Of a DNA stretch of 64,000 nt, positions 1-64,000 are shown one piece after another. The position numbers were made by a program, and so were the translations under genes. Below the pieces are notes generated by a model. The model saw nothing but the letters and a program-made list of their open reading frames with translations. It did not search any database and was not told where the DNA came from. Numbering within the stretch: position 1 is the first letter of the stretch; every line of letters begins with the position of its first letter. Origin of the DNA: Pirellulales bacterium (GTDB lineage: Bacteria > Planctomycetota > Planctomycetia > Pirellulales > PALSA-1355). The stretch is from contig JALHMI010000002.1 in the NCBI GenBank assembly GCA_022844125.1, positions 109,461 through 173,460 of the forward strand. The letters run 5' to 3'.

Positions 1-601
1 AGGCTTTCACCTCGTCGACGATTTGCACCAAACGCTCGTATGTGCCGCGCGCAAAGCCCGCCATCTGGACCAGATCTTGCTTGTCGCTGTACTCGTCCTC
101 GATCAATTCGAGCAGAGGGAGCATGCAGAGTTGGTTGCCCATCTCGTGCGCAAGACGCGCAGCCGAGCGGCCCAGCATCGCGCAGCGATCGGAAGCCACA
201 AGCCGATCCTGCAACGCGATGTTCGACAGCGACATGTCGTAAGCCTCGATCGCGCGGAGCAGGATCGAGAAGACCTCGTCCTGCTCCCACGGCTTCTTGA
301 CGAAATAAAACACCTGTCCCTGATTGATTGCGCTAAGCATCGCTCGGGAATCGGCATAGCCCGTGAGCATCACGCGTTTGGTGTGTGGATACTTTCGGCG
401 CATGATCTCGAACAGCTCGGCGCCGCTCATCTTGGGCATCCGCTGATCGGCAATCACGACCGGAAAGACGTGCTGCTCGAGCAGGTCGAGTGCCGCCTGA
501 CCGCTAGAAGCAGTTACGATATTGAAGTAGTCTTCGAACGTGGCCTGGAATACGACCAGGTTCTCCATCTCGTCGTCGACGTAGAGGATATCTCGCTTCA
601 T
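1..601 (-). CDS. Response-regulator receiver + histidine kinase (REC-HisKA), 3' end outside window
   Basis: Not in the ORF track. Read from ATG at 601: [15 protein letters not shown]...VVIADQRMPKMSG...MLTGY...KKPW (REC), then H-box RLAHEMGNQL. The start overlaps the upstream kinase stop (ATGA). Confidence 0.9.
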   Translation of the reverse strand, partial: MKRDILYVDDEMENLVVFQATFEDYFNIVTASSGQAALDLLEQHVFPVVIADQRMPKMSGAELFEIMRRKYPHTKRVMLTGYADSRAMLSAINQGQVFYFVKKPWEQDEVFSILLRAIEAYDMSLSNIALQDRLVASDRCAMLGRSAARLAHEMGNQLCMLPLLELIEDEYSDKQDLVQMAGFARGTYERLVQIVDEVKA

Positions 602-3600
602 GGGATTGCTCGCTGAAACGCCAATTGTTCCTGAAAGTCGTCATCCGAGGCTGGCGCTTCAGCCACGCAAGGAAAACGAATGACGAATTCCGTGCCCCGC
701 TGAAGCTCGCTCTGACATTCAATCGATCCGCCGAGCTTGGTGATCAAGCCATAGCTCAGTGAGAGTCCTAACCCGGTGCCGACTCCTGGTTCCTTCGTCG
801 TGAAGAACGGATCGAAGATCTTCTGGCGAACGTCGGCCGGGATGCCGCAGCCGGAGTCGCGGATGCGGACGCTCACCCACTCGTCCTCCTGCCGCGTTGT
901 GATTGTGATCGCTCCGTCGTCGGTTATTGCCTGCTGAGCGTTGTTAAGAATATTCATGAACACCTGGTTTAACTGTCCGGCAGGGCCGAACACGCGGCCA
1001 ATCTCGCCATAGTCGCGAACGACTTCAATTCGGTCGCGCAGCGAACTGGAGAGAAGGTTCACGCACATATCGAGCGCCTCGTGCAGGTCGAACACCTGAA
1101 AATCTTCGTTTCCTGGATGCGAGAATGTCTTCAGATCGCTAATGATCCGGGCCGTTCGCGCTGCGCCGGCTTCGACGACGCTGGCGAGCGTCAGAATCTT
1201 CTGGAACGCGGCTTGCACTGCGTCCGGACCGCCCTCGGCAGTCGGCGCCGCCTCGACTAGCTTCTCCACCCGCTTGATGGTGGTGGCCAAGGGACGAATC
1301 CCGTTGTAGACGGCATTGATCGAGTTGTTGATCTCGTGCGCGAGGCCGGCAATCAACTGTCCAAGCGAACTCATCTTTTCAGCCTGGACAAGCTGGCTCT
1401 GCAGATCACGCAGTTCGTTGTAAGCTGTGCGCAGCTCGCGATTTCGCCGGTCGAGATCTTGATGCAGGCCGCGAAGCCGAAGCAGCGAGCGGACGCGCGC
1501 CTGGAGTTCGTTTTCTTCGAACGGCTTGATCAGGTAGTCGTCGGCACCACAGTTTAGACCCCCGATCTTCATCGACAGCTCGGCCTTGGCGGTGAGCATG
1601 ACGAAGGGAATGTGGGCCGTCGCCGAGTCCTCCTTGATCCGCCGACAGAATTCCTGCCCGTCTACGTGCGGCATCATCACGTCCGAGATGATCAGGTCCG
1701 GGGCGACTTGTCGGGCGACTTCGAGTCCTTCCTGACCGTCGCGAGCGAACACAACACGGTACTCGTCGCGCAACATTTCGCCGAGCAGTACGCGGATTTC
1801 GAGCGTGTCGTCAACGACCAGGATTGTGCGCGTAAACGGATTTCCGGTGTCGTGAATCCCGCTCTCGATCGCCGCCTCCGGCTCGATACTGAACTGATCG
1901 AGATCGGCAAAGGCTCGGCCCAGACGCTGCTCGCCAGAGTGGTTCACCGACAGTTGGCCTTGAGGTACCGAGCGTAGCGGCAAGTCAAAATAGAACCGCG
2001 AGCCACGGCCCAGTTCGCTCTTGAGGTGCACTTCGCCGCCGTGCAGTTCAACAAGGTCCTTTACCAGCGACAGCCCCAGGCCCGTTCCACTGAACTCGCG
2101 CGAGCTGGAACCGTCGACCTGCACAAAGCGTTCGAAGACCTTGTCGCGCTGCGTTTCGTCGATGCCAATACCGGTGTCGGTGATCGACACCCAGACACGA
2201 TCGTCCGTACGGTAGGTTTCGACGTGGATGCTGCCGCCGCGGGGCGTGAACTTGATGGCATTCGAAAGCAAGTTACTGACAATCGTATCGACTTTCTCCT
2301 CGTCTGCACCAAAGGGAGCAAGCTCCGGATCGCAGTCGACTGAAAGCACGATGCCGCGCTGTTGGACCAGCGGCGAAGCAGCCTTGGTAAGCGAGTCGAC
2401 CAGTTTGTTAAGGTCCGTGGCGGCCACATTGAGCTTCATCTGCCCGGCCTCGAGCTTGGAGAAGTCGAGCAACCGGTTGATCAAGTCGAGCAGGCGGTAT
2501 CCGTTGAGTCGAACCATCTCCAGCATGTGCTTGGCGGAGGGCGAAAGCTCTTCCGCGTTTCGCTGCAGTAGTCGATCGACAGGCGCCAGGATCATTGTCA
2601 GCGGCGTGCGAAGCTCGTGACTAACGTTGGAGAAGAATTCCGTCTTCAGACGATCGTGCTCGGTGAGCTTGTCGAGCGAACGTTGCAAGCTGCGTCGGCT
2701 GCGTGACAACTGTCGGGTGCGGCGGCGCACCTTACGCTCCAGGTTCGTGTTCAGTTCGCGAATTGTTCGGTCGTTTTCATCGAGTTGTTCGACCATCACA
2801 TTAAATTGACGAGCGAGGATGTCGAGCTCGTCGTTACCGGCAGGGTGCAGGCGCTCACAGAGTTGCCCCTGCTCGACGCGTTTCATCGCCTGCACTAGCT
2901 CGGCCACCCGGGAAGCGACGCTACGGGCGAGCACGACCGACAACATCAGGCCGATCGTCACCGCGGCGATGAAGATCATCATGATGTGCCACTGCATGTT
3001 TGCCAGCGTGGCAGCCTGATTCTGCGGATCGTTGACGATTTCGATGGCGCGCTGGTTGGCGAGCGCGCCAATCATCAGGGCAGTGCCGGCAATCGTGAGT
3101 CCGAAGCAGATGGTCATCCGCGACTGAAGCCGCGAAACGGGAAGCTGGGCATAAGGAATGGGCAAACCTTCGTCGAGGAGGTGCCGGATGATCGGACGCA
3201 TCCAGAACTCAATCGCGAAGAAGGACAGCATCAAGGACGTGGAAACGCCCAGGAATGTGCCGAGGCAGATGTTAATTAGCGTCGCCGAATCGACCTGATC
3301 CCACATATAGAGGATTGGGCAGAGCACGGCGTCGGTGACCAAAGGCACCAGCAGTGCTTCGTGCAGGTGGTGCTTGCCACAAAACTCGACAGCATCACGA
3401 CCCGCCTGCAGCGCACGCGGCAATTCGACGACCCGGCTATGCTGCAAATCGCCGAGCACGCGCCGCAAGCGGCGAGTTTCCCACAATCCCTGCAGGGTGG
3501 TCGCTACGACCGCGGCAATTACGACCACCACCGCCAAGAGCCGGAAGTGCGAAAGGACCTCCGGAGTGACGTGCAAAGTCAGGTCGATGTAATAGATCGT

Positions 3601-3735
3601 CAGCACGCCGCCGATCGAGCCGATCAGGCGGGTAACGATCATCATTACGAGGATGTAATGAGGTCCAAGTTTCTTGAGCAGCGTTGCCAGCATCGTCTGC
3701 CGTTCACTCGGACCCGGCGCAGCACGCCGGGACAC
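598..3735 (-). CDS. Membrane-bound hybrid histidine kinase (about 6 TM-HAMP-HisKA-HATPase-REC-HisKA-HATPase)
   Basis: Hydrophobic N-terminus; HAMP ([16 protein letters not shown]); H-boxes SHELRTPL and AHEINN; N/G boxes [21 protein letters not shown]; REC (ILVVDD, DVMMP, KPF). The start may be 3693. Confidence 0.95.
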
Positions 3736-3744
3736 ATTGATCTG

Positions 3745-6348
3745 CTATTTCAATCCACGACTCTTAAGTTCCATCCGCAGCAACTGGGCCAGTGCCCGAA
3801 GTAGAGCGGCCACGTCGATACTGCGAATTCCGGCCGCCAGGGAGGCGATCGATTGCCGATGGGCTTCCCACTTGAGCAGGAAATACTTTTCGTGTTCGCC
3901 GCGACGAACAGCCGCTTCGATCTTGTCCGGCATCGCGCTGGCCAGGTCGTTCAGGCTCAGATCCCCCTCGCGCAAAGCTCGGGCAAACACCCCGCTGGTA
4001 AAGTCGCGGTCGGCGATCTCTCGCTGCCAGGTACTGACCAGGTTGCCAATTCGCCCCATGTTTTGAGCGTGCCAAATCACTTCGCGCAATCGACCGATCT
4101 CCGCCCGATCGAAGTCGGGCGACCACATCAGGTCCATTGTGGCGAAGCTCATCATTTGCATATTGTGGGGTTGATACATGTCGTGCTCTTGAACGTTCAG
4201 CAGCGCCGGTTGCTTGTTGACCATCAGCGAGTAGGCAAACGTATTGAGGATCTGCTGATGATCGTAGTCGAGCAGTTCGGCGTATTCGGCGTAACCGGGC
4301 GCGCATTGGAGACGGCTTCGGAACGTATCCCATAGGTCGCACGTAAATTGAGCGTACTCTTGCTGTTGGCTCGAAAACGCGCTGAAATCGCGGTCGGCAC
4401 GGCCGGCGATGATACCGGTGAGCGCCGCGAGAAACGCGTCTCCGCCGGCATGATCGGCCACGTCGTCGAGCATGACTCCGTACATCACGGCCAGCAGCTT
4501 CGTATCGCAAAGGTCGCGACGCAGCGCAGGCGCGACGCACGACAGCGTCGTCAGATCGAGTCCGTGCAAGCACCAACGCCACAAATATACGTCACGCGAA
4601 CCCACTCGCCCGTATCGTTCGACCCAGTCGGCAATGAACGGACTGAATTGTGTGGCAAGGACTTGCGCCTGGACGTCGGGTGCGCCGGCCAGCTCCGTGA
4701 GCAGAAGCGCCGGCTCGGGATGTGATTGGCCCTGGCATGTCGCTATGGCCGGAACGATCCGCGCAATCTCAACCTCTTCAATCTCATTCGGCTGGGCCAG
4801 ATGATCGCCCAGCCAGCGGCTACGTCGGACAACCAAGTCCGCCAGCGCTTGATGCACGTCCTTGGCGTCAGTGGTTTCGACAGCGCCAGGCGATACGATC
4901 GTCATATTCGGCGCACTACCGCCGCGGATCAGTTGCTCGCAGACCCAGGCTGAGAAACCACCCGCTTCACAGTCGTCCAGAATCACCGTGTAAGCAGCCT
5001 CGGCAGCCGCGCTCGCGATACACTCGACGTCGAGCGGGTGCGCGAAGCGCGCGTTCACAACTGTGGCACGAATTTGCAGTTGAGCGAGATTCTCGGCCGC
5101 GATCGCTGCGGCAGCACTTGTCGAGCCCCACGCCACGATGGCAACATCTGCGCCTGCGCCAAGGCGTTCTGCTCGGCCGGATTCAACTTCCTCGCCCGAA
5201 GGCCAACTGACCTCTGGCAGGTCCCTCTCGGCCAACCAGACAATCGCCGGAGTGTTCTGCCTGGTACACCACGCAAGCATTTGGCTCAACTCGATGCCGT
5301 CTTTGGGCGCGAGCAGCCTGACCCTCGGCAGCTCACGAAACGCCGACAGTTGCGAGGAATGTGCCAGGGCGTGAGTCTTATTGCCGGCCTCGATGACGAG
5401 TGTGATTCCTAATTCACCGTCGGCGAATAGGCGGCGAATCGCAGGCAGTTGGTCAAACGCCTCGTCGAGCGGCAACAGTAGGCACGGGTGCCGCCCCGCC
5501 GCCGCCAGTGACTGACAACGTGTGAGTAGAACGAACGTATCATCAATCTCACTCTCGGATGAGAAGTGCACGACGCTGGAATCGGCGGCCTCGAGTTCCT
5601 GCAACGATTCAATCGCACACTCGTGGTAGGTTTGCCCGAGCAAGGACGCGCCCGAGTTGGTCGAGTCGGCGGATGAGAAGTGCGGAGGTGGCGGAGCGGA
5701 AGCAGTATCGAAGTACAATACACTGGAATCGCCGCTGTGCTTGACGTCGGCCAGCAGCCCGATCAGATCCTCATCCGTGTCGAGAGAGACCGGCTCCCGA
5801 TATCGAAGGTGAAGCCGCGAGGCCACGCGTTCTGCCAGCTGACGTGGGCCGACCGCTGGCAAACCAGCTTCCCTGACACCGCATATCACCAATAGCAGGC
5901 GTGCATCCTGCTCGAGGGCGGTGCGCATTTCGGGAGAGCCGTTCTCGCTGGCGAGTTCCTGTGCGGTTTGCACGAGCACTAGCCATGGTGGTCCGGCGTC
6001 AACAGCATGCATTGTCGAATCGGACTGCACAGCGCCTGAATGCGCAAAGCCGTGGCCCGAATCGATGCGGAGCTGCGGCTCACTGTTCGTGCCTTGCAGG
6101 CGCCACACCACACGGTCGCTAGCGGCACCGAACGTGCGTTGCAGCGCCGCTGCAAGCCGCCCGACTGCCCGGTTGCCGGTCTCGGCGGCAAGTTCGAAGC
6201 GCGAATCGCTTGAACGAAGCAGCTTCGATGGATGAGAATCGGGTAACGGAACCATGCGCCAGGAATTCGGATCGACCACGTTCGCCATGACGTGCTCAGC
6301 GGCATTGAGATGGGGTAAAACACGCGTGGCGCACTGGTCTCCCCTCAT
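3745..6348 (-). CDS. Fusion of a degenerate DXS/transketolase-like region and a C-terminal class I terpene synthase-like domain
   Basis: The N-terminal ~520 aa track DXS segments (RELPRVRLLAPKDGIELSQML; GADVAIVAWGS; VVNARFAHPLD). The C-terminal ~300 aa carry LDDVAD (4453-4470) and RIGNLVSTWQRE (NSE/DTE-like, 4018-4044). Alternative start 6288. Confidence 0.8.
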   Translation of the reverse strand: MRGDQCATRVLPHLNAAEHVMANVVDPNSWRMVPLPDSHPSKLLRSSDSRFELAAETGNRAVGRLAAALQRTFGAASDRVVWRLQGTNSEPQLRIDSGHGFAHSGAVQSDSTMHAVDAGPPWLVLVQTAQELASENGSPEMRTALEQDARLLLVICGVREAGLPAVGPRQLAERVASRLHLRYREPVSLDTDEDLIGLLADVKHSGDSSVLYFDTASAPPPPHFSSADSTNSGASLLGQTYHECAIESLQELEAADSSVVHFSSESEIDDTFVLLTRCQSLAAAGRHPCLLLPLDEAFDQLPAIRRLFADGELGITLVIEAGNKTHALAHSSQLSAFRELPRVRLLAPKDGIELSQMLAWCTRQNTPAIVWLAERDLPEVSWPSGEEVESGRAERLGAGADVAIVAWGSTSAAAAIAAENLAQLQIRATVVNARFAHPLDVECIASAAAEAAYTVILDDCEAGGFSAWVCEQLIRGGSAPNMTIVSPGAVETTDAKDVHQALADLVVRRSRWLGDHLAQPNEIEEVEIARIVPAIATCQGQSHPEPALLLTELAGAPDVQAQVLATQFSPFIADWVERYGRVGSRDVYLWRWCLHGLDLTTLSCVAPALRRDLCDTKLLAVMYGVMLDDVADHAGGDAFLAALTGIIAGRADRDFSAFSSQQQEYAQFTCDLWDTFRSRLQCAPGYAEYAELLDYDHQQILNTFAYSLMVNKQPALLNVQEHDMYQPHNMQMMSFATMDLMWSPDFDRAEIGRLREVIWHAQNMGRIGNLVSTWQREIADRDFTSGVFARALREGDLSLNDLASAMPDKIEAAVRRGEHEKYFLLKWEAHRQSIASLAAGIRSIDVAALLRALAQLLRMELKSRGLK

Positions 6349-6691
6349 CAGGCGTCACGCGGAACTCGTTGATTATGGTGCAATTGACCAGCGTTTGTCC
6401 ATGAAAATGAGAGCCACTTAGACAGCATTCGAAGAAGCGTGAACGGGTATTTGCAAAGCTGTACGGCCTCTTCCGATTGCACCGCCGATCTGCAGGAATT
6501 TCGCGATGTGTAGATGCACCGATCGCAACGATTGGGTCACTCTTGCAGATCTCATCATGCCGGCATGATTCGCTGCGCGCGAGAAAATATTCCAGTCTGC
6601 AACTAGCATATCGCGCACGGCCGTCAGCGACCTAGATTTGTGTGTCGAACAGCAGGCCACTCACTCGCCCGCCTGAAGGAGCTAGGAAGCA

Positions 6692-7381
6692 ATGGCGCTC
6701 ATGCAGACCACGTGTGATCGATCGTACCCGCTGGTGCATCCAGAATTGGTCGACGCGATGGTGTTTCCAGAACCAACGTCGAGCGAAGCGGAGCCGTTTG
6801 CCGTCGAATTGCGCGAGATCTCGCCGGCGAGCGCGAAGCTGCTGATGGCCGGACCACCGCAACTTCCGAGTCGTTGCCGATTACGGCTCAACAGTTCAAA
6901 GCTGGCGCGTCCGCTGGAGCTAAACGCCGAAATTGGTTGGGCAAGGCCGAATCTGGCCGGCGACTGGCTCGTGGAGTGCGAGTTTCTTGCACGAATGAGC
7001 GAATCGCGATTCGACGCTGTGCTCGCGAGCGGTCTCTTGGAGCGCCGTTCGGCCGTGCGATATCAGACGCGCATTCCAGTACATGTCGAATGGACGCTCG
7101 GAGAGAATCGGCTAAGCGGCCTGGTTCGCGATCTGTCGGAGGGCGGTTTGTGCCTGATGACCAGCATGTCTCCGGCGGGTCGCGTGGTTTACGTGATCGC
7201 CACAGCGCCTAACGGAGAAGCAGCGTTAAAGCTCAAGGTTCGCTGGTCGCTGGGCGTCGGAGAAAAACATCTGGTCGGCTGTCAGTTCATTCGTGGCGAA
7301 GACTTCTATCTGCTCCGCAACTTACAGCCCACGGCGCAGCCGGCGTATAGTGAGTACTCGCGCGCGACGCGGCCAAGCTAG
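6692..7381 (+). CDS. Tandem PilZ-domain protein
   Basis: The second domain has RRSAVR (RxxxR) and DLSEGG (DxSxxG). The first domain is a degenerate copy (EISPAS, EIGWAR, VECEF). Confidence 0.8.
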   Translation: MALMQTTCDRSYPLVHPELVDAMVFPEPTSSEAEPFAVELREISPASAKLLMAGPPQLPSRCRLRLNSSKLARPLELNAEIGWARPNLAGDWLVECEFLARMSESRFDAVLASGLLERRSAVRYQTRIPVHVEWTLGENRLSGLVRDLSEGGLCLMTSMSPAGRVVYVIATAPNGEAALKLKVRWSLGVGEKHLVGCQFIRGEDFYLLRNLQPTAQPAYSEYSRATRPS

Positions 7382-7407
7382 TTCGCGCCAGCGAACGGCG
7401 CCAGCGT

Positions 7408-8451
7408 TCACCGCTCGGCGATCAGCGTGGCAATTCGTTCGCGCATCTGAGCTTCGCCCGTGCCGCCCTGCCAGTTGAGCTCGCCGTACCACCACGAACG
7501 AACTTGCCCTTGGCGATCGATCAGATAGACGCTGGGCCAGAGATTGTTGGCCCAGGCCTTCCAATTCTCGCCAGTCAGGTCGAAAGCGACTGGGTATTTG
7601 ATACCACGTTCGATGATGTTCGCTCGCAACTTGTCGAGATCTCTCTCGGCAGCAGTTTCCGGCGTATGGATGCCGATGATCGTCAGATCCTTGTCCGGAA
7701 ACTTTTCGTGCCATGCCTGATAGTGCGGCAGGTTGCGAATGCAATTGATGCAGCCGAACGCCCAAAAGTGCACGACGACAACCTTGCCGCGCAAAGACTG
7801 AAGCGAGAGCGGCGCAGTGTTGATCCATGCCTCGACCGTGCGCATCTCAGGCGCGAAGCAACCCACTCGGGTTACCTTACTCAGATCGAACCGCGGGCCG
7901 AACAACTCGGCCAGCTTGGAATGTTGATCTGGCTTGAGAACCGCGATGACTTTCTGTGTGGAGAGCGTTCCGCCATCGGCGGTAGCAATGAGATCGGCGA
8001 TGCTCTGGCTCTGAGCTCCGCTGAGACCCAGCTGCTGGCGGAGGTCGGACGCGGTGAGGGCTTTTGCGCCTCTGGCCTGCAACACCAGTTGCTCGAAGCG
8101 CACCCTCTGCTCAGCCGAAAGCGTCTGATCCATGTACTGGCGAAGTGTGCCTTCGAGAGCCTGCAGCTCTTGTGCACTTTTTGCCGGTGGTACGTCGCGC
8201 AGGCGCCAGAACGGTTGGTCGACTTCGACGATGGCAGCTTCGACCTTCATGCGTTGAGCCGGTGACAGCTTGAGTTCCTCTTGCACGGCATCGTCGCGGG
8301 CCATCATCAAGCGAACGTACTGGGGCGTGGGAATCTCGACCGCTTCAGGAGGTGCTTGAGCATCTGCTGCGATTGCGGGCAAACTAAACAGCACGAGAAA
8401 GAGACCGATGACGAACTTGACCAGTTGCAACATGGACGCGTACCGTTTCAA
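7408..8451 (-). CDS. Exported redoxin (TlpA/DipZ-like thioredoxin fold) with N-terminal helical domain
   Basis: Signal peptide; LRGKVVVVHFWAFGCINC; IGIHTPE; WPSVYLIDRQG. Confidence 0.85.
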   Translation of the reverse strand: MKRYASMLQLVKFVIGLFLVLFSLPAIAADAQAPPEAVEIPTPQYVRLMMARDDAVQEELKLSPAQRMKVEAAIVEVDQPFWRLRDVPPAKSAQELQALEGTLRQYMDQTLSAEQRVRFEQLVLQARGAKALTASDLRQQLGLSGAQSQSIADLIATADGGTLSTQKVIAVLKPDQHSKLAELFGPRFDLSKVTRVGCFAPEMRTVEAWINTAPLSLQSLRGKVVVVHFWAFGCINCIRNLPHYQAWHEKFPDKDLTIIGIHTPETAAERDLDKLRANIIERGIKYPVAFDLTGENWKAWANNLWPSVYLIDRQGQVRSWWYGELNWQGGTGEAQMRERIATLIAER

Positions 8452-9014
8452 GATAGGGTGCGAACTGAGTTTGAAGTCCTGCGCTCGATTATAGCCGAAC
8501 GGCGTGTCTGCCGGAGTCGATAGCAGAGATTTGCGGCCACCAAAGTGATCGGGACCGCCGGCCAGGTGAACCAGGGCCAGAAACTGGCGGCCTTAGCAGG
8601 AGCCAGACCGGCATGCATGCTGAACTGCAGCCGACCGCGACGATCGCGATGAACTACGATCACTTCCACATCGTGCCAGCCTGGTTCAAGTTGCACATGG
8701 CAAACCTTCATCAGCCGGTTCGTGGCGAGCTCGTCGGTTGCCTCGCGTCGCTCGGACAGATGGGGATGCTCACGCGGAGTGACAATGATCTGAACCCGAG
8801 CTTCAACGAGAGCTAGATTCGACTGGGCGTCTTGGACCAGAACACTGACGTCAACTTCGCCCGCAGTGAGAATCGGGGGCGAAGAGAATACGCTGATTGC
8901 GAGGCTACCGTCCCGTTGCATGGCACGTACACGCCCGCCATCGGCCAGCGTCAAACCAGGCGCAAGCGTGCCTAGCATAACAGAAAGTGCAAAGAGGTAA
9001 CGCAAGCTCGGCAT
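8448..9014 (-). CDS. Exported hypothetical protein with C-terminal membrane anchor (possibly YtkA/FixH-like Ig fold)
   Basis: Signal peptide ending ALA/TLA-DGG, beta-strand pattern, C-terminal hydrophobic helix; overlaps or abuts operon neighbours. Confidence 0.6.
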   Translation of the reverse strand: MPSLRYLFALSVMLGTLAPGLTLADGGRVRAMQRDGSLAISVFSSPPILTAGEVDVSVLVQDAQSNLALVEARVQIIVTPREHPHLSERREATDELATNRLMKVCHVQLEPGWHDVEVIVVHRDRRGRLQFSMHAGLAPAKAASFWPWFTWPAVPITLVAANLCYRLRQTRRSAIIERRTSNSVRTLS

Positions 9015-9020
9015 CGCATT

Positions 9021-11363
9021 TCATCCGGTTGGGAGTGTTCCGCGCATCTGCATCGGTTCGAGCACAATCCACACGCCGAGCACAAACAGCACGAAGATGA
9101 GCATGGCCCAGGGGGTCAGCGCCCGCAGCGGTCGACCGACCCAGGCGTCTTGTGAGGCGATTCGATAGCCCACTGCCAGAGAGGCGAGCAACCCAAGATC
9201 AAGCGCGATGAGCTCAAACTTGATGATCCAATCGGCGACACCTAGACAGCAGGCGTGCTGCCAGTCAGGATCCCCCAGTGCCGCGATGCCGACCAGATCG
9301 CCAATCGCACGCTGCGTGACCGGCAGGATCGTGGCGTAGCTCGTGAGGAAATGAAATCCATGATGGGCCAGCCACATCGCAAAGCCGAGCGGAACGAACG
9401 CATATGCGAAACGGATCACAAGTGCCCCGCAGGACCGCCGTGCCCTGCCCCAACGGCGCGAGATCGCAGCCGCTGAAGCAAGAATCGCTAGCGGACCGAC
9501 GACGAGCGTAAACGAGTAGTAGAACGCGACGACCGCGAACTGAGACATACCCCACCACTCGGCCAGCCGATCTTGGTATTCGACAACGGGTGCGATCATT
9601 CCCGCTGCATTGGCAAATGCGCCAAAGACGAGCAGCCAGATCAAGGCTGCAACATCCGCCCTGTGGCCGAGGCGGCCGATGCCCGAGCGAAACACATCGA
9701 GATGGATCAGCGTGTTACCCGGCGTAACAGCTAGGACGCCAATGTTCTCATGGGGACAAGCTTGCACGCAATCGAGGCAGAACGTGCAGTCAAGATTTCC
9801 AACCTTGCGTGGCTGAAACAGATGCGTCCCGCAGCCCGAGGCTGTTTCTCTGCCGCGAATGCAGTCTTTGGTCCGGCAGGTGGTGCAAGCCTGGGGTTCA
9901 CGAACGCGGACTTCCAGCGGCGAGACGAGCGACTGTACGAAGTTGAATTGACCAATCGGGCAGACATACTTACAAAATGCCGCGTCACGAAACAGCCCAT
10001 CGATCACGAATGCGGCTACGAAGTAAGCCACGGCGATCCAGGCGGTGAGCCAGGGGCTATTCCACAGGGCGAACGCCTCGTAGCTCCACAGAAACGCCGC
10101 GACGAGTGCGACAGCCAGCCACTTGCTGCGCAGAGTTCGCGGCCATGCTCGGCCTCGCGGCAGCCAGTATCCGGCAAATCGCCGCGGTAGCGTGAATGGG
10201 CAAGCCATGCAGAAGAAGTTTCCCCCGACCAGCAGCCCAAACATCACCAGACCGCGCCAATGAATCCAGGGGGCAACGCCAGCCAGATTTGCCGGTCCAA
10301 CTTCGGGGCCGGTAAAGCCGTCCAGCAACACGACAACTGCCGCGATCAGCATGACGGTTTGCAGCACCGGCCGCCCAAAGCGCCAGCGGAGAAATCGCCC
10401 GACAAGCGGAGCTTTCAACAGGTCCCACTGCGGCCTGGGCTTGGCTACCGCGGCAACATGACAATTTGCCGAAGTCAGATGAACGATCGGCAGGGATGAC
10501 AGCGGACGCACACGCTTGGGGTGCCTTGTCCGTCGCTCCGTAGCGGATGAACGCCCGCTGAGCATCCGAACTCCGATCACGAACACCGGCAGCAGAAAAG
10601 CCACCGAGCCGGGCACCCACATCAGCACGCCCGCAAGCTGCTGGTCGGCGAGCGGCGACCAGGAGACGATACTTGGAAGTTCCGTGTAGTGCCGATAGAT
10701 CGGCTCCGACGCGAATGCCAACCAGGCCGAGAGCACTGTGTTCTGTACGTCGGCAAACACGAGGTATGGCAGAACCAGCCACCGCGACCACGGCGGCCGG
10801 CTTGGGTAAGGTTGAATAACGGGGAACCAGAATAGCAGCGACGCAGCAAGAAACGTGGCGTGCTCAGCGATGTGCCAGGTCGGATCGCGAAGCGCGAGTT
10901 CGTAGCTCAGTGGGGCGTGCCAGATCCAGACGGCCGCAGCAAAGATCGGCCAGGCAATAAGCGGATGCGTCAGTAGGGCGAATGCGTCACGCGCGAGCGG
11001 CGCTCGGAGGATTGGAAGCGCCACCGTAGAACGGACCGCACGCGGCAGGCCGCGTAGTACCGGCAGCAGCGGATCACCGACCCACAGGAGCGCGGGCGCC
11101 ACCATCATGAGCAGCATGTGCTGCACCATGTGGACGCTGAGCAGCAGATCGGCAAACACCTCGATTGGCGAAGCCAGGGCCAGAAAGACTGCCGCTATTC
11201 CACCCAGGAAAGCTGCGAGCCTAAGGCCACTCCAGCGAAGCGGATCATGCCGCCGCAACTTGAACCAGCCATGCAAGTAGACGGCTGCCGCGATGGTGAG
11301 CGAAACGCACAGCCAGGGGCTGATGGGCCACGAACGCAGAAAGGCGTCGAACGTGGGATTCAT
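9021..11363 (-). CDS. CtaG-like caa3 oxidase assembly factor fused to a FixG/NapH-like 4Fe-4S membrane domain
   Basis: CtaG motifs HMVQHMLL, WHAP, HIAEH, DQQLAGVLMW, followed by CMACP, CKYVCP, CTTCRTKDC, CTFCLDCVQACP. The start at 11363 (MNPTF) overlaps the cytochrome b stop. Confidence 0.85.
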   Translation of the reverse strand: MNPTFDAFLRSWPISPWLCVSLTIAAAVYLHGWFKLRRHDPLRWSGLRLAAFLGGIAAVFLALASPIEVFADLLLSVHMVQHMLLMMVAPALLWVGDPLLPVLRGLPRAVRSTVALPILRAPLARDAFALLTHPLIAWPIFAAAVWIWHAPLSYELALRDPTWHIAEHATFLAASLLFWFPVIQPYPSRPPWSRWLVLPYLVFADVQNTVLSAWLAFASEPIYRHYTELPSIVSWSPLADQQLAGVLMWVPGSVAFLLPVFVIGVRMLSGRSSATERRTRHPKRVRPLSSLPIVHLTSANCHVAAVAKPRPQWDLLKAPLVGRFLRWRFGRPVLQTVMLIAAVVVLLDGFTGPEVGPANLAGVAPWIHWRGLVMFGLLVGGNFFCMACPFTLPRRFAGYWLPRGRAWPRTLRSKWLAVALVAAFLWSYEAFALWNSPWLTAWIAVAYFVAAFVIDGLFRDAAFCKYVCPIGQFNFVQSLVSPLEVRVREPQACTTCRTKDCIRGRETASGCGTHLFQPRKVGNLDCTFCLDCVQACPHENIGVLAVTPGNTLIHLDVFRSGIGRLGHRADVAALIWLLVFGAFANAAGMIAPVVEYQDRLAEWWGMSQFAVVAFYYSFTLVVGPLAILASAAAISRRWGRARRSCGALVIRFAYAFVPLGFAMWLAHHGFHFLTSYATILPVTQRAIGDLVGIAALGDPDWQHACCLGVADWIIKFELIALDLGLLASLAVGYRIASQDAWVGRPLRALTPWAMLIFVLFVLGVWIVLEPMQMRGTLPTG

Positions 11364-12889
11364 GACGCATCGGGCGGAGGCAATTGCTTCGCGTAAGTGG
11401 GCTCGGCAGCCTGCTGAGCACCAAGCGACGGACCAGGAGTTGCCCAACCCGCGGCCGGCTGCCCCTCGGGTCGCAAGCTAACGAGAAAATCTACGAGCAT
11501 CGACAACTCAGCCGGCGAAATCTGCTTGCCGTAGGCAGGCATCAAACCGCCGCCGGGAGTGCCGTTTGAGACCTGCATGATGAGTTGATCGCGTGTGAGC
11601 CGAGTTCCCACACTAGTGAGGTCGGGACCTCGTCGGCCGCCGACCCCATCCAAGGCGTGGCAATTGCGACAATTCTTGTATTGAAAAACCGATCCACCTA
11701 CGAGCTGGGGGACGGTGGATCGCTTGACGATTTCGACCGGCACCGGATCAGCCGTCCAAGCTTCCATCCTGGGGGACCAGGGGGCGGTAAAGCCGAGATA
11801 GGTGAGCACACCGAGCGTGGTGTAAATCAAGATCACCGAAAGCACGGCGACGGGTCGCCGGCTGGGAGCACGTTCGCCCCGATTGCTGATGAAAGGCACG
11901 GCGAACATCACGCCGATCACGAGCAGCGGAAACACCAGGATGATGAACGTTTCCGCTTCGCGCGGACTCAGTGACAAGAGCGCGAACAACCACAGAAACG
12001 GCCACTCGGGGCGTGGATTCGCCCCGCCCAGCGTCGGGTCGGGCGGATCGGTCGGACCCTTTGGTCCCAGCACCGCCGCGATCACCACAACCACAATTAC
12101 TGCAAGCGCCGAAACAAGTGCGTCGCGCCAAAAGGCGTCGCCAAAGAACGGCACGCCGCGCTTGAGCGACTCGGCATAGTCGCGGTCGTATGTTGCCCGA
12201 TCGACAATTTGCCCTGGCACCGGCGGAGCGCTGACGCCGCAACGGAGCACCAGCCACAAGTGGATCGCCAGAAAGAACAGCAGCGCCCCGGGAATTACGA
12301 AAACATGCAGGGCAAAGAAACGCGAGAGTGCGGCAGCGCCAATCGTTTCGGCGCCAAGCAGCACATGCACCACATCTGGCCCAATGATCGGCACGCGGCC
12401 CGCCATCGAGCCCGCCACCGCGAGTCCCCAGTACGCATCGGGATCCCAGCGCAGAATCTGCCCACTGAAAAACATACCGAGCACGCACAGCAGCAACACC
12501 ACGCCGACGCACCAAGTCAGCTCGCGCGGATACTTATGCCCACCTTGCAGGAACACCTGCGTCATGTGCACCAGCACCATCACGACCATCCCTGAGCCAG
12601 CGTAGTAATGTAATGCTCGCAAAAACCAGCCGAGCGGATGCTCGTAGTCAAGATACAGCAGGCTTTCGTAGGCCTGATCGGCGCTGGGGACGTAGACCAA
12701 CGCCAGTCCAACGCCGCTCAGAATCTGGAGCAGCAAAAACGTGAGCGATGCGCTGCCGAATACGTACCACCAACCCATCGGACTTTCCAGCTCGCGCGGA
12801 ATTGGGTGTAAAACCGTGTGCGCAAGCAGATCTCGCACGCCGAGTCGGCGGTCGATCCAGGTTCCAATTTGCCTGAGGCGCGCATTCAT
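11360..12889 (-). CDS. qcrB: Cytochrome b of a Rieske/cyt b complex with C-terminal cytochrome c domain
   Basis: WYVFGS; heme ligands RALHYY..VHM and FALHVF..IHL; Qo loop PEWP; C-terminal CRNCH...MPAY. Start set at MNARL (12889). Confidence 0.93.
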   Translation of the reverse strand: MNARLRQIGTWIDRRLGVRDLLAHTVLHPIPRELESPMGWWYVFGSASLTFLLLQILSGVGLALVYVPSADQAYESLLYLDYEHPLGWFLRALHYYAGSGMVVMVLVHMTQVFLQGGHKYPRELTWCVGVVLLLCVLGMFFSGQILRWDPDAYWGLAVAGSMAGRVPIIGPDVVHVLLGAETIGAAALSRFFALHVFVIPGALLFFLAIHLWLVLRCGVSAPPVPGQIVDRATYDRDYAESLKRGVPFFGDAFWRDALVSALAVIVVVVIAAVLGPKGPTDPPDPTLGGANPRPEWPFLWLFALLSLSPREAETFIILVFPLLVIGVMFAVPFISNRGERAPSRRPVAVLSVILIYTTLGVLTYLGFTAPWSPRMEAWTADPVPVEIVKRSTVPQLVGGSVFQYKNCRNCHALDGVGGRRGPDLTSVGTRLTRDQLIMQVSNGTPGGGLMPAYGKQISPAELSMLVDFLVSLRPEGQPAAGWATPGPSLGAQQAAEPTYAKQLPPPDAS

Positions 12890-12906
12890 TGTCGTCAATG
12901 GATTGA

Positions 12907-13461
12907 TCAGGTCGGCTGGCGAAGCGTGTCTTGTAAGGTCGGGTAGTGAGGAGCCTGGATCTCGAGTTCGCCCGAGCGAATTCGCCACATGACGTGGAAC
13001 ATACCGCGCGGCGGTGGACCTGAAGCATGTGACCCGTCGGCGTAGTACACACCGCCGTGGCAGGGGCAAAGAAAGAGTTCAGACTGCGGAAACCACGAGA
13101 CCGGACAGCCAAGATGGGCGCAATTGACGCTCAGCACCAGGAACTGCGGATCGCCTTTTTCAACCACCCCCAGCTGTCGCACATAAACGCCGGTTTGCGA
13201 GGTAATCCCGTCCCACGGCAGGCGGAGCGGATTGTCGAACGTCACGAGGCGCGTTTCGTTTAAGGCGAAGCCCGTGGTCGGACCAAGATTGACCCAGGGG
13301 ACTTTCACCCGCCGCTGGCCGACTAGAAACCGCACTCCCGGCACGGCGACGAGCGCGCTCGCAACCAGCCCAGTCACGACCGCGATCCAACCCAGAAAGC
13401 TTCGTCTGGCGGGGTTATCGTTCGGCGGAGCTTGGGATACGTGGTTCATCGCGGTGGTCAT
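12907..13461 (-). CDS. qcrA: Rieske [2Fe-2S] subunit
   Basis: Twin-arginine RRSFL + TM helix; CAHLGC and CPCHGGVY. Start 13461 overlaps the upstream stop. Confidence 0.93.
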   Translation of the reverse strand: MTTAMNHVSQAPPNDNPARRSFLGWIAVVTGLVASALVAVPGVRFLVGQRRVKVPWVNLGPTTGFALNETRLVTFDNPLRLPWDGITSQTGVYVRQLGVVEKGDPQFLVLSVNCAHLGCPVSWFPQSELFLCPCHGGVYYADGSHASGPPPRGMFHVMWRIRSGELEIQAPHYPTLQDTLRQPT

Positions 13462-14225
13462 TCGCCGGGTCCCATGTTCGACGCAACTTGCTGCGGCCGG
13501 CCGCGCCAATGGGCCAAGAGTGCAACCAGGTCGTCAATCTCCTCGGATGTGAGCGGTTTGAAGTCGCTGTCGCGGCCATCGGTCTCGGCAAAATTCGGCA
13601 TGCCGAGGTCCGGTCGGCCTGTGATGATGATCCGCCGCAATGCCTGATTGCTGAACAAGGACAGCAGTGCGGGATCATTGACGCGGCCGGGAGCTGTATC
13701 TTCGTCGCCGCTCCCCTGCCCCGAGTCGCCGTGACAGGCAGCGCAAGCGCTGGCAAAGAGTTTCTCGCCCCGAGCAATCTGTTCGGCCGAAGGCTGTGTG
13801 GAGAGCTCACCTGTGTACGGCGGAGCATCGCCCCCAGCCAAGGTCGGCTTGAAATGAGTTTTCAGACCTTCAGCAAGGATCTGGATCTGCTCAGCGGTCA
13901 GCGTTCCCGACAGTCGCCTATCAAATGCGGGCATCGGCGTCCCCCGCCGGCCGCGGGTGATCACATCGAGCAGCACCTCATCAGGCACAATCGCCAGGAA
14001 CAACGGATCGTTAAGCGGCGGAGCCGGGCCAAGCTTGCCATCAGCACCGTGGCAGCCGCTGCAACTGCGGGCAAACAGTACCTGAAAATCCGTTTGCTCG
14101 CTGGGCAACTTGGGACGGCTTGCGGGATTGGGCTTTCCCGGCATTTGGTCGAGGCAGCCGCCGGTCGTCAACAGGAAAAGCAGGCCGGCAACTCGCCATG
14201 ATTCTAATAGCCTGGCGGAGGTCAT
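13458..14225 (-). CDS. Diheme cytochrome c, probable lipoprotein
   Basis: Lipobox-like TGGC; CSGCH...MPAF and CAACH...MPNF. Confidence 0.9.
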   Translation of the reverse strand: MTSARLLESWRVAGLLFLLTTGGCLDQMPGKPNPASRPKLPSEQTDFQVLFARSCSGCHGADGKLGPAPPLNDPLFLAIVPDEVLLDVITRGRRGTPMPAFDRRLSGTLTAEQIQILAEGLKTHFKPTLAGGDAPPYTGELSTQPSAEQIARGEKLFASACAACHGDSGQGSGDEDTAPGRVNDPALLSLFSNQALRRIIITGRPDLGMPNFAETDGRDSDFKPLTSEEIDDLVALLAHWRGRPQQVASNMGPGE

Positions 14226-15493
14226 GATCTCACTCCTCGGCCAGCGGGAGCGATGGCAATTTCCTCAGAACGCACGACCACTATGGCCGCGGCGATGCCG
14301 AACACGAACTGCGAAACCACGAACCAAGGCCAATCGACTCGCTGCTGCAGAGCCGGATTGACGATGCCCATCATGCTGTAGCTTGCCGCCGTCCACAGCA
14401 GCGGCATCAACATCGCGCCCCAGGCAAACGGGCCGGGAATTCGTCCGAGCCGCGGAAGCAACAGTCCGGCCAGGGCCCCGAACGACAATGAAACGACGGC
14501 ATGCAAGGCGCATGCGGCAGCGAACCAACGGGCGTCGAACTGCTCGAGTTCCGCGATCGAGTAACTTTGCTCGTGCGGCAGAATCATCACGGCCAGGAGA
14601 TTGACCGGATACCAGATCCCATGTCCCGAGGCAAAGCCCCAGAGCATGGCGGGGGCGGCCATCAGGAGGCCGCCCATCGCCCCACCGAACAATCCGGCCA
14701 GAATGCTGCGCCCGGGGCCGGCGGCCATGACTACGGTAGCGGTCGTGATCCCAAACACGAACTGCGAGAGCACAAAATATGGCCAATCGATCAGACTCTG
14801 GACTTCAGGATCGACGATGCTGGTCGCGATGAAACTGGCCGCAGTCCAAGTAAGCGGCGCAAAAAGCGCCGCCCAAGCGAGCGCCCGCGGAATGTGCGGA
14901 AGCGTGGGCAGCAGCACTCCGTAGATGGTGCCGAACATTAATGACACGGCAACGTGAATCATGATACCTGCGGTAAAAAGCACCGGCTGAAAGGCGCGCA
15001 GTTCGGCGTCGCTAAGCTGTTCGACGCCGGGGAGCACGATGCCGGCGAGGAGATTGATCGGCAGCCAGATGCCTTCGCCGCTGAAGAGCCCGTAGAGAAG
15101 TGCCGGAATTGGCATCACCAAGCCGCCAACAATCCCGCCCTTGAGTCCTGCCGAGATGGGCTGCACTTTTTCCGGCAGTCGAAAGCGGTAGCCGGGCATG
15201 CCAGGACGGAGTTGCCCAACGCGCCCAGGCGCGGCAACCACGGGCTTGGGCCGGACATCTTCCGCGGCGAGAGGTTCAATCACGTGCCCTCGGCCGGGCA
15301 GCAGTTGTGCGATCCAATTGGCGAGCCCCGCGATGAAGATCACGAACCCCGCCAGGACGAATGCGAGATGCGTGGCCCAGCCGAAGGCGAGCACGGTGAT
15401 TCCCAACGCGAGCACGAGCGGCGCGGCGGTAGGAGCGGGAAGTTCCACGCCCTCTGCATGCGCATCGTGTTTGCTGGAGAGTTGCTCGGCCAT
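14222..15493 (-). CDS. Polytopic membrane protein with an internal ~145-aa tandem duplication
   Basis: Repeats GIWLPINLLA/GIWYPVNLLA, WTAASF/WTAASY, DWPYFVLSQFVFG/DWPWFVVSQFVFG; lies in the middle of the oxidase operon. Confidence 0.85.
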   Translation of the reverse strand: MAEQLSSKHDAHAEGVELPAPTAAPLVLALGITVLAFGWATHLAFVLAGFVIFIAGLANWIAQLLPGRGHVIEPLAAEDVRPKPVVAAPGRVGQLRPGMPGYRFRLPEKVQPISAGLKGGIVGGLVMPIPALLYGLFSGEGIWLPINLLAGIVLPGVEQLSDAELRAFQPVLFTAGIMIHVAVSLMFGTIYGVLLPTLPHIPRALAWAALFAPLTWTAASFIATSIVDPEVQSLIDWPYFVLSQFVFGITTATVVMAAGPGRSILAGLFGGAMGGLLMAAPAMLWGFASGHGIWYPVNLLAVMILPHEQSYSIAELEQFDARWFAAACALHAVVSLSFGALAGLLLPRLGRIPGPFAWGAMLMPLLWTAASYSMMGIVNPALQQRVDWPWFVVSQFVFGIAAAIVVVRSEEIAIAPAGRGVRS

Positions 15494-15516
15494 CGTTGGC
15501 TATACCAAATTGTTCA

Positions 15517-16146
15517 TTATGCCAGGTAAATCACTGTGAAAACCACGATCCACACCACGTCGACAAAATGCCAGTACCAGGAGACCATGCGAGCGCCAGT
15601 CGACTCTGCCTGTCCAAGGGCCTTGGCCAACGACAACCCGAGGATGATGAGCATCGCCACCACGCCGCCCGAAACGTGCAGAGCATGAAAACCGACGAGC
15701 GTATAGAACGTCGAACCGAACAGATTGCGGCTAATTGTCAAACCGTCGTGAACGACCAGGCCGTACCATTCGTAGGCCGTGCCGGCCAGAAACGCGATTC
15801 CCAGCGTGATGGTGACAGCCCACCAAAGTTTAAAGATCGCGTTCCGGCCGTGCCCCAAGGCATGGGTCGCCAGGTGCACGGTGAAACTGCTCGCCAATAG
15901 AAGCGACGTGGTGGCGACTGCGAGCGGCAGCGAAAGCACCTCGGATGTCGGCCCGGAGAGATTGTCGTTGTGCAACGTCACATAAGCCACGACCAACGTG
16001 CTGAAGAATGCAACTTCAGAGAACAGAAAGCTGAGCATGCCCCATTCGTGCCCGTTCAACGTATGCTCAGGCGCAATGTCGGGGGGAACCGGCAAGGTCG
16101 TCGCCGGTCCGCCCGAAGTCTGGTAGTAGTCGTTCTGCTGATTCAC
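15517..16146 (-). CDS. ctaE: Cytochrome c oxidase subunit III (short, 5-TM type)
   Basis: GMLSFLFSEVAFF, FYTLVGFHALHV, WYWHFVDVVW. GTG start at 16146 inferred. Confidence 0.93.
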   Translation of the reverse strand: MNQQNDYYQTSGGPATTLPVPPDIAPEHTLNGHEWGMLSFLFSEVAFFSTLVVAYVTLHNDNLSGPTSEVLSLPLAVATTSLLLASSFTVHLATHALGHGRNAIFKLWWAVTITLGIAFLAGTAYEWYGLVVHDGLTISRNLFGSTFYTLVGFHALHVSGGVVAMLIILGLSLAKALGQAESTGARMVSWYWHFVDVVWIVVFTVIYLA

Positions 16147-16166
16147 GATTTGCTGTGGTTCTCGCG

Positions 16167-17831
16167 CTACTCGTACTGCCAGTCGGGATCGTCGGGATGC
16201 TTGGTATCCCAAAGCGGCCGGCGGCTATGAACTGTTGGAATCGTTCCGAAATTGTAAGTGGGGGGCGGCGAACTGGTGGTCCATTCGAGCGTCCAGGCGT
16301 CCCAGGGATCGTCGCCTGCGATCTTGCCGTGTCGGTATGAGGAAACGAGGTTGTAGACGAAGATCAGGTAGCTGGGCGCCTGGATCAACGCGCCGATCGT
16401 CGCCAGTTGATTCCAAATCTCCCAGGCGCGATCCGGCTCGTAGCTGAAGATCCGCCGCGGCATGCCGAGCATTCCGGCCACGTGCATCGGCGCGAAGGTT
16501 ACAAAAAATCCGATGTACAGCAGCCAGAACTGCCAATGGGCGAGCCGCTCGCTGAGCATGCGGCCGGTCACCTTGGGATACCAGTAGTGAATGCCGGCAA
16601 ACGTGCCGAATAGCGTGCCGCCGATGAGCACCCAATGGAAGTGCCCGACGACGAAGTAGCTGTCCGTGAGCTGAAAATCGAACGGCGCGAGCGCCAGCAT
16701 GATGCCCGTCAATCCGCCGATGAGAAACATCGACAGGAATCCGAAGCAAAAGAGCATGGGTGAGGCGAACCAGATCCTGCCGCCGAACATCGTGGCCAAC
16801 CAGTTAAAAAACTTGATGCCGGTTGGAATCGAAACCAGCAGACTGGCGACGATGAAGAACAGGTCAACTTGCCGACTCAGACCGACGGCGAACATGTGAT
16901 GCGCCCAGACGCCAAGGCTGATGAAGGCGATGGCCATTGTGGCGGCGGCCATGAACTCGTAGCCAAACAGGACCTTGCGTGAAAAGACGGGAATAATCTC
17001 CGAGACCATGCCAAATACAGGCAGAATCAGGATATACACCTCGGGATGCCCAAAAAACCAGAACAGGTGCTGCCAGAGCAGTGCCGAGCCGCCATTTTGG
17101 ACATCAAAGAAGTGAGCTCCCAGCTCACGGTCGAAAAGCACCATGACGAGTGCGGCGGTCAGAGGCGGCACGGCAATCAGAATCTGCACGCTGGTCCAGA
17201 GCATCGTCCAGGTAAAGAAGGGAATCTTATTGAGCGTCATGCCAGGGGCGCGCATCGCCAGGATGGTGGCCACGAAGTTCATCGCGGCAGTGACCGTGCC
17301 AATGCCAGCGACAATCAGGCCCAGCGCCCAGAAGTCGACGGCGGCGCTGCGAGCAAACGTGGTTTCGGTGAGCGGCGCGTAGGCGAACCAGCCGATGGCC
17401 GGGGCGCCACCTGTCGCCAAACTGAAGTACGTCAGCAGTCCGCCGAACAGCGTAACCCAGAAGCCGAGCGCATTCAGCCGCGGAAAGGCCATGTCGCGAG
17501 CGCCGATCATCAGCGGCACGACGTAGTTGCCGATTCCAATCAGGATCGGCATGCCCACGAAGAAGACCATCGTGGTGCCGTGCATCGTAAAGAGCTGGTT
17601 GAAGACATCCGGCGAAATGACTTCGAGATCGGAGCTCCAGAGCTGAATCCGCATTGCCACGGCTTCGACGCCGCCGATTACCAGGAACACGACCGCCATG
17701 AGCACGTACATGATGCCCACTCGCTTGTGATCGACCGTGGTGGTCCACACGCGTAAGCGCGAAGCCAGATCGACACCGGCCGGGCTGGTCGGGGCGTCCG
17801 CATGAGCAGAAGGGTGATCGGCTAGGGACAT
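16167..17831 (-). CDS. ctaD: Cytochrome c oxidase subunit I (A1 type)
   Basis: DHKRVG, HGTTM, WFFGHPEVY, WAHHMF, VVGHFHW, GMPRR. Start at MSLAD (17831). Confidence 0.97.
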   Translation of the reverse strand: MSLADHPSAHADAPTSPAGVDLASRLRVWTTTVDHKRVGIMYVLMAVVFLVIGGVEAVAMRIQLWSSDLEVISPDVFNQLFTMHGTTMVFFVGMPILIGIGNYVVPLMIGARDMAFPRLNALGFWVTLFGGLLTYFSLATGGAPAIGWFAYAPLTETTFARSAAVDFWALGLIVAGIGTVTAAMNFVATILAMRAPGMTLNKIPFFTWTMLWTSVQILIAVPPLTAALVMVLFDRELGAHFFDVQNGGSALLWQHLFWFFGHPEVYILILPVFGMVSEIIPVFSRKVLFGYEFMAAATMAIAFISLGVWAHHMFAVGLSRQVDLFFIVASLLVSIPTGIKFFNWLATMFGGRIWFASPMLFCFGFLSMFLIGGLTGIMLALAPFDFQLTDSYFVVGHFHWVLIGGTLFGTFAGIHYWYPKVTGRMLSERLAHWQFWLLYIGFFVTFAPMHVAGMLGMPRRIFSYEPDRAWEIWNQLATIGALIQAPSYLIFVYNLVSSYRHGKIAGDDPWDAWTLEWTTSSPPPTYNFGTIPTVHSRRPLWDTKHPDDPDWQYE

Positions 17832-17857
17832 GGACTGACGAGTAAAAGGGAACAGCG

Positions 17858-18901
17858 TTACTTGAGGCTCAGCAAATACTGGACGATCAACTCTTCCTTC
17901 TCGGCCGACAATCCGAAGGCCGGCATCAGGCAGCCGGGCTTGATGTCGTGAGGGTTGTGGATCCAACGACGCAAGTTTGTTTCATCGAGCGGAATGATCC
18001 CCGAAGCCAACGTCTGGCGGCTCATCAAGTGCGTCAAATCGGGTGCGTAGTTGCCCCTGGCCGTTGTGCCGCGAATACGATGGCAGTTTACGCACGACTC
18101 CGAGAGAAATGCTTCTCGGCCTGCGGCTTGCTGCGGATCATCGACGGCGGGCAAGGCCTGTCCCGCGAGCCACTTGTCAAAGTCTTCCGGTGAATCCACC
18201 ACCACGCGAAGCAGCATGTGGGCGTGCTGCGTGCCGCAAAACTCGGCACATTGACCCAAAAAGAGCCCCGTGACGTCGGTTTTCAGCCAGAGTTGGTTTG
18301 TGCGGCCGGGAATCAGATCCACTTTGCCTTCGAGCCGGGGTATCCAGAAGCTATGCACTACGTCAGCCGATTCGAGCAGCAGTCGCGTGGGACGCGAGCG
18401 TTCGGGGCTGCTTGCAGGGATATGGAGTTCGTTGGCTGTAATGAACGCGAGCTTGCGCCCGTCGTACGATTGGTAGCGATATTCCCACCACCACTGGCGT
18501 CCGACAACGGTGACGGTAAGCGGCTCGATCACGTTGCGACTAGTGGCCGGCGCGGCGTTCACTTCCCACAACGTTCGTGCGGAGACGAGCACCAGAAAGA
18601 AAACGATCAGGGCCGGCGCGACCGTCCAGGCAATCTCGATGGGGTTGCTGCCGTAAACCTGTGGTGGTTCGGGTGGGGGCGTGTCACTGGAGCCGCCGCG
18701 GTGACGAAACCGCGCGATCGTGTAGAACAGGATTCCTTCAACAACCAGAAAAATGAGCGCGGCAACGGCTAGCACCAACAGCGCTAGCCGCACAATGGCC
18801 GCGCCTCCAGGCGAGGCGGGCTCGAAAATTGAAAGCTCGTGCCAGGGCTCTTCAGCCGCGGCCGCGAGCAGCGCATTTCCTGAGGCAAACACTCCTGACA
18901 T
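17858..18901 (-). CDS. ctaC: Cytochrome c oxidase subunit II with fused cytochrome c (caa3 type)
   Basis: QWWWEY, DVVHSFW, CuA motif CAEFCGTQHAHM, C-terminal CVNCH...MPAF. Confidence 0.96.
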   Translation of the reverse strand: MSGVFASGNALLAAAAEEPWHELSIFEPASPGGAAIVRLALLVLAVAALIFLVVEGILFYTIARFRHRGGSSDTPPPEPPQVYGSNPIEIAWTVAPALIVFFLVLVSARTLWEVNAAPATSRNVIEPLTVTVVGRQWWWEYRYQSYDGRKLAFITANELHIPASSPERSRPTRLLLESADVVHSFWIPRLEGKVDLIPGRTNQLWLKTDVTGLFLGQCAEFCGTQHAHMLLRVVVDSPEDFDKWLAGQALPAVDDPQQAAGREAFLSESCVNCHRIRGTTARGNYAPDLTHLMSRQTLASGIIPLDETNLRRWIHNPHDIKPGCLMPAFGLSAEKEELIVQYLLSLK

Positions 18902-19112
18902 CCCTGGCCTCGCATTGCGGCGGTACTGCGCACTTGCGGAGTGTGCCGCGCGACATCATCGGCCGGACCCTCACGCCACCCGAGGCGCGCGGCCGCGACG
19001 ATGTATCTGCACCGGCGCCGTGATCTTACGGCATTCTCGTACGGCTGGCAAGTTGCGCACGCTAGCTGTGACACGCACGAGGCCATTGCGAGTCACCGCT
19101 GGCGCTGTCGGA

Positions 19113-19994
19113 TCAGGACCTCTTGCGCTTCATCGCGGCTTGCAGATCGTCCCACTGCTCACTGGTAACGTCTTCGAGCGCGTTGAACTGGCCGGCGCCG
19201 CGTAGCCAGGTGCCGCCGTCGATCGTGATGCACGCGCCGGTGATATAGGCCGAAAAGTCCGAGAGCAGATAGGCGGCGAGATTCGAAAGTTCCTGATGTT
19301 CGCCATGGCGACCCAGTGGAATACGTTTCATCGGATCGGCATTGGGGCCCAACTCCGGTGGCCGAAGCCGCGACCAGGCGCCCTCTGTGGGAAACGCGCC
19401 GGGGGCAATCGCATTCAAGCGAATACCATACTTGCCCCATTCCGACGCAAGGGATCGCACCATAACCAATGCGCCGGCTTTCGAGACCGCCGAAGGCACC
19501 ACATAGCCCGAGCCGGTCCAGGCGTAGGTCGTGCTGATGTTGAGCACGACGCCGGGTGTGCCTCCGGCGATCCAGCGCTTGCCCAACGCGAGCGTGCAGT
19601 TGTAGGTCCCCTTGAGCACGATATCGACTACCGAATTGAAGGCGTTATAGCTGAGTCGCTCGGTCGGACAGATGAAGTTGCCGGCCGCATTGTTCACCAG
19701 ACCATGCAGCGTGCCGAACCGCTCTGCGCCGGCTGCGAACATCGCCTCAACCTCTTCCGGCTTGCGAACGTCGCACGACAGCCCGAGCACTTGGCCGCCT
19801 GTCGCGGCGGAGATTTCCTGGGCAGCGGATTCAATCACCTCGGAACGGCGACCGCAGATGAGGAGATTTGCGCCAAGCGCTGAAAAGTATTCACTCATCG
19901 AGCGGCCCAGGCCAGTGCCACCGCCGGTGACAGCAATCGTTCGGCCTGAAAAGGTTCCCGCAGGCAACATAGGACGCGTGTAGGAAGCGGACAT
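19113..19994 (-). CDS. SDR oxidoreductase, 2,4-dienoyl-CoA reductase (DECR)-like
   Basis: TGGGTGLG, NNAAGNF, AIAPG, IPLGR. Start at MSASY (19994). Confidence 0.9.
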   Translation of the reverse strand: MSASYTRPMLPAGTFSGRTIAVTGGGTGLGRSMSEYFSALGANLLICGRRSEVIESAAQEISAATGGQVLGLSCDVRKPEEVEAMFAAGAERFGTLHGLVNNAAGNFICPTERLSYNAFNSVVDIVLKGTYNCTLALGKRWIAGGTPGVVLNISTTYAWTGSGYVVPSAVSKAGALVMVRSLASEWGKYGIRLNAIAPGAFPTEGAWSRLRPPELGPNADPMKRIPLGRHGEHQELSNLAAYLLSDFSAYITGACITIDGGTWLRGAGQFNALEDVTSEQWDDLQAAMKRKRS

Positions 19995-20195
19995 CGGTTG
20001 GCTCCTCGCCGGTGGAGGCCGCGGTGGATGGCGACCGGATTGATGGGGCACATCGCCGAATGTTAGATGACGCGCCGCGTTGCGGCAAATTTCCGTGCTC
20101 TAAGGCAGTAGCTCTACATTCAATCACAGACGCGACTATAATCTAACTCCTGAGAATGCCGCCACCCTAACCAATGCTCCACTTCCAAGAAGCAG

Positions 20196-21066
20196 ATGCT
20201 CAAGAAAATTGTCCTCACCACGGTGCAGAAACTGGGGTATGACCTCGTTCCGCGGGGTAAGCCCCGATCTCGCTGCCTATCACGATCTATGCGACGCGGA
20301 AGTGCTGGCTCGCAAGCCATTCTACAACGTAGGCGCAGGTGCCTTTCATCATCCGTACTGGACGAACGTCGACAAGCCGTCGGACTGGTATAAGGGTCAT
20401 CAGCAACAGGAAATGATTGCGTTTGATCTGATGGAGAAGGTTCCGCTTCCGATTGCGGATGGCTCGGCGCTCTTGGTCTACACGAGCCACACGATGGAAC
20501 ACATCCCCAATGACGCTGCCCGACGGTTTTATGCCGAGGCCTTCCGCGTGCTTGCTCCCGGCGGCCTGTTGCGCGTCACGGTGCCGAACGCAGAGTTATT
20601 CTTTCGCGCGTATCGTGCGAGGGATCGCCACTTTGACGACATGATCAAGCGCTACAGGACGACTGAAGCCGCGCGAAGAATAAAAATGGACCGTCCGCCG
20701 AAAGAGCGCTCGTCTCAGCAATTGTTCTTGTGGCGAATCGCGGCCACCGTCTCACCACATCATATCGACAGTGCCGCGGAGCGAATGAGTGACGAGGAGA
20801 TCGACCGAGTCTTTGAGACGCTGCCGTTGCCTGAAGCGCTGGACTATTGCACTTCTCGAAGCGATCTCGAATCGCAACACCGCAATCCCGGTGGGCACGT
20901 CAATTGGTGGACCTGGGATAAACTCTCGCAATTCCTGCACGACGCAGGCTTTGGGCACGTCAACCGCTGTGGGTACGGCCAAAGCGCCTCGCCCCTGTTG
21001 CGCGACACCCATTACTTCGACTGCACGCGGCCGCACTCGTCGCTGTACGTTGAAGCCTGCAAGTAG
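20196..21066 (+). CDS. SAM-dependent methyltransferase, apparently split by a frameshift near the 5' end
   Basis: The main frame (20209-21066) has YNVGAG, WTNVD, SHTMEH, RVLAPGGLLRVTVP. The plausible N-terminus MLKKIVLTTVQKLGYDLVPR (ATG 20196) is in another frame. Confidence 0.7.
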
Positions 21067-21119
21067 GACCGCTCGCGCCCGCCCCGTGCAAGTGGTTGTG
21101 CTCACTTCTCGGCGGCCAT

Positions 21120-21184
21120 ATCTAGATATTGACATCCAGTATTCGATGGTTATATTACGACTAACTGGACCTATTTATCCACTT
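21120..21184 (+). promoter_or_regulatory. Sigma70-like promoter with two related imperfect palindromes (candidate repressor operators)
   Basis: TTGACA 21129-21134 and TATATT 21151-21156; AACTGGA-N8-TCCACTT at 21163-21184 and ATCTAGA-N8-TCCAGTA at 21120-21141. The patch is AT-rich in GC-rich DNA. Confidence 0.65.
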
Positions 21185-21216
21185 ATTCCACAGCGATCCC
21201 TCCGAGGCCACGCGCC

Positions 21217-21837
21217 ATGAAACGAATCGACGAAACCCGCCTGGAAACCGACCTGCAGTACCGCGTGGAATACCTGGCCGAGTTCATGGGCTTTACGCCG
21301 GATGATGTCGCCGCTATTCACGGCGCCGCCGAGGTGCTGGCTCCCGTCGTGCCGACGCTAGTCGATGCAGTGTACGACAAGCTGTTTGGCTACGACGCGA
21401 CCAAAAGGCATTTTGTGCCTCGACAAACTGGCTACGACGGCGAACTGCCCGACAGCCTCGATTCGCTCAGACAGGACCACGAGATGATCCAGTTCCGCAA
21501 AAGTCATCTGGCCCGATACCTGGTAACGCTGGTGACTAAGCCGTTTGACTCGAAAATGTTCGTGTATTTGAATCGGGTGGGCGAAATGCACACGCCACAC
21601 GCGGGTTCCGCCGAGCTCGACGTGCCGCTGGTACAGATGAATGCCCTCCTGGGCTTCGTGGCTGATGCCTTGACCGCGACCATCCTGAGCCTTGGGCTGG
21701 AGCGCCGGACTGAAGAGCAAACGTTGCGGGCGTTTGGTAAACTGTTGTGGATGCAAAACGACCTTGTAACCCGTCACTATCAGGCTCGCCCGGCTTCCCG
21801 CCGTCACCCGCTCACCGCTGTTGCTCGTGTTCGATGA
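21217..21837 (+). CDS. Single-domain protoglobin/sensor-globin-like protein
   Basis: YLAEFMGFTPDD, LVDAVYDKL, YLNRVGEMH, AFGKLLWMQND: a protoglobin-family pattern. Confidence 0.85.
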   Translation: MKRIDETRLETDLQYRVEYLAEFMGFTPDDVAAIHGAAEVLAPVVPTLVDAVYDKLFGYDATKRHFVPRQTGYDGELPDSLDSLRQDHEMIQFRKSHLARYLVTLVTKPFDSKMFVYLNRVGEMHTPHAGSAELDVPLVQMNALLGFVADALTATILSLGLERRTEEQTLRAFGKLLWMQNDLVTRHYQARPASRRHPLTAVARVR

Positions 21838-23144
21838 AACCTGCCCATTGCATTCTGCTGCTCGTAGCCCTCGTTGTTGGTGTGCCGTTGCCGCTCGCGC
21901 GCGCTCAGGATTTTGAGCAACCGCCGATCGCGTACAGCACAGCGACACCGAATAATGTAGTGTCGAAACTGATTGACGAGTTCGAAAGCGGCCGATTGCA
22001 ACTTGCGCGCGGGGAGGAACATGGATATTTGCCTGCGCTGCTCAAAGCACTGGCGATTCCCGAGTCATCGCAGGTGCTGGTCTTTTCGCAAACGAGTCTG
22101 CAGCGTGAGCGCATATCACCACGCACGCCGCGGGCGATCTACTTCAACGATCAGGCTTACGTGGGATTCTGCCAACAAGGCGAAGTGCTGGAGATTTCGG
22201 TGTCTGACCCGCAGTTGGGTGCGGTGTTTTACACGCTGGATCAGAATTCTGAAAAGGAGCCGGCATTCGTTCGACTGACCGATAGTTGCCTGCTGTGCCA
22301 TAGTTCGTCGCGAACCGAAAACGTGCCAGGTCATCTGGTTCGCTCGCTGTACGTGACCTCGAGTGGCCAGCCGATTTTTTCGGGCGGAAGCAACATCGTG
22401 GATCACACCACGCCCTTCGACCGACGCTGGGGCGGGTGGTACGTGACCGGCACGCACGGCGATCAGACGCACCTCGGAAATCTCGTAGTGCCGGGTCGGG
22501 AGGTGCCGTCGACGATCGACAACGAAGCCGGACAGAATGTTAAGGAACTCGGCAATCGATTCGCTGTCGACAAATACCTGACGCCGCATAGCGATATCGT
22601 CGCGCTGATGGTCCTCGAGCACCAGACGCTCGTGCAGAATCGAATTACCAAGGCGAGCTTTGCGACCAGGCAGGCCTTGCATTACCAGGTCGAACTCAAT
22701 CGAGCTTTGGGTGAACCTGGCGAAATGCGGTTGCAAAGCACCACGAGCCGCATCGCGAGCGCGGGAGAAGACCTTGTCGAAGCCCTGCTTTTCCTCGAGG
22801 AAGCCGAGTTGAGGGCACCGGTTGCGGGGACCTCGGGCTACGCCGAGGAATTCACGAAGCGGGGACCTCGCGACGAGCAAGGGAGGTCGCTGCGCGATTT
22901 CGATCTCGAGCGGCGGATGTTTCGCTATCCGTGCAGCTACCTGATTTACAGCGAGGCGTTTGACGCCCTGCCCGGCGAAATGCAAGACTTCGTGTGGCGG
23001 CGATTGTGGGAGATTCTGGCCGAAGGTAAGGATGCCGAGAAGTTTGCACACCTGTCGGCTGAAGATCGCGCCACGGTCCTCGAAATCCTGCGAACCACCA
23101 AAGCTGGCCTGCCGGACTACTGGGAAGTTTCACCTGCGCGATAA
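21834..23144 (+). CDS. Exported protein with one CxxCH (putative monoheme cytochrome c)
   Basis: Signal peptide from MKPAH (ATGA overlap with the globin stop); CLLCH; RWGGWYVTG; SDIVALMVLEHQ. Confidence 0.8.
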   Translation: MKPAHCILLLVALVVGVPLPLARAQDFEQPPIAYSTATPNNVVSKLIDEFESGRLQLARGEEHGYLPALLKALAIPESSQVLVFSQTSLQRERISPRTPRAIYFNDQAYVGFCQQGEVLEISVSDPQLGAVFYTLDQNSEKEPAFVRLTDSCLLCHSSSRTENVPGHLVRSLYVTSSGQPIFSGGSNIVDHTTPFDRRWGGWYVTGTHGDQTHLGNLVVPGREVPSTIDNEAGQNVKELGNRFAVDKYLTPHSDIVALMVLEHQTLVQNRITKASFATRQALHYQVELNRALGEPGEMRLQSTTSRIASAGEDLVEALLFLEEAELRAPVAGTSGYAEEFTKRGPRDEQGRSLRDFDLERRMFRYPCSYLIYSEAFDALPGEMQDFVWRRLWEILAEGKDAEKFAHLSAEDRATVLEILRTTKAGLPDYWEVSPAR

Positions 23145-23207
23145 AAACGCGTGGCGAGAGTCCCGAAGCGCGAATAGTTCGTTGGCACCTACTGAGAGGA
23201 GTCTGGC

Positions 23208-25439
23208 ATGAGGCGGCTCTGGGCACTCTTCGGCCTGGTGATGGTTGCATCCTTTGCAGTGCTCGGCTGGTTGGGCACTCGTATCTATCAGGAAGCGCCC
23301 CCGCTCATCGATCGCGTCCTGACGACCGAGGGGCAGGTAGTGATCGACTCCGGCGAAATTCAAGCCGGGCAGAACGTTTGGCAGACTCTGGGTGGCATGG
23401 AGGTTGGCTCGGTCTGGGGACATGGCAGTTACGTCGCGCCGGACTGGACAGCCGACTGGCTGCACCGCGAAGCAGTATTCGCGCTCGACGCTTGGGCGCG
23501 GGAAGAGTTCGGCAGCGAGTTCGCCAAACTCAGCGAGGAACGACAAGCCCAACTCAGTGGACGTCTGGCCGAACGCTGGCGCGAAAACACTTTCGATCCA
23601 GCGACGAACGTCGTTGTTATTGATCCACTGCGTGCCCAGGCGTTTGAAAGCAACCGGGCTCACTTCTCACAGATTTTCGCCGAGGGAAATGCCGCCTACG
23701 CGATTCCGCCCGGCGCAGTCACCACCGACGTACGACGAAAGCAGCTCGCGTCATTCTACTTTTGGACTGCTTGGGCCGCGTCGACCAATCGGCCTGGAGA
23801 AGATGTCAGCTACACGCAGAACTGGCCTTACGAGCCATTGATTGAGAATCGTCCAACCGGCGACACCGTCGTCTGGACGGGCGTCAGCATCATCATGCTG
23901 CTGGCAGGTATCTCGGCGATGGCCTGGTGGTATGCCTCTCAGCGCGAGCAAGAGTCCGCGAAGGAACTCACTCAAGCCGATCCGCTGGGAAGCTGGGACG
24001 CCACACCGTCGCAGCGTGCGACCGTGAAATACTTCTGGGTCGTCGCTGCTTTGATTCTGGTGCAAATGTTGCTGGGCGTGGTGACAGCCCACTACGGCGT
24101 CGAAGGAGACGGGTTCTACGGGATACCGCTGTCGAAATGGTTGCCCTACAGCGTTGCGCGAACCTGGCACATCCAGTTGGGCCTGTTTTGGATAGCTACG
24201 GCGTGGCTCGCGGCGGGCCTGTATATCGGCCCCCTGGTCAGTGAAACCGAACCTCGCGGACAGCGTTTGGGAGTGAACGTTCTGTTCGTCGCGTTACTGG
24301 TCGTCGTAGTGGGATCGCTCGCGGGAGAGTGGCTCAGCATTCACAACAGGATGTCCGACACAACGGCGTTTTACTTCGGACATCAAGGTTACGAATACGT
24401 TGACCTGGGACGCGTCTGGCAACTGGCCTTGATGGCCGGCCTGCTTCTCTGGCTCGCACTGATGCTCCGCGTTTTGTGGCCAGCCCTGCGCCGTCCAGGT
24501 GAGCAGAAACAACTTGTCGCGCTATTGGCCGTGTCGACGGCGGCCATCGCTGGCTTCTACGGCGCCGGCTTGACGTGGGGGCAGCACACGCATCTGTCGA
24601 TTGTCGAATACTGGCGCTGGTGGGTTGTGCACCTGTGGGTGGAAGGTTTCTTTGAAGTCTTCGCGACCACTGTGATCGCGTTCGTTTTCATGCGACTCGG
24701 CTTGATTCGCCCGGGCTTGGCCGCGGCGGCCGCGCTGCTCTCGGCCACGATTTTCCTTTCTGGCGGCATCATCGGGACTTGCCACCATCTGTATTTCTCG
24801 GGCACTCCCACCGTGGTGCTGGCGTGGGGTTCCGTGTTCAGCGCGCTTGAAGTCGTGCCACTGGTGCTTGTGGGCTTTGAAGCCACAGAAGACCTGCGCC
24901 GCTCGCACGCCTCGTTATGGGTGCAGCGCTACAAATGGCCCATTTACTTCTTCGTCGCGGTTGCATTTTGGAACATGGTCGGCGCGGGGCTGTTCGGATT
25001 TATGATCAACCCACCGATCGCGCTATACTTCATGCAAGGCCTGAACACGACGCCGCTGCATGGACATGCCGCGCTGTTTGGCGTGTATGGCATGCTGGGG
25101 ATCGGTTTGACCTTGATTTGCCTGCGGACGCTTGTGCCGGGTCGGGACTGGAAAGAAGGACTCGTCAGGTTCTCCTTCTGGGCGCTAAATCTGGGACTGG
25201 CTGCGATGTGTCTGCTCAGCCTCCTTCCGGTAGGCTTGCTGCAGACCTGGGCCTCGGTGGAACACGGTTACTGGTACGCTCGCAGCTCCGAGTTCATGCA
25301 GACTCCAATCATGCAGAATCTGAGATGGCTGCGTGTGGTTGGAGATACGATCTTTTTTTTGGGCGCGGTCGCGTTGGTGACTTTCATTGCGGGGTTGGCG
25401 ACCGGCCATTCGTTCCGCAAATCACCAGCGAAGCCCTGA
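23208..25439 (+). CDS. norB: Quinol-dependent nitric oxide reductase (qNor)
   Basis: GSVWGHGSYVAPDWTADWLH, RTWH, GYEYVDLGR, VHLWVEGFFEVF, GTCHHLY, SALEVVPL, HGHAALFG. Confidence 0.97.
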   Translation: MRRLWALFGLVMVASFAVLGWLGTRIYQEAPPLIDRVLTTEGQVVIDSGEIQAGQNVWQTLGGMEVGSVWGHGSYVAPDWTADWLHREAVFALDAWAREEFGSEFAKLSEERQAQLSGRLAERWRENTFDPATNVVVIDPLRAQAFESNRAHFSQIFAEGNAAYAIPPGAVTTDVRRKQLASFYFWTAWAASTNRPGEDVSYTQNWPYEPLIENRPTGDTVVWTGVSIIMLLAGISAMAWWYASQREQESAKELTQADPLGSWDATPSQRATVKYFWVVAALILVQMLLGVVTAHYGVEGDGFYGIPLSKWLPYSVARTWHIQLGLFWIATAWLAAGLYIGPLVSETEPRGQRLGVNVLFVALLVVVVGSLAGEWLSIHNRMSDTTAFYFGHQGYEYVDLGRVWQLALMAGLLLWLALMLRVLWPALRRPGEQKQLVALLAVSTAAIAGFYGAGLTWGQHTHLSIVEYWRWWVVHLWVEGFFEVFATTVIAFVFMRLGLIRPGLAAAAALLSATIFLSGGIIGTCHHLYFSGTPTVVLAWGSVFSALEVVPLVLVGFEATEDLRRSHASLWVQRYKWPIYFFVAVAFWNMVGAGLFGFMINPPIALYFMQGLNTTPLHGHAALFGVYGMLGIGLTLICLRTLVPGRDWKEGLVRFSFWALNLGLAAMCLLSLLPVGLLQTWASVEHGYWYARSSEFMQTPIMQNLRWLRVVGDTIFFLGAVALVTFIAGLATGHSFRKSPAKP

Positions 25440-25456
25440 AGCACGAGAGCTCGACC

Positions 25457-25783
25457 ATGACAATCTCTCACGCGGACGCCGGAACGGTTATCAACCTTTT
25501 CGATCAAAAAGGTCAGACAGCGAACAGGACGACGATACTCGTCAAAACGCCGCGAGTGGAGCTCATTCGACTGGTACTGCCCGCCGGCAAGCGAATTCCG
25601 CCGCATGCCGTTTCGGGCGAGGTCGTCGTCCAATGTCTGTCGGGCAAGGTCGACTTTGAGGCCCGAGAGAAACGGCAGACTCTCGAACCTGGCGATCTGC
25701 TCCACCTGCAGAGGGGCGATTCGCATGCTCTCGAAGCAGTTGAGGATACAACCATGCTGGTCACAATTCTACGTGCGGTTTGA
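25457..25783 (+). CDS. Cupin-domain protein
   Basis: True start MTISH at 25457; IPPHAVSGEVVVQCLSG...HALEAVED cupin pattern. Confidence 0.85.
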   Translation: MTISHADAGTVINLFDQKGQTANRTTILVKTPRVELIRLVLPAGKRIPPHAVSGEVVVQCLSGKVDFEAREKRQTLEPGDLLHLQRGDSHALEAVEDTTMLVTILRAV

Positions 25784-25859
25784 ACCTCTACTTGCGGTTT
25801 AAACCTCAGCGCAGCCAGCACCGCGAGATGACGAGCGTCACCCCGGAGACTCGTTCAAA

Positions 25860-25946
25860 CGGAGAGGACAGGATTCGAACCTGCGGACCAGTTACCCGGT
25901 CACCGATTTAGCAAACCGGCGCTTTCGACCACTCAGCCACCTCTCC
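25860..25946 (-). tRNA. tRNA-Ser(GCT)
   Basis: Reverse complement GGAGAGGTGGCTGAGTGGTCGAAAGCG-CCGGT-TTGCTAA-ATCGG-long variable arm-GCAGGTTCGAATCCTGT-CCTCTCC-G; no CCA encoded. Confidence 0.96.
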
Positions 25947-26235
25947 CAGTCGCACCAAGCCTGTCGGCAGAACCGCAGGCCGAATGTGCTCATGAATTTT
26001 AGATACTCTACCCTATTGTTCGCAAGGGAAGATCGCCAGCGTCTTGGTTTCTACGTGGCGAGAGCCAGAATTGGTGGGCTCAAGGCAAAAAAGGGCGTCC
26101 GCCAAGCAGTCGCCGGCGGACGCCCAGTGCCGAGCCACCATAGAGGGCTCGACTGTGCCGCTTATAGGATCCGGGGCGGACCGCTGTATTCTCCGCCACC
26201 CGATCACTGTTCGCGGTGTGCCGCTTTTTAAAGTG

Positions 26236-26448
26236 TTAATCGCCCCAGAAGCCCTTCCGGCGAGGTTCTAAGGGCATTTGGGTGATCTGAATGAACGGCA
26301 CGGTATTCGAGCGGCGGCGCCGTTCTCGCGCTGTCCAGTTGCGGCGAATCTCTTCTGTCCGTTCACGAATTTGCTCGGGCGTCGGAGAATTGTCTGGGCG
26401 AGGAGCACGTCGTCGATTTCGAGTACGGGTGCGAGATACGTCAATCAT
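26236..26448 (-). CDS. Small Arg-rich hypothetical protein (70 aa)
   Basis: AAGGA RBS upstream; PTPEQIRERTEEIRRNWTARERRRR helical motif; sigma54-like promoter upstream. Confidence 0.65.
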   Translation of the reverse strand: MIDVSRTRTRNRRRAPRPDNSPTPEQIRERTEEIRRNWTARERRRRSNTVPFIQITQMPLEPRRKGFWGD

Positions 26449-26523
26449 GAATCATGTTCCTTCGGAGGCGACAATGCGTTAGCAGATTGCGGTTGGCCGG
26501 AAGTAGAACCACCTGTCCGAAAG

Positions 26524-26538
26524 GCAAATTTCGGGCCG
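26524..26538 (-). promoter_or_regulatory. Sigma54 (-24/-12)-like promoter
   Basis: Minus strand CGGCCCG-AAAT-TTGC, with exact GG-N10-GC spacing, about 75 bp upstream of the 70-aa ORF. Confidence 0.5.
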
Positions 26539-26768
26539 ACTAGGCGAGTCGTCGTCCTCAGCGAGATCCGAAGCCTTCGCCGGACGGAGGTATTTGTCTA
26601 CGTGCCTTGACCGAATGTCGCTTCAACACATGACTTAGCGCGCGCCCTGAAGTGCGTGGCGCCAGAGCTCGGGTGGGGCAATGAGCCCGCGCTTCGACAG
26701 AAAAAGTGCTCGGCCATCGCTTGTTTACTGGTCGGAGGCCGACCACCTGGCATGGCGCTGGTCAGGCA

Positions 26769-27674
26769 TTAGCCGCCCGAGCCGGCGGGCATCCAGGCTG
26801 CCGAACGAGCCGAGAGAGATGGGTTCGCTGGACGCGCGCGGACCTTCAGCGAGTTTAGCCACCGCCGTTCGAATTCGAGTGGCGTTGTCTCATACACTTC
26901 CTCGAAAGCGTGGTCGTAGCCTCGCTCGCATGCCAGATCGACAAACTCCATCAAGCGTTGGTATCCCCCTTGAGCGACGAGAAACTCGACAATCGCGGCA
27001 CTTTGGTCGTAAAAGGCACCCCATCGTGTTGGAGGTGGGTAACCATCCAGCAGCAATAGCTCCGCGAGCGCGAAATGAGTTCCCTGTGTCACGTCGCGGC
27101 CCGCGCGAAGCACGTGTTGCTTTCGCTTCGCTGCGGAGTCTGCCATAATCGCGATCCCTTCGTCCAGCCAACGAGGCAGCACGTCAAATTCGAACCGATC
27201 AGCCAGGACCACGTGGGTCAGCTCGTGCGCAAGTGACGTCTGTTGCCAGTCAACTCGCGTGGACCGGACATCAATCCTGCGTAGCGAAATTTTGCTCTGG
27301 AGGCGGTCGACCAGCGCAGAAGCAATCGTGCTGTTGCCGCCAGCGCCGACCTCGCGGTCATAGCTGGCGTCGCTCGGGTGCAGCACCACATCACACTTTG
27401 GCTTCCAGCTACCACTCACTTTTCCCAGCAACTGGACGGCCAGACGTGTTCGCAATCGCTCGCAGCTCTGGCCAATGGCGCGGTCAAGTGGGCGCGTGCC
27501 GTAGTTCAGCACGCGGAAGTTATCGGTCTCCGTGATGTGCCAACTCACCGCCTCGGCAGGTCCCGAGGGAGAGGCCTTTGCCGCACTTGCCGGATTGGTC
27601 CCGATCAGGATCACGGCGAGCAGCCCTGCAAGACAAAAGAAATGGAGAGCTTGGCGAAAATGGTGGAAGTTCAT
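26769..27674 (-). CDS. Exported zincin-like (peptidase MA-like) protein
   Basis: Signal peptide; LAHELTH (HExxH) followed by PRWLDEGIA. Confidence 0.8.
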   Translation of the reverse strand: MNFHHFRQALHFFCLAGLLAVILIGTNPASAAKASPSGPAEAVSWHITETDNFRVLNYGTRPLDRAIGQSCERLRTRLAVQLLGKVSGSWKPKCDVVLHPSDASYDREVGAGGNSTIASALVDRLQSKISLRRIDVRSTRVDWQQTSLAHELTHVVLADRFEFDVLPRWLDEGIAIMADSAAKRKQHVLRAGRDVTQGTHFALAELLLLDGYPPPTRWGAFYDQSAAIVEFLVAQGGYQRLMEFVDLACERGYDHAFEEVYETTPLEFERRWLNSLKVRARPANPSLSARSAAWMPAGSGG

Positions 27675-28134
27675 GCGGGAGAGGGGCGCGAAGGTACTGG
27701 CAAAATTGCTTGCATCCTTTGCAAACGGCTGCGTCCGCCCTAGGCATATGTCGCGCCCCGCCGATTTCGAGGGCTCCGTTGGATTTCCGCATCCTGCTAT
27801 TTATCAACGACTTACTCCTTTTTGATCGGCTTTCAAACGGTTGCATCGCATGCCCCATCTTGCTTAGAAGCCAAGCAAAGGCGGCTGATTGTCTGTGCAG
27901 CGCTAAGTGCGCCGTCAATTCGCCCCAGGCCATAAAGTTGGCGGAAGCGACATATCCTCCGATTTCGTTTCAACTGGCAGGATCGGCACAACCGACAAAT
28001 AGGGCTGTGAAGTGCGTCGGCGTGTCCGCGCCCATTCACCCGACCGTGAGTCGCCGCCCAACTGGGCCCAGCTAATTTCGCGGTGGCACTGAGCTTTCCA
28101 GGTTTCCGGCAGCCGACTTGAGAGGAACTGTTCT

Positions 28135-29682
28135 ATGCGTTGCCTCGCCATCGTTCTTGCGATCGTGGGCCTTTCGGCTTCTGCCCGGGCGTGGGCCGAT
28201 CCGTTTGCGAACCTCTCAAGCAGTCTGGAACACTATGACCGGCAATTGGCCAGGGAGAAACCAGCGCCGGCCGCGGCAACTTTTAGCGATACGGTGCAAC
28301 AGCAGCCACAAGTGCGTCAGGCGAGCGCCGAGTCACCAATGCTGCCGCAGCAATACCGACGTCCGTCGAACCTCAGTGCGGGCCCCGTGCGTCAAATGCG
28401 GACGCCGCCCCGGCAGGCGCAACGCCCCGTTCGACAAACACAGGCCCCTGTTCGCCAAACACAGGCCACGGTGCGGCAGGCTCAGGCTGCCGTCCGCGAG
28501 GAAGTTCGACCTGAACCAATGCCGCAGGGACAGTTTCTCGAGTCAGGCGGAGACTACTATCCCGGCGAAGTCTGGGAAGAGCCGATGATGGGTGACTGTT
28601 CGGATGGATCCTGCGGGATCGGCTGCGGCGGGTGCGGCGGCGGATTCTGGGGCCGCGCAGAGTATCTAATGTGGTGGGTCCGCGGCGCCTATGTGCCGCC
28701 GCTGGTGACCACCAGCCCGCAAGGCACTCAGCCGGGACAGGCCGGCGTGCTGCCCAATGCGACGATCCTGTTCGGCGATCAAGAAATTAACGACAGCGGA
28801 AGATCAGGCGGACGCTTTACCCTGGGATACTGGTTCGATCCCTGCGAGACGCTGGGGATCGAAAACACGTTCTTTGTCATCGGCGGTCAGAGCGACGGAT
28901 ACAACGCCAGTTCGTCCGGGGACCCGATCCTGGCTCGCCCGTTCTTCAATGTGGACACCGGTAACGAAGACTCGATTTTGTTCGCATTTCCGCAGGTGGT
29001 GGCGGGTGGCATTAATATCACCTCGAGCCGCCAACTCTATTCGAACGAACTCAATCTTCGTCGGTCGTTGTACTCCGACTGCTGCCGCCGAATCGATATC
29101 CTGGCCGGTTATCGCTACATGCGGCTCGGCGAATCGCTCGACATCTACAACAACAACACCTCGCTCGAGAGCGCGACGTTGGGAACCCAGTTCAGGATCG
29201 AGGATCACTTCAATACGAGCAACAACTTTAACGGCGGCCAGGTCGGTGTGAACATGCAACTCTATCGCGGCTGCTGGACGATCGACCTGCTCGGCAAGAT
29301 CGCCCTGGGTGGTGTGTCGCAGCAGGCTCGGATCAACGGCTCGACCGTAATCACTCCGCCGGACGACGACGTCCAGACATACGATGCCGGCATTCTGGCC
29401 TTGCCGTCGAACAGCGGTCAATACAACCAGACTGTGTTTGGGGCCATCCCCGAATTCGGCGTGAACCTCCGGTATCAGTGGACGCCGCTGTGGAAAGTCA
29501 GCGTCGGCTACACCGTCATGGCCCTCACGAATGTGCTGCGGCCGGGCGACCAGATCGATCTGAACCTCGATCCGGCTCAGTTTCCTCCCGCACAGGATAT
29601 AGGAACATCGCCAGTGTTCTCGTTCAACGAGTCGGACGTATGGTTGCAGGGAGTCAATCTGGGCATCGAGTGCAACTTCTAA
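28135..29682 (+). CDS. BBP7-type outer-membrane beta-barrel protein
   Basis: Signal peptide, Pro/Gln- then Cys/Gly-rich linker, WGRAEYLMWW, PPLVTTS, ILARPFFN, C-terminal LGIECNF. Confidence 0.85.
   Translation: MRCLAIVLAIVGLSASARAWADPFANLSSSLEHYDRQLAREKPAPAAATFSDTVQQQPQVRQASAESPMLPQQYRRPSNLSAGPVRQMRTPPRQAQRPVRQTQAPVRQTQATVRQAQAAVREEVRPEPMPQGQFLESGGDYYPGEVWEEPMMGDCSDGSCGIGCGGCGGGFWGRAEYLMWWVRGAYVPPLVTTSPQGTQPGQAGVLPNATILFGDQEINDSGRSGGRFTLGYWFDPCETLGIENTFFVIGGQSDGYNASSSGDPILARPFFNVDTGNEDSILFAFPQVVAGGINITSSRQLYSNELNLRRSLYSDCCRRIDILAGYRYMRLGESLDIYNNNTSLESATLGTQFRIEDHFNTSNNFNGGQVGVNMQLYRGCWTIDLLGKIALGGVSQQARINGSTVITPPDDDVQTYDAGILALPSNSGQYNQTVFGAIPEFGVNLRYQWTPLWKVSVGYTVMALTNVLRPGDQIDLNLDPAQFPPAQDIGTSPVFSFNESDVWLQGVNLGIECNF
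28420..28503 (+). repeat. 4 x 21-bp imperfect in-frame tandem repeat
   Basis: Encodes QRPVRQT QAPVRQT QATVRQA QAAVREE in the BBP7 N-terminal linker. Confidence 0.8.
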
Positions 29683-29711
29683 TTTCTCGCAACGATCGCT
29701 GCAGCAATAAG

Positions 29712-29751
29712 CGGGGGCTCCGCCGGCTGAATGCTGACGGAGCCCCGTTTT
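29712..29751. terminator. Intrinsic terminator between convergent genes
   Basis: Stem GGGGCTCCG...CGGAGCCCC followed by TTTT on the + strand. Confidence 0.75.
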
Positions 29752-29783
29752 CCTTTCCGATCTTATGCAATCTGCTGACCAAG

Positions 29784-32700
29784 CTATTCGAGATTGAGCA
29801 AGTCGTCCTCGTCCGAGGCAAGTGCCAGCAACTCGGACGCAAGGGCGTCCTTGTCGAGCTCGATCGTATCCGTCGCAGTGTTACCCGCGGCGTCTGTCGC
29901 CGTTACCAAAACAGTCAGCGTTCCATCGTCCAAGGCACTCAAATCCACGGTCGTGGCCCAGGTACCAGTACCCGCACTGATACTCTTTGTGACTGTGTTC
30001 ACGCCATCGGTGACGGAGATTTCCATGCTGGAACCCGGTTCACGCTGCCCAGCGAGCGCGAAGCTGACGGCATTCTCCGCGGTGACTGCGCTGCCATTCA
30101 CAGGATTGATGATGCTGACAGTAACGACCGTGTCCTTGACAGCGTTCAACGAGTATGGGGATTCATTACCGAGGCCATCAGTAACCTTGATCTCGTAGCG
30201 AATCGGACCATCCGGCAGTGAGCTGAGGTCGAGTCCTGTGAGCGACCAGCTTCCGTCCCCTGCAACCGCGGCAGAAATCGGGCCGACAATCACTTCGTCG
30301 TCGTCCCCACCTCCGACGACGATCACTTCGACGGTCGAGCCGATCTCGGCCGTGCCGTTGATCGCCCCGGACTCGTCGTTGTTACTGTTCACCGGATCAG
30401 TCGCGGCCAGGATCGCGCCTACTGCGACGGTGTCCTTAGTTGTCGAGTCCGTATCGACCACGGAATCCTCGCCATCGGTCGCCGTAGCCGTGAACGTGAT
30501 CTCGCCATCGGCCAGAGTGCTCAGGTCCATCGTCACGAGCCAGTTACCCGTCTCGTCGATGATGACGGCACTCGAGGTGACCTCATTGGCGCCATCACTG
30601 GCAACCACGACAACCGATGCACCGATTTGACCAGTCCCGTTCGCAATCACGCTGTCTGCATTTTCCTGAGTGATGGGCTGCGTCAGGCCAATCAGTTCGA
30701 CGGTCGACTTCGTGGATTCGATGGTTTCGGTGCTTGCGTTTCCAGCTGGGTCTTCGGCCGAAACTTGGAACGTGATCTCGCCATCCTCAATACCACTGAC
30801 GTCGATGCCGGTGATCGTCCAGTTGCCTTCGGAGTCGACAATCGTCGTCCGCGGGGCTGTTGAGCTCGCCCCGTCAGTCACAACAACCGTGATCGTGGAA
30901 CCCGCTTCGCCGGTGCCGCTGATGCTGGCAGCCGCGACATTGAAGATCTCGATGGGATCAGTGACATCGGCAATTGCGAGGCTCGGAGCCACCGTGTCCT
31001 TCACGGCCGACACGGTGTACTCGGTCACATTACCCAAGGTGTCGGTCACTTCGACCGTGAAAGTGATCTCGCCGTCGGCCAGAGTGCTCAGGTCGATACC
31101 AGTCAGGGACCAGGCGCCGTCGTCACCAATCATGACGCTGACGGGATCGGTCGTGACTTCGCCGTCAGTAACCGTCACCTCGACGCTGGAGTCGGCCTGG
31201 GTCGTACCATTGATTGACGCGGCGGTGACGTTATCCGCATTGATCGGATCCGTGGCGCCCAAAATGGCTCCATCGGCCACGGTGTCTTTCACGCCGGTGA
31301 TCGTGGTCTCGACTTCATCCTCGCCCACGCTGGCGGTGATTTCGAACGTAATCGTTCCATCGTCCAGGTCGCTGGCGTCGATCACGGCGGTCCAATTGCC
31401 ATCTTCGTCGACCTCGACCTCCACAGCCGCGGTCGACTCCGCTCCGTTACGAGCAATGATCGAGACAGTCGCGGCCGGATCACCCATCCCGCTGACGGTG
31501 ACGGTTTCCTGGTTGACCTGCGAGATCGTATCTTCCAGATTGCTGGCCGCCAGGGTTCGCTTCACGACCGTGACACTGTCGTCTTCGGTCTCATTGCCGG
31601 CGGCGTCGATCGCGGCGACTGTGAACGTCAGCGTGCCATCCGCCAGCTCGCTGACATCAATACCGCTCACCGTCCACTCGCCGGAAGCATTGGCCGTAGC
31701 GCTGTATTCGATCGTCGAATCGTCACCATTGCTGACGAATACCTTGATCGATGCGTTCGCCTCGCTGGTGCCAGTTACGGAGACGCTGTCCTGGCCGGCG
31801 ATGCCGATCGGACCGGCGACGTCATTCACTTCCAACGCCGGGGCTACCGTGTCTTTTACGGCGTGGAATTCATACTCCGTTACGTTGCCCAGGGCGTCCG
31901 TGATTTTGACGATGTACGTGATGTCACCGTCGCCCAGGCTGGTCAGGTTGATATTGGCCAGCGACCAGATGCCAGCCGCAAACGCGGCTTCCGTCTCCGT
32001 CGTGGTGAGGTCGCCGTCAGTGACGCGAACCGTCACGGTCGAGCCGTCCTCGGCTTCGCCGGTGATCGAGGCCGCGGTTTGATTGCCTGAACCTACTGGA
32101 TTTGTCGCGTCGAGGATCTCGCCGGTGGCGACGGTATCTTTGTCCGCAGTGACAGTTATTTCCACTTCGTCATCGCCGTCAACCGCGGTCACGGTGAAGG
32201 TCAGCTCGCCGTCTGCCAGGTCCGAAACATCGATTTCGTTGATCGACCAGGTGCCGTTCTCGGCGATTTCAGTGGTGTAGGTGATGGTCTCGTCCTCGCC
32301 GATCGAAACCACAATCTCGACCGTCGCGCCAGCCTGGCCGGTGCCGCTGATCGTCACGTTCGTTGCATTGGCTTGCGTGATCGGATCGGTGACGTCAGCG
32401 ACATTGAGCGTCGTCATCACCGATTCAATCGTGTCTTCAGATAAGTTGCCCACGGCGTCGGTCGCTTTGGCCGTGAATGTCAAAGTCCCGTCTTCGAGAG
32501 TCGATACGTTGATGCCCGTGATCGTCCAGTTGCCTTCGCTGTCGACCGTGGCGGCCTGAGTGACCGTGATCTCGTTCGTGCCATCGCTGACGACGACCGA
32601 AATCGTGGCTCCGACTTCGCCGGTACCGCTGATCGAGACCGCGTCGGCATTGCCGATGTTGATCGGGTTAGTTACGGACTCAATTTCGAGAGCGGGCGCG

Positions 32701-35700
32701 ACGGTGTCCTTGACGGCGTCAATCTCGGCCACGTCGGTGTTGCCGGCCTCGTCGGTCGCGGTTGCCGTGTAAGTGACTTCGCCATCGTCGAGGCTCGAAA
32801 GGTCGATGCCAGTTACGGTCCAAGCTCCATTGGAGCCGACGATGACTGCGGCCGTCGTCACTTCATTCTCGCCATCGCTGATCACCACCACGACCGAGGC
32901 GCCTACCTCGCCCGTGCCACTGATGCTGGCGGCCGTCTCATTCGCTGCGTTGACCGGGTCAGTCGCATCCGTGATTGCCACTTCGATCACGGTATTCTTC
33001 ATTGACGAACGAGCAACCTGAGTCGTGTTGCTGGCGGCATCGGTCGCCGTAATCGTGAAACTGACCGTACCGTCGGGTAGGCTTGTGAGGTTGATGGCGT
33101 CAATCGTCCAGTTGCCGTTGTCGCCGACCGTTACCGTCCGATTAGGAATCGTCGAGCCATTAATGCCCGCAAACGCGACGGTAACCGTGGAACCCGCGGA
33201 GGCGGTGCCGCTAATGCTGAAAGCGCTCTGGGTGCTGGCGTTGATAAACTCCGGGATCGTATTGACTGACAGCGATGGAGCTTCGGCATCCTTGGTCGTG
33301 GTGATCGTGTCGGACGCGGAGTTGCCGCTGGCATCCGTGACTGTCGCTGTGTAGGTCAATGTGCCGTTAGCGAGTGACGTAACGTTGATACCAGACACCG
33401 TCCATTGGCCGTTGCTACCGACAACGGCCGTCTTGGCAGCCGTCGAGTTGGTGCCGTCGCTGGCGACCACGCTCACGGTCGCGCCGACGGTGCCGGTTCC
33501 GCTGACCGACGTCGCATCATCATTGCTGCTATTCACCGGGTTGGTCACCGTGTTTGCGTCAACAGTCGGCGCTACCGTGTCTTTGGTCGACGTGATCGTC
33601 TCGGTATCAGTGGTACCGTTCTCCGCGGCCGTTACCGTATACGAAATCGTCCCATCGGGCAGCGTGCCTACGTTGATCCCGCTGATTGACCAGGTGCCGT
33701 TCGCGGCGACCGTTGCTGTCGAAGGCGCGGTGCTGGAACCGCCCGACGAGGCTACCACCGAGATGCTCGCTCCGACGGTACCCGTGCCGCTGATCGTGGT
33801 ACTGGTCGCGTTCGAGGCGTTGATCGGATTCGTGACCGTCGAGATCGAAACGCTGACCTGGCCGACCGACTCGCTGTCGCTGTCCAGGTAAGAGGCCATG
33901 AAGTTCCGCATCGAGAGGAACGCGGCCTTCAGCCCCTTGGTGGTGAAGTGATAGTCGTTGGCGGTCACCCCGCCCGGATTTTGGATCGTGAAGGTGAAGC
34001 CGCCATCGACCAGCGATCCGCCGTCGTTGCCGAGCAGGGCCGTGGCGGTCTTGTACTGGTTCGGCATCACGACCTTGACGGTATACGTGCCCGGCTGCAG
34101 GTTGCCGAAACTGTACGATCCGTCGACGTTCGTCGTGGTTGACATCGTGGCGGCGCCCGTCAGGTTAACCGTCACGCCGGCGAGCGACTTCTCGACGCCG
34201 CTTTGCGTGCCGTCGCTGTTAGCGTCGACGAACACCTTGCCGGTAATGGTCGAAGGGACAACGTTGACATTGTCGCCCGCTTCATCGAGGATCGTGCCGA
34301 TGCCGGCCGCATCGCCGATCGAGGCATTCGTCGGATTGCTCAGCAGCACGCGGAAGGTCTCATCCTCTTCGTTGAACAAATCGCCGACGACGTTAACCGT
34401 AATCGTCTTGACCGTTTCGCCGGCGGCGAACGTCAGCGTGCCGCTGGTTGCGGTGTAGTCACCGTTGGACGCCGCGGTGCCGTCTTGTGTGGCGTACTGC
34501 ACCGTGATGGTTGACGTGGACGAGTTCGTCAACGTCACCGTGAATACAATCGGCTTGGTGCCCGAATCGCCTTCGCTCACCGAGGCATCCGAGATGGTGA
34601 TCACCGGCGCCGAGTCGTCATTGACAATCACCGCGGTTGCCGTGTTGCCGCCGGTCTTCAGCGTGGCGCCAGTTGGATTGGTGAGATCGAGCCGGAAAGT
34701 CTCGTTGCTGTCTTCGACGACCGTATCGCCTGTGACCAGCACGGTGACAAGCAACTGCGTCTGGCCCGGGGCAAACGTGAGCGTGCCGCTGGTCGCGGTG
34801 TAATCGCTACCAGCCTGGGCTATGCCGTTCGCCGTGTTGTACCGCACAGTGATCGCCGAATCGCTGGCGCCCGAAAGCCGTACAGTGAACAAAAACGGCG
34901 TGGAACCGGAGTTGCCTTCGTTCTGCGGTGACGGAGCAATCACCTCGACCGTCGGCACGTCGTCGTCATTGGCGATTGTGGCCGTGAAAGGACTCGTCGG
35001 CAGTTCCGCGTTGACAGCGTTCGTGAGATTGATCGTGAAGGTCTCATTGGACTCGACGGTCGAATCGCCGATCAACGCGACCGTGATCAGCTTCGAAGTC
35101 TCGCCAGGGGCGAACGTCAACGTGCTGCTGGCAGAGGTGTAGTCCGTTCCCGCGATGGCCGTGCCGTTGGCCGTGTTGTAGACGACCGTCACTTGCTGGT
35201 CGCTGGCCGAAGCGAGCGAGACGGTGACGACATACGGACCACCGTTTTCGTTGACCGACGCCGGACCGGTGACCGTGATCGCCGGGCCATCGTCGTCCTG
35301 GATCGTGCCGACTGCCGTTCCCGCCGCGATCGAAGCGTTCTGCGGAGCGCTGAGCACCAGCGAGAAAGTCTCGTCGGCTTCGTCGAGGTTGTCGCCCAAG
35401 AGCTGGACGGTAACCAGCATTTGCGTCACGCCAGGCGCGAACGTGAGCGTGCCGCTGGTGGCGGTGTAGTCGCTGCCGGCCGTGGCGGTGCCGTTCGCCG
35501 TGTTATAGACCACGACGACGTTCTCACTGGCTGCCTCTTCGAGCTTCACCGTGAAGACCATATTCGAATTCGAATCGCCTTCGGTCTGCGAAACCGAAGT
35601 CGGATCGAGCGCCAGAACGTTGCCGTCATCGTTGAGCAGGGTGCCCGTGGCGACGCCGCCGCCGTTAATTACAGCTCCGTCCGGGCTGGAAAGCGTGACC

Positions 35701-37073
35701 TGGAAGGTTTCGTTCTCTTCTTCCGTGGTGTCGCCGTTAATCGTGATGGTGATCGTCTGAACGGTCTGGCCAGCGCTGAAAAGGATCGATCCGCTCTTCG
35801 CGGTATAGTCGCTGCCTGCCGTGGCATTGCCGCCGCCCGTGGCGTAGAGGACGGAAACCTCGCCCGCTGCAGGAGCGCTCAGCGAGACGGTGAAGACCAT
35901 CGTGCCGGCGGCATCGCCTTCGTCTTGCGAGACATTGCCGATACTAATCACCGGCAGATCGTCGTTCAGAATCGTGCCCGTACCGGTGGCGGTGGCAATC
36001 GTAGCGCCGACCGGATCGCTGAGCAGGACGCTGAAAGTCTCGTTGGCTTCCGAAGTGGTGTCGCCCACCACGCTAACCGTGATGACCTTGACCGTGGTCC
36101 CCTGCTCGAACGTGATCGTGCCCGACTGTGGCACGAAGTCCTGACCGGGATTCGCAGCCAGCGCCGTGCCGGGCTGCGTGGCATACTGAACCGTGACGGC
36201 GCCCGTCGCCGGCTCGGAGAGCGTGACCGTGAACAGGAAGTTCGAATTGCCGGCGTTGCCTTCATTCTGCGAGACGTTGCCAATCGAGAGCGTGGGCTGG
36301 GCTTCAACTGTTAATGATCCGGAACCCAGAGTGAGATTATCAGCAGTCAGCACTTCGTCGGAGCCATACTGTTGCCACACGTTATCCAGATCGGCGTAGA
36401 AGCCGGTTGTGAAATTGGTCGCTCCGGACGTCAGGGCAGTAAAGGTCGCGGTGTAGAGGAGTTGCGGGGCAGTTCCTGGCGCACTTCCTGAAGTACTGGC
36501 GCCACCCGCGACGACATTGTTCGCAGCGGGTGTCACCAAGGGCACCAAGTCATCGAAGAAGTCGCCCACATCAACTGGGTTGCTGGCGATTAGCTGCACG
36601 TCACTGGTTTCAAAGTTCAGCCGTGCAAATGCGGAGTAGAACCCGAAGATTCCACCCGTCGTTCGCAGGTCATCGACGTAAACCTCGACTCTAAAGTTCT
36701 GTCCCGCCGTGATCTCGGTGATTTCGTTTCCGCTGAGATCGGTGAAGCGCAGATTGACCTGGCCCAAGATGCCTTCGACCAGTGGATCGGCGACGGGGTC
36801 GTTGTTGTCGTCCGCGGCGAGCGGCTCGGCCGTCGGAGCGCCGCCTTGATCGAGGCTCGACGCTATGAGCTGCGTAATGCTTAACTGTTCAACCGGCGAA
36901 GCGTGAATGTCATTGGCCACCAAGGCACTGTCCCCCAGGCCGTCGCCCGAGAGCATGCTGCGAAGTTCGAGGCCCTCGAACATCGAGTAGCGTCGGAAGA
37001 GCACGCTGGTGCTGCGAACATTCGTGCGGCGGCGACGGCGAAAGCGGAAGATGCGAAACCAGTAGCTTTTCAT
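29784..37073 (-). CDS. Giant surface protein/adhesin (2429 aa): LEPR-XLL-type N-terminus, cohesin-like domain, 6 Calx-beta, SdrD-B-like domain, 14 Ig-like repeats
   Basis: Arg-rich N-terminus + FEGLELRSMLSG; Calx-beta repeats (TANGTA..GSDY..SGTLTF..GD...E..ETF); ITGKVFVDANSDG; ~97-aa repeats ending KDTVAP. Confidence 0.92.
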   Translation of the reverse strand: MKSYWFRIFRFRRRRRTNVRSTSVLFRRYSMFEGLELRSMLSGDGLGDSALVANDIHASPVEQLSITQLIASSLDQGGAPTAEPLAADDNNDPVADPLVEGILGQVNLRFTDLSGNEITEITAGQNFRVEVYVDDLRTTGGIFGFYSAFARLNFETSDVQLIASNPVDVGDFFDDLVPLVTPAANNVVAGGASTSGSAPGTAPQLLYTATFTALTSGATNFTTGFYADLDNVWQQYGSDEVLTADNLTLGSGSLTVEAQPTLSIGNVSQNEGNAGNSNFLFTVTLSEPATGAVTVQYATQPGTALAANPGQDFVPQSGTITFEQGTTVKVITVSVVGDTTSEANETFSVLLSDPVGATIATATGTGTILNDDLPVISIGNVSQDEGDAAGTMVFTVSLSAPAAGEVSVLYATGGGNATAGSDYTAKSGSILFSAGQTVQTITITINGDTTEEENETFQVTLSSPDGAVINGGGVATGTLLNDDGNVLALDPTSVSQTEGDSNSNMVFTVKLEEAASENVVVVYNTANGTATAGSDYTATSGTLTFAPGVTQMLVTVQLLGDNLDEADETFSLVLSAPQNASIAAGTAVGTIQDDDGPAITVTGPASVNENGGPYVVTVSLASASDQQVTVVYNTANGTAIAGTDYTSASSTLTFAPGETSKLITVALIGDSTVESNETFTINLTNAVNAELPTSPFTATIANDDDVPTVEVIAPSPQNEGNSGSTPFLFTVRLSGASDSAITVRYNTANGIAQAGSDYTATSGTLTFAPGQTQLLVTVLVTGDTVVEDSNETFRLDLTNPTGATLKTGGNTATAVIVNDDSAPVITISDASVSEGDSGTKPIVFTVTLTNSSTSTITVQYATQDGTAASNGDYTATSGTLTFAAGETVKTITVNVVGDLFNEEDETFRVLLSNPTNASIGDAAGIGTILDEAGDNVNVVPSTITGKVFVDANSDGTQSGVEKSLAGVTVNLTGAATMSTTTNVDGSYSFGNLQPGTYTVKVVMPNQYKTATALLGNDGGSLVDGGFTFTIQNPGGVTANDYHFTTKGLKAAFLSMRNFMASYLDSDSESVGQVSVSISTVTNPINASNATSTTISGTGTVGASISVVASSGGSSTAPSTATVAANGTWSISGINVGTLPDGTISYTVTAAENGTTDTETITSTKDTVAPTVDANTVTNPVNSSNDDATSVSGTGTVGATVSVVASDGTNSTAAKTAVVGSNGQWTVSGINVTSLANGTLTYTATVTDASGNSASDTITTTKDAEAPSLSVNTIPEFINASTQSAFSISGTASAGSTVTVAFAGINGSTIPNRTVTVGDNGNWTIDAINLTSLPDGTVSFTITATDAASNTTQVARSSMKNTVIEVAITDATDPVNAANETAASISGTGEVGASVVVVISDGENEVTTAAVIVGSNGAWTVTGIDLSSLDDGEVTYTATATDEAGNTDVAEIDAVKDTVAPALEIESVTNPINIGNADAVSISGTGEVGATISVVVSDGTNEITVTQAATVDSEGNWTITGINVSTLEDGTLTFTAKATDAVGNLSEDTIESVMTTLNVADVTDPITQANATNVTISGTGQAGATVEIVVSIGEDETITYTTEIAENGTWSINEIDVSDLADGELTFTVTAVDGDDEVEITVTADKDTVATGEILDATNPVGSGNQTAASITGEAEDGSTVTVRVTDGDLTTTETEAAFAAGIWSLANINLTSLGDGDITYIVKITDALGNVTEYEFHAVKDTVAPALEVNDVAGPIGIAGQDSVSVTGTSEANASIKVFVSNGDDSTIEYSATANASGEWTVSGIDVSELADGTLTFTVAAIDAAGNETEDDSVTVVKRTLAASNLEDTISQVNQETVTVSGMGDPAATVSIIARNGAESTAAVEVEVDEDGNWTAVIDASDLDDGTITFEITASVGEDEVETTITGVKDTVADGAILGATDPINADNVTAASINGTTQADSSVEVTVTDGEVTTDPVSVMIGDDGAWSLTGIDLSTLADGEITFTVEVTDTLGNVTEYTVSAVKDTVAPSLAIADVTDPIEIFNVAAASISGTGEAGSTITVVVTDGASSTAPRTTIVDSEGNWTITGIDVSGIEDGEITFQVSAEDPAGNASTETIESTKSTVELIGLTQPITQENADSVIANGTGQIGASVVVVASDGANEVTSSAVIIDETGNWLVTMDLSTLADGEITFTATATDGEDSVVDTDSTTKDTVAVGAILAATDPVNSNNDESGAINGTAEIGSTVEVIVVGGGDDDEVIVGPISAAVAGDGSWSLTGLDLSSLPDGPIRYEIKVTDGLGNESPYSLNAVKDTVVTVSIINPVNGSAVTAENAVSFALAGQREPGSSMEISVTDGVNTVTKSISAGTGTWATTVDLSALDDGTLTVLVTATDAAGNTATDTIELDKDALASELLALASDEDDLLNLE
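29845..33860 (-). repeat. Fourteen tandem Ig-like (Big) repeats
   Basis: Recurrent T(N/D)PI/VN..N....SISGTG..G..V.V..SDG...G.W...GID.S.L.DG. Confidence 0.85.
34281..36296 (-). repeat. Six tandem Calx-beta domains
   Basis: Six units ending TILNDD, TLLNDD, TIQDDD, TIANDD, VIVNDD, TILDE. Confidence 0.9.
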
Positions 37074-37725
37074 AATTCTCAGTTGCCGGAGTAGTGCCTG
37101 ATGAGCCTGAAATCGTTACCGCGTGCCCCGAGTATTCCCGCCGGCCGTCTTTGGGGCTGACCTGGCCAGTTGGCTGCCAGCCCCCTTATACGGACCCTTA
37201 CGGCCGTGGGTGCGCTTCGTGCGAGGAAACCCTGTTGGTGCCCGACGCGGGGCGTGCTTCCCAGAGAGAGCAAAAAGTCCGAAGTTCCTCGGGGCAATGT
37301 TCCCCCGCCTGCTTGACTGCTCACTCGGGAATGCTGTTCCAAAGGTTTGCCGGTGCGACGCGTGCCCTGAGTCGCACGAGCGGTTGAAGTTGCCTCTAAC
37401 TCATTTAGGTGGATTCAAGTGCTGTCGCGCCACGCGAAAACGATTGAAGCCGCTTGCGAAAACTCGAACGAGAGGGGAGTTGTTCCGGAAAAGCTGGAGA
37501 CTTCAGATTACTTAAAGTGGGAGGGCATTTCAACGCGCGCAAAGTATTTCTGGGCGGTTCTTTCTGGCGATTTTGCCGGCTCTGTCGACTGGCGGAATAA
37601 AGCGGCCCAGCCGGCACGAATCGAGAGAGGCGCGCAGCGAAGCACCGCCCTTTTCTCAGAGGGGACCGGCTTTTCGCAGGGGGGGGTGGGCTTGCCCCCG
37701 GTGGGAAGAATTGAAGCGGGCCGTC

Positions 37726-38067
37726 CTACTTCCGCATGCCCGGCACAACCCGCTTTTGGACATCGGTTTCCAGCACCCCAAAGGCCGATTCGTGCCGCTG
37801 GAGCGACATCTGGAGGGCGGCCATCATCCGTTTGGCCGTGAAATAGTTCATCACGATTCGCTCGGTGATCTCGATCGGGTCGGTCGGCACTCCCATCGGC
37901 TGGGTGTTCAACCCGAAGTCGATGATCAGCTCCTCAGGGGTGCCGGTCACGCGGCAAAAGTTCGCGTAGGCTGCATGGGTCTTGCTGGTGTCGACCTGGA
38001 CCTGCTGGCGCTGGCCTTCGGCGGGGGCAGCAGTCTTGGGGGCTTCAATTTCGATGTCTTTAGCCAC
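37726..38067 (-). CDS. DUF3467-family protein
   Basis: YANFCRVTGTPEELIIDFGLN...AKRM; GTG start at 38067 inferred. Confidence 0.85.
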   Translation of the reverse strand: MAKDIEIEAPKTAAPAEGQRQQVQVDTSKTHAAYANFCRVTGTPEELIIDFGLNTQPMGVPTDPIEITERIVMNYFTAKRMMAALQMSLQRHESAFGVLETDVQKRVVPGMRK

Positions 38068-38508
38068 GGCGGGGGCTCCAGTTGGTTGGTTACTTGGTGC
38101 TCTCTTAACGGCAGTTTGGCGCCGCATGCGGCGCTAGCGAGTCACGCTGTCAGGGGGTCTTCAACGGGTCAATCTACTGCATTTTCAGGTGCGTTCCAAT
38201 CGCTTTTGACTAAAGTTCAATCCCCATTCTACCGCCGGCGGGTCGAACTCGCGCTTTCGCTCTAAGGATGGGAAAGCTGCGTAGGTCCCGCGAAGGTTGC
38301 TGCTTGCGGTGCGGCTGCCAATTATTCCGAATTCTCTGGAATTATCGGCGCAATCGGTCGAATCGATACACATAGCCGGAGTGCTACGTCTTAGCAGCCG
38401 CTCTCTTGCAGCGCAGTTGCGTTGCCAGGAGCGCGGCAGGACTTCGCAAGCGATGCGAACCGCGTGAGACGCGCCGGGACGATTCGGTGCAGACAAAGGG
38501 GGAAGACC

Positions 38509-40068
38509 GTGAGATTCGTCGCCAGACTTGCCATTGCTCTCGCCACGCTGCTCAGCTCAGCCTGGTTGTGTTGGGGTCAACAGCCGATGCCGGCTCAGGG
38601 CGCCAGCCCGAGCGCATTCGCGCCGGGTCGCTCAGCGTCCAACGGTCCCAGCCGCACCCCGCCAGTTGAATTGACGGGCACCTGGGTCTCCGATGAAGGT
38701 GAAGTCGACGACGCCATGGCGCCTGTACAGCCTCCCGAGCAAATCGGCGGCCAGCCGTTTGCCATCGACGAAAGCATGGCCACGGGGGGGTGCGACTGCG
38801 AACCCTGCGGTGGGGAAGGGTGCGACAACTGTGACGGCGGCTATTGCGACCCGAACGGGAACGGTGCGGGCGGCCACGGTTGTGGGCTGTTCGCTCCGCT
38901 GTGGTGCAGCGACATGTGGAACGAGGTTCACGCCCATCGCCGCATCTATGCCGAAGTCGATTACCTGTCATTCTGGACCAAGGGCAATCCGCTCCCGCCG
39001 CTGGTAACCACCAGCCCGCTGGGGACCCCGCAGGCGCAAGCTGGCGTTCTGCCGGAAAGCGCCACGACTCAGATTCTGTTCGGCAACGGCAATTATGACG
39101 ACGAACGCCGCAACGGCCTCCGGCTCAACCTGGGCTACTGGCTGATTGACGGCGAGTTCCTGGGCGTGGAAGGTCAATACTGGGCTCTGAACACCGGCAG
39201 CACAACGTTCGATGCGAACAGCGACTTTTCCGGCGGCGACCCCAACGCGATCATCCTGGCCCGGCCGTTTACCAACTTCGATCCGGGCCTGGTGGAACCG
39301 AGCAACGATGCCGCAATCGTAGCCTTCCCGGATGGTTATCAGTTGCCGGGCCAGCTTGGCACCGGCACTCTTGACGGGTCGATCAATATTCGCACCACGA
39401 GCAATGTGCAGAGCGCCGGCGCCCTGCTCAGAAAACTGGTCTGGATCGACTTCACGATGCAGCGCCGGCTGGACCTGCTCTTGGGTTATCGCTTTCTGCG
39501 AGTCGATGACAGCGTGACTATCGACGATTCTTCGACCTTTATTCCAACCAGCAGTGTGGTTCCTGAGTTCAATCTCACGAGCCAGGACCAGTTTAGCTCG
39601 AAGAATATTTTCAACGGCGGTGAAATCGGCCTCAAATACCAGTCGCAGCACGGCCGCCTGGGCATCGAACTGATCGCCAAGAGCGCCTTCGGTAACAATC
39701 GTCAGAAGACGTACATCAACGGCTACAATACGCTCACGCCCGTCGGTGGTGCTCCGACCGAAAACATTGGCGGCCTCCTGGCCCAGCCCACAAACATCGG
39801 CAACTATACCCGCGACGTGTTCGCGATCGTGCCGGAAGCCGATGCCAGCCTGCGGTGGGACATCACCTGCAACCTGCGGGCAACCATTGGTTACACCTTT
39901 GTGTACATCAATCGCGTGCAGCGTTCGGGCGATGCGATCAGCCTCGATCTGAACCCAACGCAAATCAACGGCGGCACGCTCGTTGGCGATGCGGTGCCGG
40001 CATTCAGCTCGACCGACTCGACGTGGTATGCGCACGGTGCGACGGCCGGTATGGAGTTCCGCTGGTAG
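38509..40068 (+). CDS. BBP7-type outer-membrane beta-barrel protein (second paralog)
   Basis: GTG start + signal peptide; Cys-rich linker; PPLVTTSP.GTP..QAGVLP and ILARPF shared with 28135-29682; C-terminal MEFRW. Confidence 0.85.
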   Translation: MRFVARLAIALATLLSSAWLCWGQQPMPAQGASPSAFAPGRSASNGPSRTPPVELTGTWVSDEGEVDDAMAPVQPPEQIGGQPFAIDESMATGGCDCEPCGGEGCDNCDGGYCDPNGNGAGGHGCGLFAPLWCSDMWNEVHAHRRIYAEVDYLSFWTKGNPLPPLVTTSPLGTPQAQAGVLPESATTQILFGNGNYDDERRNGLRLNLGYWLIDGEFLGVEGQYWALNTGSTTFDANSDFSGGDPNAIILARPFTNFDPGLVEPSNDAAIVAFPDGYQLPGQLGTGTLDGSINIRTTSNVQSAGALLRKLVWIDFTMQRRLDLLLGYRFLRVDDSVTIDDSSTFIPTSSVVPEFNLTSQDQFSSKNIFNGGEIGLKYQSQHGRLGIELIAKSAFGNNRQKTYINGYNTLTPVGGAPTENIGGLLAQPTNIGNYTRDVFAIVPEADASLRWDITCNLRATIGYTFVYINRVQRSGDAISLDLNPTQINGGTLVGDAVPAFSSTDSTWYAHGATAGMEFRW

Positions 40069-40075
40069 GGAGTTC

Positions 40076-40963
40076 TCAAAAGGCCAACTGCGGCGGGAAG
40101 AACTCGTTCCAGAGGTCTTCATAGTACGGTCGGAGCGTGTCGACATCCGGTCGCTCGGCGGCCTTCGTGTACAGGTCGTACGGGTTGAAGGCCTTCACGG
40201 CATTGAAGTACTTCCGATCCCGGGCGTTCATCAGGTGAGCATACGCGCCATCGCGATGCCCCGGATAGAACGAGTGATAGCGGATCATGTACAAGGCTTC
40301 GGGCGGCAAGTAGTCCTTCACGACGTGGTACATGTACTCGTCGTGTCCCCAACTCAGCAGCACGTTGTCCATCCCGCAGCCTTTCTCGTAGATGCCGCAC
40401 GGCGTCTGGTACTCTGGTCGCTCGCGGTCGGGATTCTCATCGAGGAACTCGCGAAACACGATCTCTTCGGCGTAAGCGCAGCCGACTGGGAACGTGTCGC
40501 CGACGACTGCCCATTGCGGTTCACCGAACAGGCACAGCACCTTGCCGAAGTCATGGATGAGGCCGGTGAGAATAAACCAGCGGGGGTGCCCGTCGCGGCG
40601 AATGGCTTCAGCCGTTTGCAGCAGGTGCTCGATCTGCGGCAGCGCCGTGTCAGGGTCGCTGTCGTCGACCAGCGTGTTCAAAAATTCGAGGCCGTCCCAA
40701 AGGCCCATCTTGCGGCGGTTTAGCCGCAGATAGTCGTCGCGCTTCGCGCGCACGAAGTCGACTGTCTGGTACAGGTGGTTGAGCCGGTAGAACTCGCGCA
40801 CACTGGGGCGGGTCGTCGTGCGGTAGTCGCGGAACTCTTCCTTCGCCTTGGTCGACTGCGGAGCGAGCTCGTTCGCCGGCTCCGGATAGCGACGGCGCAA
40901 ATCATCTTCCCATTCTTCGAGGTCCTTCAGCGGTCCGTTCGCGGCCGGAGGAAGATCGACCAT
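40076..40963 (-). CDS. miox: Myo-inositol oxygenase (HD-fold diiron)
   Basis: FRDY, FYRLNH..QTVDF, DDSDPD, HLLQTAEAIR, IHDFGK, QWAVVGDTFPVGC, SWGHDEY, IRYHSFY, FNPYDLYTK. Confidence 0.93.
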   Translation of the reverse strand: MVDLPPAANGPLKDLEEWEDDLRRRYPEPANELAPQSTKAKEEFRDYRTTTRPSVREFYRLNHLYQTVDFVRAKRDDYLRLNRRKMGLWDGLEFLNTLVDDSDPDTALPQIEHLLQTAEAIRRDGHPRWFILTGLIHDFGKVLCLFGEPQWAVVGDTFPVGCAYAEEIVFREFLDENPDRERPEYQTPCGIYEKGCGMDNVLLSWGHDEYMYHVVKDYLPPEALYMIRYHSFYPGHRDGAYAHLMNARDRKYFNAVKAFNPYDLYTKAAERPDVDTLRPYYEDLWNEFFPPQLAF

Positions 40964-41018
40964 GAGGAAAGCTCCGTGGAACTATTGTGCTCTGGGATGC
41001 GTTACTGCTTGAACAGGG

Positions 41019-41837
41019 TTACTCACTGGCCGCCGGCTGCTCGCGCAAGAATGCTTCGAGCCCGGCCAGATTGTCGGTATTGATCAGGTCCACGCCGGCC
41101 GCCTGGAGCTCGCGCCAGGCCGGGGCCTTGTCCGGCGCGGCCCAGAAGCGAACCTTCCGGCCTTTGGCGTGAGCGCGACTCACATAGTCGCGGAGCTTCT
41201 GGCGATCGGCTTCTTTAAACTCGCCGCTACCAAGCCACTTGAAGTGCGAGAACCAACTATCGCTGATCAGCGGCATGACATCGGCAGGATCGTCGCTGTC
41301 CAAATCGCTAATCCGGCCGTCGATCCCCGCATAGCGCTCTGACTGATTCTTGATCACGGCGATTGGACGATCGCCTGAAATGGATATGTCCACGGCGCCA
41401 CTCTTGTGCGTGCCGTCCTTGGTGCTGGAGAGAACGTCCGCGTAGCTTGCGAGTACTTTGTGCAGGGCGGCGTAGGTCGGTTCGCCCGCGCTCTTCAAAT
41501 CGATCAGAAGGTGAAACGGCTTGCCATCGCCATAGACGCTGCCGCCGTTAGCTTTAACGCGCTCCCGCAGCGGCACGAGGTACAACTTCTCGAGCGTCTT
41601 CTCGGGCTCGAGTTCGCGTTTCGTGTGCGCGACGAGCAGTTTGCCGTCGACTAGAAAGATGTCCGCCTCGACGCTGGTGAATCCATGATCGAGCGCATCG
41701 AGCAACGGACGATCGTGCAAGTAGTCATTATGAGCGTGGGCCTGAGCGAGGGGCTCAACAGCCGCGGCCGACCTGCCGACGAACAAGACCGCGACAAGGG
41801 CCCATGCGAGCGAACTCCGCCTGGTAACGTACTGCAT
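41019..41837 (-). CDS. Exported PLC-like phosphodiesterase (AIM6/GDPD-like TIM barrel)
   Basis: Signal peptide; HAHNDY, GFTSVEADI, LLIDLK, KVRFW, GVDLINTD. Confidence 0.85.
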   Translation of the reverse strand: MQYVTRRSSLAWALVAVLFVGRSAAAVEPLAQAHAHNDYLHDRPLLDALDHGFTSVEADIFLVDGKLLVAHTKRELEPEKTLEKLYLVPLRERVKANGGSVYGDGKPFHLLIDLKSAGEPTYAALHKVLASYADVLSSTKDGTHKSGAVDISISGDRPIAVIKNQSERYAGIDGRISDLDSDDPADVMPLISDSWFSHFKWLGSGEFKEADRQKLRDYVSRAHAKGRKVRFWAAPDKAPAWRELQAAGVDLINTDNLAGLEAFLREQPAASE

Positions 41838-42047
41838 GGCGAGCGTGTGTCCTGTGCTAGCAAGCGAGAAGAACGGTCGCGTAAAGCTTTCCCGGATTCT
41901 AGCACCGGCATCCACCGAGCGACAAGGTTTGCGCCGCCGGCAAGGCCGAAGACCAGGGGCAGGCCTCCGGTTGCCGCCCGGCGCGGCGAACTTACGATTC
42001 TCTCAGGCGACGGAAGGAATCAATCGCAATGTGCAGGGAGGTAGGAC

Positions 42048-42314
42048 ATGCGGGTTTTCAAAATGTTCTTGATCGCGTCGGTGCTCGGAGGGTTGGCCTG
42101 GTTCGTCAAGCAGTCGGTGCGTGTGGAGACCAGCGACCGTGAGGTTCAGATCACAATCGATCGCCATGCGCTGCGCGAAGCAGGCGCACGTTTTAAACGG
42201 CAAAGCAGGAATGCCGTGAGCACCGTGGGACAGGCACTCGAAGAGGCGGGCGAGGCCAGCGAATCCGACAAGCCGCAACGGCCGGCAGCTATAGAGCGAA
42301 TCTTTTCAAGGTAG
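42048..42314 (+). CDS. Small membrane-anchored hypothetical protein
   Basis: GGAGG/AGGA RBS; N-terminal TM helix followed by an amphipathic segment. Confidence 0.6.
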   Translation: MRVFKMFLIASVLGGLAWFVKQSVRVETSDREVQITIDRHALREAGARFKRQSRNAVSTVGQALEEAGEASESDKPQRPAAIERIFSR

Positions 42315-42340
42315 GCGGCTCTGATCGGCTCAAACTCGGA

Positions 42341-42595
42341 CTAGTAGCAGGGAACGCAGACTGGTTGTGGCTGGCACGGCACGCATTGTTGCTGCTGAAC
42401 CAGCGGCGCGGCTTGCATCATTTGCGGCTGCGCAACGATGGGCGGACCTTGTTGCACCACCGGTTGTTGGTAGGTCGCCGGCGCAAAAGCCGGAGCCGTG
42501 GCAGGCGGCGCGTAGTTTCGCCCGTAGTACGGCCGCCAACAACCGCAACCGCAGGTAACGACAATCAGACCGAACGATACGGTGAGCCACTTCAT
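42341..42595 (-). CDS. Small Pro/Gln/Cys-rich putative lipoprotein
   Basis: AAGGA RBS; MKWLTVSFGLIVVTCGCGC; C-terminal CVPCQPQPVCVPCY. Confidence 0.75.
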   Translation of the reverse strand: MKWLTVSFGLIVVTCGCGCWRPYYGRNYAPPATAPAFAPATYQQPVVQQGPPIVAQPQMMQAAPLVQQQQCVPCQPQPVCVPCY

Positions 42596-42701
42596 GGCAG
42601 GTTCCTTTGACGAGTGCTCGATTCGCTGGTGAGAGGCGCCGCTGAACTGGCGCACGGCTCAAGCCCCGGAAACATGCGAACCGCTCTCGAGACGGGCGGG
42701 G

Positions 42702-42731
42702 ACGATACCGGATGCCCACCGGCGCGGTCAA
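42702..42731 (-). promoter_or_regulatory. Sigma70-like promoter (copy 1 of duplicated pair)
   Basis: TTGACC-N18-TATCGT; flanks identical to the copy at 43063-43092. Confidence 0.65.
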
Positions 42732-42844
42732 GGGCAGCCACCGACAAGGACATTTCCCCACCAGGCATGCAGCCGACATAAGCGACTGCATAGCTGTAGT
42801 TCGCCAGCTTCGGTCCGCTAGCTCAACCTCATCAGAGACTTGCC

Positions 42845-43021
42845 TTAGTTTGCGCCGATGTACTTTTGCAGCGCAGACTGAACATCCTTCGGCTGCGCGT
42901 CTGCAGCTATCCCGACGCGCGAGTTGTGCTTCGCTGGCGCGGCATATCCGCGACCGGAATAAGGTTGTGCGCAGCCGATCGCAAACAACAGCCAACCCAG
43001 TATCAGCGGTAGCCATTTCAT
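42845..43021 (-). CDS. Small putative lipoprotein (58 aa), paralog of 42341-42595; absent from ORF track
   Basis: MKWLPLILGWLLFAIGCAQPYSGRGYAAPAKHNSRVGIAADAQPKDVQSALQKYIGAN*; lipobox AIGC. Confidence 0.75.
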   Translation of the reverse strand: MKWLPLILGWLLFAIGCAQPYSGRGYAAPAKHNSRVGIAADAQPKDVQSALQKYIGAN

Positions 43022-43062
43022 GGCATCATCTCGTTAAACAGTCAGGTCAGCACGGGGCACGG

Positions 43063-43092
43063 ACGATACCGGAATCCGACGCTCAGGGTCAA
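43063..43092 (-). promoter_or_regulatory. Sigma70-like promoter (copy 2 of duplicated pair)
   Basis: TTGACC-N18-TATCGT upstream of the 58-aa ORF. Confidence 0.65.
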
Positions 43093-43129
43093 GGACAGCA
43101 AGCGAACCACGCTCGGTGGCCCCAATAGG

Positions 43130-43828
43130 CTAAGCAACCGTAATCCGGCGGCGTGCTTGCTGAAAGATTGCGTCAAACATCGGCTCGGTTAGAACCCCCG
43201 TGAACGTGTTTTGCTGGCTGGGGTGGTAGCTGGCCAGCAGCCAGCGGCCGCCCGCTAGCGAAACTTCCGCCCCGTGAGCGAATCGCGGCGCGAGTCCGCT
43301 CTGCCACTTGCGCCGGCGAAGCTCGCGGAGAAGCGATTTCCAGGCAATCTGCCCTAGCGCCAGATAGACCACGGCCGGAATGAGTGCGAACGTGGCATCA
43401 AGCCACTCCCGGCAATTCGCCAGTTCGCCGGGCAGCGGTTTATTACCGGGCGGAGCGCAGTGGGCAGCAGCGGTAATCGCGCAGTCATGTAGCTTGAGGC
43501 CGTCGGAGGCATTGTCGCTGGTCGGCTGATTGGCGAAGCCCGCTTTGAAGAGTGCGCGATACAGCCACTCGCCACTGCGGTCACCGGTGAACATCCGGCC
43601 TGTGCGGTTCGCACCATGAGCCGCCGGCGCGAGACCGACGATCAGCAGTCGAGCCGCCGGATCGCCGAAGTTGGGGACCGGTTTTCCCCAGTAGTCCTGG
43701 TCGCGAAAGGCGGCTCGTTTTTCTTGAGCGACTTGTTCGCAGTAGATACGCAGTCGCGAACAGCGCTCGCAAGCCGCGATCTGCTCGTTAAGTTTGCTCC
43801 AGGCGCCAGTCACCGTACGTTTCGCCAT
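43130..43828 (-). CDS. udgB: Uracil-DNA glycosylase family 5
   Basis: CERC Fe-S motif, GLAPAAHGANRTGRMFTGD, CAPP.NKP, YHPSQQNT. Confidence 0.92.
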   Translation of the reverse strand: MAKRTVTGAWSKLNEQIAACERCSRLRIYCEQVAQEKRAAFRDQDYWGKPVPNFGDPAARLLIVGLAPAAHGANRTGRMFTGDRSGEWLYRALFKAGFANQPTSDNASDGLKLHDCAITAAAHCAPPGNKPLPGELANCREWLDATFALIPAVVYLALGQIAWKSLLRELRRRKWQSGLAPRFAHGAEVSLAGGRWLLASYHPSQQNTFTGVLTEPMFDAIFQQARRRITVA

Positions 43829-43831
43829 CGC

Positions 43832-44578
43832 TTACCTGGCTTGCGGCGACTGTGGCTCGCGCCCGGCTGCCCAGTGGAGGGCATTGGCCAGCAACCGGCG
43901 GAAGCTCTCTTCCTTGAAGTCCTGCTGATGACCGAGCGAAGTATAGAACACGCGGCCGCCGTTGTGCATTCGGGTCCAGGTGATCGGATCTGTTGACTCC
44001 GGGCTAGTACCAATCATCAGCACGCGGCAGTCGGAGGAAATGCCTTTGTTCTTATACAGGCTGCCCAGCGAACGAAATGGCGTGACGCCGGCCAGCAGCG
44101 GGTCGTCCTGCTCTTCTTCAACGATCCTCACTTCGGTGACGAGATCGTTGCTGTAATGCCCTTTATAGTTTCCGCCGAGCACCTCTTTGTCCAGGGCGAG
44201 CCAGTTTTGCAAAGCGTGACTCGCCGTCCGCACGCCCACGATCGGACGGCCCGAATTGCAGTAGTCCTTGATCTTCCGCAGTTGCTCGCCATCGATCTCC
44301 AATCGGCGCGTGAACAGCAGCATGACGTCGCAGGTGTCGAGGTTCTCAAGGCCGGGAAGGTTCTTGATGTCCTCGCCTTCGACAAAGGCGCGCGAGCAAC
44401 GGACATCGTAGTTCACTTCGAGATACTTCTGCAGGGTCGCGAGCGATTCGTTCGACTCGTACTCCAAGGAGCCCGAGACGAGGCAGACCTTGAGCGGTTC
44501 GGCGGTTCGCGCGACCGACACGACGAACATGCAGGCGAAGCCAAGAGCGCATCGAATGAGCTGAGTGCGGAGTTTCAT
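43832..44578 (-). CDS. Exported ThuA-like domain protein
   Basis: Signal peptide; GVRTASHA, VLGGNYKGHY, GGRVFYTSLGH. Confidence 0.85.
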   Translation of the reverse strand: MKLRTQLIRCALGFACMFVVSVARTAEPLKVCLVSGSLEYESNESLATLQKYLEVNYDVRCSRAFVEGEDIKNLPGLENLDTCDVMLLFTRRLEIDGEQLRKIKDYCNSGRPIVGVRTASHALQNWLALDKEVLGGNYKGHYSNDLVTEVRIVEEEQDDPLLAGVTPFRSLGSLYKNKGISSDCRVLMIGTSPESTDPITWTRMHNGGRVFYTSLGHQQDFKEESFRRLLANALHWAAGREPQSPQAR

Positions 44579-44611
44579 GGGAGATAGTCTCGATGATCGC
44601 GGTGTCAGGGC

Positions 44612-46039
44612 TCACGCGATGATATCGCGCACGACGTTGCCGTGCACGTCGGTGAGACGCATGTCGCGACCGCCGAAGCGCATGGTGAGCCGAGTGTGGT
44701 CGATGCCCAAGAGGTGCAGCATCGTGGCATGGAGATCGTGAATTTCGACCTTATTCTCGATGGCATAATAACCGTAGTCGTCGGTGGCGCCGTAGATCGT
44801 GCCCCCCTTGATGCCACCGCCAGCCAGCCAAACTGAAAAGCCGAATGGATTGTGATCGCGGCCGTTGGTCCCCTGAGCCATCGGCGTACGACCGAACTCG
44901 CCGGCCCACACAACCAGCGTGTCGTCGAGCAAACCGCGCCGCTTAAGGTCCTTAAGCAGTCCAGCGATGGGTTTGTCCGTCGCGCGAGCATTCTGCTCGT
45001 GCCCTTCCTTAAGGTTGCTGTGCTGGTCCCAGCGATCGTGGCCGAGATTATGACACAACAGTTCCACGAACCTGACGCCGCGCTCGACGAGCCGCCGCGC
45101 AACCAGGCACTCGCGCCCGTACGCCTCCGTGACTGGATCGTCGAGACCGTAAAGCTGCTGGGTCTCTGTGGTTTCGTCGGAGATGTCCATCAAATGCGGC
45201 ACCGCGGTCTGCATGCGGAAAGCCAACTCGCAATTAGCGATCGCGCTCTCTAGTTGACCGTCGCCACCAGTGCGGACAAGAGTCGCTTGATCGAGCGAGC
45301 GCATCAGGGCCAGCTTCTTAAGCTGATGCGCGTCGTCGCGTTCGAGCCGGGCGAGATCTGCGACGGGTTGTGCGCCCGCCCGAAAAGAGCTCCCTTGATA
45401 CGAAGCCGGCAAGAAGCCGCTGCCAAAGCAATCCCAACCGCCGGGCGGAATCATGCCGCTGTTGAGCACGACAAAACCGGGCAGGTTCTGGCATTCACTG
45501 CCGAGGCCATAAGTGGCCCAGGCACCCATGCTGGGGCGACCCTGTTGACCGCTGCCGGAATGCAGGAAGTAGTTGGCGCTCGTGTGCTCTGAGAAGTTTG
45601 AGACCATCGAGCGCACAATCGCCAAATCGTCAACGCATTTGGCAATGTGCGGGAACAAGTCGCTCACCGGGATCCCGCTCTGGCCGCGCGCGCGAAACGC
45701 CCAGGGGCTCTTCAGCACCTTGCCGATGTTGTCGAATTGCGTGGGTTGCACTCGGGCCTTGATTGCCTGGCCATTTTCGCGATCGAGTCGCGGTTTTGGA
45801 TCGAACGAGTCGACCTGCGAGACTCCACCGTCCATGAACAGAAAAATGACGTTCTTCGCTCGCGGCGCGAGATGCGTGGGCAGCGGAGCGAGCGGATTCG
45901 TGCGGCGATCGCTCGCGGCGGCGCCGAATGCCGGCTCACCAGCCAGTGCCGCCAACGCCACCGCTCCAAAGCCGCTGGCCGCGCGCGCGAGAAACTCGCG
46001 GCGGCTGTGCGAGACGGGTGTGAAGCGGTGACAATGCAT
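44612..46039 (-). CDS. DUF1501 domain protein (Tat substrate)
   Basis: SRREFL; FLFMDGGVSQVDSFDPKP; ARRLVERGVRFV; GEFGRTP; GRDH. Start at MHCHR (46039). Confidence 0.93.
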   Translation of the reverse strand: MHCHRFTPVSHSRREFLARAASGFGAVALAALAGEPAFGAAASDRRTNPLAPLPTHLAPRAKNVIFLFMDGGVSQVDSFDPKPRLDRENGQAIKARVQPTQFDNIGKVLKSPWAFRARGQSGIPVSDLFPHIAKCVDDLAIVRSMVSNFSEHTSANYFLHSGSGQQGRPSMGAWATYGLGSECQNLPGFVVLNSGMIPPGGWDCFGSGFLPASYQGSSFRAGAQPVADLARLERDDAHQLKKLALMRSLDQATLVRTGGDGQLESAIANCELAFRMQTAVPHLMDISDETTETQQLYGLDDPVTEAYGRECLVARRLVERGVRFVELLCHNLGHDRWDQHSNLKEGHEQNARATDKPIAGLLKDLKRRGLLDDTLVVWAGEFGRTPMAQGTNGRDHNPFGFSVWLAGGGIKGGTIYGATDDYGYYAIENKVEIHDLHATMLHLLGIDHTRLTMRFGGRDMRLTDVHGNVVRDIIA

Positions 46040-46071
46040 GGTGATTAAAAGCAGCTGGGCTAGTAAGTGCG

Positions 46072-49000
46072 TCAGGGGATATAGATGAACTCTTTGACGT
46101 TCATGAGTACATGCGCGTAGTCCGTCCAAGCCTGTCGATCATCGGCCGCGACGAACGCAAGACCTGCTGCCAGCTCATCGTCCTGCGGCGGTCGGGCGAA
46201 AGCACTCTCGTACATCGCGCGGATGCGCCCTGCGACGGTGGATTGCGGTTCGGCCAACACGCGATCTGCCCAGACGCCGGCCTGCTGTACAACCAGTGGA
46301 TTGTTCATCAGCGACAATGCCTGGGCTGGAACATTCGACGTTCCGCGGCGACCGATTGTGGTGAAGGGTGTGGGATAGTCAAACGCCAGGAACAGCGGCG
46401 GCAGGAAATTACGTCGCACGGTCAGGTAGATGCTTCGCCGCCCCGCGCCGTCGAGCGGACCTGACTCGGACGGCCGACCGCGTCCTGCCATGAAGTCCGT
46501 CAGATGTGGCTTCACGCCCGGACCATACATCGTGTCGTCCAGTTGGCCAGCGACGAACAACAGCGCATCGCGGATGCTCTCGGCTTCGAGCCGGCGGACG
46601 CTCATGCGGTGCCACAGCTTATTCTGCGGATCTGCGGTATCGCTGGCCACGTCGACCTGACTTGACATGCGATAGGTGTTCGACAGAACCATCAGCCGAT
46701 GCAGATGCTTGAGCGACCAGCCGCTTGCGATGAGTTCGCCCGCGAGGAAGTCGAGCAGCTCAGGATGCGTCGGCGGCTGACCCATCACACCAAAATCGTC
46801 GGGCGAACGGACAAGCCCGGCGCCAAAGTGATGATGCCACAGCCGATTCACGATCACGCGCGGAGCGAGCGGGTACTCCGGTGAAACAAGTTGGCGAGCG
46901 AGCTCCAGGCGCCCGCTGCCGCTACCCGGCGGAGAGTGGTCGGCGCCGCCCAGTACTTCGAGAAATCGCCGGGGTACTTCGTCACCGAGGGTCTTATGGT
47001 TCCCACGGATGAAGACCTGTTCGTTCTCGGCGGTGCCGTCAAGGATCGCGGGCGTGCGACGCGGCGGAGTAATTCGCGCATCGACTGCCCGTCGACGATC
47101 GTCAAGCGCAATAAGCGCTTCGGCAAGTACGGTTCGCGCGGCGACGAGTTCAGTTGGCGCGACTTCTTGCTGCCGCAGCAGCCATTGGACCAGTACGAGC
47201 GCATCGGGGTCGTTGTGCCGTGTAATGTCCGCCGCCAAGACTGCACATTGCTGGAGAGTCCTTTGATAAGCAGTTGCCAGGGCGCGGGGCGTGTCGATCG
47301 CGGAATCTTCCAGCATCGTCACGATCTGACGATTGGGCGCCGCGGGTGGCATCGCATCGGCGAATGCAACTGCATCCAGCGCCAGGTAACCATCGCCATC
47401 ATCGACTAGTTCGATATAGGCACGATGTCCTACCCACTTGCTCAAATCCTGCGGTTGCCAGCGCGGTTCAGTTCCGGCCGGAGCGAACTCCAGCCCGCCA
47501 TAGATCGGGGCTCGGATGAGCTGGAACCCGTCAATGATCAGTCGCACGCGGCCACCGTTGCCATGGACCCGATACCAGAGCGTGGGTCCGGTGATCTCGA
47601 ACGTCGGCGAACGCAATTCCCCTTGCAGCTTGGGGGACAGAAGCCCGGAGTGCGCGGCCGGCGCGGCAGCAACCTCGAAGGGCATCTCTCCGCCCGCGGC
47701 GAAGCCCCAGACGCTGGTGGGCAGTTGATCGATTTGGAAGGCTTCACCCGTTCGAGTCCAGGCCGCGAAGCCTTGCCCGGCGAAAACAACCGGGCGAATT
47801 TGCTCGCGGGCCGCCTGCTGCTGCTTGGCAAACCGTGCTACGAGCTCCGTGCGACGACGTGAAAAGTCCTCCGGAGTAACCGTGTCCGAATCGTTTGTGA
47901 GGGTCGCCCACGCATGCAGCGGATGGTCGATACGTGTGCGTGCTTCTTCGGAAAGGGCGGCAACATCCAGCGACCCGAGGGTTTCGGCGACGCCGCTCAG
48001 CCGCGCGGGTAACTCGTCGCGGACGAAACCGGTTAGCAGTTGCTCGTGCTCACTCCGCGCGACGCGCAGTTCTATCAATTTCTGGTCGAGAAAGCTCGGC
48101 GGCTCGATCGAGGCCTGCTGATAGCGCGAGCTCTGCAGGTAACCGGCCAGCGCGTAGTAATCCTTAGTCGAGATGGCATCAAACTTATGATCGTGGCAGC
48201 GGGCGCAGCTCACCGTTAGTCCGAGAAACGCCTTGGAAAAGACGTCGATCTGATTGTCGACACGAGCGGCTTCGTCAGCGCGCACATCGACCGGTGAATG
48301 CACGGCCTCTCCGAAGAAATACCAGCCTGTTCCGATGATCGACTCATTCGTGTCATCTCCAGGATGGCGGCGGGGCTGCGGCAGCAGATCACCGGCGATA
48401 TGCTCGACCACCAACTGGTTGTATGGCAAGTCGGCGTTCAACGCGCGGATAATGTAGTCGCGATAGCGATAGGCGTTCGCAACTTCGAAATCGAACTCGT
48501 GGCCGAGTGTCTCAGCAAAACGCACCAGGTCGAGCCAATGTCGGGCCCAGCGCTCGCCGTAGTGAGGCGAGTTCAGCAGGCGATTTACTACCTTCTCGTA
48601 AGCATTCGGAGAATTGTCAGACAAGAAAGCAGCAATCTCGGCAGGCGTCGGCGGCAGCCCGGTCAGATCGAACGTGACGCGACGCAATAGCGTGCGCCGG
48701 TCCGCGGCCGGCGCGGGCTGCAGATTTGCCGACTCGAGCTTCGCCAGAATGTAGCGATCCACGGAAGTTCGAACCCAGCCGGAACTGGCAACGTCCGGAG
48801 GTGCGGCTGTGGCGAGCGGTTGAAAGCTCCAGTGGCCAGCACGGGCAGCGAGATCGAACTGCTTCACGGCAGGCGACGATGATTCGGCTGCTTCGGCACC
48901 CCAGGGAGCACCGTGTCCGACCCATTGCTCGAGCACCTGAATCTCTTCGGCGGGCAGTTGCGAGTCGGGCGGCATCTGATAAAGGTCGCCGTAGCGGATC

Positions 49001-49302
49001 GCGTCAATCAACAGGCTCTCGTCTGGCTTGCCTGGGACGACGGCCGGGCCGGTGTCACCGCCCGCCAGCATTGCGGCTCGCGAATCGAGCCGCAGACTAC
49101 CCTTGGACTTCTCGGCGCCGTGGCACTCCGAGCAGCGGGCGATCAAGATCGGCCGCACTTGCTTTTCAAAGAACTCCACGGCCGAGGGGTCGCCGGACGC
49201 GATTTGGGACGGTTCAGGCTCGGCAGCGAACAATACCACTTGCCACGCCACCAGGGCGAACGCAACCGTGCAGCCGCAAGTGAACTTATGATGGAGCATC
49301 AC
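46072..49302 (-). CDS. Planctomycete cytochrome c / DUF1549 / DUF1553 (PSD1) protein
   Basis: CSECH; LLRRVTFDLTGLPPT; YGERWARHWLD; CARCHDHKFD; NRLWHHHFG; PTHPELLD; QALSLMN. Confidence 0.95.
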   Translation of the reverse strand: MMLHHKFTCGCTVAFALVAWQVVLFAAEPEPSQIASGDPSAVEFFEKQVRPILIARCSECHGAEKSKGSLRLDSRAAMLAGGDTGPAVVPGKPDESLLIDAIRYGDLYQMPPDSQLPAEEIQVLEQWVGHGAPWGAEAAESSSPAVKQFDLAARAGHWSFQPLATAAPPDVASSGWVRTSVDRYILAKLESANLQPAPAADRRTLLRRVTFDLTGLPPTPAEIAAFLSDNSPNAYEKVVNRLLNSPHYGERWARHWLDLVRFAETLGHEFDFEVANAYRYRDYIIRALNADLPYNQLVVEHIAGDLLPQPRRHPGDDTNESIIGTGWYFFGEAVHSPVDVRADEAARVDNQIDVFSKAFLGLTVSCARCHDHKFDAISTKDYYALAGYLQSSRYQQASIEPPSFLDQKLIELRVARSEHEQLLTGFVRDELPARLSGVAETLGSLDVAALSEEARTRIDHPLHAWATLTNDSDTVTPEDFSRRRTELVARFAKQQQAAREQIRPVVFAGQGFAAWTRTGEAFQIDQLPTSVWGFAAGGEMPFEVAAAPAAHSGLLSPKLQGELRSPTFEITGPTLWYRVHGNGGRVRLIIDGFQLIRAPIYGGLEFAPAGTEPRWQPQDLSKWVGHRAYIELVDDGDGYLALDAVAFADAMPPAAPNRQIVTMLEDSAIDTPRALATAYQRTLQQCAVLAADITRHNDPDALVLVQWLLRQQEVAPTELVAARTVLAEALIALDDRRRAVDARITPPRRTPAILDGTAENEQVFIRGNHKTLGDEVPRRFLEVLGGADHSPPGSGSGRLELARQLVSPEYPLAPRVIVNRLWHHHFGAGLVRSPDDFGVMGQPPTHPELLDFLAGELIASGWSLKHLHRLMVLSNTYRMSSQVDVASDTADPQNKLWHRMSVRRLEAESIRDALLFVAGQLDDTMYGPGVKPHLTDFMAGRGRPSESGPLDGAGRRSIYLTVRRNFLPPLFLAFDYPTPFTTIGRRGTSNVPAQALSLMNNPLVVQQAGVWADRVLAEPQSTVAGRIRAMYESAFARPPQDDELAAGLAFVAADDRQAWTDYAHVLMNVKEFIYIP

Positions 49303-49395
49303 GACTCCCGCCGAGCGGCGTGTCGGGGAGGGTAAACGCGGCGATGCATATCGCCGCCTAAGCGTCTGGTAGGCAAGGGATTCGCTCGTTCATCG

Positions 49396-49424
49396 AATAT
49401 AGTAACCCGCCGAGAAGCGGTCAA
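49396..49424 (-). promoter_or_regulatory. Sigma70-like promoter for the PSD1-DUF1501 operon
   Basis: Minus strand TTGACC-N17-TATATT about 95 bp upstream of the start. Confidence 0.55.
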
Positions 49425-49483
49425 ACCGGCGCGCTTCCGCCACGATTGTCCTGCGCAGGTCGGCGGGAAGTCAGGGCATGACC

Positions 49484-50947
49484 CTAGAGATACGGCGTAA
49501 AGAGCCGAGCCACGCCGTCGCGAAGCCGAATCGGAACACTTCGGCCGTCCACTTCGGCCAGTGTCACTTCGCGTGCCCGGGCACGTTTCCTGGCGCAGAG
49601 CCGACTGGCATGTTCGGCAAACGGACCGCCGTAACACTCCACGTCGAACTCGAAGTTCAGCCGCAAACTGCGCGGATCCCAATTGCCGGAGCCGAGCAAA
49701 ACCCAGGCGTCATCCACGACCATCAGCTTGGTGTGATCGAATGGCGGCGGAGACATCCACACGCGACAGCCGCGTTCGAGCACCTGCCATAGGGTGGCAG
49801 TCGAGGCCCACTTCACCAGCGTGAGGTTATTTGCCTCGGGCAGAATGATGTTTACCTGAACACCGCGCAGCGCCGCGACGTTCAAGGCGGAGATTAGCGC
49901 GCCTTCCGGCAAAAAGTAGGGAGTCATGATGGCGACACTCTTTTGAGCGCAAGCGAGCGCACCTTCGAGAGTCAGTCGGAGCTTGTCGAGATCGTCATCC
50001 GGTCCAGCCGAGATTCCGCGTGCCAGTACATCGCCGCAGGTTTTCAGTTCAGGAAACCAGATTTCGCTATCCAGCACTTCGTTCGTACAGAAGGCCCAGT
50101 CCGAGACGAATACCTCTTGCATCTGGGCCACGACCGGTCCTTCGATGCGAAAGTGATGATCCTGAATGGGATGGCTAGGAGTGAGGGCGGCGTCGTGCCC
50201 TTCGCGAATATTGAGACCGCCGGTGAAGCCGATCTTCCCATCGACGACCAGAATCTTGCGGTGGTTACGAAGGTTCGCGTACGGCAGCCGTCCTGGGAGG
50301 AAGGTAGGCGAAAAACGCGCGACGGGCACCTTGGCTTTTTCCAAGCGGTGCAAGATCGAGGGGAACGTATAGCGTGCCCCGACGGCATCAATAATCAGCC
50401 GCACCTCGACGCCACGCTCGACAGCCCGTTCCAATGCGTCGGCAAACATTGCACCTGCGCGGTCGTTATCGAAGATGTATGTGGCCATGGCGATCGACTT
50501 CTGCGCGTCGTCGATGGCGGCGAGCATCTGCGGATAGGCCTCTTCACCACCAGTCAGCGGTTCGACGCTGTTGCCTTCCAACAGGGGACGGCCAGTCAGC
50601 TTGCCGATGAGGTGCTGCAGGGTGCCAAGATGCGCCGCTTCCGGAAACTCGACCGCCCGCAGGGGATCCATGGCCTTTTTTTTGGCACGTCCGCCCTTAT
50701 GGTTTCGGTGCAGGCGAAGATTGATCGCCCGTCGCTGGATACGGTTGATTCCGAGAATGCCGTACAGCACGGCGCCGAAGATCGGCACCATCAGCACCAC
50801 GCCAATCCAGCCGATCGCCGCCCGGGTATCTTTCTTGTACATTACCAGGTGCGCGGACGCGGCAACGGCCAGCACGAACGCCGTGACGGCGACCAGGTGC
50901 GGCCACAATTCGCGAACGAATTGGTAGAGGGATTCGATAAATTCCAT
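49484..50947 (-). CDS. cls: Cardiolipin synthase (PLD family)
   Basis: N-terminal TM pair; two HKD motifs RNHRKILVVD and HTKLMVVD; RSLRLNFE. Start MEFIE (50947). Confidence 0.92.
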   Translation of the reverse strand: MEFIESLYQFVRELWPHLVAVTAFVLAVAASAHLVMYKKDTRAAIGWIGVVLMVPIFGAVLYGILGINRIQRRAINLRLHRNHKGGRAKKKAMDPLRAVEFPEAAHLGTLQHLIGKLTGRPLLEGNSVEPLTGGEEAYPQMLAAIDDAQKSIAMATYIFDNDRAGAMFADALERAVERGVEVRLIIDAVGARYTFPSILHRLEKAKVPVARFSPTFLPGRLPYANLRNHRKILVVDGKIGFTGGLNIREGHDAALTPSHPIQDHHFRIEGPVVAQMQEVFVSDWAFCTNEVLDSEIWFPELKTCGDVLARGISAGPDDDLDKLRLTLEGALACAQKSVAIMTPYFLPEGALISALNVAALRGVQVNIILPEANNLTLVKWASTATLWQVLERGCRVWMSPPPFDHTKLMVVDDAWVLLGSGNWDPRSLRLNFEFDVECYGGPFAEHASRLCARKRARAREVTLAEVDGRSVPIRLRDGVARLFTPYL

Positions 50948-51149
50948 CGCTGCGCAAGACGGTGAGCGATCTGATAACAAGCCGGACGGTGGGCGCAATC
51001 GTCCATCAATATATCTTGACGCCGGCTTCGCACGCGGTGGCCCGATTGTGGCCGTTTGGACCGCAACCACGAAGAATCGCGCGACTGCGGGGAAGCACAT
51101 CCGCTAGAGGCGGCACAAGCGGACGGGCTCGGCTCGCGACGATCGAGCG

Positions 51150-52277
51150 CTACACCAATTCGCGGTCGTACATGCGATAGGTCTTGTCGAGGCGGGCACC
51201 CCCCTTTTCCAGGCTGCCGCGCGAGAGCGTGTTCGACTCGAGCACCCAGGAAAACTCCGCTTCGTGCATGCCCCAGGCCTTGATTGGCTCGATCAGTCCG
51301 CCGAGCAGCACAATGCCCAGGCCCCACCGTTGATACTCGGGGACGACATTGATGCTGATCACGCGCATTTTCTTAATCGCATGCTTGTTCGTGATCAGCC
51401 GCAGGAAGCCAAACGGAAACAAGCGGCCGTTGATAGCCTTGACCCGCGGGTTGTAGTCCAACAGGCCGAGACAGGCGCCAATTGGTTGGCCATCGACTTC
51501 GGCCACGAGTGCGAGTTCGGGAGCCATGAGCATTTTTAGTCCCGAGGCGAGCTCCTTTACCTCGGCAGCGGAGAGCGGCGCGAACCCCCAGGTACCGACT
51601 AGCGACGCGTTATACAAACGCAGAAACATTTCGACTTCTTCGCGGAAGTTTCTGCGATCCAATGTCCGAATCTTGACGTTGAACCGCTCTTTAGCCTCGT
51701 TGGCGATGAACCACAGTTTCTGGCTCAGGCCGGAGAGCATGTCGATGTGCCCCCAGAAGGCGTACATGTCCTGAACCTTGGCGAGCCCCCACCCTTCGAC
51801 CAGCTTGCCGTAGTAGGGCTTGTTGTAAGTCATCATGAACGTGGGGGGCGAATGAAAGCCTTCCACGAGCAAACCGCACTCATAATTGAGCGAAGGGTTG
51901 GTGGGACCGCGGAACGACGTCATCCCGCGGTCTTTGACCCAGGCCGCGGCAGCATCGAACAAGGCACTGGCGACCACTTGATCATCGGTCGATTCAAACC
52001 AGCCAAAAAACCCGCGTTTCTCCTCGGCCCGCCGGTTGTGAGCGTTGTTGATGATGGCAGCGATCCGGCCCACGACCTTGCCGTCGCGCGAAGCCAGGAA
52101 GGTCTGGATCGCGCCGTCAGCGTAGAAAGGATGATGCTTGTACCCCAGCAGTTTCTTGTGCTCCATCAGGAGCGGCGGCACCCAGTTCGGATCGCCGGCG
52201 TAGTGCTTCCAGGCGAAATCGATAAACTGCTTCTGCTGGGCGCGCGTGTTGACAGGCTGTACGACGAGATTGGACAT
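51150..52277 (-). CDS. YghO-like tandem GNAT acyltransferase (bacterial ceramide synthase-like)
   Basis: DPNWVPPL, VGRIAAI, GFFGWFE, RGP...S.NYECGLLVEGF, MTYNKPYY, SWVLESN, KTYRMY. Confidence 0.85.
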   Translation of the reverse strand: MSNLVVQPVNTRAQQKQFIDFAWKHYAGDPNWVPPLLMEHKKLLGYKHHPFYADGAIQTFLASRDGKVVGRIAAIINNAHNRRAEEKRGFFGWFESTDDQVVASALFDAAAAWVKDRGMTSFRGPTNPSLNYECGLLVEGFHSPPTFMMTYNKPYYGKLVEGWGLAKVQDMYAFWGHIDMLSGLSQKLWFIANEAKERFNVKIRTLDRRNFREEVEMFLRLYNASLVGTWGFAPLSAAEVKELASGLKMLMAPELALVAEVDGQPIGACLGLLDYNPRVKAINGRLFPFGFLRLITNKHAIKKMRVISINVVPEYQRWGLGIVLLGGLIEPIKAWGMHEAEFSWVLESNTLSRGSLEKGGARLDKTYRMYDRELV

Positions 52278-52575
52278 GCCGGACCGGTGATGGGGCGAGG
52301 AGGGAGAGCCGCAGGGCGATCCGCGGCACGAAGTGGGTCAATCTATCGGTGGGGGAATGAACCGTCAAGTTTTGCCGAATCGCTACAGTGTACGCGCGGC
52401 GACCAGGCTGGCCGCTGACACGACGATTCCATCTTTGCCGACTTGGACGGTTCTTCTCGATAACAATCGGCACGCAGGTGGTCGTTTCTGTTCACCGCTT
52501 CGCAACACCCTGCTAAAATTACAGGTGATAAATGCCGCGAGGCTCATCGCCAGAAACAACAGGAGGATATAGGCC

Positions 52576-52866
52576 ATGACCCTGGACGCGACACAACTCG
52601 GAATTGACCGCACTATGGCGGCCCTCCGCGAATTGCTCGTTGAGCGGTTCGCAGTCGACGGCGTTGTCGAGCCGGAAGACCCCCTGTTTGCCATCGGCGC
52701 TGGCCTGAGCTCACTCGAGGGCATCGAATTCTTGTGCGAGGTCGAAAGGCATTTCGGCATCGACATCAAGGACCTGGAATGGTGGGTCTATGAGACCCCC
52801 ACGCTCTCGGCGGTCGCCCGGTATGTCATCGATCTCTCCATTGAACAGCGACAACACGCAAGCTAA
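52576..52866 (+). CDS. Acyl carrier protein-like
   Basis: AGGAGG RBS; GLSSLEGIEFLCEVERHFGIDI (phosphopantetheine Ser motif, SSL rather than DSL). Confidence 0.75.
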   Translation: MTLDATQLGIDRTMAALRELLVERFAVDGVVEPEDPLFAIGAGLSSLEGIEFLCEVERHFGIDIKDLEWWVYETPTLSAVARYVIDLSIEQRQHAS

Positions 52867-52891
52867 GTCGGCGTGTGGCTGTCCACCTCCG

Positions 52892-52927
52892 AAAAGAAGA
52901 AGCCCAGGAAAGAATTTCCCGGGCTTT
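52892..52927. terminator. Probable bidirectional intrinsic terminator
   Basis: AAGCCCAGGAAA-GAA-TTTCCCGGGCTT hairpin with A-tract before and T-tract after, between convergent genes. Confidence 0.7.
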
Positions 52928-52960
52928 AGGGTTTGCGACGGCGTTCGGCACTACCAGAGG

Positions 52961-54484
52961 CTACTGGGCCAGGGCGGCGTCGCCGATGGCCGGCACCGCG
53001 GCAGGCCCTTCACTGACAGATGTGGGGGCGGACTCAGGCTCGGCGGCAAGCTGAGCATCGTTCCGCTTGTCCATTGTGCGGAGCACAGCCCGCAGTTCCG
53101 TTGGATCCATATGGCGGAGATTGCCGAGTTGAATCAGCGGCTGCAGGCTTCGCATGGCGTTGGTAAGTACCGGCTCGAAGGCGACCACTTCGACGATCCA
53201 GGAGCGCATCTTGCTAAAGGTATGCGCCATTTGCTGGAGTTGCTGCTGCACGTCAGCCATCGCTTGCAAGCTCTCGATTGACGTGGCGACGTCCGAGGTC
53301 TGGCTGATTGCCAGGTCCTTCAGGTCGACGAGCTGCGCCACACGCTGCTGCGCGAGTTCGATCCCGTCAACTTGATCGTCGAGTCGGCTGCGAATCGAGA
53401 TCAAGCCTTCCAGAGCCTTGTCTGCTTCAGCGTTGTTGGCGCCGCGGCAGAGCAGGTTGTCGCTTAGGGCGAGCAGGGCGTTCGCGTTGTCGCGAGCTTC
53501 GCACACTTCGATCGACGATGCAGCCAGATTCCGCTGAATCGAAGTCAACGTCTTCAGCACAGTCTGAGCGTCAGCCACGTCGTTGCCATTGTTGGCCAAG
53601 CCGTTTTTCAGTCGCACGAGTTGACCGAGGACTTCGAATGCGTAGGGCAATTGGGGGTGCTGTTCCCAGACGATGTCCTTCATGTCGACCAGGGCGTTCA
53701 GGCTGTCCTGAGCCGAGCGGTTGGTCCGATGCTCAACGATCAACCGATTGCGGATCGCGTCGATCTCGTCCAGGCACGTTCCAGCCGCTTCGGTGTTCAT
53801 CTCGTTGGCGAGCAGTCGATCGCGCAGCTGGTCGAGGGAATCCATCGCACGGTGGCTTTCGTCGGTCGCGTAGTTGCTGGCGACCAGGCGCCCCTCCAGG
53901 ACGTCGATGGCGTCGAGAGCATCGGATGCGCGACGAGTCTCGGCGCTCTTGGCGAGCAGCCGGCTCTGGAGGGCGTCGAGCTTCTCAAGCACCTCCAGGG
54001 CTCGCTCGGCCTGAGCCGTCTGAGCGTTCAAGCGCTCGTGTACCGAGGCGATGCCGTCCAACGACTCGACGGCCTGCTCATTGAGCTGGCTCTGGCGTGC
54101 CAGCTCGGAGAGTAACGAGTTGGTGGCGGCAACTTTGTCTCGCTCGGCAGTCAGCCGCTCGACGCTGGTGGACAAAGTCTTGACTTCTCCTCGGAGCCGG
54201 CCGAATTCCCGGTTCATAGGTTTGACGACTGCCAAGTGGGCGGTACCCAGCGTGACGACCCCGATGGCGCCCACGACGAACCAACCGCTCAAAGTTAAGC
54301 CCAAAAAAGAGCGGGGGGCAGCCGCTTCTCCGGGATTCGATGTGCGATGAGTGTCTTGCAAGAGAGTGACCTCGCCTCTGACGGTAAAGTTAGCGGAACA
54401 GCCTTCTGCTACCGTATCGGACTGGGCACCGCGACCCATCAACCTTTTCCAAGCTCCGCAGTCCAACACAAAAACCCAAGACAA
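52961..54484 (-). CDS. Membrane-anchored long coiled-coil protein with 24-residue repeats
   Basis: One TM helix (WFVVGAIGVVTLG) then about 12 gap-free 24-aa helical repeats. The true start is probably downstream of 54484. Confidence 0.8.
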   Translation of the reverse strand: MSWVFVLDCGAWKRLMGRGAQSDTVAEGCSANFTVRGEVTLLQDTHRTSNPGEAAAPRSFLGLTLSGWFVVGAIGVVTLGTAHLAVVKPMNREFGRLRGEVKTLSTSVERLTAERDKVAATNSLLSELARQSQLNEQAVESLDGIASVHERLNAQTAQAERALEVLEKLDALQSRLLAKSAETRRASDALDAIDVLEGRLVASNYATDESHRAMDSLDQLRDRLLANEMNTEAAGTCLDEIDAIRNRLIVEHRTNRSAQDSLNALVDMKDIVWEQHPQLPYAFEVLGQLVRLKNGLANNGNDVADAQTVLKTLTSIQRNLAASSIEVCEARDNANALLALSDNLLCRGANNAEADKALEGLISIRSRLDDQVDGIELAQQRVAQLVDLKDLAISQTSDVATSIESLQAMADVQQQLQQMAHTFSKMRSWIVEVVAFEPVLTNAMRSLQPLIQLGNLRHMDPTELRAVLRTMDKRNDAQLAAEPESAPTSVSEGPAAVPAIGDAALAQ

Positions 54485-54598
54485 CCGTTCTTAAGCGCAC
54501 GCTTTAACAGTCCCGACTCTGCGTTTGCCGGGTGAATAGGCCGCGAATGAAACTGCGAACTTGCCTTTGCAGCGCCCCCAATTTGTCAGGAAACCGCC

Positions 54599-55177
54599 AG
54601 GCACGCCCAACTCACTCTGGCCCTAGCCTTGCTGGGAACCATACAACCCGCTGAGCATCCAGCCCCGCGTGAAGCCGCGTCCGAAGAATCGCTGGAGTTG
54701 CGCTCCGCGCGGGCGCGCTTGGAACTGGCCCGGGCGAGCCTGTCGCGCGTGGAGCAGATGAACAAGAAGCTCGACCGGACGGTGCCGGGGAGCGTGGTGG
54801 CCGACTTTCGCGATGCGGTTGCCACGGCAGAATTGCAGTTCAAGCAAGCCGCCAAGGAAGCACCCCAGGACGAACTGGCCATCTGGCTCCGCCGCGCGGA
54901 GAGCGCCTATCGCTCGGCGCGTAACCGCTGGCAAACCGCCCTGGCGGCAAATCGACAGGTAAAAGACACGATTCCAGCACTCGACGTTGACCGGTTTCGC
55001 CTGCGGACGGAGGTCGCGCGACTGCAACTCGCGCGGGGCAAGCACCTGGCCGGGGCGACGCGCGAAGCGCAGCTCGCCTGGCAGGTTGAGATACTCAATA
55101 ACGAAATTGAACTGCTCAAGGAGGAAACGAGCCGGGTCGCGCCGTTTGTGCGCTATTACCCGATCTGGCTCTACTGA
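54599..55177 (+). CDS. Hypothetical exported helical protein (start codon uncertain)
   Basis: ORF 54629-55177. The in-frame upstream HAQLTLALALLG looks like a signal peptide; amphipathic helices follow. Confidence 0.6.
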   Translation, partial: RHAQLTLALALLGTIQPAEHPAPREAASEESLELRSARARLELARASLSRVEQMNKKLDRTVPGSVVADFRDAVATAELQFKQAAKEAPQDELAIWLRRAESAYRSARNRWQTALAANRQVKDTIPALDVDRFRLRTEVARLQLARGKHLAGATREAQLAWQVEILNNEIELLKEETSRVAPFVRYYPIWLY

Positions 55178-56289
55178 ACCGCTGGCAGCGCGGCCAGATC
55201 TTTCGGCGGCTCAATTTGCAGTACGTCCTCGCCACCGGCGATCGGAATAACCGTGGGCCCTGTCGCGTCCGCGTCAAAGCTGTTCAGGTCGACCATCCGC
55301 ACGCGGCGATTGTCGTGCGTGTGAAAGTAGTACCGCCGCGCAGTCAGGTCAGCGGCACCCGTCCACTGCGTGCGTTCCAGCGGATCGCGCGAGCCGGCTG
55401 CAGGACGAACGGAACCCTCGGGAATGTCGAAGGAATCGAGCACGTGGAACGCCTGACCAACGGCGTCCGCCCCGGAAGCGCCGGATTCAGCGCTCTGGCT
55501 GAGCGCCACGGCCCGGACGAAACGCGACGGGGGCGTAAAGTCTCCCGGCATTCCGCGCAAGCCACTCCCCTGCCCCAGTTGCGCGAACTCGACTCCGCGT
55601 AAGTCGACCGGCGGCACATTCGTCGCCGTGAGATTGATGTAGTTGCGCAGATTGGTCACGTGCCAGTCGAACGACGGCGAGTTCGTAACCACTCCCAGCG
55701 GGTTGTTGTAGGTCTTCAGTTGGCCATCGACATACTCGATGACAAGCGAGTGGCCGGCCTTGTCGTGTGCGACGTAGTGCACCGGGGGAATGCCGAGCTG
55801 GGCATTCAGCGGCACCGCCGCCACGCGAACATCAACCAATGCGGCGCGAATCTCGTCAACGGTACCAAAGTTGGTGAGCATCCAGGTGATCAACTCCCAG
55901 GGAGCCAGTGCGCGGCCTTCCTCGTCAGGAGTTGTCGCCTGATATCCGGCATAGCCGGGGAAGTAAAAGATGCCAGCGGCCAGACCGACTTCATTGACAC
56001 CGTCAACGAAGACTTCTTTGCCGAGGCCGTTGAGGCCGACCGCGGCGTATTTGCTCTTCCATGTGAGTCCGGGGCGACCGCTGGCGGTTGTGCCGAAAAA
56101 CTCGGACTGGCGCGGCACAAACAGGATCTCGGAACTCAAAGGTGATCCAAACTCCAAAGTGCGGGCATAAATGATCGAGCCGTCGGCGGCGGTGATTCGG
56201 ATGCCGGTGCAGGCCGTAGCGATGCTCGCCGTGAGAGCCAGGGCCGCAAGTCCAGAGGCGATCGCCAAGAGGCGTAGTGGGCTGATCAT
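55171..56289 (-). CDS. Exported linear amide C-N hydrolase (penicillin V acylase/choloylglycine hydrolase family)
   Basis: Signal peptide ending ATA directly before nucleophile CTG; ARTLEF, DGVNEVGL, TNSPSFDWH, PGDFTPPSRFVRA. Confidence 0.92.
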   Translation of the reverse strand: MISPLRLLAIASGLAALALTASIATACTGIRITAADGSIIYARTLEFGSPLSSEILFVPRQSEFFGTTASGRPGLTWKSKYAAVGLNGLGKEVFVDGVNEVGLAAGIFYFPGYAGYQATTPDEEGRALAPWELITWMLTNFGTVDEIRAALVDVRVAAVPLNAQLGIPPVHYVAHDKAGHSLVIEYVDGQLKTYNNPLGVVTNSPSFDWHVTNLRNYINLTATNVPPVDLRGVEFAQLGQGSGLRGMPGDFTPPSRFVRAVALSQSAESGASGADAVGQAFHVLDSFDIPEGSVRPAAGSRDPLERTQWTGAADLTARRYYFHTHDNRRVRMVDLNSFDADATGPTVIPIAGGEDVLQIEPPKDLAALPAVQ

Positions 56290-56532
56290 GTAGTCGCTCC
56301 GTGGTGTGCCGCTACGATGTCGGTCTCGGGGCAGAGCCCGAGATCCACGAAAAGCGTAGGTTGCAGAGCACCGCCCAGGCGATCGCGGCCTACACGGCCC
56401 GGGTACTAACGTTGTTCGACCGGTATAATCGGTGCATCCACACGCAGAGGTCGTTTGAGCCCGACCGGCCTCGCAAGCGTATATAGTAGTGCCTGTTTCC
56501 AGCGGAACGTTTCAAATCACCGAGGTTTTCGA

Positions 56533-58305
56533 ATGACTCGCATCGGATTGCTGCTGGCGGTACTCGCCTGCTGTCCCGCTATCGTTCACGCGGCCGAGAA
56601 CCCGGCGGCCAAGGAGCAACTCGATGCGCTCTTTAAGGAAAGCTGGGAATTCACGCTTGCGGAAGATCCCCTGTTCGCCACCCATGCCGGCGATAATCGC
56701 TATAACGACCGGCTGCCGCGCGAAACGCTGGCCGACGCGGAGCGGCGAATCGCCAAAGAGCGCGACTTCCTCAAGCGACTCGAGGCCATTCCTCGCAGCG
56801 AACTCAACCGCGCCGACCAGGTGAACTACGACATCTTCGCCCGCGGCAAGCGAGATTCGATCGCAGAGTTTGAGTTCCGCGGCCCCCTGATGCCGATCAC
56901 CAATCGCTCGGGTTTCCACGTTACGTTTCCCGAGCTGCCGCTGCACATGCCGTTGGCGACCACGCAGGACTATGAGAACTATGTCGCACGACTGAAGGCC
57001 TTCGACCAGTTCAGCGCGGATCATATCGAGCTAATGCGAGAAGGGATTAAGCAGGGTTTCACGCTGCCGAGCGTGGTTCTCACGGACATGGACGAGGTGC
57101 TCGCACCGCATATCGTCGATGACCCAACGAAGAGCCTGCTGTACAAGCCATTCACGCAATTTCCAGAGAGTATGAGCCAAACCGACCGCGAACGGCTTGC
57201 AGCGGCGGGCCGTCAGGCCATCGCGGAGCATGTCGTGCCCGGCTACCGCACGCTGCTCGAGTTCATGCAAAAGGAGTACCTGCCGGCCTGTCGCGAGCAG
57301 ATCGGTGCTTCGTCCCTCCCCAACGGCCGTGAGTACTACCGCTATCGTGTCCGGCACTTCACTACACTGGACATCGATCCACAAACGGTTCACGACATTG
57401 GCCTGGCCGAAGTGAAGCGCATCAAAGCCGAGATGCAGGAGATCCTCAACAAGGTTGACTTCAAAGGCGATCTGCCGGCGTTCGTTGAGTACTTGCGCTC
57501 CGATCCTAAGTTCTATGCCGAGACGCCCGAGCAGTTGCTCAAAGAGACGAGCCTGGTTCTCAAGAAGATAGATGGTGAATTGCCCAAGCTGTTTGGCAAG
57601 CTGCCGCGCACACCGTACGGCATTCGCGAGATACCGGCCTTCATCGCGCCACGGACGACGACGGCGTACTATCAGCCGCCGGCGGGGGACGGCAGCCGGG
57701 CGGGCTTCTACTATGTGAATACGTACAACCTCAAGAGCCGGCCGCTGTTTGAAATTGAGGCCCTGTCGCTGCATGAAGCGGTTCCCGGCCATCACTTACA
57801 GATCGCCTTGCAGCAGGAGCTCGTCGACTTGCCGGACTTCCGGCGCTTCGCACACGCGACGGCCTTCGTCGAAGGTTGGGGGCTGTACTCCGAACGCTTG
57901 GGGCTCGAGGTCGGCTTCTATCAGGATCCCTATCGCGATTTCGGTCGCCTCAGCTACGAAATGTGGCGAGCTTGCCGGCTCGTCGTTGATACGGGCATGC
58001 ATTACCTGGGCTGGACCCGGCAGCAGGCAATCGAGTTCATGGCTGCCAATACGGCCCTTTCTCTCCACAACATCACCGCCGAGGTGGATCGCTATATCGC
58101 CTGGCCAGGGCAAGCCACTGCCTACAAGATGGGCGAACTGAAGATTCGCGCCCTCCGCAAAGAGGCGGAAACGCAGCTCGGCGAAAGGTTCGACGTCCGC
58201 GAGTTTCACGACGTGGTGCTTGCCGGTGGCGCGATTCCGCTCGACGTTCTGGAAGCGAACGTGATGGCTTACATTGACGCCAAGCGAGAAGCACCGGCTA
58301 ACTGA
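56533..58305 (+). CDS. DUF885 family protein
   Basis: Signal peptide from MTRIG; HEAVPGHHLQ, FVEGWGLYSE, RLVVDTGMH, EVDRY..WPGQA..YK.G. Confidence 0.93.
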   Translation: MTRIGLLLAVLACCPAIVHAAENPAAKEQLDALFKESWEFTLAEDPLFATHAGDNRYNDRLPRETLADAERRIAKERDFLKRLEAIPRSELNRADQVNYDIFARGKRDSIAEFEFRGPLMPITNRSGFHVTFPELPLHMPLATTQDYENYVARLKAFDQFSADHIELMREGIKQGFTLPSVVLTDMDEVLAPHIVDDPTKSLLYKPFTQFPESMSQTDRERLAAAGRQAIAEHVVPGYRTLLEFMQKEYLPACREQIGASSLPNGREYYRYRVRHFTTLDIDPQTVHDIGLAEVKRIKAEMQEILNKVDFKGDLPAFVEYLRSDPKFYAETPEQLLKETSLVLKKIDGELPKLFGKLPRTPYGIREIPAFIAPRTTTAYYQPPAGDGSRAGFYYVNTYNLKSRPLFEIEALSLHEAVPGHHLQIALQQELVDLPDFRRFAHATAFVEGWGLYSERLGLEVGFYQDPYRDFGRLSYEMWRACRLVVDTGMHYLGWTRQQAIEFMAANTALSLHNITAEVDRYIAWPGQATAYKMGELKIRALRKEAETQLGERFDVREFHDVVLAGGAIPLDVLEANVMAYIDAKREAPAN

Positions 58306-58432
58306 CGGATTTGCCAGTCATTTCATGGCAGCCTTTCGGCCGGACAGGAGTATAATTCCCGATAGAGCGACCGGCTGCTTCATGTCGGGGTATGCCGGGC
58401 TTCGACTCCGCATCGGCAGCAGGAGCGAAACC

Positions 58433-58900
58433 ATGAGCCTTACCCAGTTTCTCGAGCGTCGGCACGTACCGTACGAAGTGGTTCCACACGACGAATGCTT
58501 TGGAGCTCAGCATCTAGCAGAGACTTTGCACACCCCCGGCCGTGAAGTGGCCAAGAGCGTGCTGCTTCGCGCAGAGCACGACTACGGTTTTTATGTCGCC
58601 GTGTTGCCCGCCACGCACCGAATCGATTTCGAAAAGCTACAGACTTTCCTGGGCGGCGTGGCTCTGGAGTTGGCGACGGAGCGCGAAATCGAAGAGCGCT
58701 GTCCCGATTGCGAGAAAGGGGTGCTGCCACCATTCGGCACGCACTATGGCGCTCAAACCATCTTGGACAAGTCGCTCACTGGCGAGGAGTTCATTACCTT
58801 TGAAGGACACTCGCACTCGGAAGCAATTCGAATGAAGTTCTCGGATTACTATGCGTTCGAGCATCCGCTCCTTGGCGAGTTTGCCGTGGCGATGGAGTAA
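58433..58900 (+). CDS. YbaK/EbsC-family aminoacyl-tRNA editing-like protein
   Basis: AGGAG RBS; VAKSVLL, LATE.E, PDCEKGVLPPFG. Confidence 0.88.
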   Translation: MSLTQFLERRHVPYEVVPHDECFGAQHLAETLHTPGREVAKSVLLRAEHDYGFYVAVLPATHRIDFEKLQTFLGGVALELATEREIEERCPDCEKGVLPPFGTHYGAQTILDKSLTGEEFITFEGHSHSEAIRMKFSDYYAFEHPLLGEFAVAME

Positions 58901-59177
58901 GATTGCAGCGGGCCGGGCTCATTGGTTAAGACCTATCGCTACCGTGACCCCCGTGCTCGCATCTGGATACTGGGCCGGTTCGGTGTGGCGATTGCCGTTC
59001 CCAGCTTGGTTTTATTGCCGTGAAGAATCCGGGCAATTAGCGGTTCGTTTGCGAGTGCGAACAGAATCCCAACGTCACTTCTCGTTTTCAGGATGCGCAT
59101 CGCGAGCGATGCTGTGTCGGGCCCTGGCGATCGGCACTTTCCTGGGCGCACGCAAGTTGTTAGATTGAAACCCTTTC

Positions 59178-59250
<73 letters not shown>

Positions 59251-59577
59251 TTTCGGGCACGTTCGAAGTGGCGCGAGCGCTTCGGGGTTTCATCGTGGGC
59301 TTCCAACCCACCGGCACGACGACCTCAACAAACGTGCTCTGTTGCACCGCGAGGCGAGTGCCTCGCGGACCCGGAACAAAGTATCGCCGGCCGCCAAAAT
59401 ACCCTGGGCACGGGCTCAAGCTGAGCCGTGATGCTTGCTTTACGGATTCCGCCGTTCACGTGTTAATCTGTGACGGTCGGGCGGGAAGCTCCGCAGGTTC
59501 GGACAAGTTGAGCCACAGGCTGTCAGTCTGGCCGATAAGCCGGCAGGAGCAAAAGTTGAGCGTGCGAAGGGATGTGC

Positions 59578-60651
59578 ATGAGGCGATTCGTTATTGTCGT
59601 CGGGATGCTGGCACTCATTGCTGGCGCGATTGCCCTCCTTTGGTGGTGGGAGCGCGAAACGAACGGGCGAGATCTGGTGCTCTACGGCAATGTCGACCTG
59701 CGACAGGTGGATCTGGCCTTCAATAACAGCCAGCGCATAACCGAGATAACTGTCCAAGAAGGAGACCATGTCAAACAGGGACAATGCATCGCCCGACTCG
59801 ACACGGACCGGCTAGCGCCGCAGGTCGCGCGGGCCGAAGCCGAGTTGGCGGCACAGACGCAGGTCGTCGAGCGACTCCGCAGCGGCAGCCGTCCAGAAGA
59901 GATCGAGCAGGCGAGAGCGAACTTACGCTCGGCGAAGGCGGATGCCGCGAATGCTGAGCGGCAGTACCAGCGATTCCAACGGCTCTACAAGGAGTCGTCC
60001 GGAGGCGCTGTCAGCAGTCAGGACGTCGAGAACGCCGGAGCTACACTCGAGATCGCTGTCGCTCGAGTGCAAGTGAGCGAAGCCACTCTGGAACTTGCGA
60101 TTGCCGGCCCGCGCAAGGAAGAGATCGCCGAAGCGGAAGCCCGACTGCGAGCGAGCGATGCGGAACTCGCCCTCTTACGACAGGAGCTCAGAGACTCCCA
60201 GTTGATTTCGCCCGTGAACGGCGTCGTTCGCACGCGGATCATGGAACCCGGCGAAATGGCCTCGCCACAGCGGGCCGTTGTGCAGCTCGCGATCGTCGAT
60301 CCCAAGTGGGTTCGGGCATATGTCTCGGAGCCGGACCTGGGCAAGGTGCGACCCGGCGCGAAAGCCACAGTCACTGTCGACAGCTTTCCCGAGCGAAACT
60401 TCAGCGGCTGGATCGGGTTCATTTCGCCAGTAGCTGAGTTCACGCCTAAGCCGGTCCAGACGGAAGAGCTACGAACGAGCCTGGTTTACGAAGTGCGCGT
60501 GTTCGTCGAAGATCCGCAGGACGAACTGCGGCTGGGGATGCCCGCTACAGTCCATGTGCCGCTGTACGTGCCCATTGCCGAGGCTTCTGCCGGTAAGCCG
60601 CGAGCGCCAGTCGAACACGAGACTCCCGCAGCGCCCGCGCCTGACGCCTGA
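59578..60651 (+). CDS. HlyD-family membrane fusion protein (YbhG-like)
   Basis: N-terminal TM; LYGNVDLRQV; coiled-coil hairpin; AEFTPK.VQTEELRTSLVY; GMPATV. Confidence 0.92.
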   Translation: MRRFVIVVGMLALIAGAIALLWWWERETNGRDLVLYGNVDLRQVDLAFNNSQRITEITVQEGDHVKQGQCIARLDTDRLAPQVARAEAELAAQTQVVERLRSGSRPEEIEQARANLRSAKADAANAERQYQRFQRLYKESSGGAVSSQDVENAGATLEIAVARVQVSEATLELAIAGPRKEEIAEAEARLRASDAELALLRQELRDSQLISPVNGVVRTRIMEPGEMASPQRAVVQLAIVDPKWVRAYVSEPDLGKVRPGAKATVTVDSFPERNFSGWIGFISPVAEFTPKPVQTEELRTSLVYEVRVFVEDPQDELRLGMPATVHVPLYVPIAEASAGKPRAPVEHETPAAPAPDA

Positions 60652-60671
60652 ATCTGGGAGCGGTTTCGCCA

Positions 60672-63617
60672 ATGCAGGCACTTCGCAACGAACCTGTACT
60701 CGTAGTCAGCGAGCTCTTGAAGACGTTTCGGCGCGAGACGGGTGAGGTCGTTCGCGCACTGGACGGCATCTCCACTCAAGTACGCCGTGGCACTGTTACG
60801 GCGTTGGTCGGTCCCGACGGCGCTGGAAAAACCACTCTGTTGCGACTCGTAACCGGCTTGCTTACGGCCGATAGCGGCATGCTCTCGGTACTTGGAGTCG
60901 ATGTCGCCCGAGATCCCCAGGCAGTGCAGGACCGCGTAGGCTATATGCCCCAAAGGTTCGGCCTGTACGAAGATCTGAGCGTCATCGAAAACCTGAACCT
61001 GTACGCAGAGTTGAACGGCGTCTCGATCGCCGAGCGTCGTGAGCGCTACCCGAGACTGATGGAGATGACGGCGCTTGGACCTTTTGCCAACCGCTTGGCC
61101 GGCAAACTGTCGGGCGGGATGAAGCAAAAACTGGGGCTCGCCTGCACGCTCGTTCGAGCCCCGGAACTACTCGTCCTCGACGAGCCGACCGTGGGGGTCG
61201 ATCCCTTGTCGCGGCGCGAACTGTGGGAAATCATCCAGCAGCTTGCGCGCGAGCAGCAGTTAACCGTGCTGCTCAGCACGGCATATTTGGACGAAGCTCA
61301 ACGCTGTAATGAGGCGATTATTCTGCACGACGGGCGCGTACTAGCCCAAGGCCCGCCGGCTACCGTGAGCGAGTTGGCGGCCGGACGAACGTTTCTGGTG
61401 ACTCCGCATCAAGGGCAAGCGGCCCGCAGTGTGCAGGCCAGACTCCTTTGTCAGCCGAATGTCGTCGATGCCGTTCCAGAAGGCGGGCTGGTCCGCGTCG
61501 TCGTGTCGGTGCCGGCCGATACGGAGGTTCTGCGTGAGCAGCTATCCGCTGGGCTGCCGGTTACTTCCGTAGCAGCAAGGTTTGAAGACGGCTTCATGAT
61601 GCTGCTGCATCATGCCGCGGAGCCGCCGAATTCCGCGGCCGGGGTTTCCATTGAACATCCTACACCGTCTGCAGACGGTGAAGCAGCGGTCGAAGTGCAC
61701 GAATTGGTTCGCAAATTTGGCGATTTCACGGCCGTCGATCACGTTACATTTAACGTGAAACGCGGAGAGGTATTCGGACTGCTCGGCCCGAACGGAGCCG
61801 GAAAGACCACAACATTTCGGATGCTTTGTGGGTTACTGCCGGCGAGCAGCGGGACGCTTCGCGTCGCAGGCGTCGATTTGCGTGCCGCCCGCGCCTCGGC
61901 ACGACAGAACATCGGATACGTGGCGCAAAAGTTCTCTCTGTACAGTCAGCTGTCTGTCGCGGAGAACCTGGACTTTTTTTGCGGTGCTTACGGTCTGCGG
62001 GGTAAACTGCTCGCGCAGCGCGTGCAATGGGCGCTCAAGCAGTTCGAACTCGGACCGCTCGCCCAGCTTCCGGCAGGCCAATTGCCTGGTGGCTACAAAC
62101 AGCGGCTGGCAATGGCAGTCGCGCTTGTACACGAGCCGTCGATCCTATTCCTGGATGAACCCACCAGTGGCGTTGATCCTCTTGCGCGGCGCGAGTTTTG
62201 GCAGCGGATTACGGCGCTGGCGGAACAGGGCGTGACGGTCATCGTCACAACCCACTTCATGGAAGAAGCCGAGTACTGCGATCGCGTGGCCGTGCTCGAT
62301 GGCGGCCGGGTTCTGGCCCAAGGGACTCCCGCGGAGCTCCGCTCGCATGCCGACTCGACTGCCATGGCGTCAACAATGGAAGACGCTTTCATTGCCATTG
62401 TTGAGAAATCTCGGACCGGAAACGGCAACGGCCACCGCGATCCCAAACGCGACGGATACGTCCTGGATACTTTGCTCGCTGGAGCGGCGCCGCAATGTCT
62501 GCCGCCCAAGGCTCGACGTATCTGGGCGCTGGTCCAGAAAGAATCCTGGCAGATGGTCCGCGATGCCAGCAGTCTGGCAATCGGAATCGTGTTGCCAGTG
62601 GTGCTTATCCTGTTGTTCGGTTACGGGCTCTCACTTGACGTAACAGATGTGCCCGTGGCGGTTGTGCTGGACGAGCCCTCACCGGATGCGCTCGACCTGG
62701 CAGCGGCCTATCAACTCTCGCCAACCTTTCGTACGCGCGTGCTCACGGGAATGCCTCGAGCGCGCCAGATGATGATCGCGAGAGAGATTGATGCCATCGT
62801 GCAGGTTCGCTCCAATTTCGGCCGCAAACTTGCACTCGGCGAAGCCGAAGTTCAAATCCTGATCCATGGAACCGACGCGAATCGCGGCCGTATTCTGCAG
62901 GCCTACACCGAAGCCGCGGTCGGGAACTGGCGGGCGCGTCGCGCGGCCGAGGGTCGCCTGATCGATGGCGATCCGGTGCGTGTGCAGGACCGATTGTGGT
63001 TTAACGATGCTAACGAAAGCCGCTACTTTCTTGTGCCGGGCCTGATCGTGCTCATCATGACGCTCATTGGCTCGTTCCTCACCACGCTTGTGATGGCTCG
63101 AGAGTGGGAGCGAGGAACGCTCGAGGCGCTTTTTGTGACGCGAGTCCGCGTCGGCGAAATACTGCTGGGCAAGACAGTTCCTAACTTTGCGCTGGGAATG
63201 ATCGGCTTGGCTCTATGCATCCTGACCGCCCGAATCCTGTTCAACGTCCCGCTACGTGGTTCGCTGTGGCTGCTGACGGCCAGCTCCATGCTCTACTTGA
63301 TTGTGGCACTGGCTGTTGGGCTTCTAATCTCTGGCGCCGTGAAGAGCCAGTTCGTGGCCAGCCAAGTCACGATCCTGATTACATTTTTACCCGCGCTGAT
63401 GCTGTCGGGATTCCTGTTCGACCTTCGCAGCACGCCGGCGTTCGTCCGCGGAATCACGTATGCTCTGCCCGCCCGTTACTTCGTGACCATCCTGCAAACG
63501 GTCTTTCTGGCGGGCAACGTCTGGCAGGTGATCTCGCCGGCGCTTGTCGTCCTGCTTGTGATGTCCGTCTTGCTGTGGACACTGGTGCGATTTACTACGA
63601 AGAAACGGTTGGTTTAG
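60672..63617 (+). CDS. ABC transporter with two ATPase domains fused to an ABC-2 permease (YbhF+YbhS / RbbA-like)
   Basis: GPDGAGKT, LSGGMKQ, LDEPT; GPNGAGKT, LPGGYKQ, LDEPT; permease LFGYG..D, AREWERGTLE. Confidence 0.93.
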   Translation: MQALRNEPVLVVSELLKTFRRETGEVVRALDGISTQVRRGTVTALVGPDGAGKTTLLRLVTGLLTADSGMLSVLGVDVARDPQAVQDRVGYMPQRFGLYEDLSVIENLNLYAELNGVSIAERRERYPRLMEMTALGPFANRLAGKLSGGMKQKLGLACTLVRAPELLVLDEPTVGVDPLSRRELWEIIQQLAREQQLTVLLSTAYLDEAQRCNEAIILHDGRVLAQGPPATVSELAAGRTFLVTPHQGQAARSVQARLLCQPNVVDAVPEGGLVRVVVSVPADTEVLREQLSAGLPVTSVAARFEDGFMMLLHHAAEPPNSAAGVSIEHPTPSADGEAAVEVHELVRKFGDFTAVDHVTFNVKRGEVFGLLGPNGAGKTTTFRMLCGLLPASSGTLRVAGVDLRAARASARQNIGYVAQKFSLYSQLSVAENLDFFCGAYGLRGKLLAQRVQWALKQFELGPLAQLPAGQLPGGYKQRLAMAVALVHEPSILFLDEPTSGVDPLARREFWQRITALAEQGVTVIVTTHFMEEAEYCDRVAVLDGGRVLAQGTPAELRSHADSTAMASTMEDAFIAIVEKSRTGNGNGHRDPKRDGYVLDTLLAGAAPQCLPPKARRIWALVQKESWQMVRDASSLAIGIVLPVVLILLFGYGLSLDVTDVPVAVVLDEPSPDALDLAAAYQLSPTFRTRVLTGMPRARQMMIAREIDAIVQVRSNFGRKLALGEAEVQILIHGTDANRGRILQAYTEAAVGNWRARRAAEGRLIDGDPVRVQDRLWFNDANESRYFLVPGLIVLIMTLIGSFLTTLVMAREWERGTLEALFVTRVRVGEILLGKTVPNFALGMIGLALCILTARILFNVPLRGSLWLLTASSMLYLIVALAVGLLISGAVKSQFVASQVTILITFLPALMLSGFLFDLRSTPAFVRGITYALPARYFVTILQTVFLAGNVWQVISPALVVLLVMSVLLWTLVRFTTKKRLV

Positions 63618-63628
63618 AGGACGCGACG

Positions 63629-64000
63629 ATGATCGACTCCATCTCACGCGTCCTGTCGCTGACTCTGAAGGAACTGCTGGCGGTGTTCAAGGACCCGCGC
63701 GGCCGATTCACCGTTTTCGTGCCGCCACTCTTGCAGACGTTGATCTTTGGTTACGCCGCGACCTTTAATCTGAATAACGTGCCTTATGCTGTTGTAGACA
63801 ACGATGGCGGGCCGGCCTCGCTGGAACTCCTTGCCCGGCTTGACGGGTCGGGCATTTTTCACCGCGTCGCAAAACTCGACAACGCTAATCAAATCGCCGA
63901 CTGCGTAAATCATCGCGAGGCGTTGGTCGTGTTGCAAATCGGAGCCGACTTTCAGCGGCGGCTGGAGCGTGGCCGTCCGGCTGACTTGCAAGTGATTGCC
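63629..64000 (+). CDS. ABC-2 permease (YbhR-like), runs out of window
   Basis: Not in the ORF track. MIDSISRVLSLTLKELLAVFKDPRGRFTVFVPPLLQTLIFGYAATF... Confidence 0.88.
   Translation, partial: MIDSISRVLSLTLKELLAVFKDPRGRFTVFVPPLLQTLIFGYAATFNLNNVPYAVVDNDGGPASLELLARLDGSGIFHRVAKLDNANQIADCVNHREALVVLQIGADFQRRLERGRPADLQVIA

Follow-up and report, generated by a model that had tools for sequence, protein, structure and literature searches.

[quoted passage not shown] Artificial fusions of this enzyme with terpene synthases have been built by engineers. Among natural proteins, the chimeric prenyltransferase-terpene synthases PvCPS (7s09/8v0f) and variediene synthase (9e2h) unite a terpene synthase with an enzyme from earlier in the pathway in one chain, as does the protein described here. 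Plants have class-3 DXS-like paralogues (DXS3), which are reported to be without DXS activity or a TPP-binding site and to exist alongside a true DXS (PMC10675008). In our literature search, outside which most subscription journals lay, no DXS-terpene synthase fusion, no PilZ-terpene synthase and no gene cluster of the kind presented below was found.

The protein is encoded in a stretch of 64,000 nucleotides from a Pirellulales bacterium (the window) and is, on balance, probably a two-module protein, in which a dead DXS pseudoenzyme is kept as a dimerising scaffold for an enzyme of the class I terpene-synthase fold. The first-pass annotation had placed a dead DXS fused to a synthase at 4780-6290. 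This interval corresponds to residues ~21-523 of the open reading frame (ORF) at 3745-6348 on the minus strand, the N-terminal ~500 aa of which are collinear with DXS, and the fusion does exist: in the same frame, the chain continues into a domain of the class I terpene-synthase fold. The likely start is the ATG at 6288 (residue 21), with homologues beginning MANVVDPNSW, and the likely protein is 847 aa long. Its parts are as follows.

3745-6348, minus strand: whole ORF, 867 aa with stop
4789-6288, minus strand: pseudoenzyme region derived from DXS, residues 21-520; no motif for ThDP, catalysis or substrate left
5704-6174, minus strand: what is left of DXS domain I, which binds the ThDP diphosphate, residues ~59-215; shortened, pLDDT 60-85
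5179-5631, minus strand: fold like DXS domain II (pyrimidine-binding), residues ~240-390; segment of the cofactor-activating Glu deleted
4879-5178, minus strand: transketolase C-terminal domain (DXS domain III), residues ~391-490; best conserved part
4693-4806, minus strand: disordered linker, residues ~515-552, after the conserved R(C/S)RWL helix that ends the dead DXS region
3748-4683, minus strand: class I terpene-synthase-fold domain, residues ~556-867
4453-4467, minus strand: DDVAD, the DDxxD metal-binding motif, residues 628-632; D, D and D invariant in 34 of 34 aligned domains
4018-4044, minus strand: NLVSTWQRE, the NSE/DTE metal-binding motif, residues 769-777; N, T and E invariant in 34 of 34

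The N-terminal ~500 aa descend from DXS. A profile of the 19 degenerate N-termini, with no intact member in it, matched the DXS of D. radiodurans (6xxg) at 9e-56, profile positions 40-525 spanning residues 46-565 of the chain, and with this profile DXS scored well above transketolase and PDH-E1beta. In Foldseek, the top matches of the full-length model were all DXS, the first being 6xxg at 1.4e-17, and the ORF contains the three-domain DXS/transketolase-like fold in the order of DXS, with domain I reduced. Compared with DXS structures (PDB 6xxg, 2o1x, 2o1s), the domain order and fold are the same and the region is collinear from the I..P.D motif to the C-terminal helix, whereas its domain I is ~100 residues shorter and the copy is fused to another enzyme. 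Against TIGR00204, the single sequence scores 56.6 bits, far below the cut-off for DXS membership (465.95), and matches at profile positions 427-571 alone. The transketolase C-terminal domain had been singled out as the best-kept part, and so it is: PF02780 (1.6e-15, residues 391-488) is the only Pfam family over its cut-off in the ORF, mean top-residue frequency within the degenerate clade is 0.59 there and 0.40-0.51 elsewhere, and the pLDDT of the domain is ~85-93.

The catalytic apparatus has gone. Set against the same DXS structures, the window's copy is without GDG and NDN, the DVGHQ His, the IAEQH Glu, FLQR, DRAG..THH and RYPRG; in other words, seven of the seven motif segments checked are lost. 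The string AALQRTFGAASDRVVWRLQG aligns with ...DRLIWD(T/V)GHQ of the genome's own DXS and of the intact fused copies, with WRLQG in place of DVGHQ in the alignment and the His lost, as first read. The reported absence of the GDG motif holds as well, QTA standing at the GDG position and CGV at the NDN position, and both motifs are absent from all 19 dead copies. The IAEQH segment, previously called degenerate, is in fact deleted, in the window and in a 95%-identical relative (L005); EAGNKT--HALAHS replaces DRAG..G.DG.THH, which is indeed degenerate, the FLQR position reads EAFDQ and the R(Y/T)PRG segment reads WLAER. The Glu of IAEQH, which activates the cofactor, and the Arg of FLQR and of RYPRG are active-site residues of DXS. 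The genome's own DXS spells motif segments differently (GHAGSS, CESH, RYPK). H49, D427 and H431 in E. coli numbering belong to the DXS active-site network (PMC12633525). Judged by its motif loss and TIGR00204 score, the region should be incapable of acting as a ThDP enzyme, in agreement with the annotation of a catalytically dead DXS.

A separate, true dxs exists in the same genome and scores 683.4 bits against TIGR00204. An assembly artefact, which the first-pass annotation had kept in view, is ruled out: separate assemblies yield 19 full-length dead copies that have the fusion. It is supported further by two contigs that cross the domain junction, an identical one of 965 nt (run X1, covering 4393-5335) and one of 9436 nt that is ~96% identical (run X3, covering 3745-5138), either of which runs may be the window's own source.

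The C-terminal ~310 aa form a divergent class I terpene-synthase fold (model pLDDT 91). VIA Z is 20.2 to both 7e4o and 6oh6, bacterial class I di-/sesquiterpene synthases, and among the 117 chains at VIA Z of at least 8, terpene synthases and prenyltransferases lead; Foldseek with the domain model found 7zrn at 8e-5. At the sequence level, a search of the PDB with the domain gave no match at E up to 10, and the window's domain matched no Pfam family, PF19086 and PF03936 included; weak matches to PF19086, all under the cut-off, came from 6 of the 34 family members (best E 1.7e-5), the window's not among them. Several Arg residues are also invariant across the 34 aligned domains, and mean column identity across phyla is 53%. 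The domain, presumably catalytic, is the family's conserved core and apparently works as a terpene-synthase-like enzyme. To our knowledge, no product or enzyme is known for this family. The domain is rare, being found at 1e-20 in 5 of 401 genomes of a Planctomycetota sample, the window's genome (G000) included.

What precedes this domain varies among relatives. Of 37 ORFs scanned, seven have complete DXP_synthase_N, Transket_pyr and Transketolase_C domains (1e-85 to 1e-94) ahead of the same C-terminal domain; in five, from other taxa, a PilZ domain fused to the synthase domain takes the N-terminal position; and standalone synthases also occur. The presence of a near-intact DXS at the same position indicates that the dead copy has decayed from a bifunctional enzyme or parallels one. 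The near-intact fused DXS of the L035 type carries Asn where His49 would stand. The dead copies form one clade (SH-aLRT 99 on the synthase tree and 94 on the DXS-domain tree), and on the DXS-domain tree this clade, the intact fused copies and the true DXS form a polytomy.

Such a history could have left a decaying relic, that is, a dead DXS without function of its own, the remnant of a bifunctional enzyme, which is tolerated, heading for deletion and constrained only insofar as a misfolded N-terminus of 500 aa would hurt the attached synthase. The gradient of decay fits this idea, since a local DXS HMM gives 891-1045 bits to the 7 complete intact fused copies, 80-192 to the 19 dead ones and 92, among the lowest, to the window's. 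Lineages also keep different pieces, two loci retaining the domain I remnant alone (L059 and L071) and two domain III alone (L012 and L073), and the sister clade of 24 loci is without any N-terminal module; because other lineages have deleted different parts or all of the dead region, the synthase core can do without it. The model has three disordered segments within the region or at its end, 86-118 (in the domain I remnant), 217-235 and 515-552, as a relic might. On the contrary, all 19 full-length dead copies maintain an open frame of 500-840 aa ahead of the synthase, 13 columns are invariant among dead copies that are 20-48% identical to the window's (L005, 94% identical, set aside), and domains II and III are modelled with confidence. 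Residues 21-520 differ from those of L005 by 29.5 nonsynonymous and 42.5 synonymous changes, giving a dN/dS of 0.22 (Fisher p 2e-9 against neutrality), an estimate from the one unsaturated pair, dS being >1.2 or undefined in the other three. The dN/dS of the synthase domain is 0.09, and the nonsynonymous-to-synonymous ratio does not differ significantly between the dead and synthase parts (p 0.14). The first-pass annotation had set against its own proposal the pairing of intact relatives with neutral evolution of this copy: near-intact relatives do exist, in the seven ORFs mentioned above, and neutrality is not what the substitutions show. Lost catalytic residues and purifying selection, the latter from one pair, together characterise a pseudoenzyme, and we regard a functionless relic as rather unlikely.

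Retention of the dead module as a dimerising scaffold, the reading that we prefer, is consistent with the structure models. The domain II/III core (residues 240-490) has a pLDDT of 85-93, and a homodimer of residues 59-514 was modelled with an ipSAE of 0.65 against 0.00 for the best control, a score that could reflect likeness to solved DXS dimers. The homodimer runs have at least 82% of contacts in common with partner pLDDT of at least 68, and the model thereby passes a mark to which 20 of 30 proteins solved as pairs come up, as does 1 of 23 solved as single chains. The modelled interface is symmetric, involves residues 298-339 and 437-484 and has most of its contacts in domain III; a twofold dimer like that of DXS (6xxg, 2o1x, 2o1s) is predicted for the dead region. 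One objection is that conservation at this predicted interface does not exceed that of the remaining residues of 240-490 (entropy 1.90 vs 1.77, permutation p 0.79), a result that speaks for a relic. The proposal that the dead copy dimerises the synthase is therefore favoured by the model score, a property of the model, and finds no echo in extra conservation of the interface.

The genes around the ORF bear on what such a protein might do. Three of them, within the window, are listed here.

6692-7381, plus strand: PilZ-domain protein, 229 aa, divergently transcribed; RxxxR and DxSxxG kept
598-3735, minus strand: hybrid histidine kinase, 1045 aa, beginning 9 nt past the synthase stop
2-601, minus strand: REC-HATPase protein, truncated where the window begins (its L005 counterpart has 388 aa)

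The hybrid kinase is composed, in order, of ~6 hydrophobic segments, HAMP, HisKA, HATPase, REC and a second GHKL domain. Next after the REC-HATPase gene is an extra IspH (G000:C2:108015-108845, minus strand), followed in L005 by a FadL/TodX porin. Among 79 related loci, many of them cut by contig ends, 62 have the kinase, 43 IspH and 36 FadL; a FAD-dependent oxidoreductase is co-clustered in 10, and a prenyl-diphosphate synthase was found in none of the 79. The PilZ gene adjoins the synthase gene in 11 loci, all with a dead DXS and the window included, and in the intact-DXS clade a GGDEF-like gene lies directly upstream in 5 loci. The cluster carries its own first (DXS) and last (IspH) steps of the MEP pathway.

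These neighbours, together with the feedback regulation of DXS by IPP and DMAPP, are the attraction of a second alternative, in which the dead DXS gates the synthase, either by sensing IPP, DMAPP or HMBPP or by docking a partner, be it true DXS in a heterodimer, the PilZ protein next door or the kinases. The PilZ domain, a c-di-GMP receptor that takes the place of DXS in the five fusions, the PilZ neighbours and the GGDEF-like genes suggest that the N-terminal position has repeatedly been used for regulatory input. However, the ThDP pocket, the reported site of IPP/DMAPP competition, is destroyed in the dead copy, and the PilZ fusions have no DXS part, which suggests that PilZ acts on the synthase domain and not on the DXS part; we consider a sensing or docking role distinctly unlikely. 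That the C-terminal domain is no enzyme at all but a sensor, which binds prenyl diphosphates and signals to the co-transcribed kinases within a protein that is wholly a signalling adaptor, is highly improbable. In its favour, synteny with the two kinases is tight (a 9-nt gap to the hybrid kinase, 62 of 79 loci), 53% column identity is unusually high for a terpene synthase and the window's domain has no Pfam match; against it, the two metal-binding motifs are invariant, as are several Arg residues, catalytic cyclases are the best fold matches, the co-clustered oxidoreductase is a typical tailoring enzyme and a dedicated DXS and IspH fit precursor supply.

Under the scaffold reading, the first module (residues ~21-520) would come from a second, cluster-dedicated DXS once fused to the synthase. 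In the window's lineage it has lost ThDP binding and catalysis, its folded domain II/III core being held by purifying selection, and the second module (residues ~556-867), in which both Mg-diphosphate motifs are intact, is a divergent and presumably catalytic representative of the class I terpene-synthase fold. The dead module would give the synthase no more precursor; it may act instead as a non-catalytic dimerisation or scaffold module, through the DXS-type twofold interface of domains II and III. The synthase, the membrane hybrid histidine kinase, the REC-kinase, the extra IspH and the FadL porin probably form a conserved operon, adjoined by the PilZ c-di-GMP receptor; the operon would serve either to produce a small hydrophobic isoprenoid or to respond to one. 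We may speculate further that these genes and the c-di-GMP parts constitute an undescribed system that makes and/or senses such a compound, possibly a C5 hemiterpene (an isoprene-like volatile), the dedicated DXS having here been turned from a catalyst into a dimerisation module with a regulatory task, which links the synthase to the status of the MEP pathway or of c-di-GMP; in this full form the idea is unlikely to be right.

The near-intact and dead versions of the same fusion, together with the deletion variants, provide a ready natural series for asking why such a pseudoenzyme domain persists. That the synthase is constantly accompanied by two kinases, c-di-GMP parts, an additional IspH and a FadL porin points to signalling by isoprenoids, or to the production of volatiles, in the Planctomycetota. 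Family members are also carried by Maioricimonas sp. JC845 and Polyangium spp., both of them cultured, which makes this testable.

Placed beside the known bacterial class I terpene synthases (7e4o, pimarane-type; 6oh6, LrdC; 7zrn, 10-epi-cubebol synthase; PF19086), the family has the same alpha-helical fold (VIA Z 19.7-20.2, rmsd 3.1-3.7 over 251-269 residues) and likewise carries DDxxD and NSE/DTE, but identity is only 9-14%, and the family has an invariant EHDxYxxHNM segment of its own, is always C-terminal to variable N-terminal modules and is set in a kinase/IspH/FadL operon. As in plants with DXS3, the window's genome pairs a non-catalytic DXS paralogue with a true DXS; DXS3 differs in being a stand-alone plant protein that is far less degenerate and has no downstream enzyme fused to it. 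In the chimeric prenyltransferase-terpene synthases (7s09/8v0f, 9e2h), the non-cyclase domain is, according to the entry titles, the oligomeric core. There the partner is an active prenyltransferase, which performs the step right before the synthase, whereas the partner in the window's protein is the first enzyme of the MEP pathway, dead in this lineage.

The fusion gene is encoded on the minus strand, with a conserved series of genes behind it and a divergent gene ahead of it (L005 is the closest related locus).

Features of the fusion locus (window coordinates unless a contig or locus is named)
3745-6348, minus: fusion ORF, 867 aa
598-3735, minus: hybrid kinase, 1045 aa, with ~6 hydrophobic segments, HAMP, HisKA, HATPase, REC and a second GHKL
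2-601, after the hybrid kinase, truncated by the window start, minus: REC-HATPase protein, 388 aa in L005
C2:108015-108845, on the window's contig just beyond the window: second IspH copy of this genome, the other being on contig C13
L005, after REC-HATPase: IspH/LytB (8.6e-90), then FadL/TodX porin; cluster at L005:10614-17431
6692-7381, plus, transcribed away from the synthase gene: PilZ protein carrying RxxxR and DxSxxG

The protein likely starts at the ATG at 6288, because its homologues begin with MANVVDPNSW, which is residue 21 of the window's ORF. This start agrees with the end coordinate of the first-pass annotation, whose span of 4780-6290 corresponds to residues ~21-523. That annotation had read a catalytically dead DXS and a synthase in one chain, and the fusion is real: it is carried by independent assemblies, and contigs from two public runs, each belonging to a different study, cross the domain junction; one of these runs may be the window's own source. 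The window's genome holds one copy of the synthase.

The N-terminal region had been described as following DXS along its length with the catalytic signatures lost, and this is borne out in every particular, as is the view that the transketolase C-terminal domain is its best kept part. When the region is searched as a single sequence, only its tail is recognisable: Pfam places Transketolase_C over residues 391-488 (1.6e-15), with the end of Transket_pyr below threshold, and TIGR00204 (dxs) gives 56.6 bits over profile positions 427-571 of 616, far under its cut-off of 465.95. Collinearity with DXS over the whole dead region emerges at the profile level. A profile of the 19 degenerate N-terminal regions, built without any intact member, matched D. 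radiodurans DXS at 9e-56 (profile 40-525, chain 46-565), with transketolase and PDH-E1beta ranked below every DXS entry; a broader alignment including one intact member reached 1.8e-63, and DXS structures were the first matches of the full-length AlphaFold model (6xxg, 1.4e-17). An alignment of the dead region to the genome's own DXS and the intact fused copies of relatives showed that every motif segment checked is lost from the window.

DXS motif segments and their counterparts in the window (alignment)
D(T/V)GHQ: WRLQG
GHxxT: deleted
GDG: QTA
NDN: CGV
IAEQH-type: deleted, also in L005
FLQR: EAFDQ
DRAG..G.DG.THH: EAGNKT--HALAHS
RYP(R/K): WLAER

Beyond the segments of H49, D427 and H431, these motifs have the roles generally known for DXS. 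The active-site network of E. coli DXPS includes H49, D427 and H431 (PMC12633525).

Despite these losses, the dead copy is not evolving neutrally in the one pair of sequences that is unsaturated, the window and L005 (95% identical; the other three pairs have dS > 1.2 or undefined). By the Nei-Gojobori method, residues 21-520 have a dN/dS of 0.22 (29.5 nonsynonymous and 42.5 synonymous changes; p 2e-9 against neutrality), as compared with 0.09 for the synthase domain, 0.59 for the linker, 0.04 for the hybrid kinase and 0.06 for the PilZ protein, and the nonsynonymous/synonymous ratio does not differ significantly between the dead region and the synthase domain of this pair (p 0.14). A separate intact dxs is present on another contig at C11:220019-221866 (683 bits), beside a prenyl-diphosphate synthase gene. 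Stand-alone dxs genes (640-744 bits) also occur in four of the five genomes with an intact fusion, the fifth being a 2.8-Mb, apparently incomplete assembly; the fused DXS is therefore always a second, cluster-dedicated copy.

Residues ~556-867 are modelled as a domain with the class I terpene-synthase fold. Its metal motifs are intact, it falls outside the curated families, and its activity is putative. The model (pLDDT 91) matches bacterial class I terpene synthases across the whole domain (VIA Z 20.2 to 7e4o and 6oh6, and 19.7-19.9 to 9hqd, 7ofl and 7zrn; Foldseek top match 7zrn, 8e-5), at just 9-14% identity. A sequence search with the domain matched no PDB chain, and the window's domain matched no Pfam family; PF19086 was reached weakly by six of 34 relatives. 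DDVAD (628-632), N769, T773 and E777 are invariant in all 34 aligned domains.

A word-indexed search returned 42 related proteins, and a full HMM search 761 clusters (50% identity) at E up to 0.001 and 456 at E up to 1e-30; the synthase domain extends to the C-terminus in almost every one of the best 150 of the 761, which are ~210-950 aa long. In one-genome-per-species contigs, 123 candidate stretches yielded 89 relatives, and the set retained comprises 79 loci, nearly all from uncultured Planctomycetota, with a few from Verrucomicrobiota, proteobacterial MAGs, Polyangium and Maioricimonas. The family is rare, being found in five of the 401 genomes sampled from the phylum, the window's own included. 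The same fusion was found in relatives, in both degenerate and near-intact versions.

Architectures of the synthase family
(i) Stand-alone, ~350 aa: 30 ORFs < 400 aa
(ii) Near-intact DXS + synthase, 912-936 aa: 7 of 37 scanned ORFs (PF13292, 1e-85 to 1e-94)
(iii) Degenerate DXS + synthase: 19 full-length ORFs, the window among them
(iv) PilZ + synthase, 450-490 aa: 5 of 37 scanned ORFs
(v) Shorter forms: domain I remnant only (L059, L071) or domain III only (L012, L073)

The remnant in L059 and L071 ends ..GP.GG...L..LK....P.LLHLR, and the transketolase C-terminal domain is the sole dead-DXS piece left in L012 and L073; lineages keep different fragments. Scores against a local DXS HMM form a gradient, from 891-1045 bits in the seven complete near-intact fusions (L017, L020, L027, L035, L038, L043 and L069; an eighth, L042, is cut by its contig) to 80-192 in the dead copies, the window being among the lowest at 92. 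The "intact" copies exceed the TIGR00204 cut-off (605-737 bits summed), and all six examined are missing a ~40-residue loop of the genome's own stand-alone DXS. In five of the six (L017, L020, L035, L038 and L043) Asn replaces the His of DVGHQ, which corresponds to His49 in the active-site network of E. coli DXPS, and the activity of these DVGNQ copies may already be altered; L069 reads DVSHG, and the protein entry P0034 has His at this position.

In a quick, unrooted IQ-TREE phylogeny of 73 synthase-domain rows, the 19 dead copies all belong to a single clade of 30 rows (SH-aLRT 99). The same clade holds forms that are shorter or cut by their contigs, as well as L048 (contig-cut) and L070, two ORFs < 400 aa. 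Its sister clade is made up of 24 forms that stand alone. Another clade (99) unites seven intact-DXS fusions; L069 is placed elsewhere, close to the PilZ fusions. When DXS domains II-III are used for the tree, the dead copies once more group together (94), and dead, intact fused and true DXS form a polytomy. This history is most simply explained by an ancient fusion involving a duplicated dxs, with a single loss of catalysis and several deletions thereafter. L069 is possibly a second, independent fusion, because its DXS groups with true DXS (96, domains II-III). After L005, the locus closest to the window in its dead-DXS region and most neighbour genes is L009 (also P0006 and P0013), with identities of 79% for PilZ, 86% for REC-kinase, 88% for IspH and 76% for the hybrid kinase (81% in L006). 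The synthase domain of L009 shows just 43% identity, belongs to a different subclade and ends in ..GLI instead of ..GLK, which suggests a domain swap by recombination.

Behind the synthase lies a conserved operon of hybrid membrane kinase (starting 9 nt after the synthase stop), REC-HATPase, second IspH and FadL/TodX outer-membrane channel. The IspH on C2 retains the three Cys segments, which hold the Fe-S cysteines, and the H..H.E segment, with their generally known roles. By tblastn across the 79 loci, many of which stop at contig ends, the kinase occurs in at least 62, IspH in at least 43, FadL in at least 36 and the PilZ neighbour in at least 11; the genome's two prenyl-diphosphate synthases as queries (E up to 1e-5) found no such gene in these loci. 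Two more genes occur with the intact-DXS clade, one for an FAD-dependent oxidoreductase (10 loci) and, immediately upstream, a GGDEF-like one (five loci). In L035 this weak GGDEF-like gene (6082-7002) overlaps the fusion gene's start, and the oxidoreductase (9767-11077) comes after, an arrangement also seen in L017, L020, L027, L038, L043 and L044; in L018, L059 and L080 the oxidoreductase lies upstream.

The divergent PilZ gene is found in the window and 10 other dead-DXS loci, and PilZ is fused to the synthase N-terminus in proteobacterial loci, Polyangium and one planctomycete locus (L050, L062, L065, L068, L081 and L082), with RxxxR and (D/N)xSxxG retained in both forms. Because the neighbour's domain occurs fused to the synthase in other phyla, there is a Rosetta-stone hint that c-di-GMP may act on the synthase. 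An 80-aa ORF between the two genes (6418-6660, minus) has no family, is matched by tblastn only in L005 among the 79 loci and is probably not a gene. The respiratory block at 9021-18901 (minus; 808-aa Caa3_CtaG protein, cytochrome b/c fusion, dihaem-type cytochrome c, COX3, COX1 and COX2) appears ordinary and is absent from most related loci.

As for the dead region, the first-pass annotation had offered sensing of IPP/DMAPP, dimerisation of the synthase or docking on real DXS. Among these three, we infer, dimerisation or scaffolding has the best support. The model is disordered at residues 1-58, 86-118, 217-235 and 515-552, with a weak domain I remnant at 120-215 and a confident part at 240-490. 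Residues 59-514 are predicted to form a homodimer (ipSAE 0.65 vs 0.00 for the best of three controls; contacts in common between runs at least 82%, partner pLDDT at least 68), a mark attained by 20 of 30 proteins whose structures were solved as pairs and one of 23 solved as single chains. The predicted interface is symmetric (residues 298-339 and 437-484) and no better conserved than other residues of the domain. Because DXS dimers are solved, the prediction may show mere likeness to them. The dead region may instead be a tolerated relic, because other lineages have trimmed it in different ways.

No DXS-terpene synthase fusion, PilZ-terpene synthase or such cluster was described in the literature searched in full text, which included few subscription journals. 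The closest known analogue of the dead region is the plant class-3 DXS-like protein, which is reported to be inactive, without a TPP site and of unknown role (PMC10675008). The closest analogue of the architecture, from the structure entries matched by the synthase model, is the fungal prenyltransferase-cyclase chimera. The kinds involved, a pseudoenzyme domain and a chimeric terpene synthase, are known, and the surrounding cluster may be a new system.

Follow-up and report, generated by a model that had tools for sequence, protein, structure and literature searches.

Described terpene synthases and the fused protein of the window

Among the closest described systems are single-alpha-domain terpene synthases of archaea, found by EnzymeExplorer (bioRxiv 10.1101/2024.01.29.577750). 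One of these, the archaeal beta-bisabolol synthase A0A5E4I9B1, is described in this 2026 preprint as experimentally active and without Pfam matches. Its helix-H motif reads NTLNTWPRE, and residue R24 is located 43 residues before D67 of the DDxxD motif (bioRxiv 10.1101/2024.01.29.577750). In the sodorifen cluster of Serratia plymuthica, genes for a terpene cyclase, a methyltransferase, a DXP synthase and an IPP isomerase are found together (PMC5429845). The canonical bacterial class I cyclases of Pfam family PF19086, among which 10-epi-cubebol synthase (7zrn), epi-isozizaene synthase and pentalenene synthase, form a further group for comparison.

The protein studied here is encoded on a stretch of 64,000 nucleotides of a Pirellulales bacterium (GCA_022844125.1 JALHMI010000002.1:109461-173460), hereafter the window. 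Its longest frame comprises 867 aa. The ATG at 6288 is probably the true start, giving a protein of 847 aa, because homologues begin with MANVVDPNSWRM and the 96% identical P0002 has a length of 847 aa. The following features were assigned to this gene:

3745..6348, minus strand: whole open reading frame of 867 aa (longest frame), a terpene-synthase-like domain joined to a degenerate DXS scaffold at its N-terminal side
4771..6288, minus strand: DXS-derived N-terminal part, aa 21-526 (Foldseek, alignment, TIGR00204)
4885..5178, minus strand: Pfam match to Transketolase_C (DXS domain III), aa 391-488, E 1.6e-15
3748..4713, minus strand: predicted class I terpene-synthase alpha-fold domain, aa ~546-867 (AlphaFold2 model, Foldseek, VIA-align)
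4453..4467, minus strand: DDVAD, the first metal-binding motif (DDxxD), aa 628-632, at the C-terminal end of a long helix
4018..4044, minus strand: N769-L-V-S-T773-W-Q-R-E777, a variant NSE/DTE second metal-binding motif (sequence, conservation, model)
3748..3762, minus strand: C-terminal SRGLK; in 18 closer relatives G does not vary and S-R hardly does

The original prediction had placed a terpene-synthase-like domain at 3745..4670. Such a domain is present, but as the C-terminal third of a longer protein of 867 aa (probably 847 aa) and not as a separate protein. Its structured part starts near aa 546 (window ~4713), slightly beyond 4670. Judged from the predicted structure and the sequence motifs, this domain is probably a very divergent but active class I, ionisation-dependent, terpene synthase.

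Fold and metal-binding motifs of the C-terminal domain

Modelled with AlphaFold2 (pLDDT 93.5, pTM 0.91), the last 341 aa are entirely helical, in line with the all-helical domain proposed from the sequence. Foldseek searches against the PDB gave 7zrn as the best match (E 3.7e-5), and the top matches were class I terpene cyclases. With VIA-align, class I terpene synthases made up 50/50 among the matches listed, with Z-scores of 20.4-21.6, 253-304 residues aligned, an rmsd of 3.0-4.2 and 9-13% identity. The domain thus shares its alpha-helical fold with the canonical cyclases (Z ~21), and the idea of a terpene synthase, for which the isoprenoid-synthase alpha fold had been the decisive point, survives this comparison of the AlphaFold2 model by Foldseek and VIA-align.

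Sequence comparisons told a different story from the structural alignments with these cyclases. The domain had no Pfam match at E<=10, neither to PF19086 nor to PF03936, and no terpene synthase match among PDB sequences, either by sequence or by profile; a profile built from 68 relatives likewise retrieved zero terpene synthases from the PDB sequences. Weak matches to PF19086 (Terpene_syn_C_2) were found in 5 of the 74 relatives scanned, and P0198 was the only one above the gathering score (34.6 vs 23.7 bits). The archaeal beta-bisabolol synthase resembles the window domain in lacking a standard Pfam match, in consisting of a single alpha domain and in carrying DDxxD on helix D.

Both metal-binding motifs were recovered as proposed. 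LDDVAD is found exactly at 4453-4470 (aa 627-632, minus strand), and the second motif lies within RIGNLVSTWQRE (aa 766-777, window 4018-4053, minus strand). From the first Asp of DDVAD to the Asn of the second motif there are 141 residues, in agreement with the ~140 aa estimated before, and N769, T773 and E777 satisfy the N-x3-(S/T)-x3-E spacing, with R776 directly preceding E777. The window protein indeed has Leu in place of the usual Asp after Asn, which sets it apart from the canonical cyclases. Of the 150 matches to the extended motif, 121 have this Leu, a variant form of NSE/DTE. DDxx[DE] and Nxxx[ST]xxxE at a spacing of 110-170 aa were both present in 211/229 retrieved relatives; the remaining 18 include some fragments. 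On the strength of the sequences, the occurrence of both motifs is more than chance.

Conservation was further analysed in a 68-sequence alignment, the rows of which are 30-52% identical to the window domain (domain numbering is protein residue minus 526). D102, D103 and D106 of the first motif and N243, T247 and E251 of the second were each conserved in at least 90% of the rows, as were W248 and R250. R229 (protein R755) and D170 were invariant, and conserved Trp, Tyr and Met residues were numerous. In the AlphaFold2 model DDxxD closes helix 81-106 at its C-terminal end, and the N/T/E triad does so in helix 222-253. Within the model, both positions match those usual for helices D and H, and in canonical cyclases DDxxD and the NSE-type triad are likewise found at the ends of the corresponding helices.

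FPP and GGPP synthases were also among the Foldseek matches, at similar E-values (6b02 at rank 14, E 5.4e-4), which raises the alternative of another enzyme of the isoprenoid-synthase fold, either a chain-elongating prenyltransferase or a head-to-head synthase of the squalene/phytoene type. Such an activity would explain the loci without a separate prenyltransferase (see below). However, the domain has a single DDxxD, its second motif is of the terpene-synthase type and not a second DDxxD, and the Z-ranked list holds terpene synthases throughout the matches listed. Pfam families PF00348 and PF00494 gave no matches, and PF19086 was the sole family matched by relatives. We regard this alternative as highly improbable. 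The fold, the motif conservation and the PF19086 links of the relatives support an uncharacterised family of the terpene cyclase type, as had been suggested.

Bacterial cyclases carry a C-terminal RY pair (WxxxxxRY), and bacterial terpene synthases typically have a diphosphate-sensor Arg ~46 residues upstream of the NSE motif. The reported lack of WxxxxxRY held up: zero RY pairs follow the second motif, the sole RY being that of WVERYG close to the N-terminus of the domain, and the protein ends in SRGLK, as stated. The SRG that replaces RY of the canonical enzymes is a candidate stand-in for this diphosphate-binding pair. An Arg 46 residues before N243 is absent, the position being taken by D197, which is invariant in 18 closer relatives; the invariant Arg closest to N243 is R229, which precedes it by 14 residues. 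The missing RY pair and upstream Arg, and the lack of a Pfam or PDB sequence match for the window domain, count against the terpene synthase that we favour.

The resemblance to the archaeal enzyme extends to these regions. N-x3-T-W-x-R-E is common to the archaeal synthase (NTLNTWPRE) and the window domain (NLVSTWQRE), as judged by comparison of the motifs themselves. Furthermore, R59 of the window domain is located 43 aa ahead of D102, the same distance as between R24 and D67 of the archaeal enzyme. Differences were found as well: at one helical turn ahead of DDxxD the archaeal enzyme carries an unusual Asp, the window domain Gly, and the archaeal enzymes are stand-alone, whereas the window domain is joined to a dead DXS and encoded in an operon with kinase, IspH and FadL genes. 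A motif RIGNW.STW.RE had been attributed to haloarchaea. It fits the consensus MARIGNWxxTWERE of distant stand-alone relatives, but the haloarchaeal source was not confirmed; a profile of these distant forms gave 26 matches, the only names among which were Candidatus Pacebacteria and 'bacterium'. As a lead only, Atlas pointed to an archaeal-rich cluster with Methanobacteriota as the commonest phylum (score 0.95).

The DXS-derived part and the fusions of relatives

DXS is the first enzyme of isoprenoid synthesis. The model of aa 21-526 (pLDDT 81.4) retains the colinear three-domain DXS fold, all top Foldseek matches listed were DXS (E 2.4e-20 to 4.1e-16), and domain III is still recognisable by sequence. 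Identity to the DXS of the same genome was 29% across 139 aa (BLASTP), and the TIGR00204 score of 56.6 bits is below the cut-off of 465.95. When the window protein was aligned with two intact fused forms and the true DXS encoded in its genome, the GDG...NDN thiamine-diphosphate motif, GIAEQH and DGPTHHG were seen to be all replaced or deleted; their places are taken in the window protein by QTA, CGV, a deletion and HALAHS. The N-terminal part is a dead DXS and at most serves as a scaffold or dimerisation module. A true dxs is found elsewhere in the genome, adjoining a prenyl-diphosphate synthase gene.

In most of the family, decay has left the DXS part as a scaffold. An intact DXS is fused to the terpene-synthase-like domain in P0051, P0097 and L028, and a stand-alone dxs is also present in 3/5 genomes with an intact fused DXS. 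Other partners of the domain are RibB (P0037, P0048), RibB together with IspH (P0085) and a piece of HMG-CoA reductase (P0206). Signalling modules were found among the 74 relatives scanned as well: PilZ in 9, one of them REC+PilZ, and cNMP-binding domains in 5; these modules lie N-terminal to the terpene-synthase-like domain. N-terminal fusions to DXS, RibB, PilZ, cNMP-binding or REC domains, together with the kinase neighbour described below, distinguish this family from the canonical class I cyclases. In the literature covered by our search, which mostly lay outside subscription journals, terpene-synthase fusions to DXS, RibB, IspH, HMG-CoA reductase, PilZ, cNMP-binding or REC domains were undescribed, and nothing was found on this terpene-synthase family or on a kinase/IspH/FadL operon. 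The family is rare and patchy, occurring in 5/401 sampled Planctomycetota genomes, that of the window included.

An E. coli ribB suppressor bypasses dxs (PMC10663253). Fused and neighbouring RibB paralogs were considered as natural suppressors of this kind, but the idea found no support at the residue concerned, the site of the G108S substitution: Gly is kept there in 14/14 full-length RibBs, cluster-encoded or fused.

The fusions bear on a second alternative, in which the terpene-synthase fold is a non-catalytic sensor that binds IPP, DMAPP, HMBPP or FPP without turnover and reports the precursor level. It would restrain its fusion partner (DXS, HMG-CoA reductase or IspH) allosterically and serve the adjacent histidine kinase as a ligand-binding accessory subunit, making the operon a feedback regulator of isoprenoid flux. 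DXS, the HMG-CoA reductase piece, IspH and RibB are indeed flux-controlling or terminal enzymes, drawn from both isoprenoid pathways, and the reduction of DXS to a scaffold in most members is in keeping with a sensor. The conserved metal and diphosphate ligands suit a binder as well as an enzyme; being equally needed by a non-catalytic binder, their conservation is no proof of turnover. However, the pocket retains many conserved aromatics, like catalytic terpene synthases, and the archaeal protein that shares the helix-H motif is reported to be catalytically active. N-terminal PilZ, cNMP-binding and REC modules are the usual layout of a regulated enzymatic output domain, and an intact fused DXS as second copy beside the housekeeping dxs, as in 3/5 genomes, fits dedicated supply better than global feedback. 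Overall, a sensor without turnover appears unlikely to us.

The operon and a possible terpenoid signal

CqsA-CqsS and LuxM-LuxN are gene pairs of an autoinducer synthase and a membrane receptor-kinase. A synthase gene beside a hybrid histidine kinase with a sensor of bundled TM helices is also found in the window, a likeness of organisation rather than family, compared by logic only; the fold and chemistry of the synthases are unrelated, and homology of the kinase sensors is not claimed. The neighbouring genes are:

598..3735, minus strand: hybrid histidine kinase with six TM-like segments, HAMP, HisKA, HATPase, REC and a second HATPase
2926..3735, minus strand: membrane-embedded sensor region of this kinase, aa 1-270, six hydrophobic segments with short loops
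1..601, minus strand: REC + kinase-core protein, 388 aa in the genome, extending past the left edge of the window
6692..7381, plus strand: PilZ-domain protein, divergently transcribed

The kinase gene begins 9 nt past the stop of the synthase gene, and the start of the REC-kinase gene overlaps the kinase stop (ATGA). In the window's genome the gene order continues from the synthase, the six-TM hybrid histidine kinase and the REC-kinase to genes for a second IspH and for an outer-membrane channel of the FadL/TodX type; this channel gene is part of the operon itself, as is one of the two IspH copies of the genome. Pfam searches with the kinase sensor region gave nothing at E<=5 beyond noise, and Atlas returned MASE10 (0.93, low recognition), a lead only. 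A DNA-binding regulator was not seen in the operon of this genome. The PilZ-protein family of the window is also found upstream in 10 related loci, and PilZ and GGDEF genes neighbour the synthase in related loci. Prediction of a complex between kinase sensor aa 1-330 and the synthase domain scored 0.00 in two runs, which speaks neither way.

Among the 54 related loci with 7 kb downstream, a kinase with a homologous N-terminal sensor is the next gene after the synthase in 51, IspH is present in 40 and a FadL/TodX channel in 37. A homologue of the kinase N-terminal sensor starts <=600 nt downstream of the synthase in 64/76 loci. This adjacency is the same for stand-alone and DXS-fused synthases, persists down to ~40% synthase identity, whether the DXS part was lost or gained, and is kept in genomes with two paralogous synthase-kinase pairs (L015/L027 and L017/L036). 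Tailoring enzymes are rare; an FAD oxidoreductase was found in at least 8 loci, directly after the synthase gene in some. A prenyltransferase was found in 0/80 loci by tblastn with the genome's two polyprenyl synthases, a search that a very divergent one could escape. The lack of a prenyltransferase in 80 loci and the few tailoring enzymes are unusual for a terpenoid gene cluster and count against the favoured reading of terpenoid production.

For the non-catalytic sensor, the near-obligate kinase adjacency (51/54 loci) and the scarcity of prenyltransferase and tailoring genes are further arguments, but the FadL/TodX channel (37/54 loci) and the FAD oxidoreductase that directly follows the synthase in some loci are left unexplained by it. 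Alternatively, the protein may be an ordinary terpene synthase of specialised metabolism, active but yielding a membrane lipid, a pigment precursor or a defensive volatile, with the kinases regulating the operon in response to another cue, such as the state of the envelope or redox state. This possibility shares the fold and motif evidence with the favoured explanation, and a rare and patchy family is typical of accessory metabolism. Precursor-supply genes also occur in ordinary terpene clusters, for instance dxs and idi in the sodorifen cluster. An extra dxs with a terpene synthase is common to that cluster and the present loci, which also have a second ispH. The two differ in that dxs is here covalently fused and mostly decayed, and in that a kinase and a FadL-type channel take the place of the methyltransferase. 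Against an unrelated cue stand a kinase adjacency that is kept at ~40% identity, across gain and loss of DXS and in paralogous pairs, a kinase sensor that is almost wholly membrane-embedded, which suits a hydrophobic ligand, and an operon that has no visible DNA-binding regulator. We consider a specialised metabolite of this kind improbable, although the kinase may sense something unrelated to the synthase product.

The explanation that we favour, and to which we give an even chance, is that the terpene synthase is active and that the partner kinase responds to its hydrophobic product; the data suggest a conserved planctomycete operon in which a terpene is made and sensed as a signal. In the proposed mechanism, three Mg2+ ions held by DDxxD (D628, D629, D632) and N769/T773/E777 would bind the diphosphate of a prenyl diphosphate, with R776, the invariant R755 and the C-terminal R864 as basic residues aiding this hold. 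Loss of the diphosphate would leave a carbocation in a pocket rich in Trp, Met and Tyr, and its quenching would yield a small, hydrophobic product, either a terpene or a terpene alcohol. C5 units would be supplied by IspH and, in basal relatives, also by the active fused DXS. The product would cross the outer membrane via the FadL-type channel and be sensed by the membrane-embedded domain of the kinase, and production would be gated by c-di-GMP, cNMP and phosphorylation inputs through the PilZ, cNMP-binding and REC fusions of relatives. Two points count against this reading: the FadL family is known chiefly for uptake rather than for export, and no DNA-binding regulator was seen in the operon.

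The substrate may be FPP, as judged by analogy with the archaeal synthase. A C5 substrate is also possible: with no prenyltransferase in the locus and IspH fused or adjacent, the enzyme could, in a bolder version, convert a C5 diphosphate (DMAPP or HMBPP) to a hemiterpene such as isoprene or a methylbutenol. Less probable in our view is that the operon represents a terpene-based circuit for cell-cell or self-sensing in Planctomycetes and some other uncultured bacteria, in which the synthase makes a small, hydrophobic terpenoid autoinducer that passes the FadL-type channel and reaches its cognate six-helix histidine kinase. The synthase of such a circuit would be fed by its own DXS and IspH, with gating by c-di-GMP, cNMP or phosphorylation in some lineages.

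Terpene synthases as divergent as this one escape Pfam and the genome-mining rules built on it, and terpenoid capacity is therefore under-counted in Planctomycetes, in candidate phyla and probably in archaea. Ranging from intact to dead, the fused DXS forms show cleanly how an enzyme decays to a scaffold in nature, and the fusions link a terpene synthase to both precursor supply and second-messenger control. If the C5 version is true, the enzyme would be a long-sought bacterial isoprene-type synthase. To our knowledge, no bacterial terpenoid signal with a dedicated receptor has been described; this family, in which the synthase is near-obligately paired with a FadL-type channel and a sensor kinase embedded in the membrane, is a directly testable candidate for such a system.

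The putative synthase ORF and its DXS-derived part

In the genome of the window (G000), the genes for the putative synthase, a hybrid kinase, a REC-kinase, IspH and a FadL/TodX protein all lie on one strand.

Features of the putative synthase gene and its operon
3745-6348, - strand: synthase ORF, 867 aa as longest frame, heading the operon
4453-4470, - strand: LDDVAD (aa 627-632), the DDxxD motif
4018-4053, - strand: RIGNLVSTWQRE (aa 766-777), the second motif
598-3735, - strand: hybrid kinase, 9 nt after the synthase
running past the window's left edge, - strand: REC-kinase of 388 aa, in ATGA overlap with the kinase
G000:C2 about 107913-109151 (L085:10453-11691), - strand: IspH, next in the operon
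G000:C2 about 106370-107743, - strand: FadL/TodX protein, after IspH
6692-7381, + strand: PilZ protein, divergent from the synthase

The original prediction had given these coordinates for LDDVAD, with the second motif about 140 aa later in a protein ending in SRGLK, and this is correct. The helical domain that it described is also present, but forms only the final third of a longer ORF and not the entire protein. The true start of this ORF is probably the ATG at 6288, since homologs start with MANVVDPNSWRM and P0002, a relative 96% identical to the window protein, is 847 aa long.

Pfam searches of the N-terminal part returned Transketolase_C (aa 391-488, E 1.6e-15), a fragment of Transket_pyr below threshold and nothing else, and the DXS model TIGR00204 reached 56.6 bits where its cut-off is 465.95. 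A structure model of aa 21-526 (pLDDT 81.4) had DXS structures as top Foldseek matches, with E from 2.4e-20. The motifs GDG, NDN, GIAEQH and DGPTHHG are present in the genome's own DXS and in the intact fused DXS of the relatives P0051 and P0097; alignment with these three showed QTA, CGV, a deletion and HALAHS at the corresponding places of the window protein. The N-terminal part thus is a DXS-fold scaffold without cofactor and catalytic motifs. A true dxs (683 bits) is located elsewhere in the genome, adjoining a prenyl-diphosphate synthase gene.

Fold and conserved residues of the C-terminal domain

No family was found for the C-terminal domain in Pfam at E<=10 or in NCBIfam, where all 13 matches fell within the N-terminal part (aa 311-481). 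Phmmer against the PDB matched no chain with this domain, and a 68-sequence profile yielded no PDB chain except two chance-level rows (E 0.14 and 0.44). An AlphaFold2 model built on the 68-relative alignment is all-helical (mean pLDDT 93.5, pTM 0.91). Foldseek against the PDB gave 28 matches at E<=0.001 with bacterial, fungal and plant class I terpene cyclases on top, among which 10-epi-cubebol synthase (7zrn, E 3.7e-5) and tolypothrichol synthase (9kgb, TM 0.63), and a few prenyl-diphosphate synthases further down. With VIA-align, all 50 of the 50 entries listed were class I terpene synthases (Z 20.4-21.6, 253-304 residues, rmsd 3.0-4.2). In domain numbering (protein residue minus 526), the DDxxD motif is carried by the C-terminal end of model helix 81-106 and the N/T/E residues by that of helix 222-253, which are the canonical sites on helices D and H. 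Judged by the modelled structure, the domain clearly has the class I terpene synthase fold; it is a very divergent new member of a known enzyme kind. Activity as a prenyltransferase or head-to-head synthase is unlikely, because there is a single DDxxD only, the second motif is of the NSE type and the ranking of structural matches argues against it.

An exhaustive search of cluster representatives found 655 relatives at E<=0.001 (288 at E<=1e-30), including stand-alone proteins of about 310-357 aa. Across 68 relatives with 30-52% identity to the window domain, conservation reaches at least 90% at each of D102, D103, D106, N243, T247, W248, R250 and E251; D170 and R229 do not vary at all, and numerous aromatic and Met residues are conserved. 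Both motifs, 141 residues apart in the window protein, occur at the correct spacing in 211 of 229 retrieved relatives, and Leu follows the motif Asn in 121 of 150 motif matches. Weak matches to Pfam PF19086 (Terpene_syn_C_2) were obtained with 5 of 74 relatives, that of P0198 alone being above the gathering score.

Canonical bacterial cyclases have an Arg 46 residues ahead of the second motif; unlike these, the window domain has neither this Arg nor the RY pair. The C-terminal S-R-G is conserved in the synthase domain and may substitute for the missing RY. According to a preprint, three archaeal terpene synthases without Pfam matches are experimentally active, and the archaeal beta-bisabolol synthase carries 67-DDXXD, an Arg 24 paired with D68 and 221-NTLNTWPRE (10.1101/2024.01.29.577750). 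The window domain resembles this enzyme as quoted there in the Arg-to-Asp spacing of 43 (R59 to D102) and in N-x3-T-W-x-R-E (NLVSTWQRE). Drawn from motifs as quoted, the family link to the archaeal enzymes is a strong lead, not proven.

Fusion partners and phylogeny

The same C-terminal domain is joined to intact DXS in P0051, P0097 and at locus L028, to degenerate DXS in most of the 111 homology-search matches, and to RibB/DHBP synthase in P0037 and P0048; P0085 has RibB N-terminal and IspH C-terminal to it. Among 74 further relatives scanned, Transketolase_C remnants were found in 12, PilZ in 9 (one with REC too), cNMP-binding domains in 5, and AAA_25 and a C-terminal piece of HMG-CoA reductase in one each. 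PilZ, cNMP-binding and REC modules ahead of a domain are the normal layout for regulated enzymatic output, and their position here supports a regulated enzyme.

The HMG-CoA reductase piece occurs in P0206 (491 aa), where the C-terminal 113 residues of the reductase (Pfam profile positions 259-365 of 368) stand directly ahead of the synthase domain; the sequence is probably truncated by the end of its contig. It would represent a fusion with the rate-limiting enzyme of the mevalonate pathway.

A FastTree phylogeny of 188 non-redundant domains (midpoint root, local supports only), with architecture labels from a phmmer screen in which truncated ORFs may be mislabelled, showed a planctomycete super-clade with support 98. 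PilZ, cNMP and distant stand-alone forms fall outside it, intact-DXS fusions lie near its base, and degenerate-DXS forms make up a large derived clade in which a stand-alone/RibB subclade is nested. This branching order would fit a putative scenario in which DXS was fused once, with decay and losses later. Genomes with an intact fused DXS also have a stand-alone housekeeping dxs in three of five cases, which favours a dedicated supply, as in the sodorifen cluster.

Gene neighbourhood and proposed function

A pattern scan with one genome per species yielded 80 loci, of which almost all come from MAGs of Planctomycetota. A homolog of the kinase N-terminal sensor starts within 600 nt downstream on the same strand in 64 of the 76 loci whose downstream flank extends 600 nt or more, and 1.5-2.3 kb downstream, beyond inserted genes, in five more. 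Among the 54 loci whose flank there covers 7 kb or more, the kinase is next in 51, an IspH homolog is present in 40, a FadL/TodX-type outer-membrane channel in 37 and all three together in 32; several IspH and FadL misses end at the edge of the flank taken. Homologs of the genome's two polyprenyl synthases were found in none of the 80 loci. Genes that recur nearby encode a divergently transcribed RibB (at 11 loci), a PilZ protein, also divergent (at 10), GGDEF proteins and a FAD-dependent oxidoreductase, the last as an ORF family of six loci with related ORFs directly after the synthase gene in L028 and L062, where they are inserted before the kinase (in L062 together with IspH).

FAD-dependent oxidoreductases (FAD_binding_3/DAO)
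L028:8906-10186, + strand: between synthase and kinase; intact-DXS clade
L062:8903-10216, + strand: between synthase and kinase; intact-DXS clade
L015:4778-6076, + strand: upstream of the synthase ORF, overlapping its longest frame

This oxidoreductase is a candidate tailoring enzyme, either hydroxylase/epoxidase or reductase. Several genomes have two synthase-kinase pairs (e.g. L015/L027, L017/L036). In the window's genome the synthase family is single-copy and a second IspH is encoded elsewhere. In the kinase sensor there, six TM-like segments joined by short loops precede a HAMP domain; the sensor matched no Pfam family.

Several further observations concern these loci. The RibB paralog, a riboflavin-pathway enzyme divergently adjacent in the 11 loci (L049:5589-6272(-), L038, L071, L074 and others) and fused in P0037, P0048 and P0085, has Gly at the site matching E. 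coli G108 in 14 of 14 full-length cluster or fused copies, most of which have TG(I/V)SP versus TGITA and TGVSA in the two housekeeping RibBs compared. The longest ORF of the operon IspH has about 100 residues before its LytB domain (Pfam match 103-379 of 412 aa), which are either a genuine extension or the result of a start called too far upstream. In P0112 (488 aa), from another genome, the end of the synthase domain continues into the kinase N-terminal membrane region, apparently through a frameshift or misassembly; the protein is independent evidence of this gene order. The family is rare, being present in 5 of 401 sampled Planctomycetota genomes, the window's own counted; G008 and G176, sampled genomes of one genus (9.3-9.5 Mb), each have four or more copies, two of them in tandem about 0.2-0.4 kb apart, which amounts to a local expansion where carriers are otherwise rare. 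Elsewhere in the window, 9021-18901 (-) holds a respiratory block (an 808-aa Caa3_CtaG assembly-factor-domain protein, cytochrome b fused to a c-type domain, Rieske protein, dihaem cytochrome c, COX3, COX1 and COX2-cytochrome c), which looks ordinary, as do the nearby NorB-like oxidase (23208-25439) and protoglobin (21217-21837). A 2429-aa surface protein with Calx-beta, Big_13, Big_6 and SdrD_B repeats (29784-37073, -), with BBP7 beta-barrel porin genes on either side (28135-29682, 38422-40068), is typical planctomycete content.

Direct observations are the fold, the conservation of the residues that would hold metal and diphosphate, the physical joining of the domain to modules for isoprenoid supply or second messengers, and an operon retained across related loci. 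The domain is predicted to ionise a prenyl diphosphate supplied by IspH, plus active DXS where this survives, and to release a small hydrophobic terpenoid, which the FadL-type channel would carry across the outer membrane and the membrane-embedded kinase would sense. A non-catalytic prenyl-diphosphate sensor regulating the fused enzymes and the kinase would agree with the kinds of protein fused to the domain and with the decay of DXS, but leaves the FadL channel and the oxidoreductase unexplained, and the archaeal enzyme sharing the motif is reported to be active; this role is considered improbable. Equally doubtful is an ordinary specialised terpene synthase beside a kinase that senses something else. 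For a terpene synthase whose product is sensed by its partner kinase, the absence of a prenyltransferase from the loci and the IspH fusion and adjacency leave room for a C5 substrate. The archaeal analogue uses FPP. The Bacillus isoprene-forming enzyme is stated as not yet identified (PMC4864966), and volatile isoprenoid output in plants is reported to be tuned by IspH/HDR adaptation (PMC7067565).

Family members are labelled 'transketolase C-terminal domain' or 'hypothetical' in the sources, and no account of the fusion or the operon was found in the literature searched, which lay largely outside subscription journals. New here are the series of fusions and the module made up of synthase, kinase, IspH and FadL.
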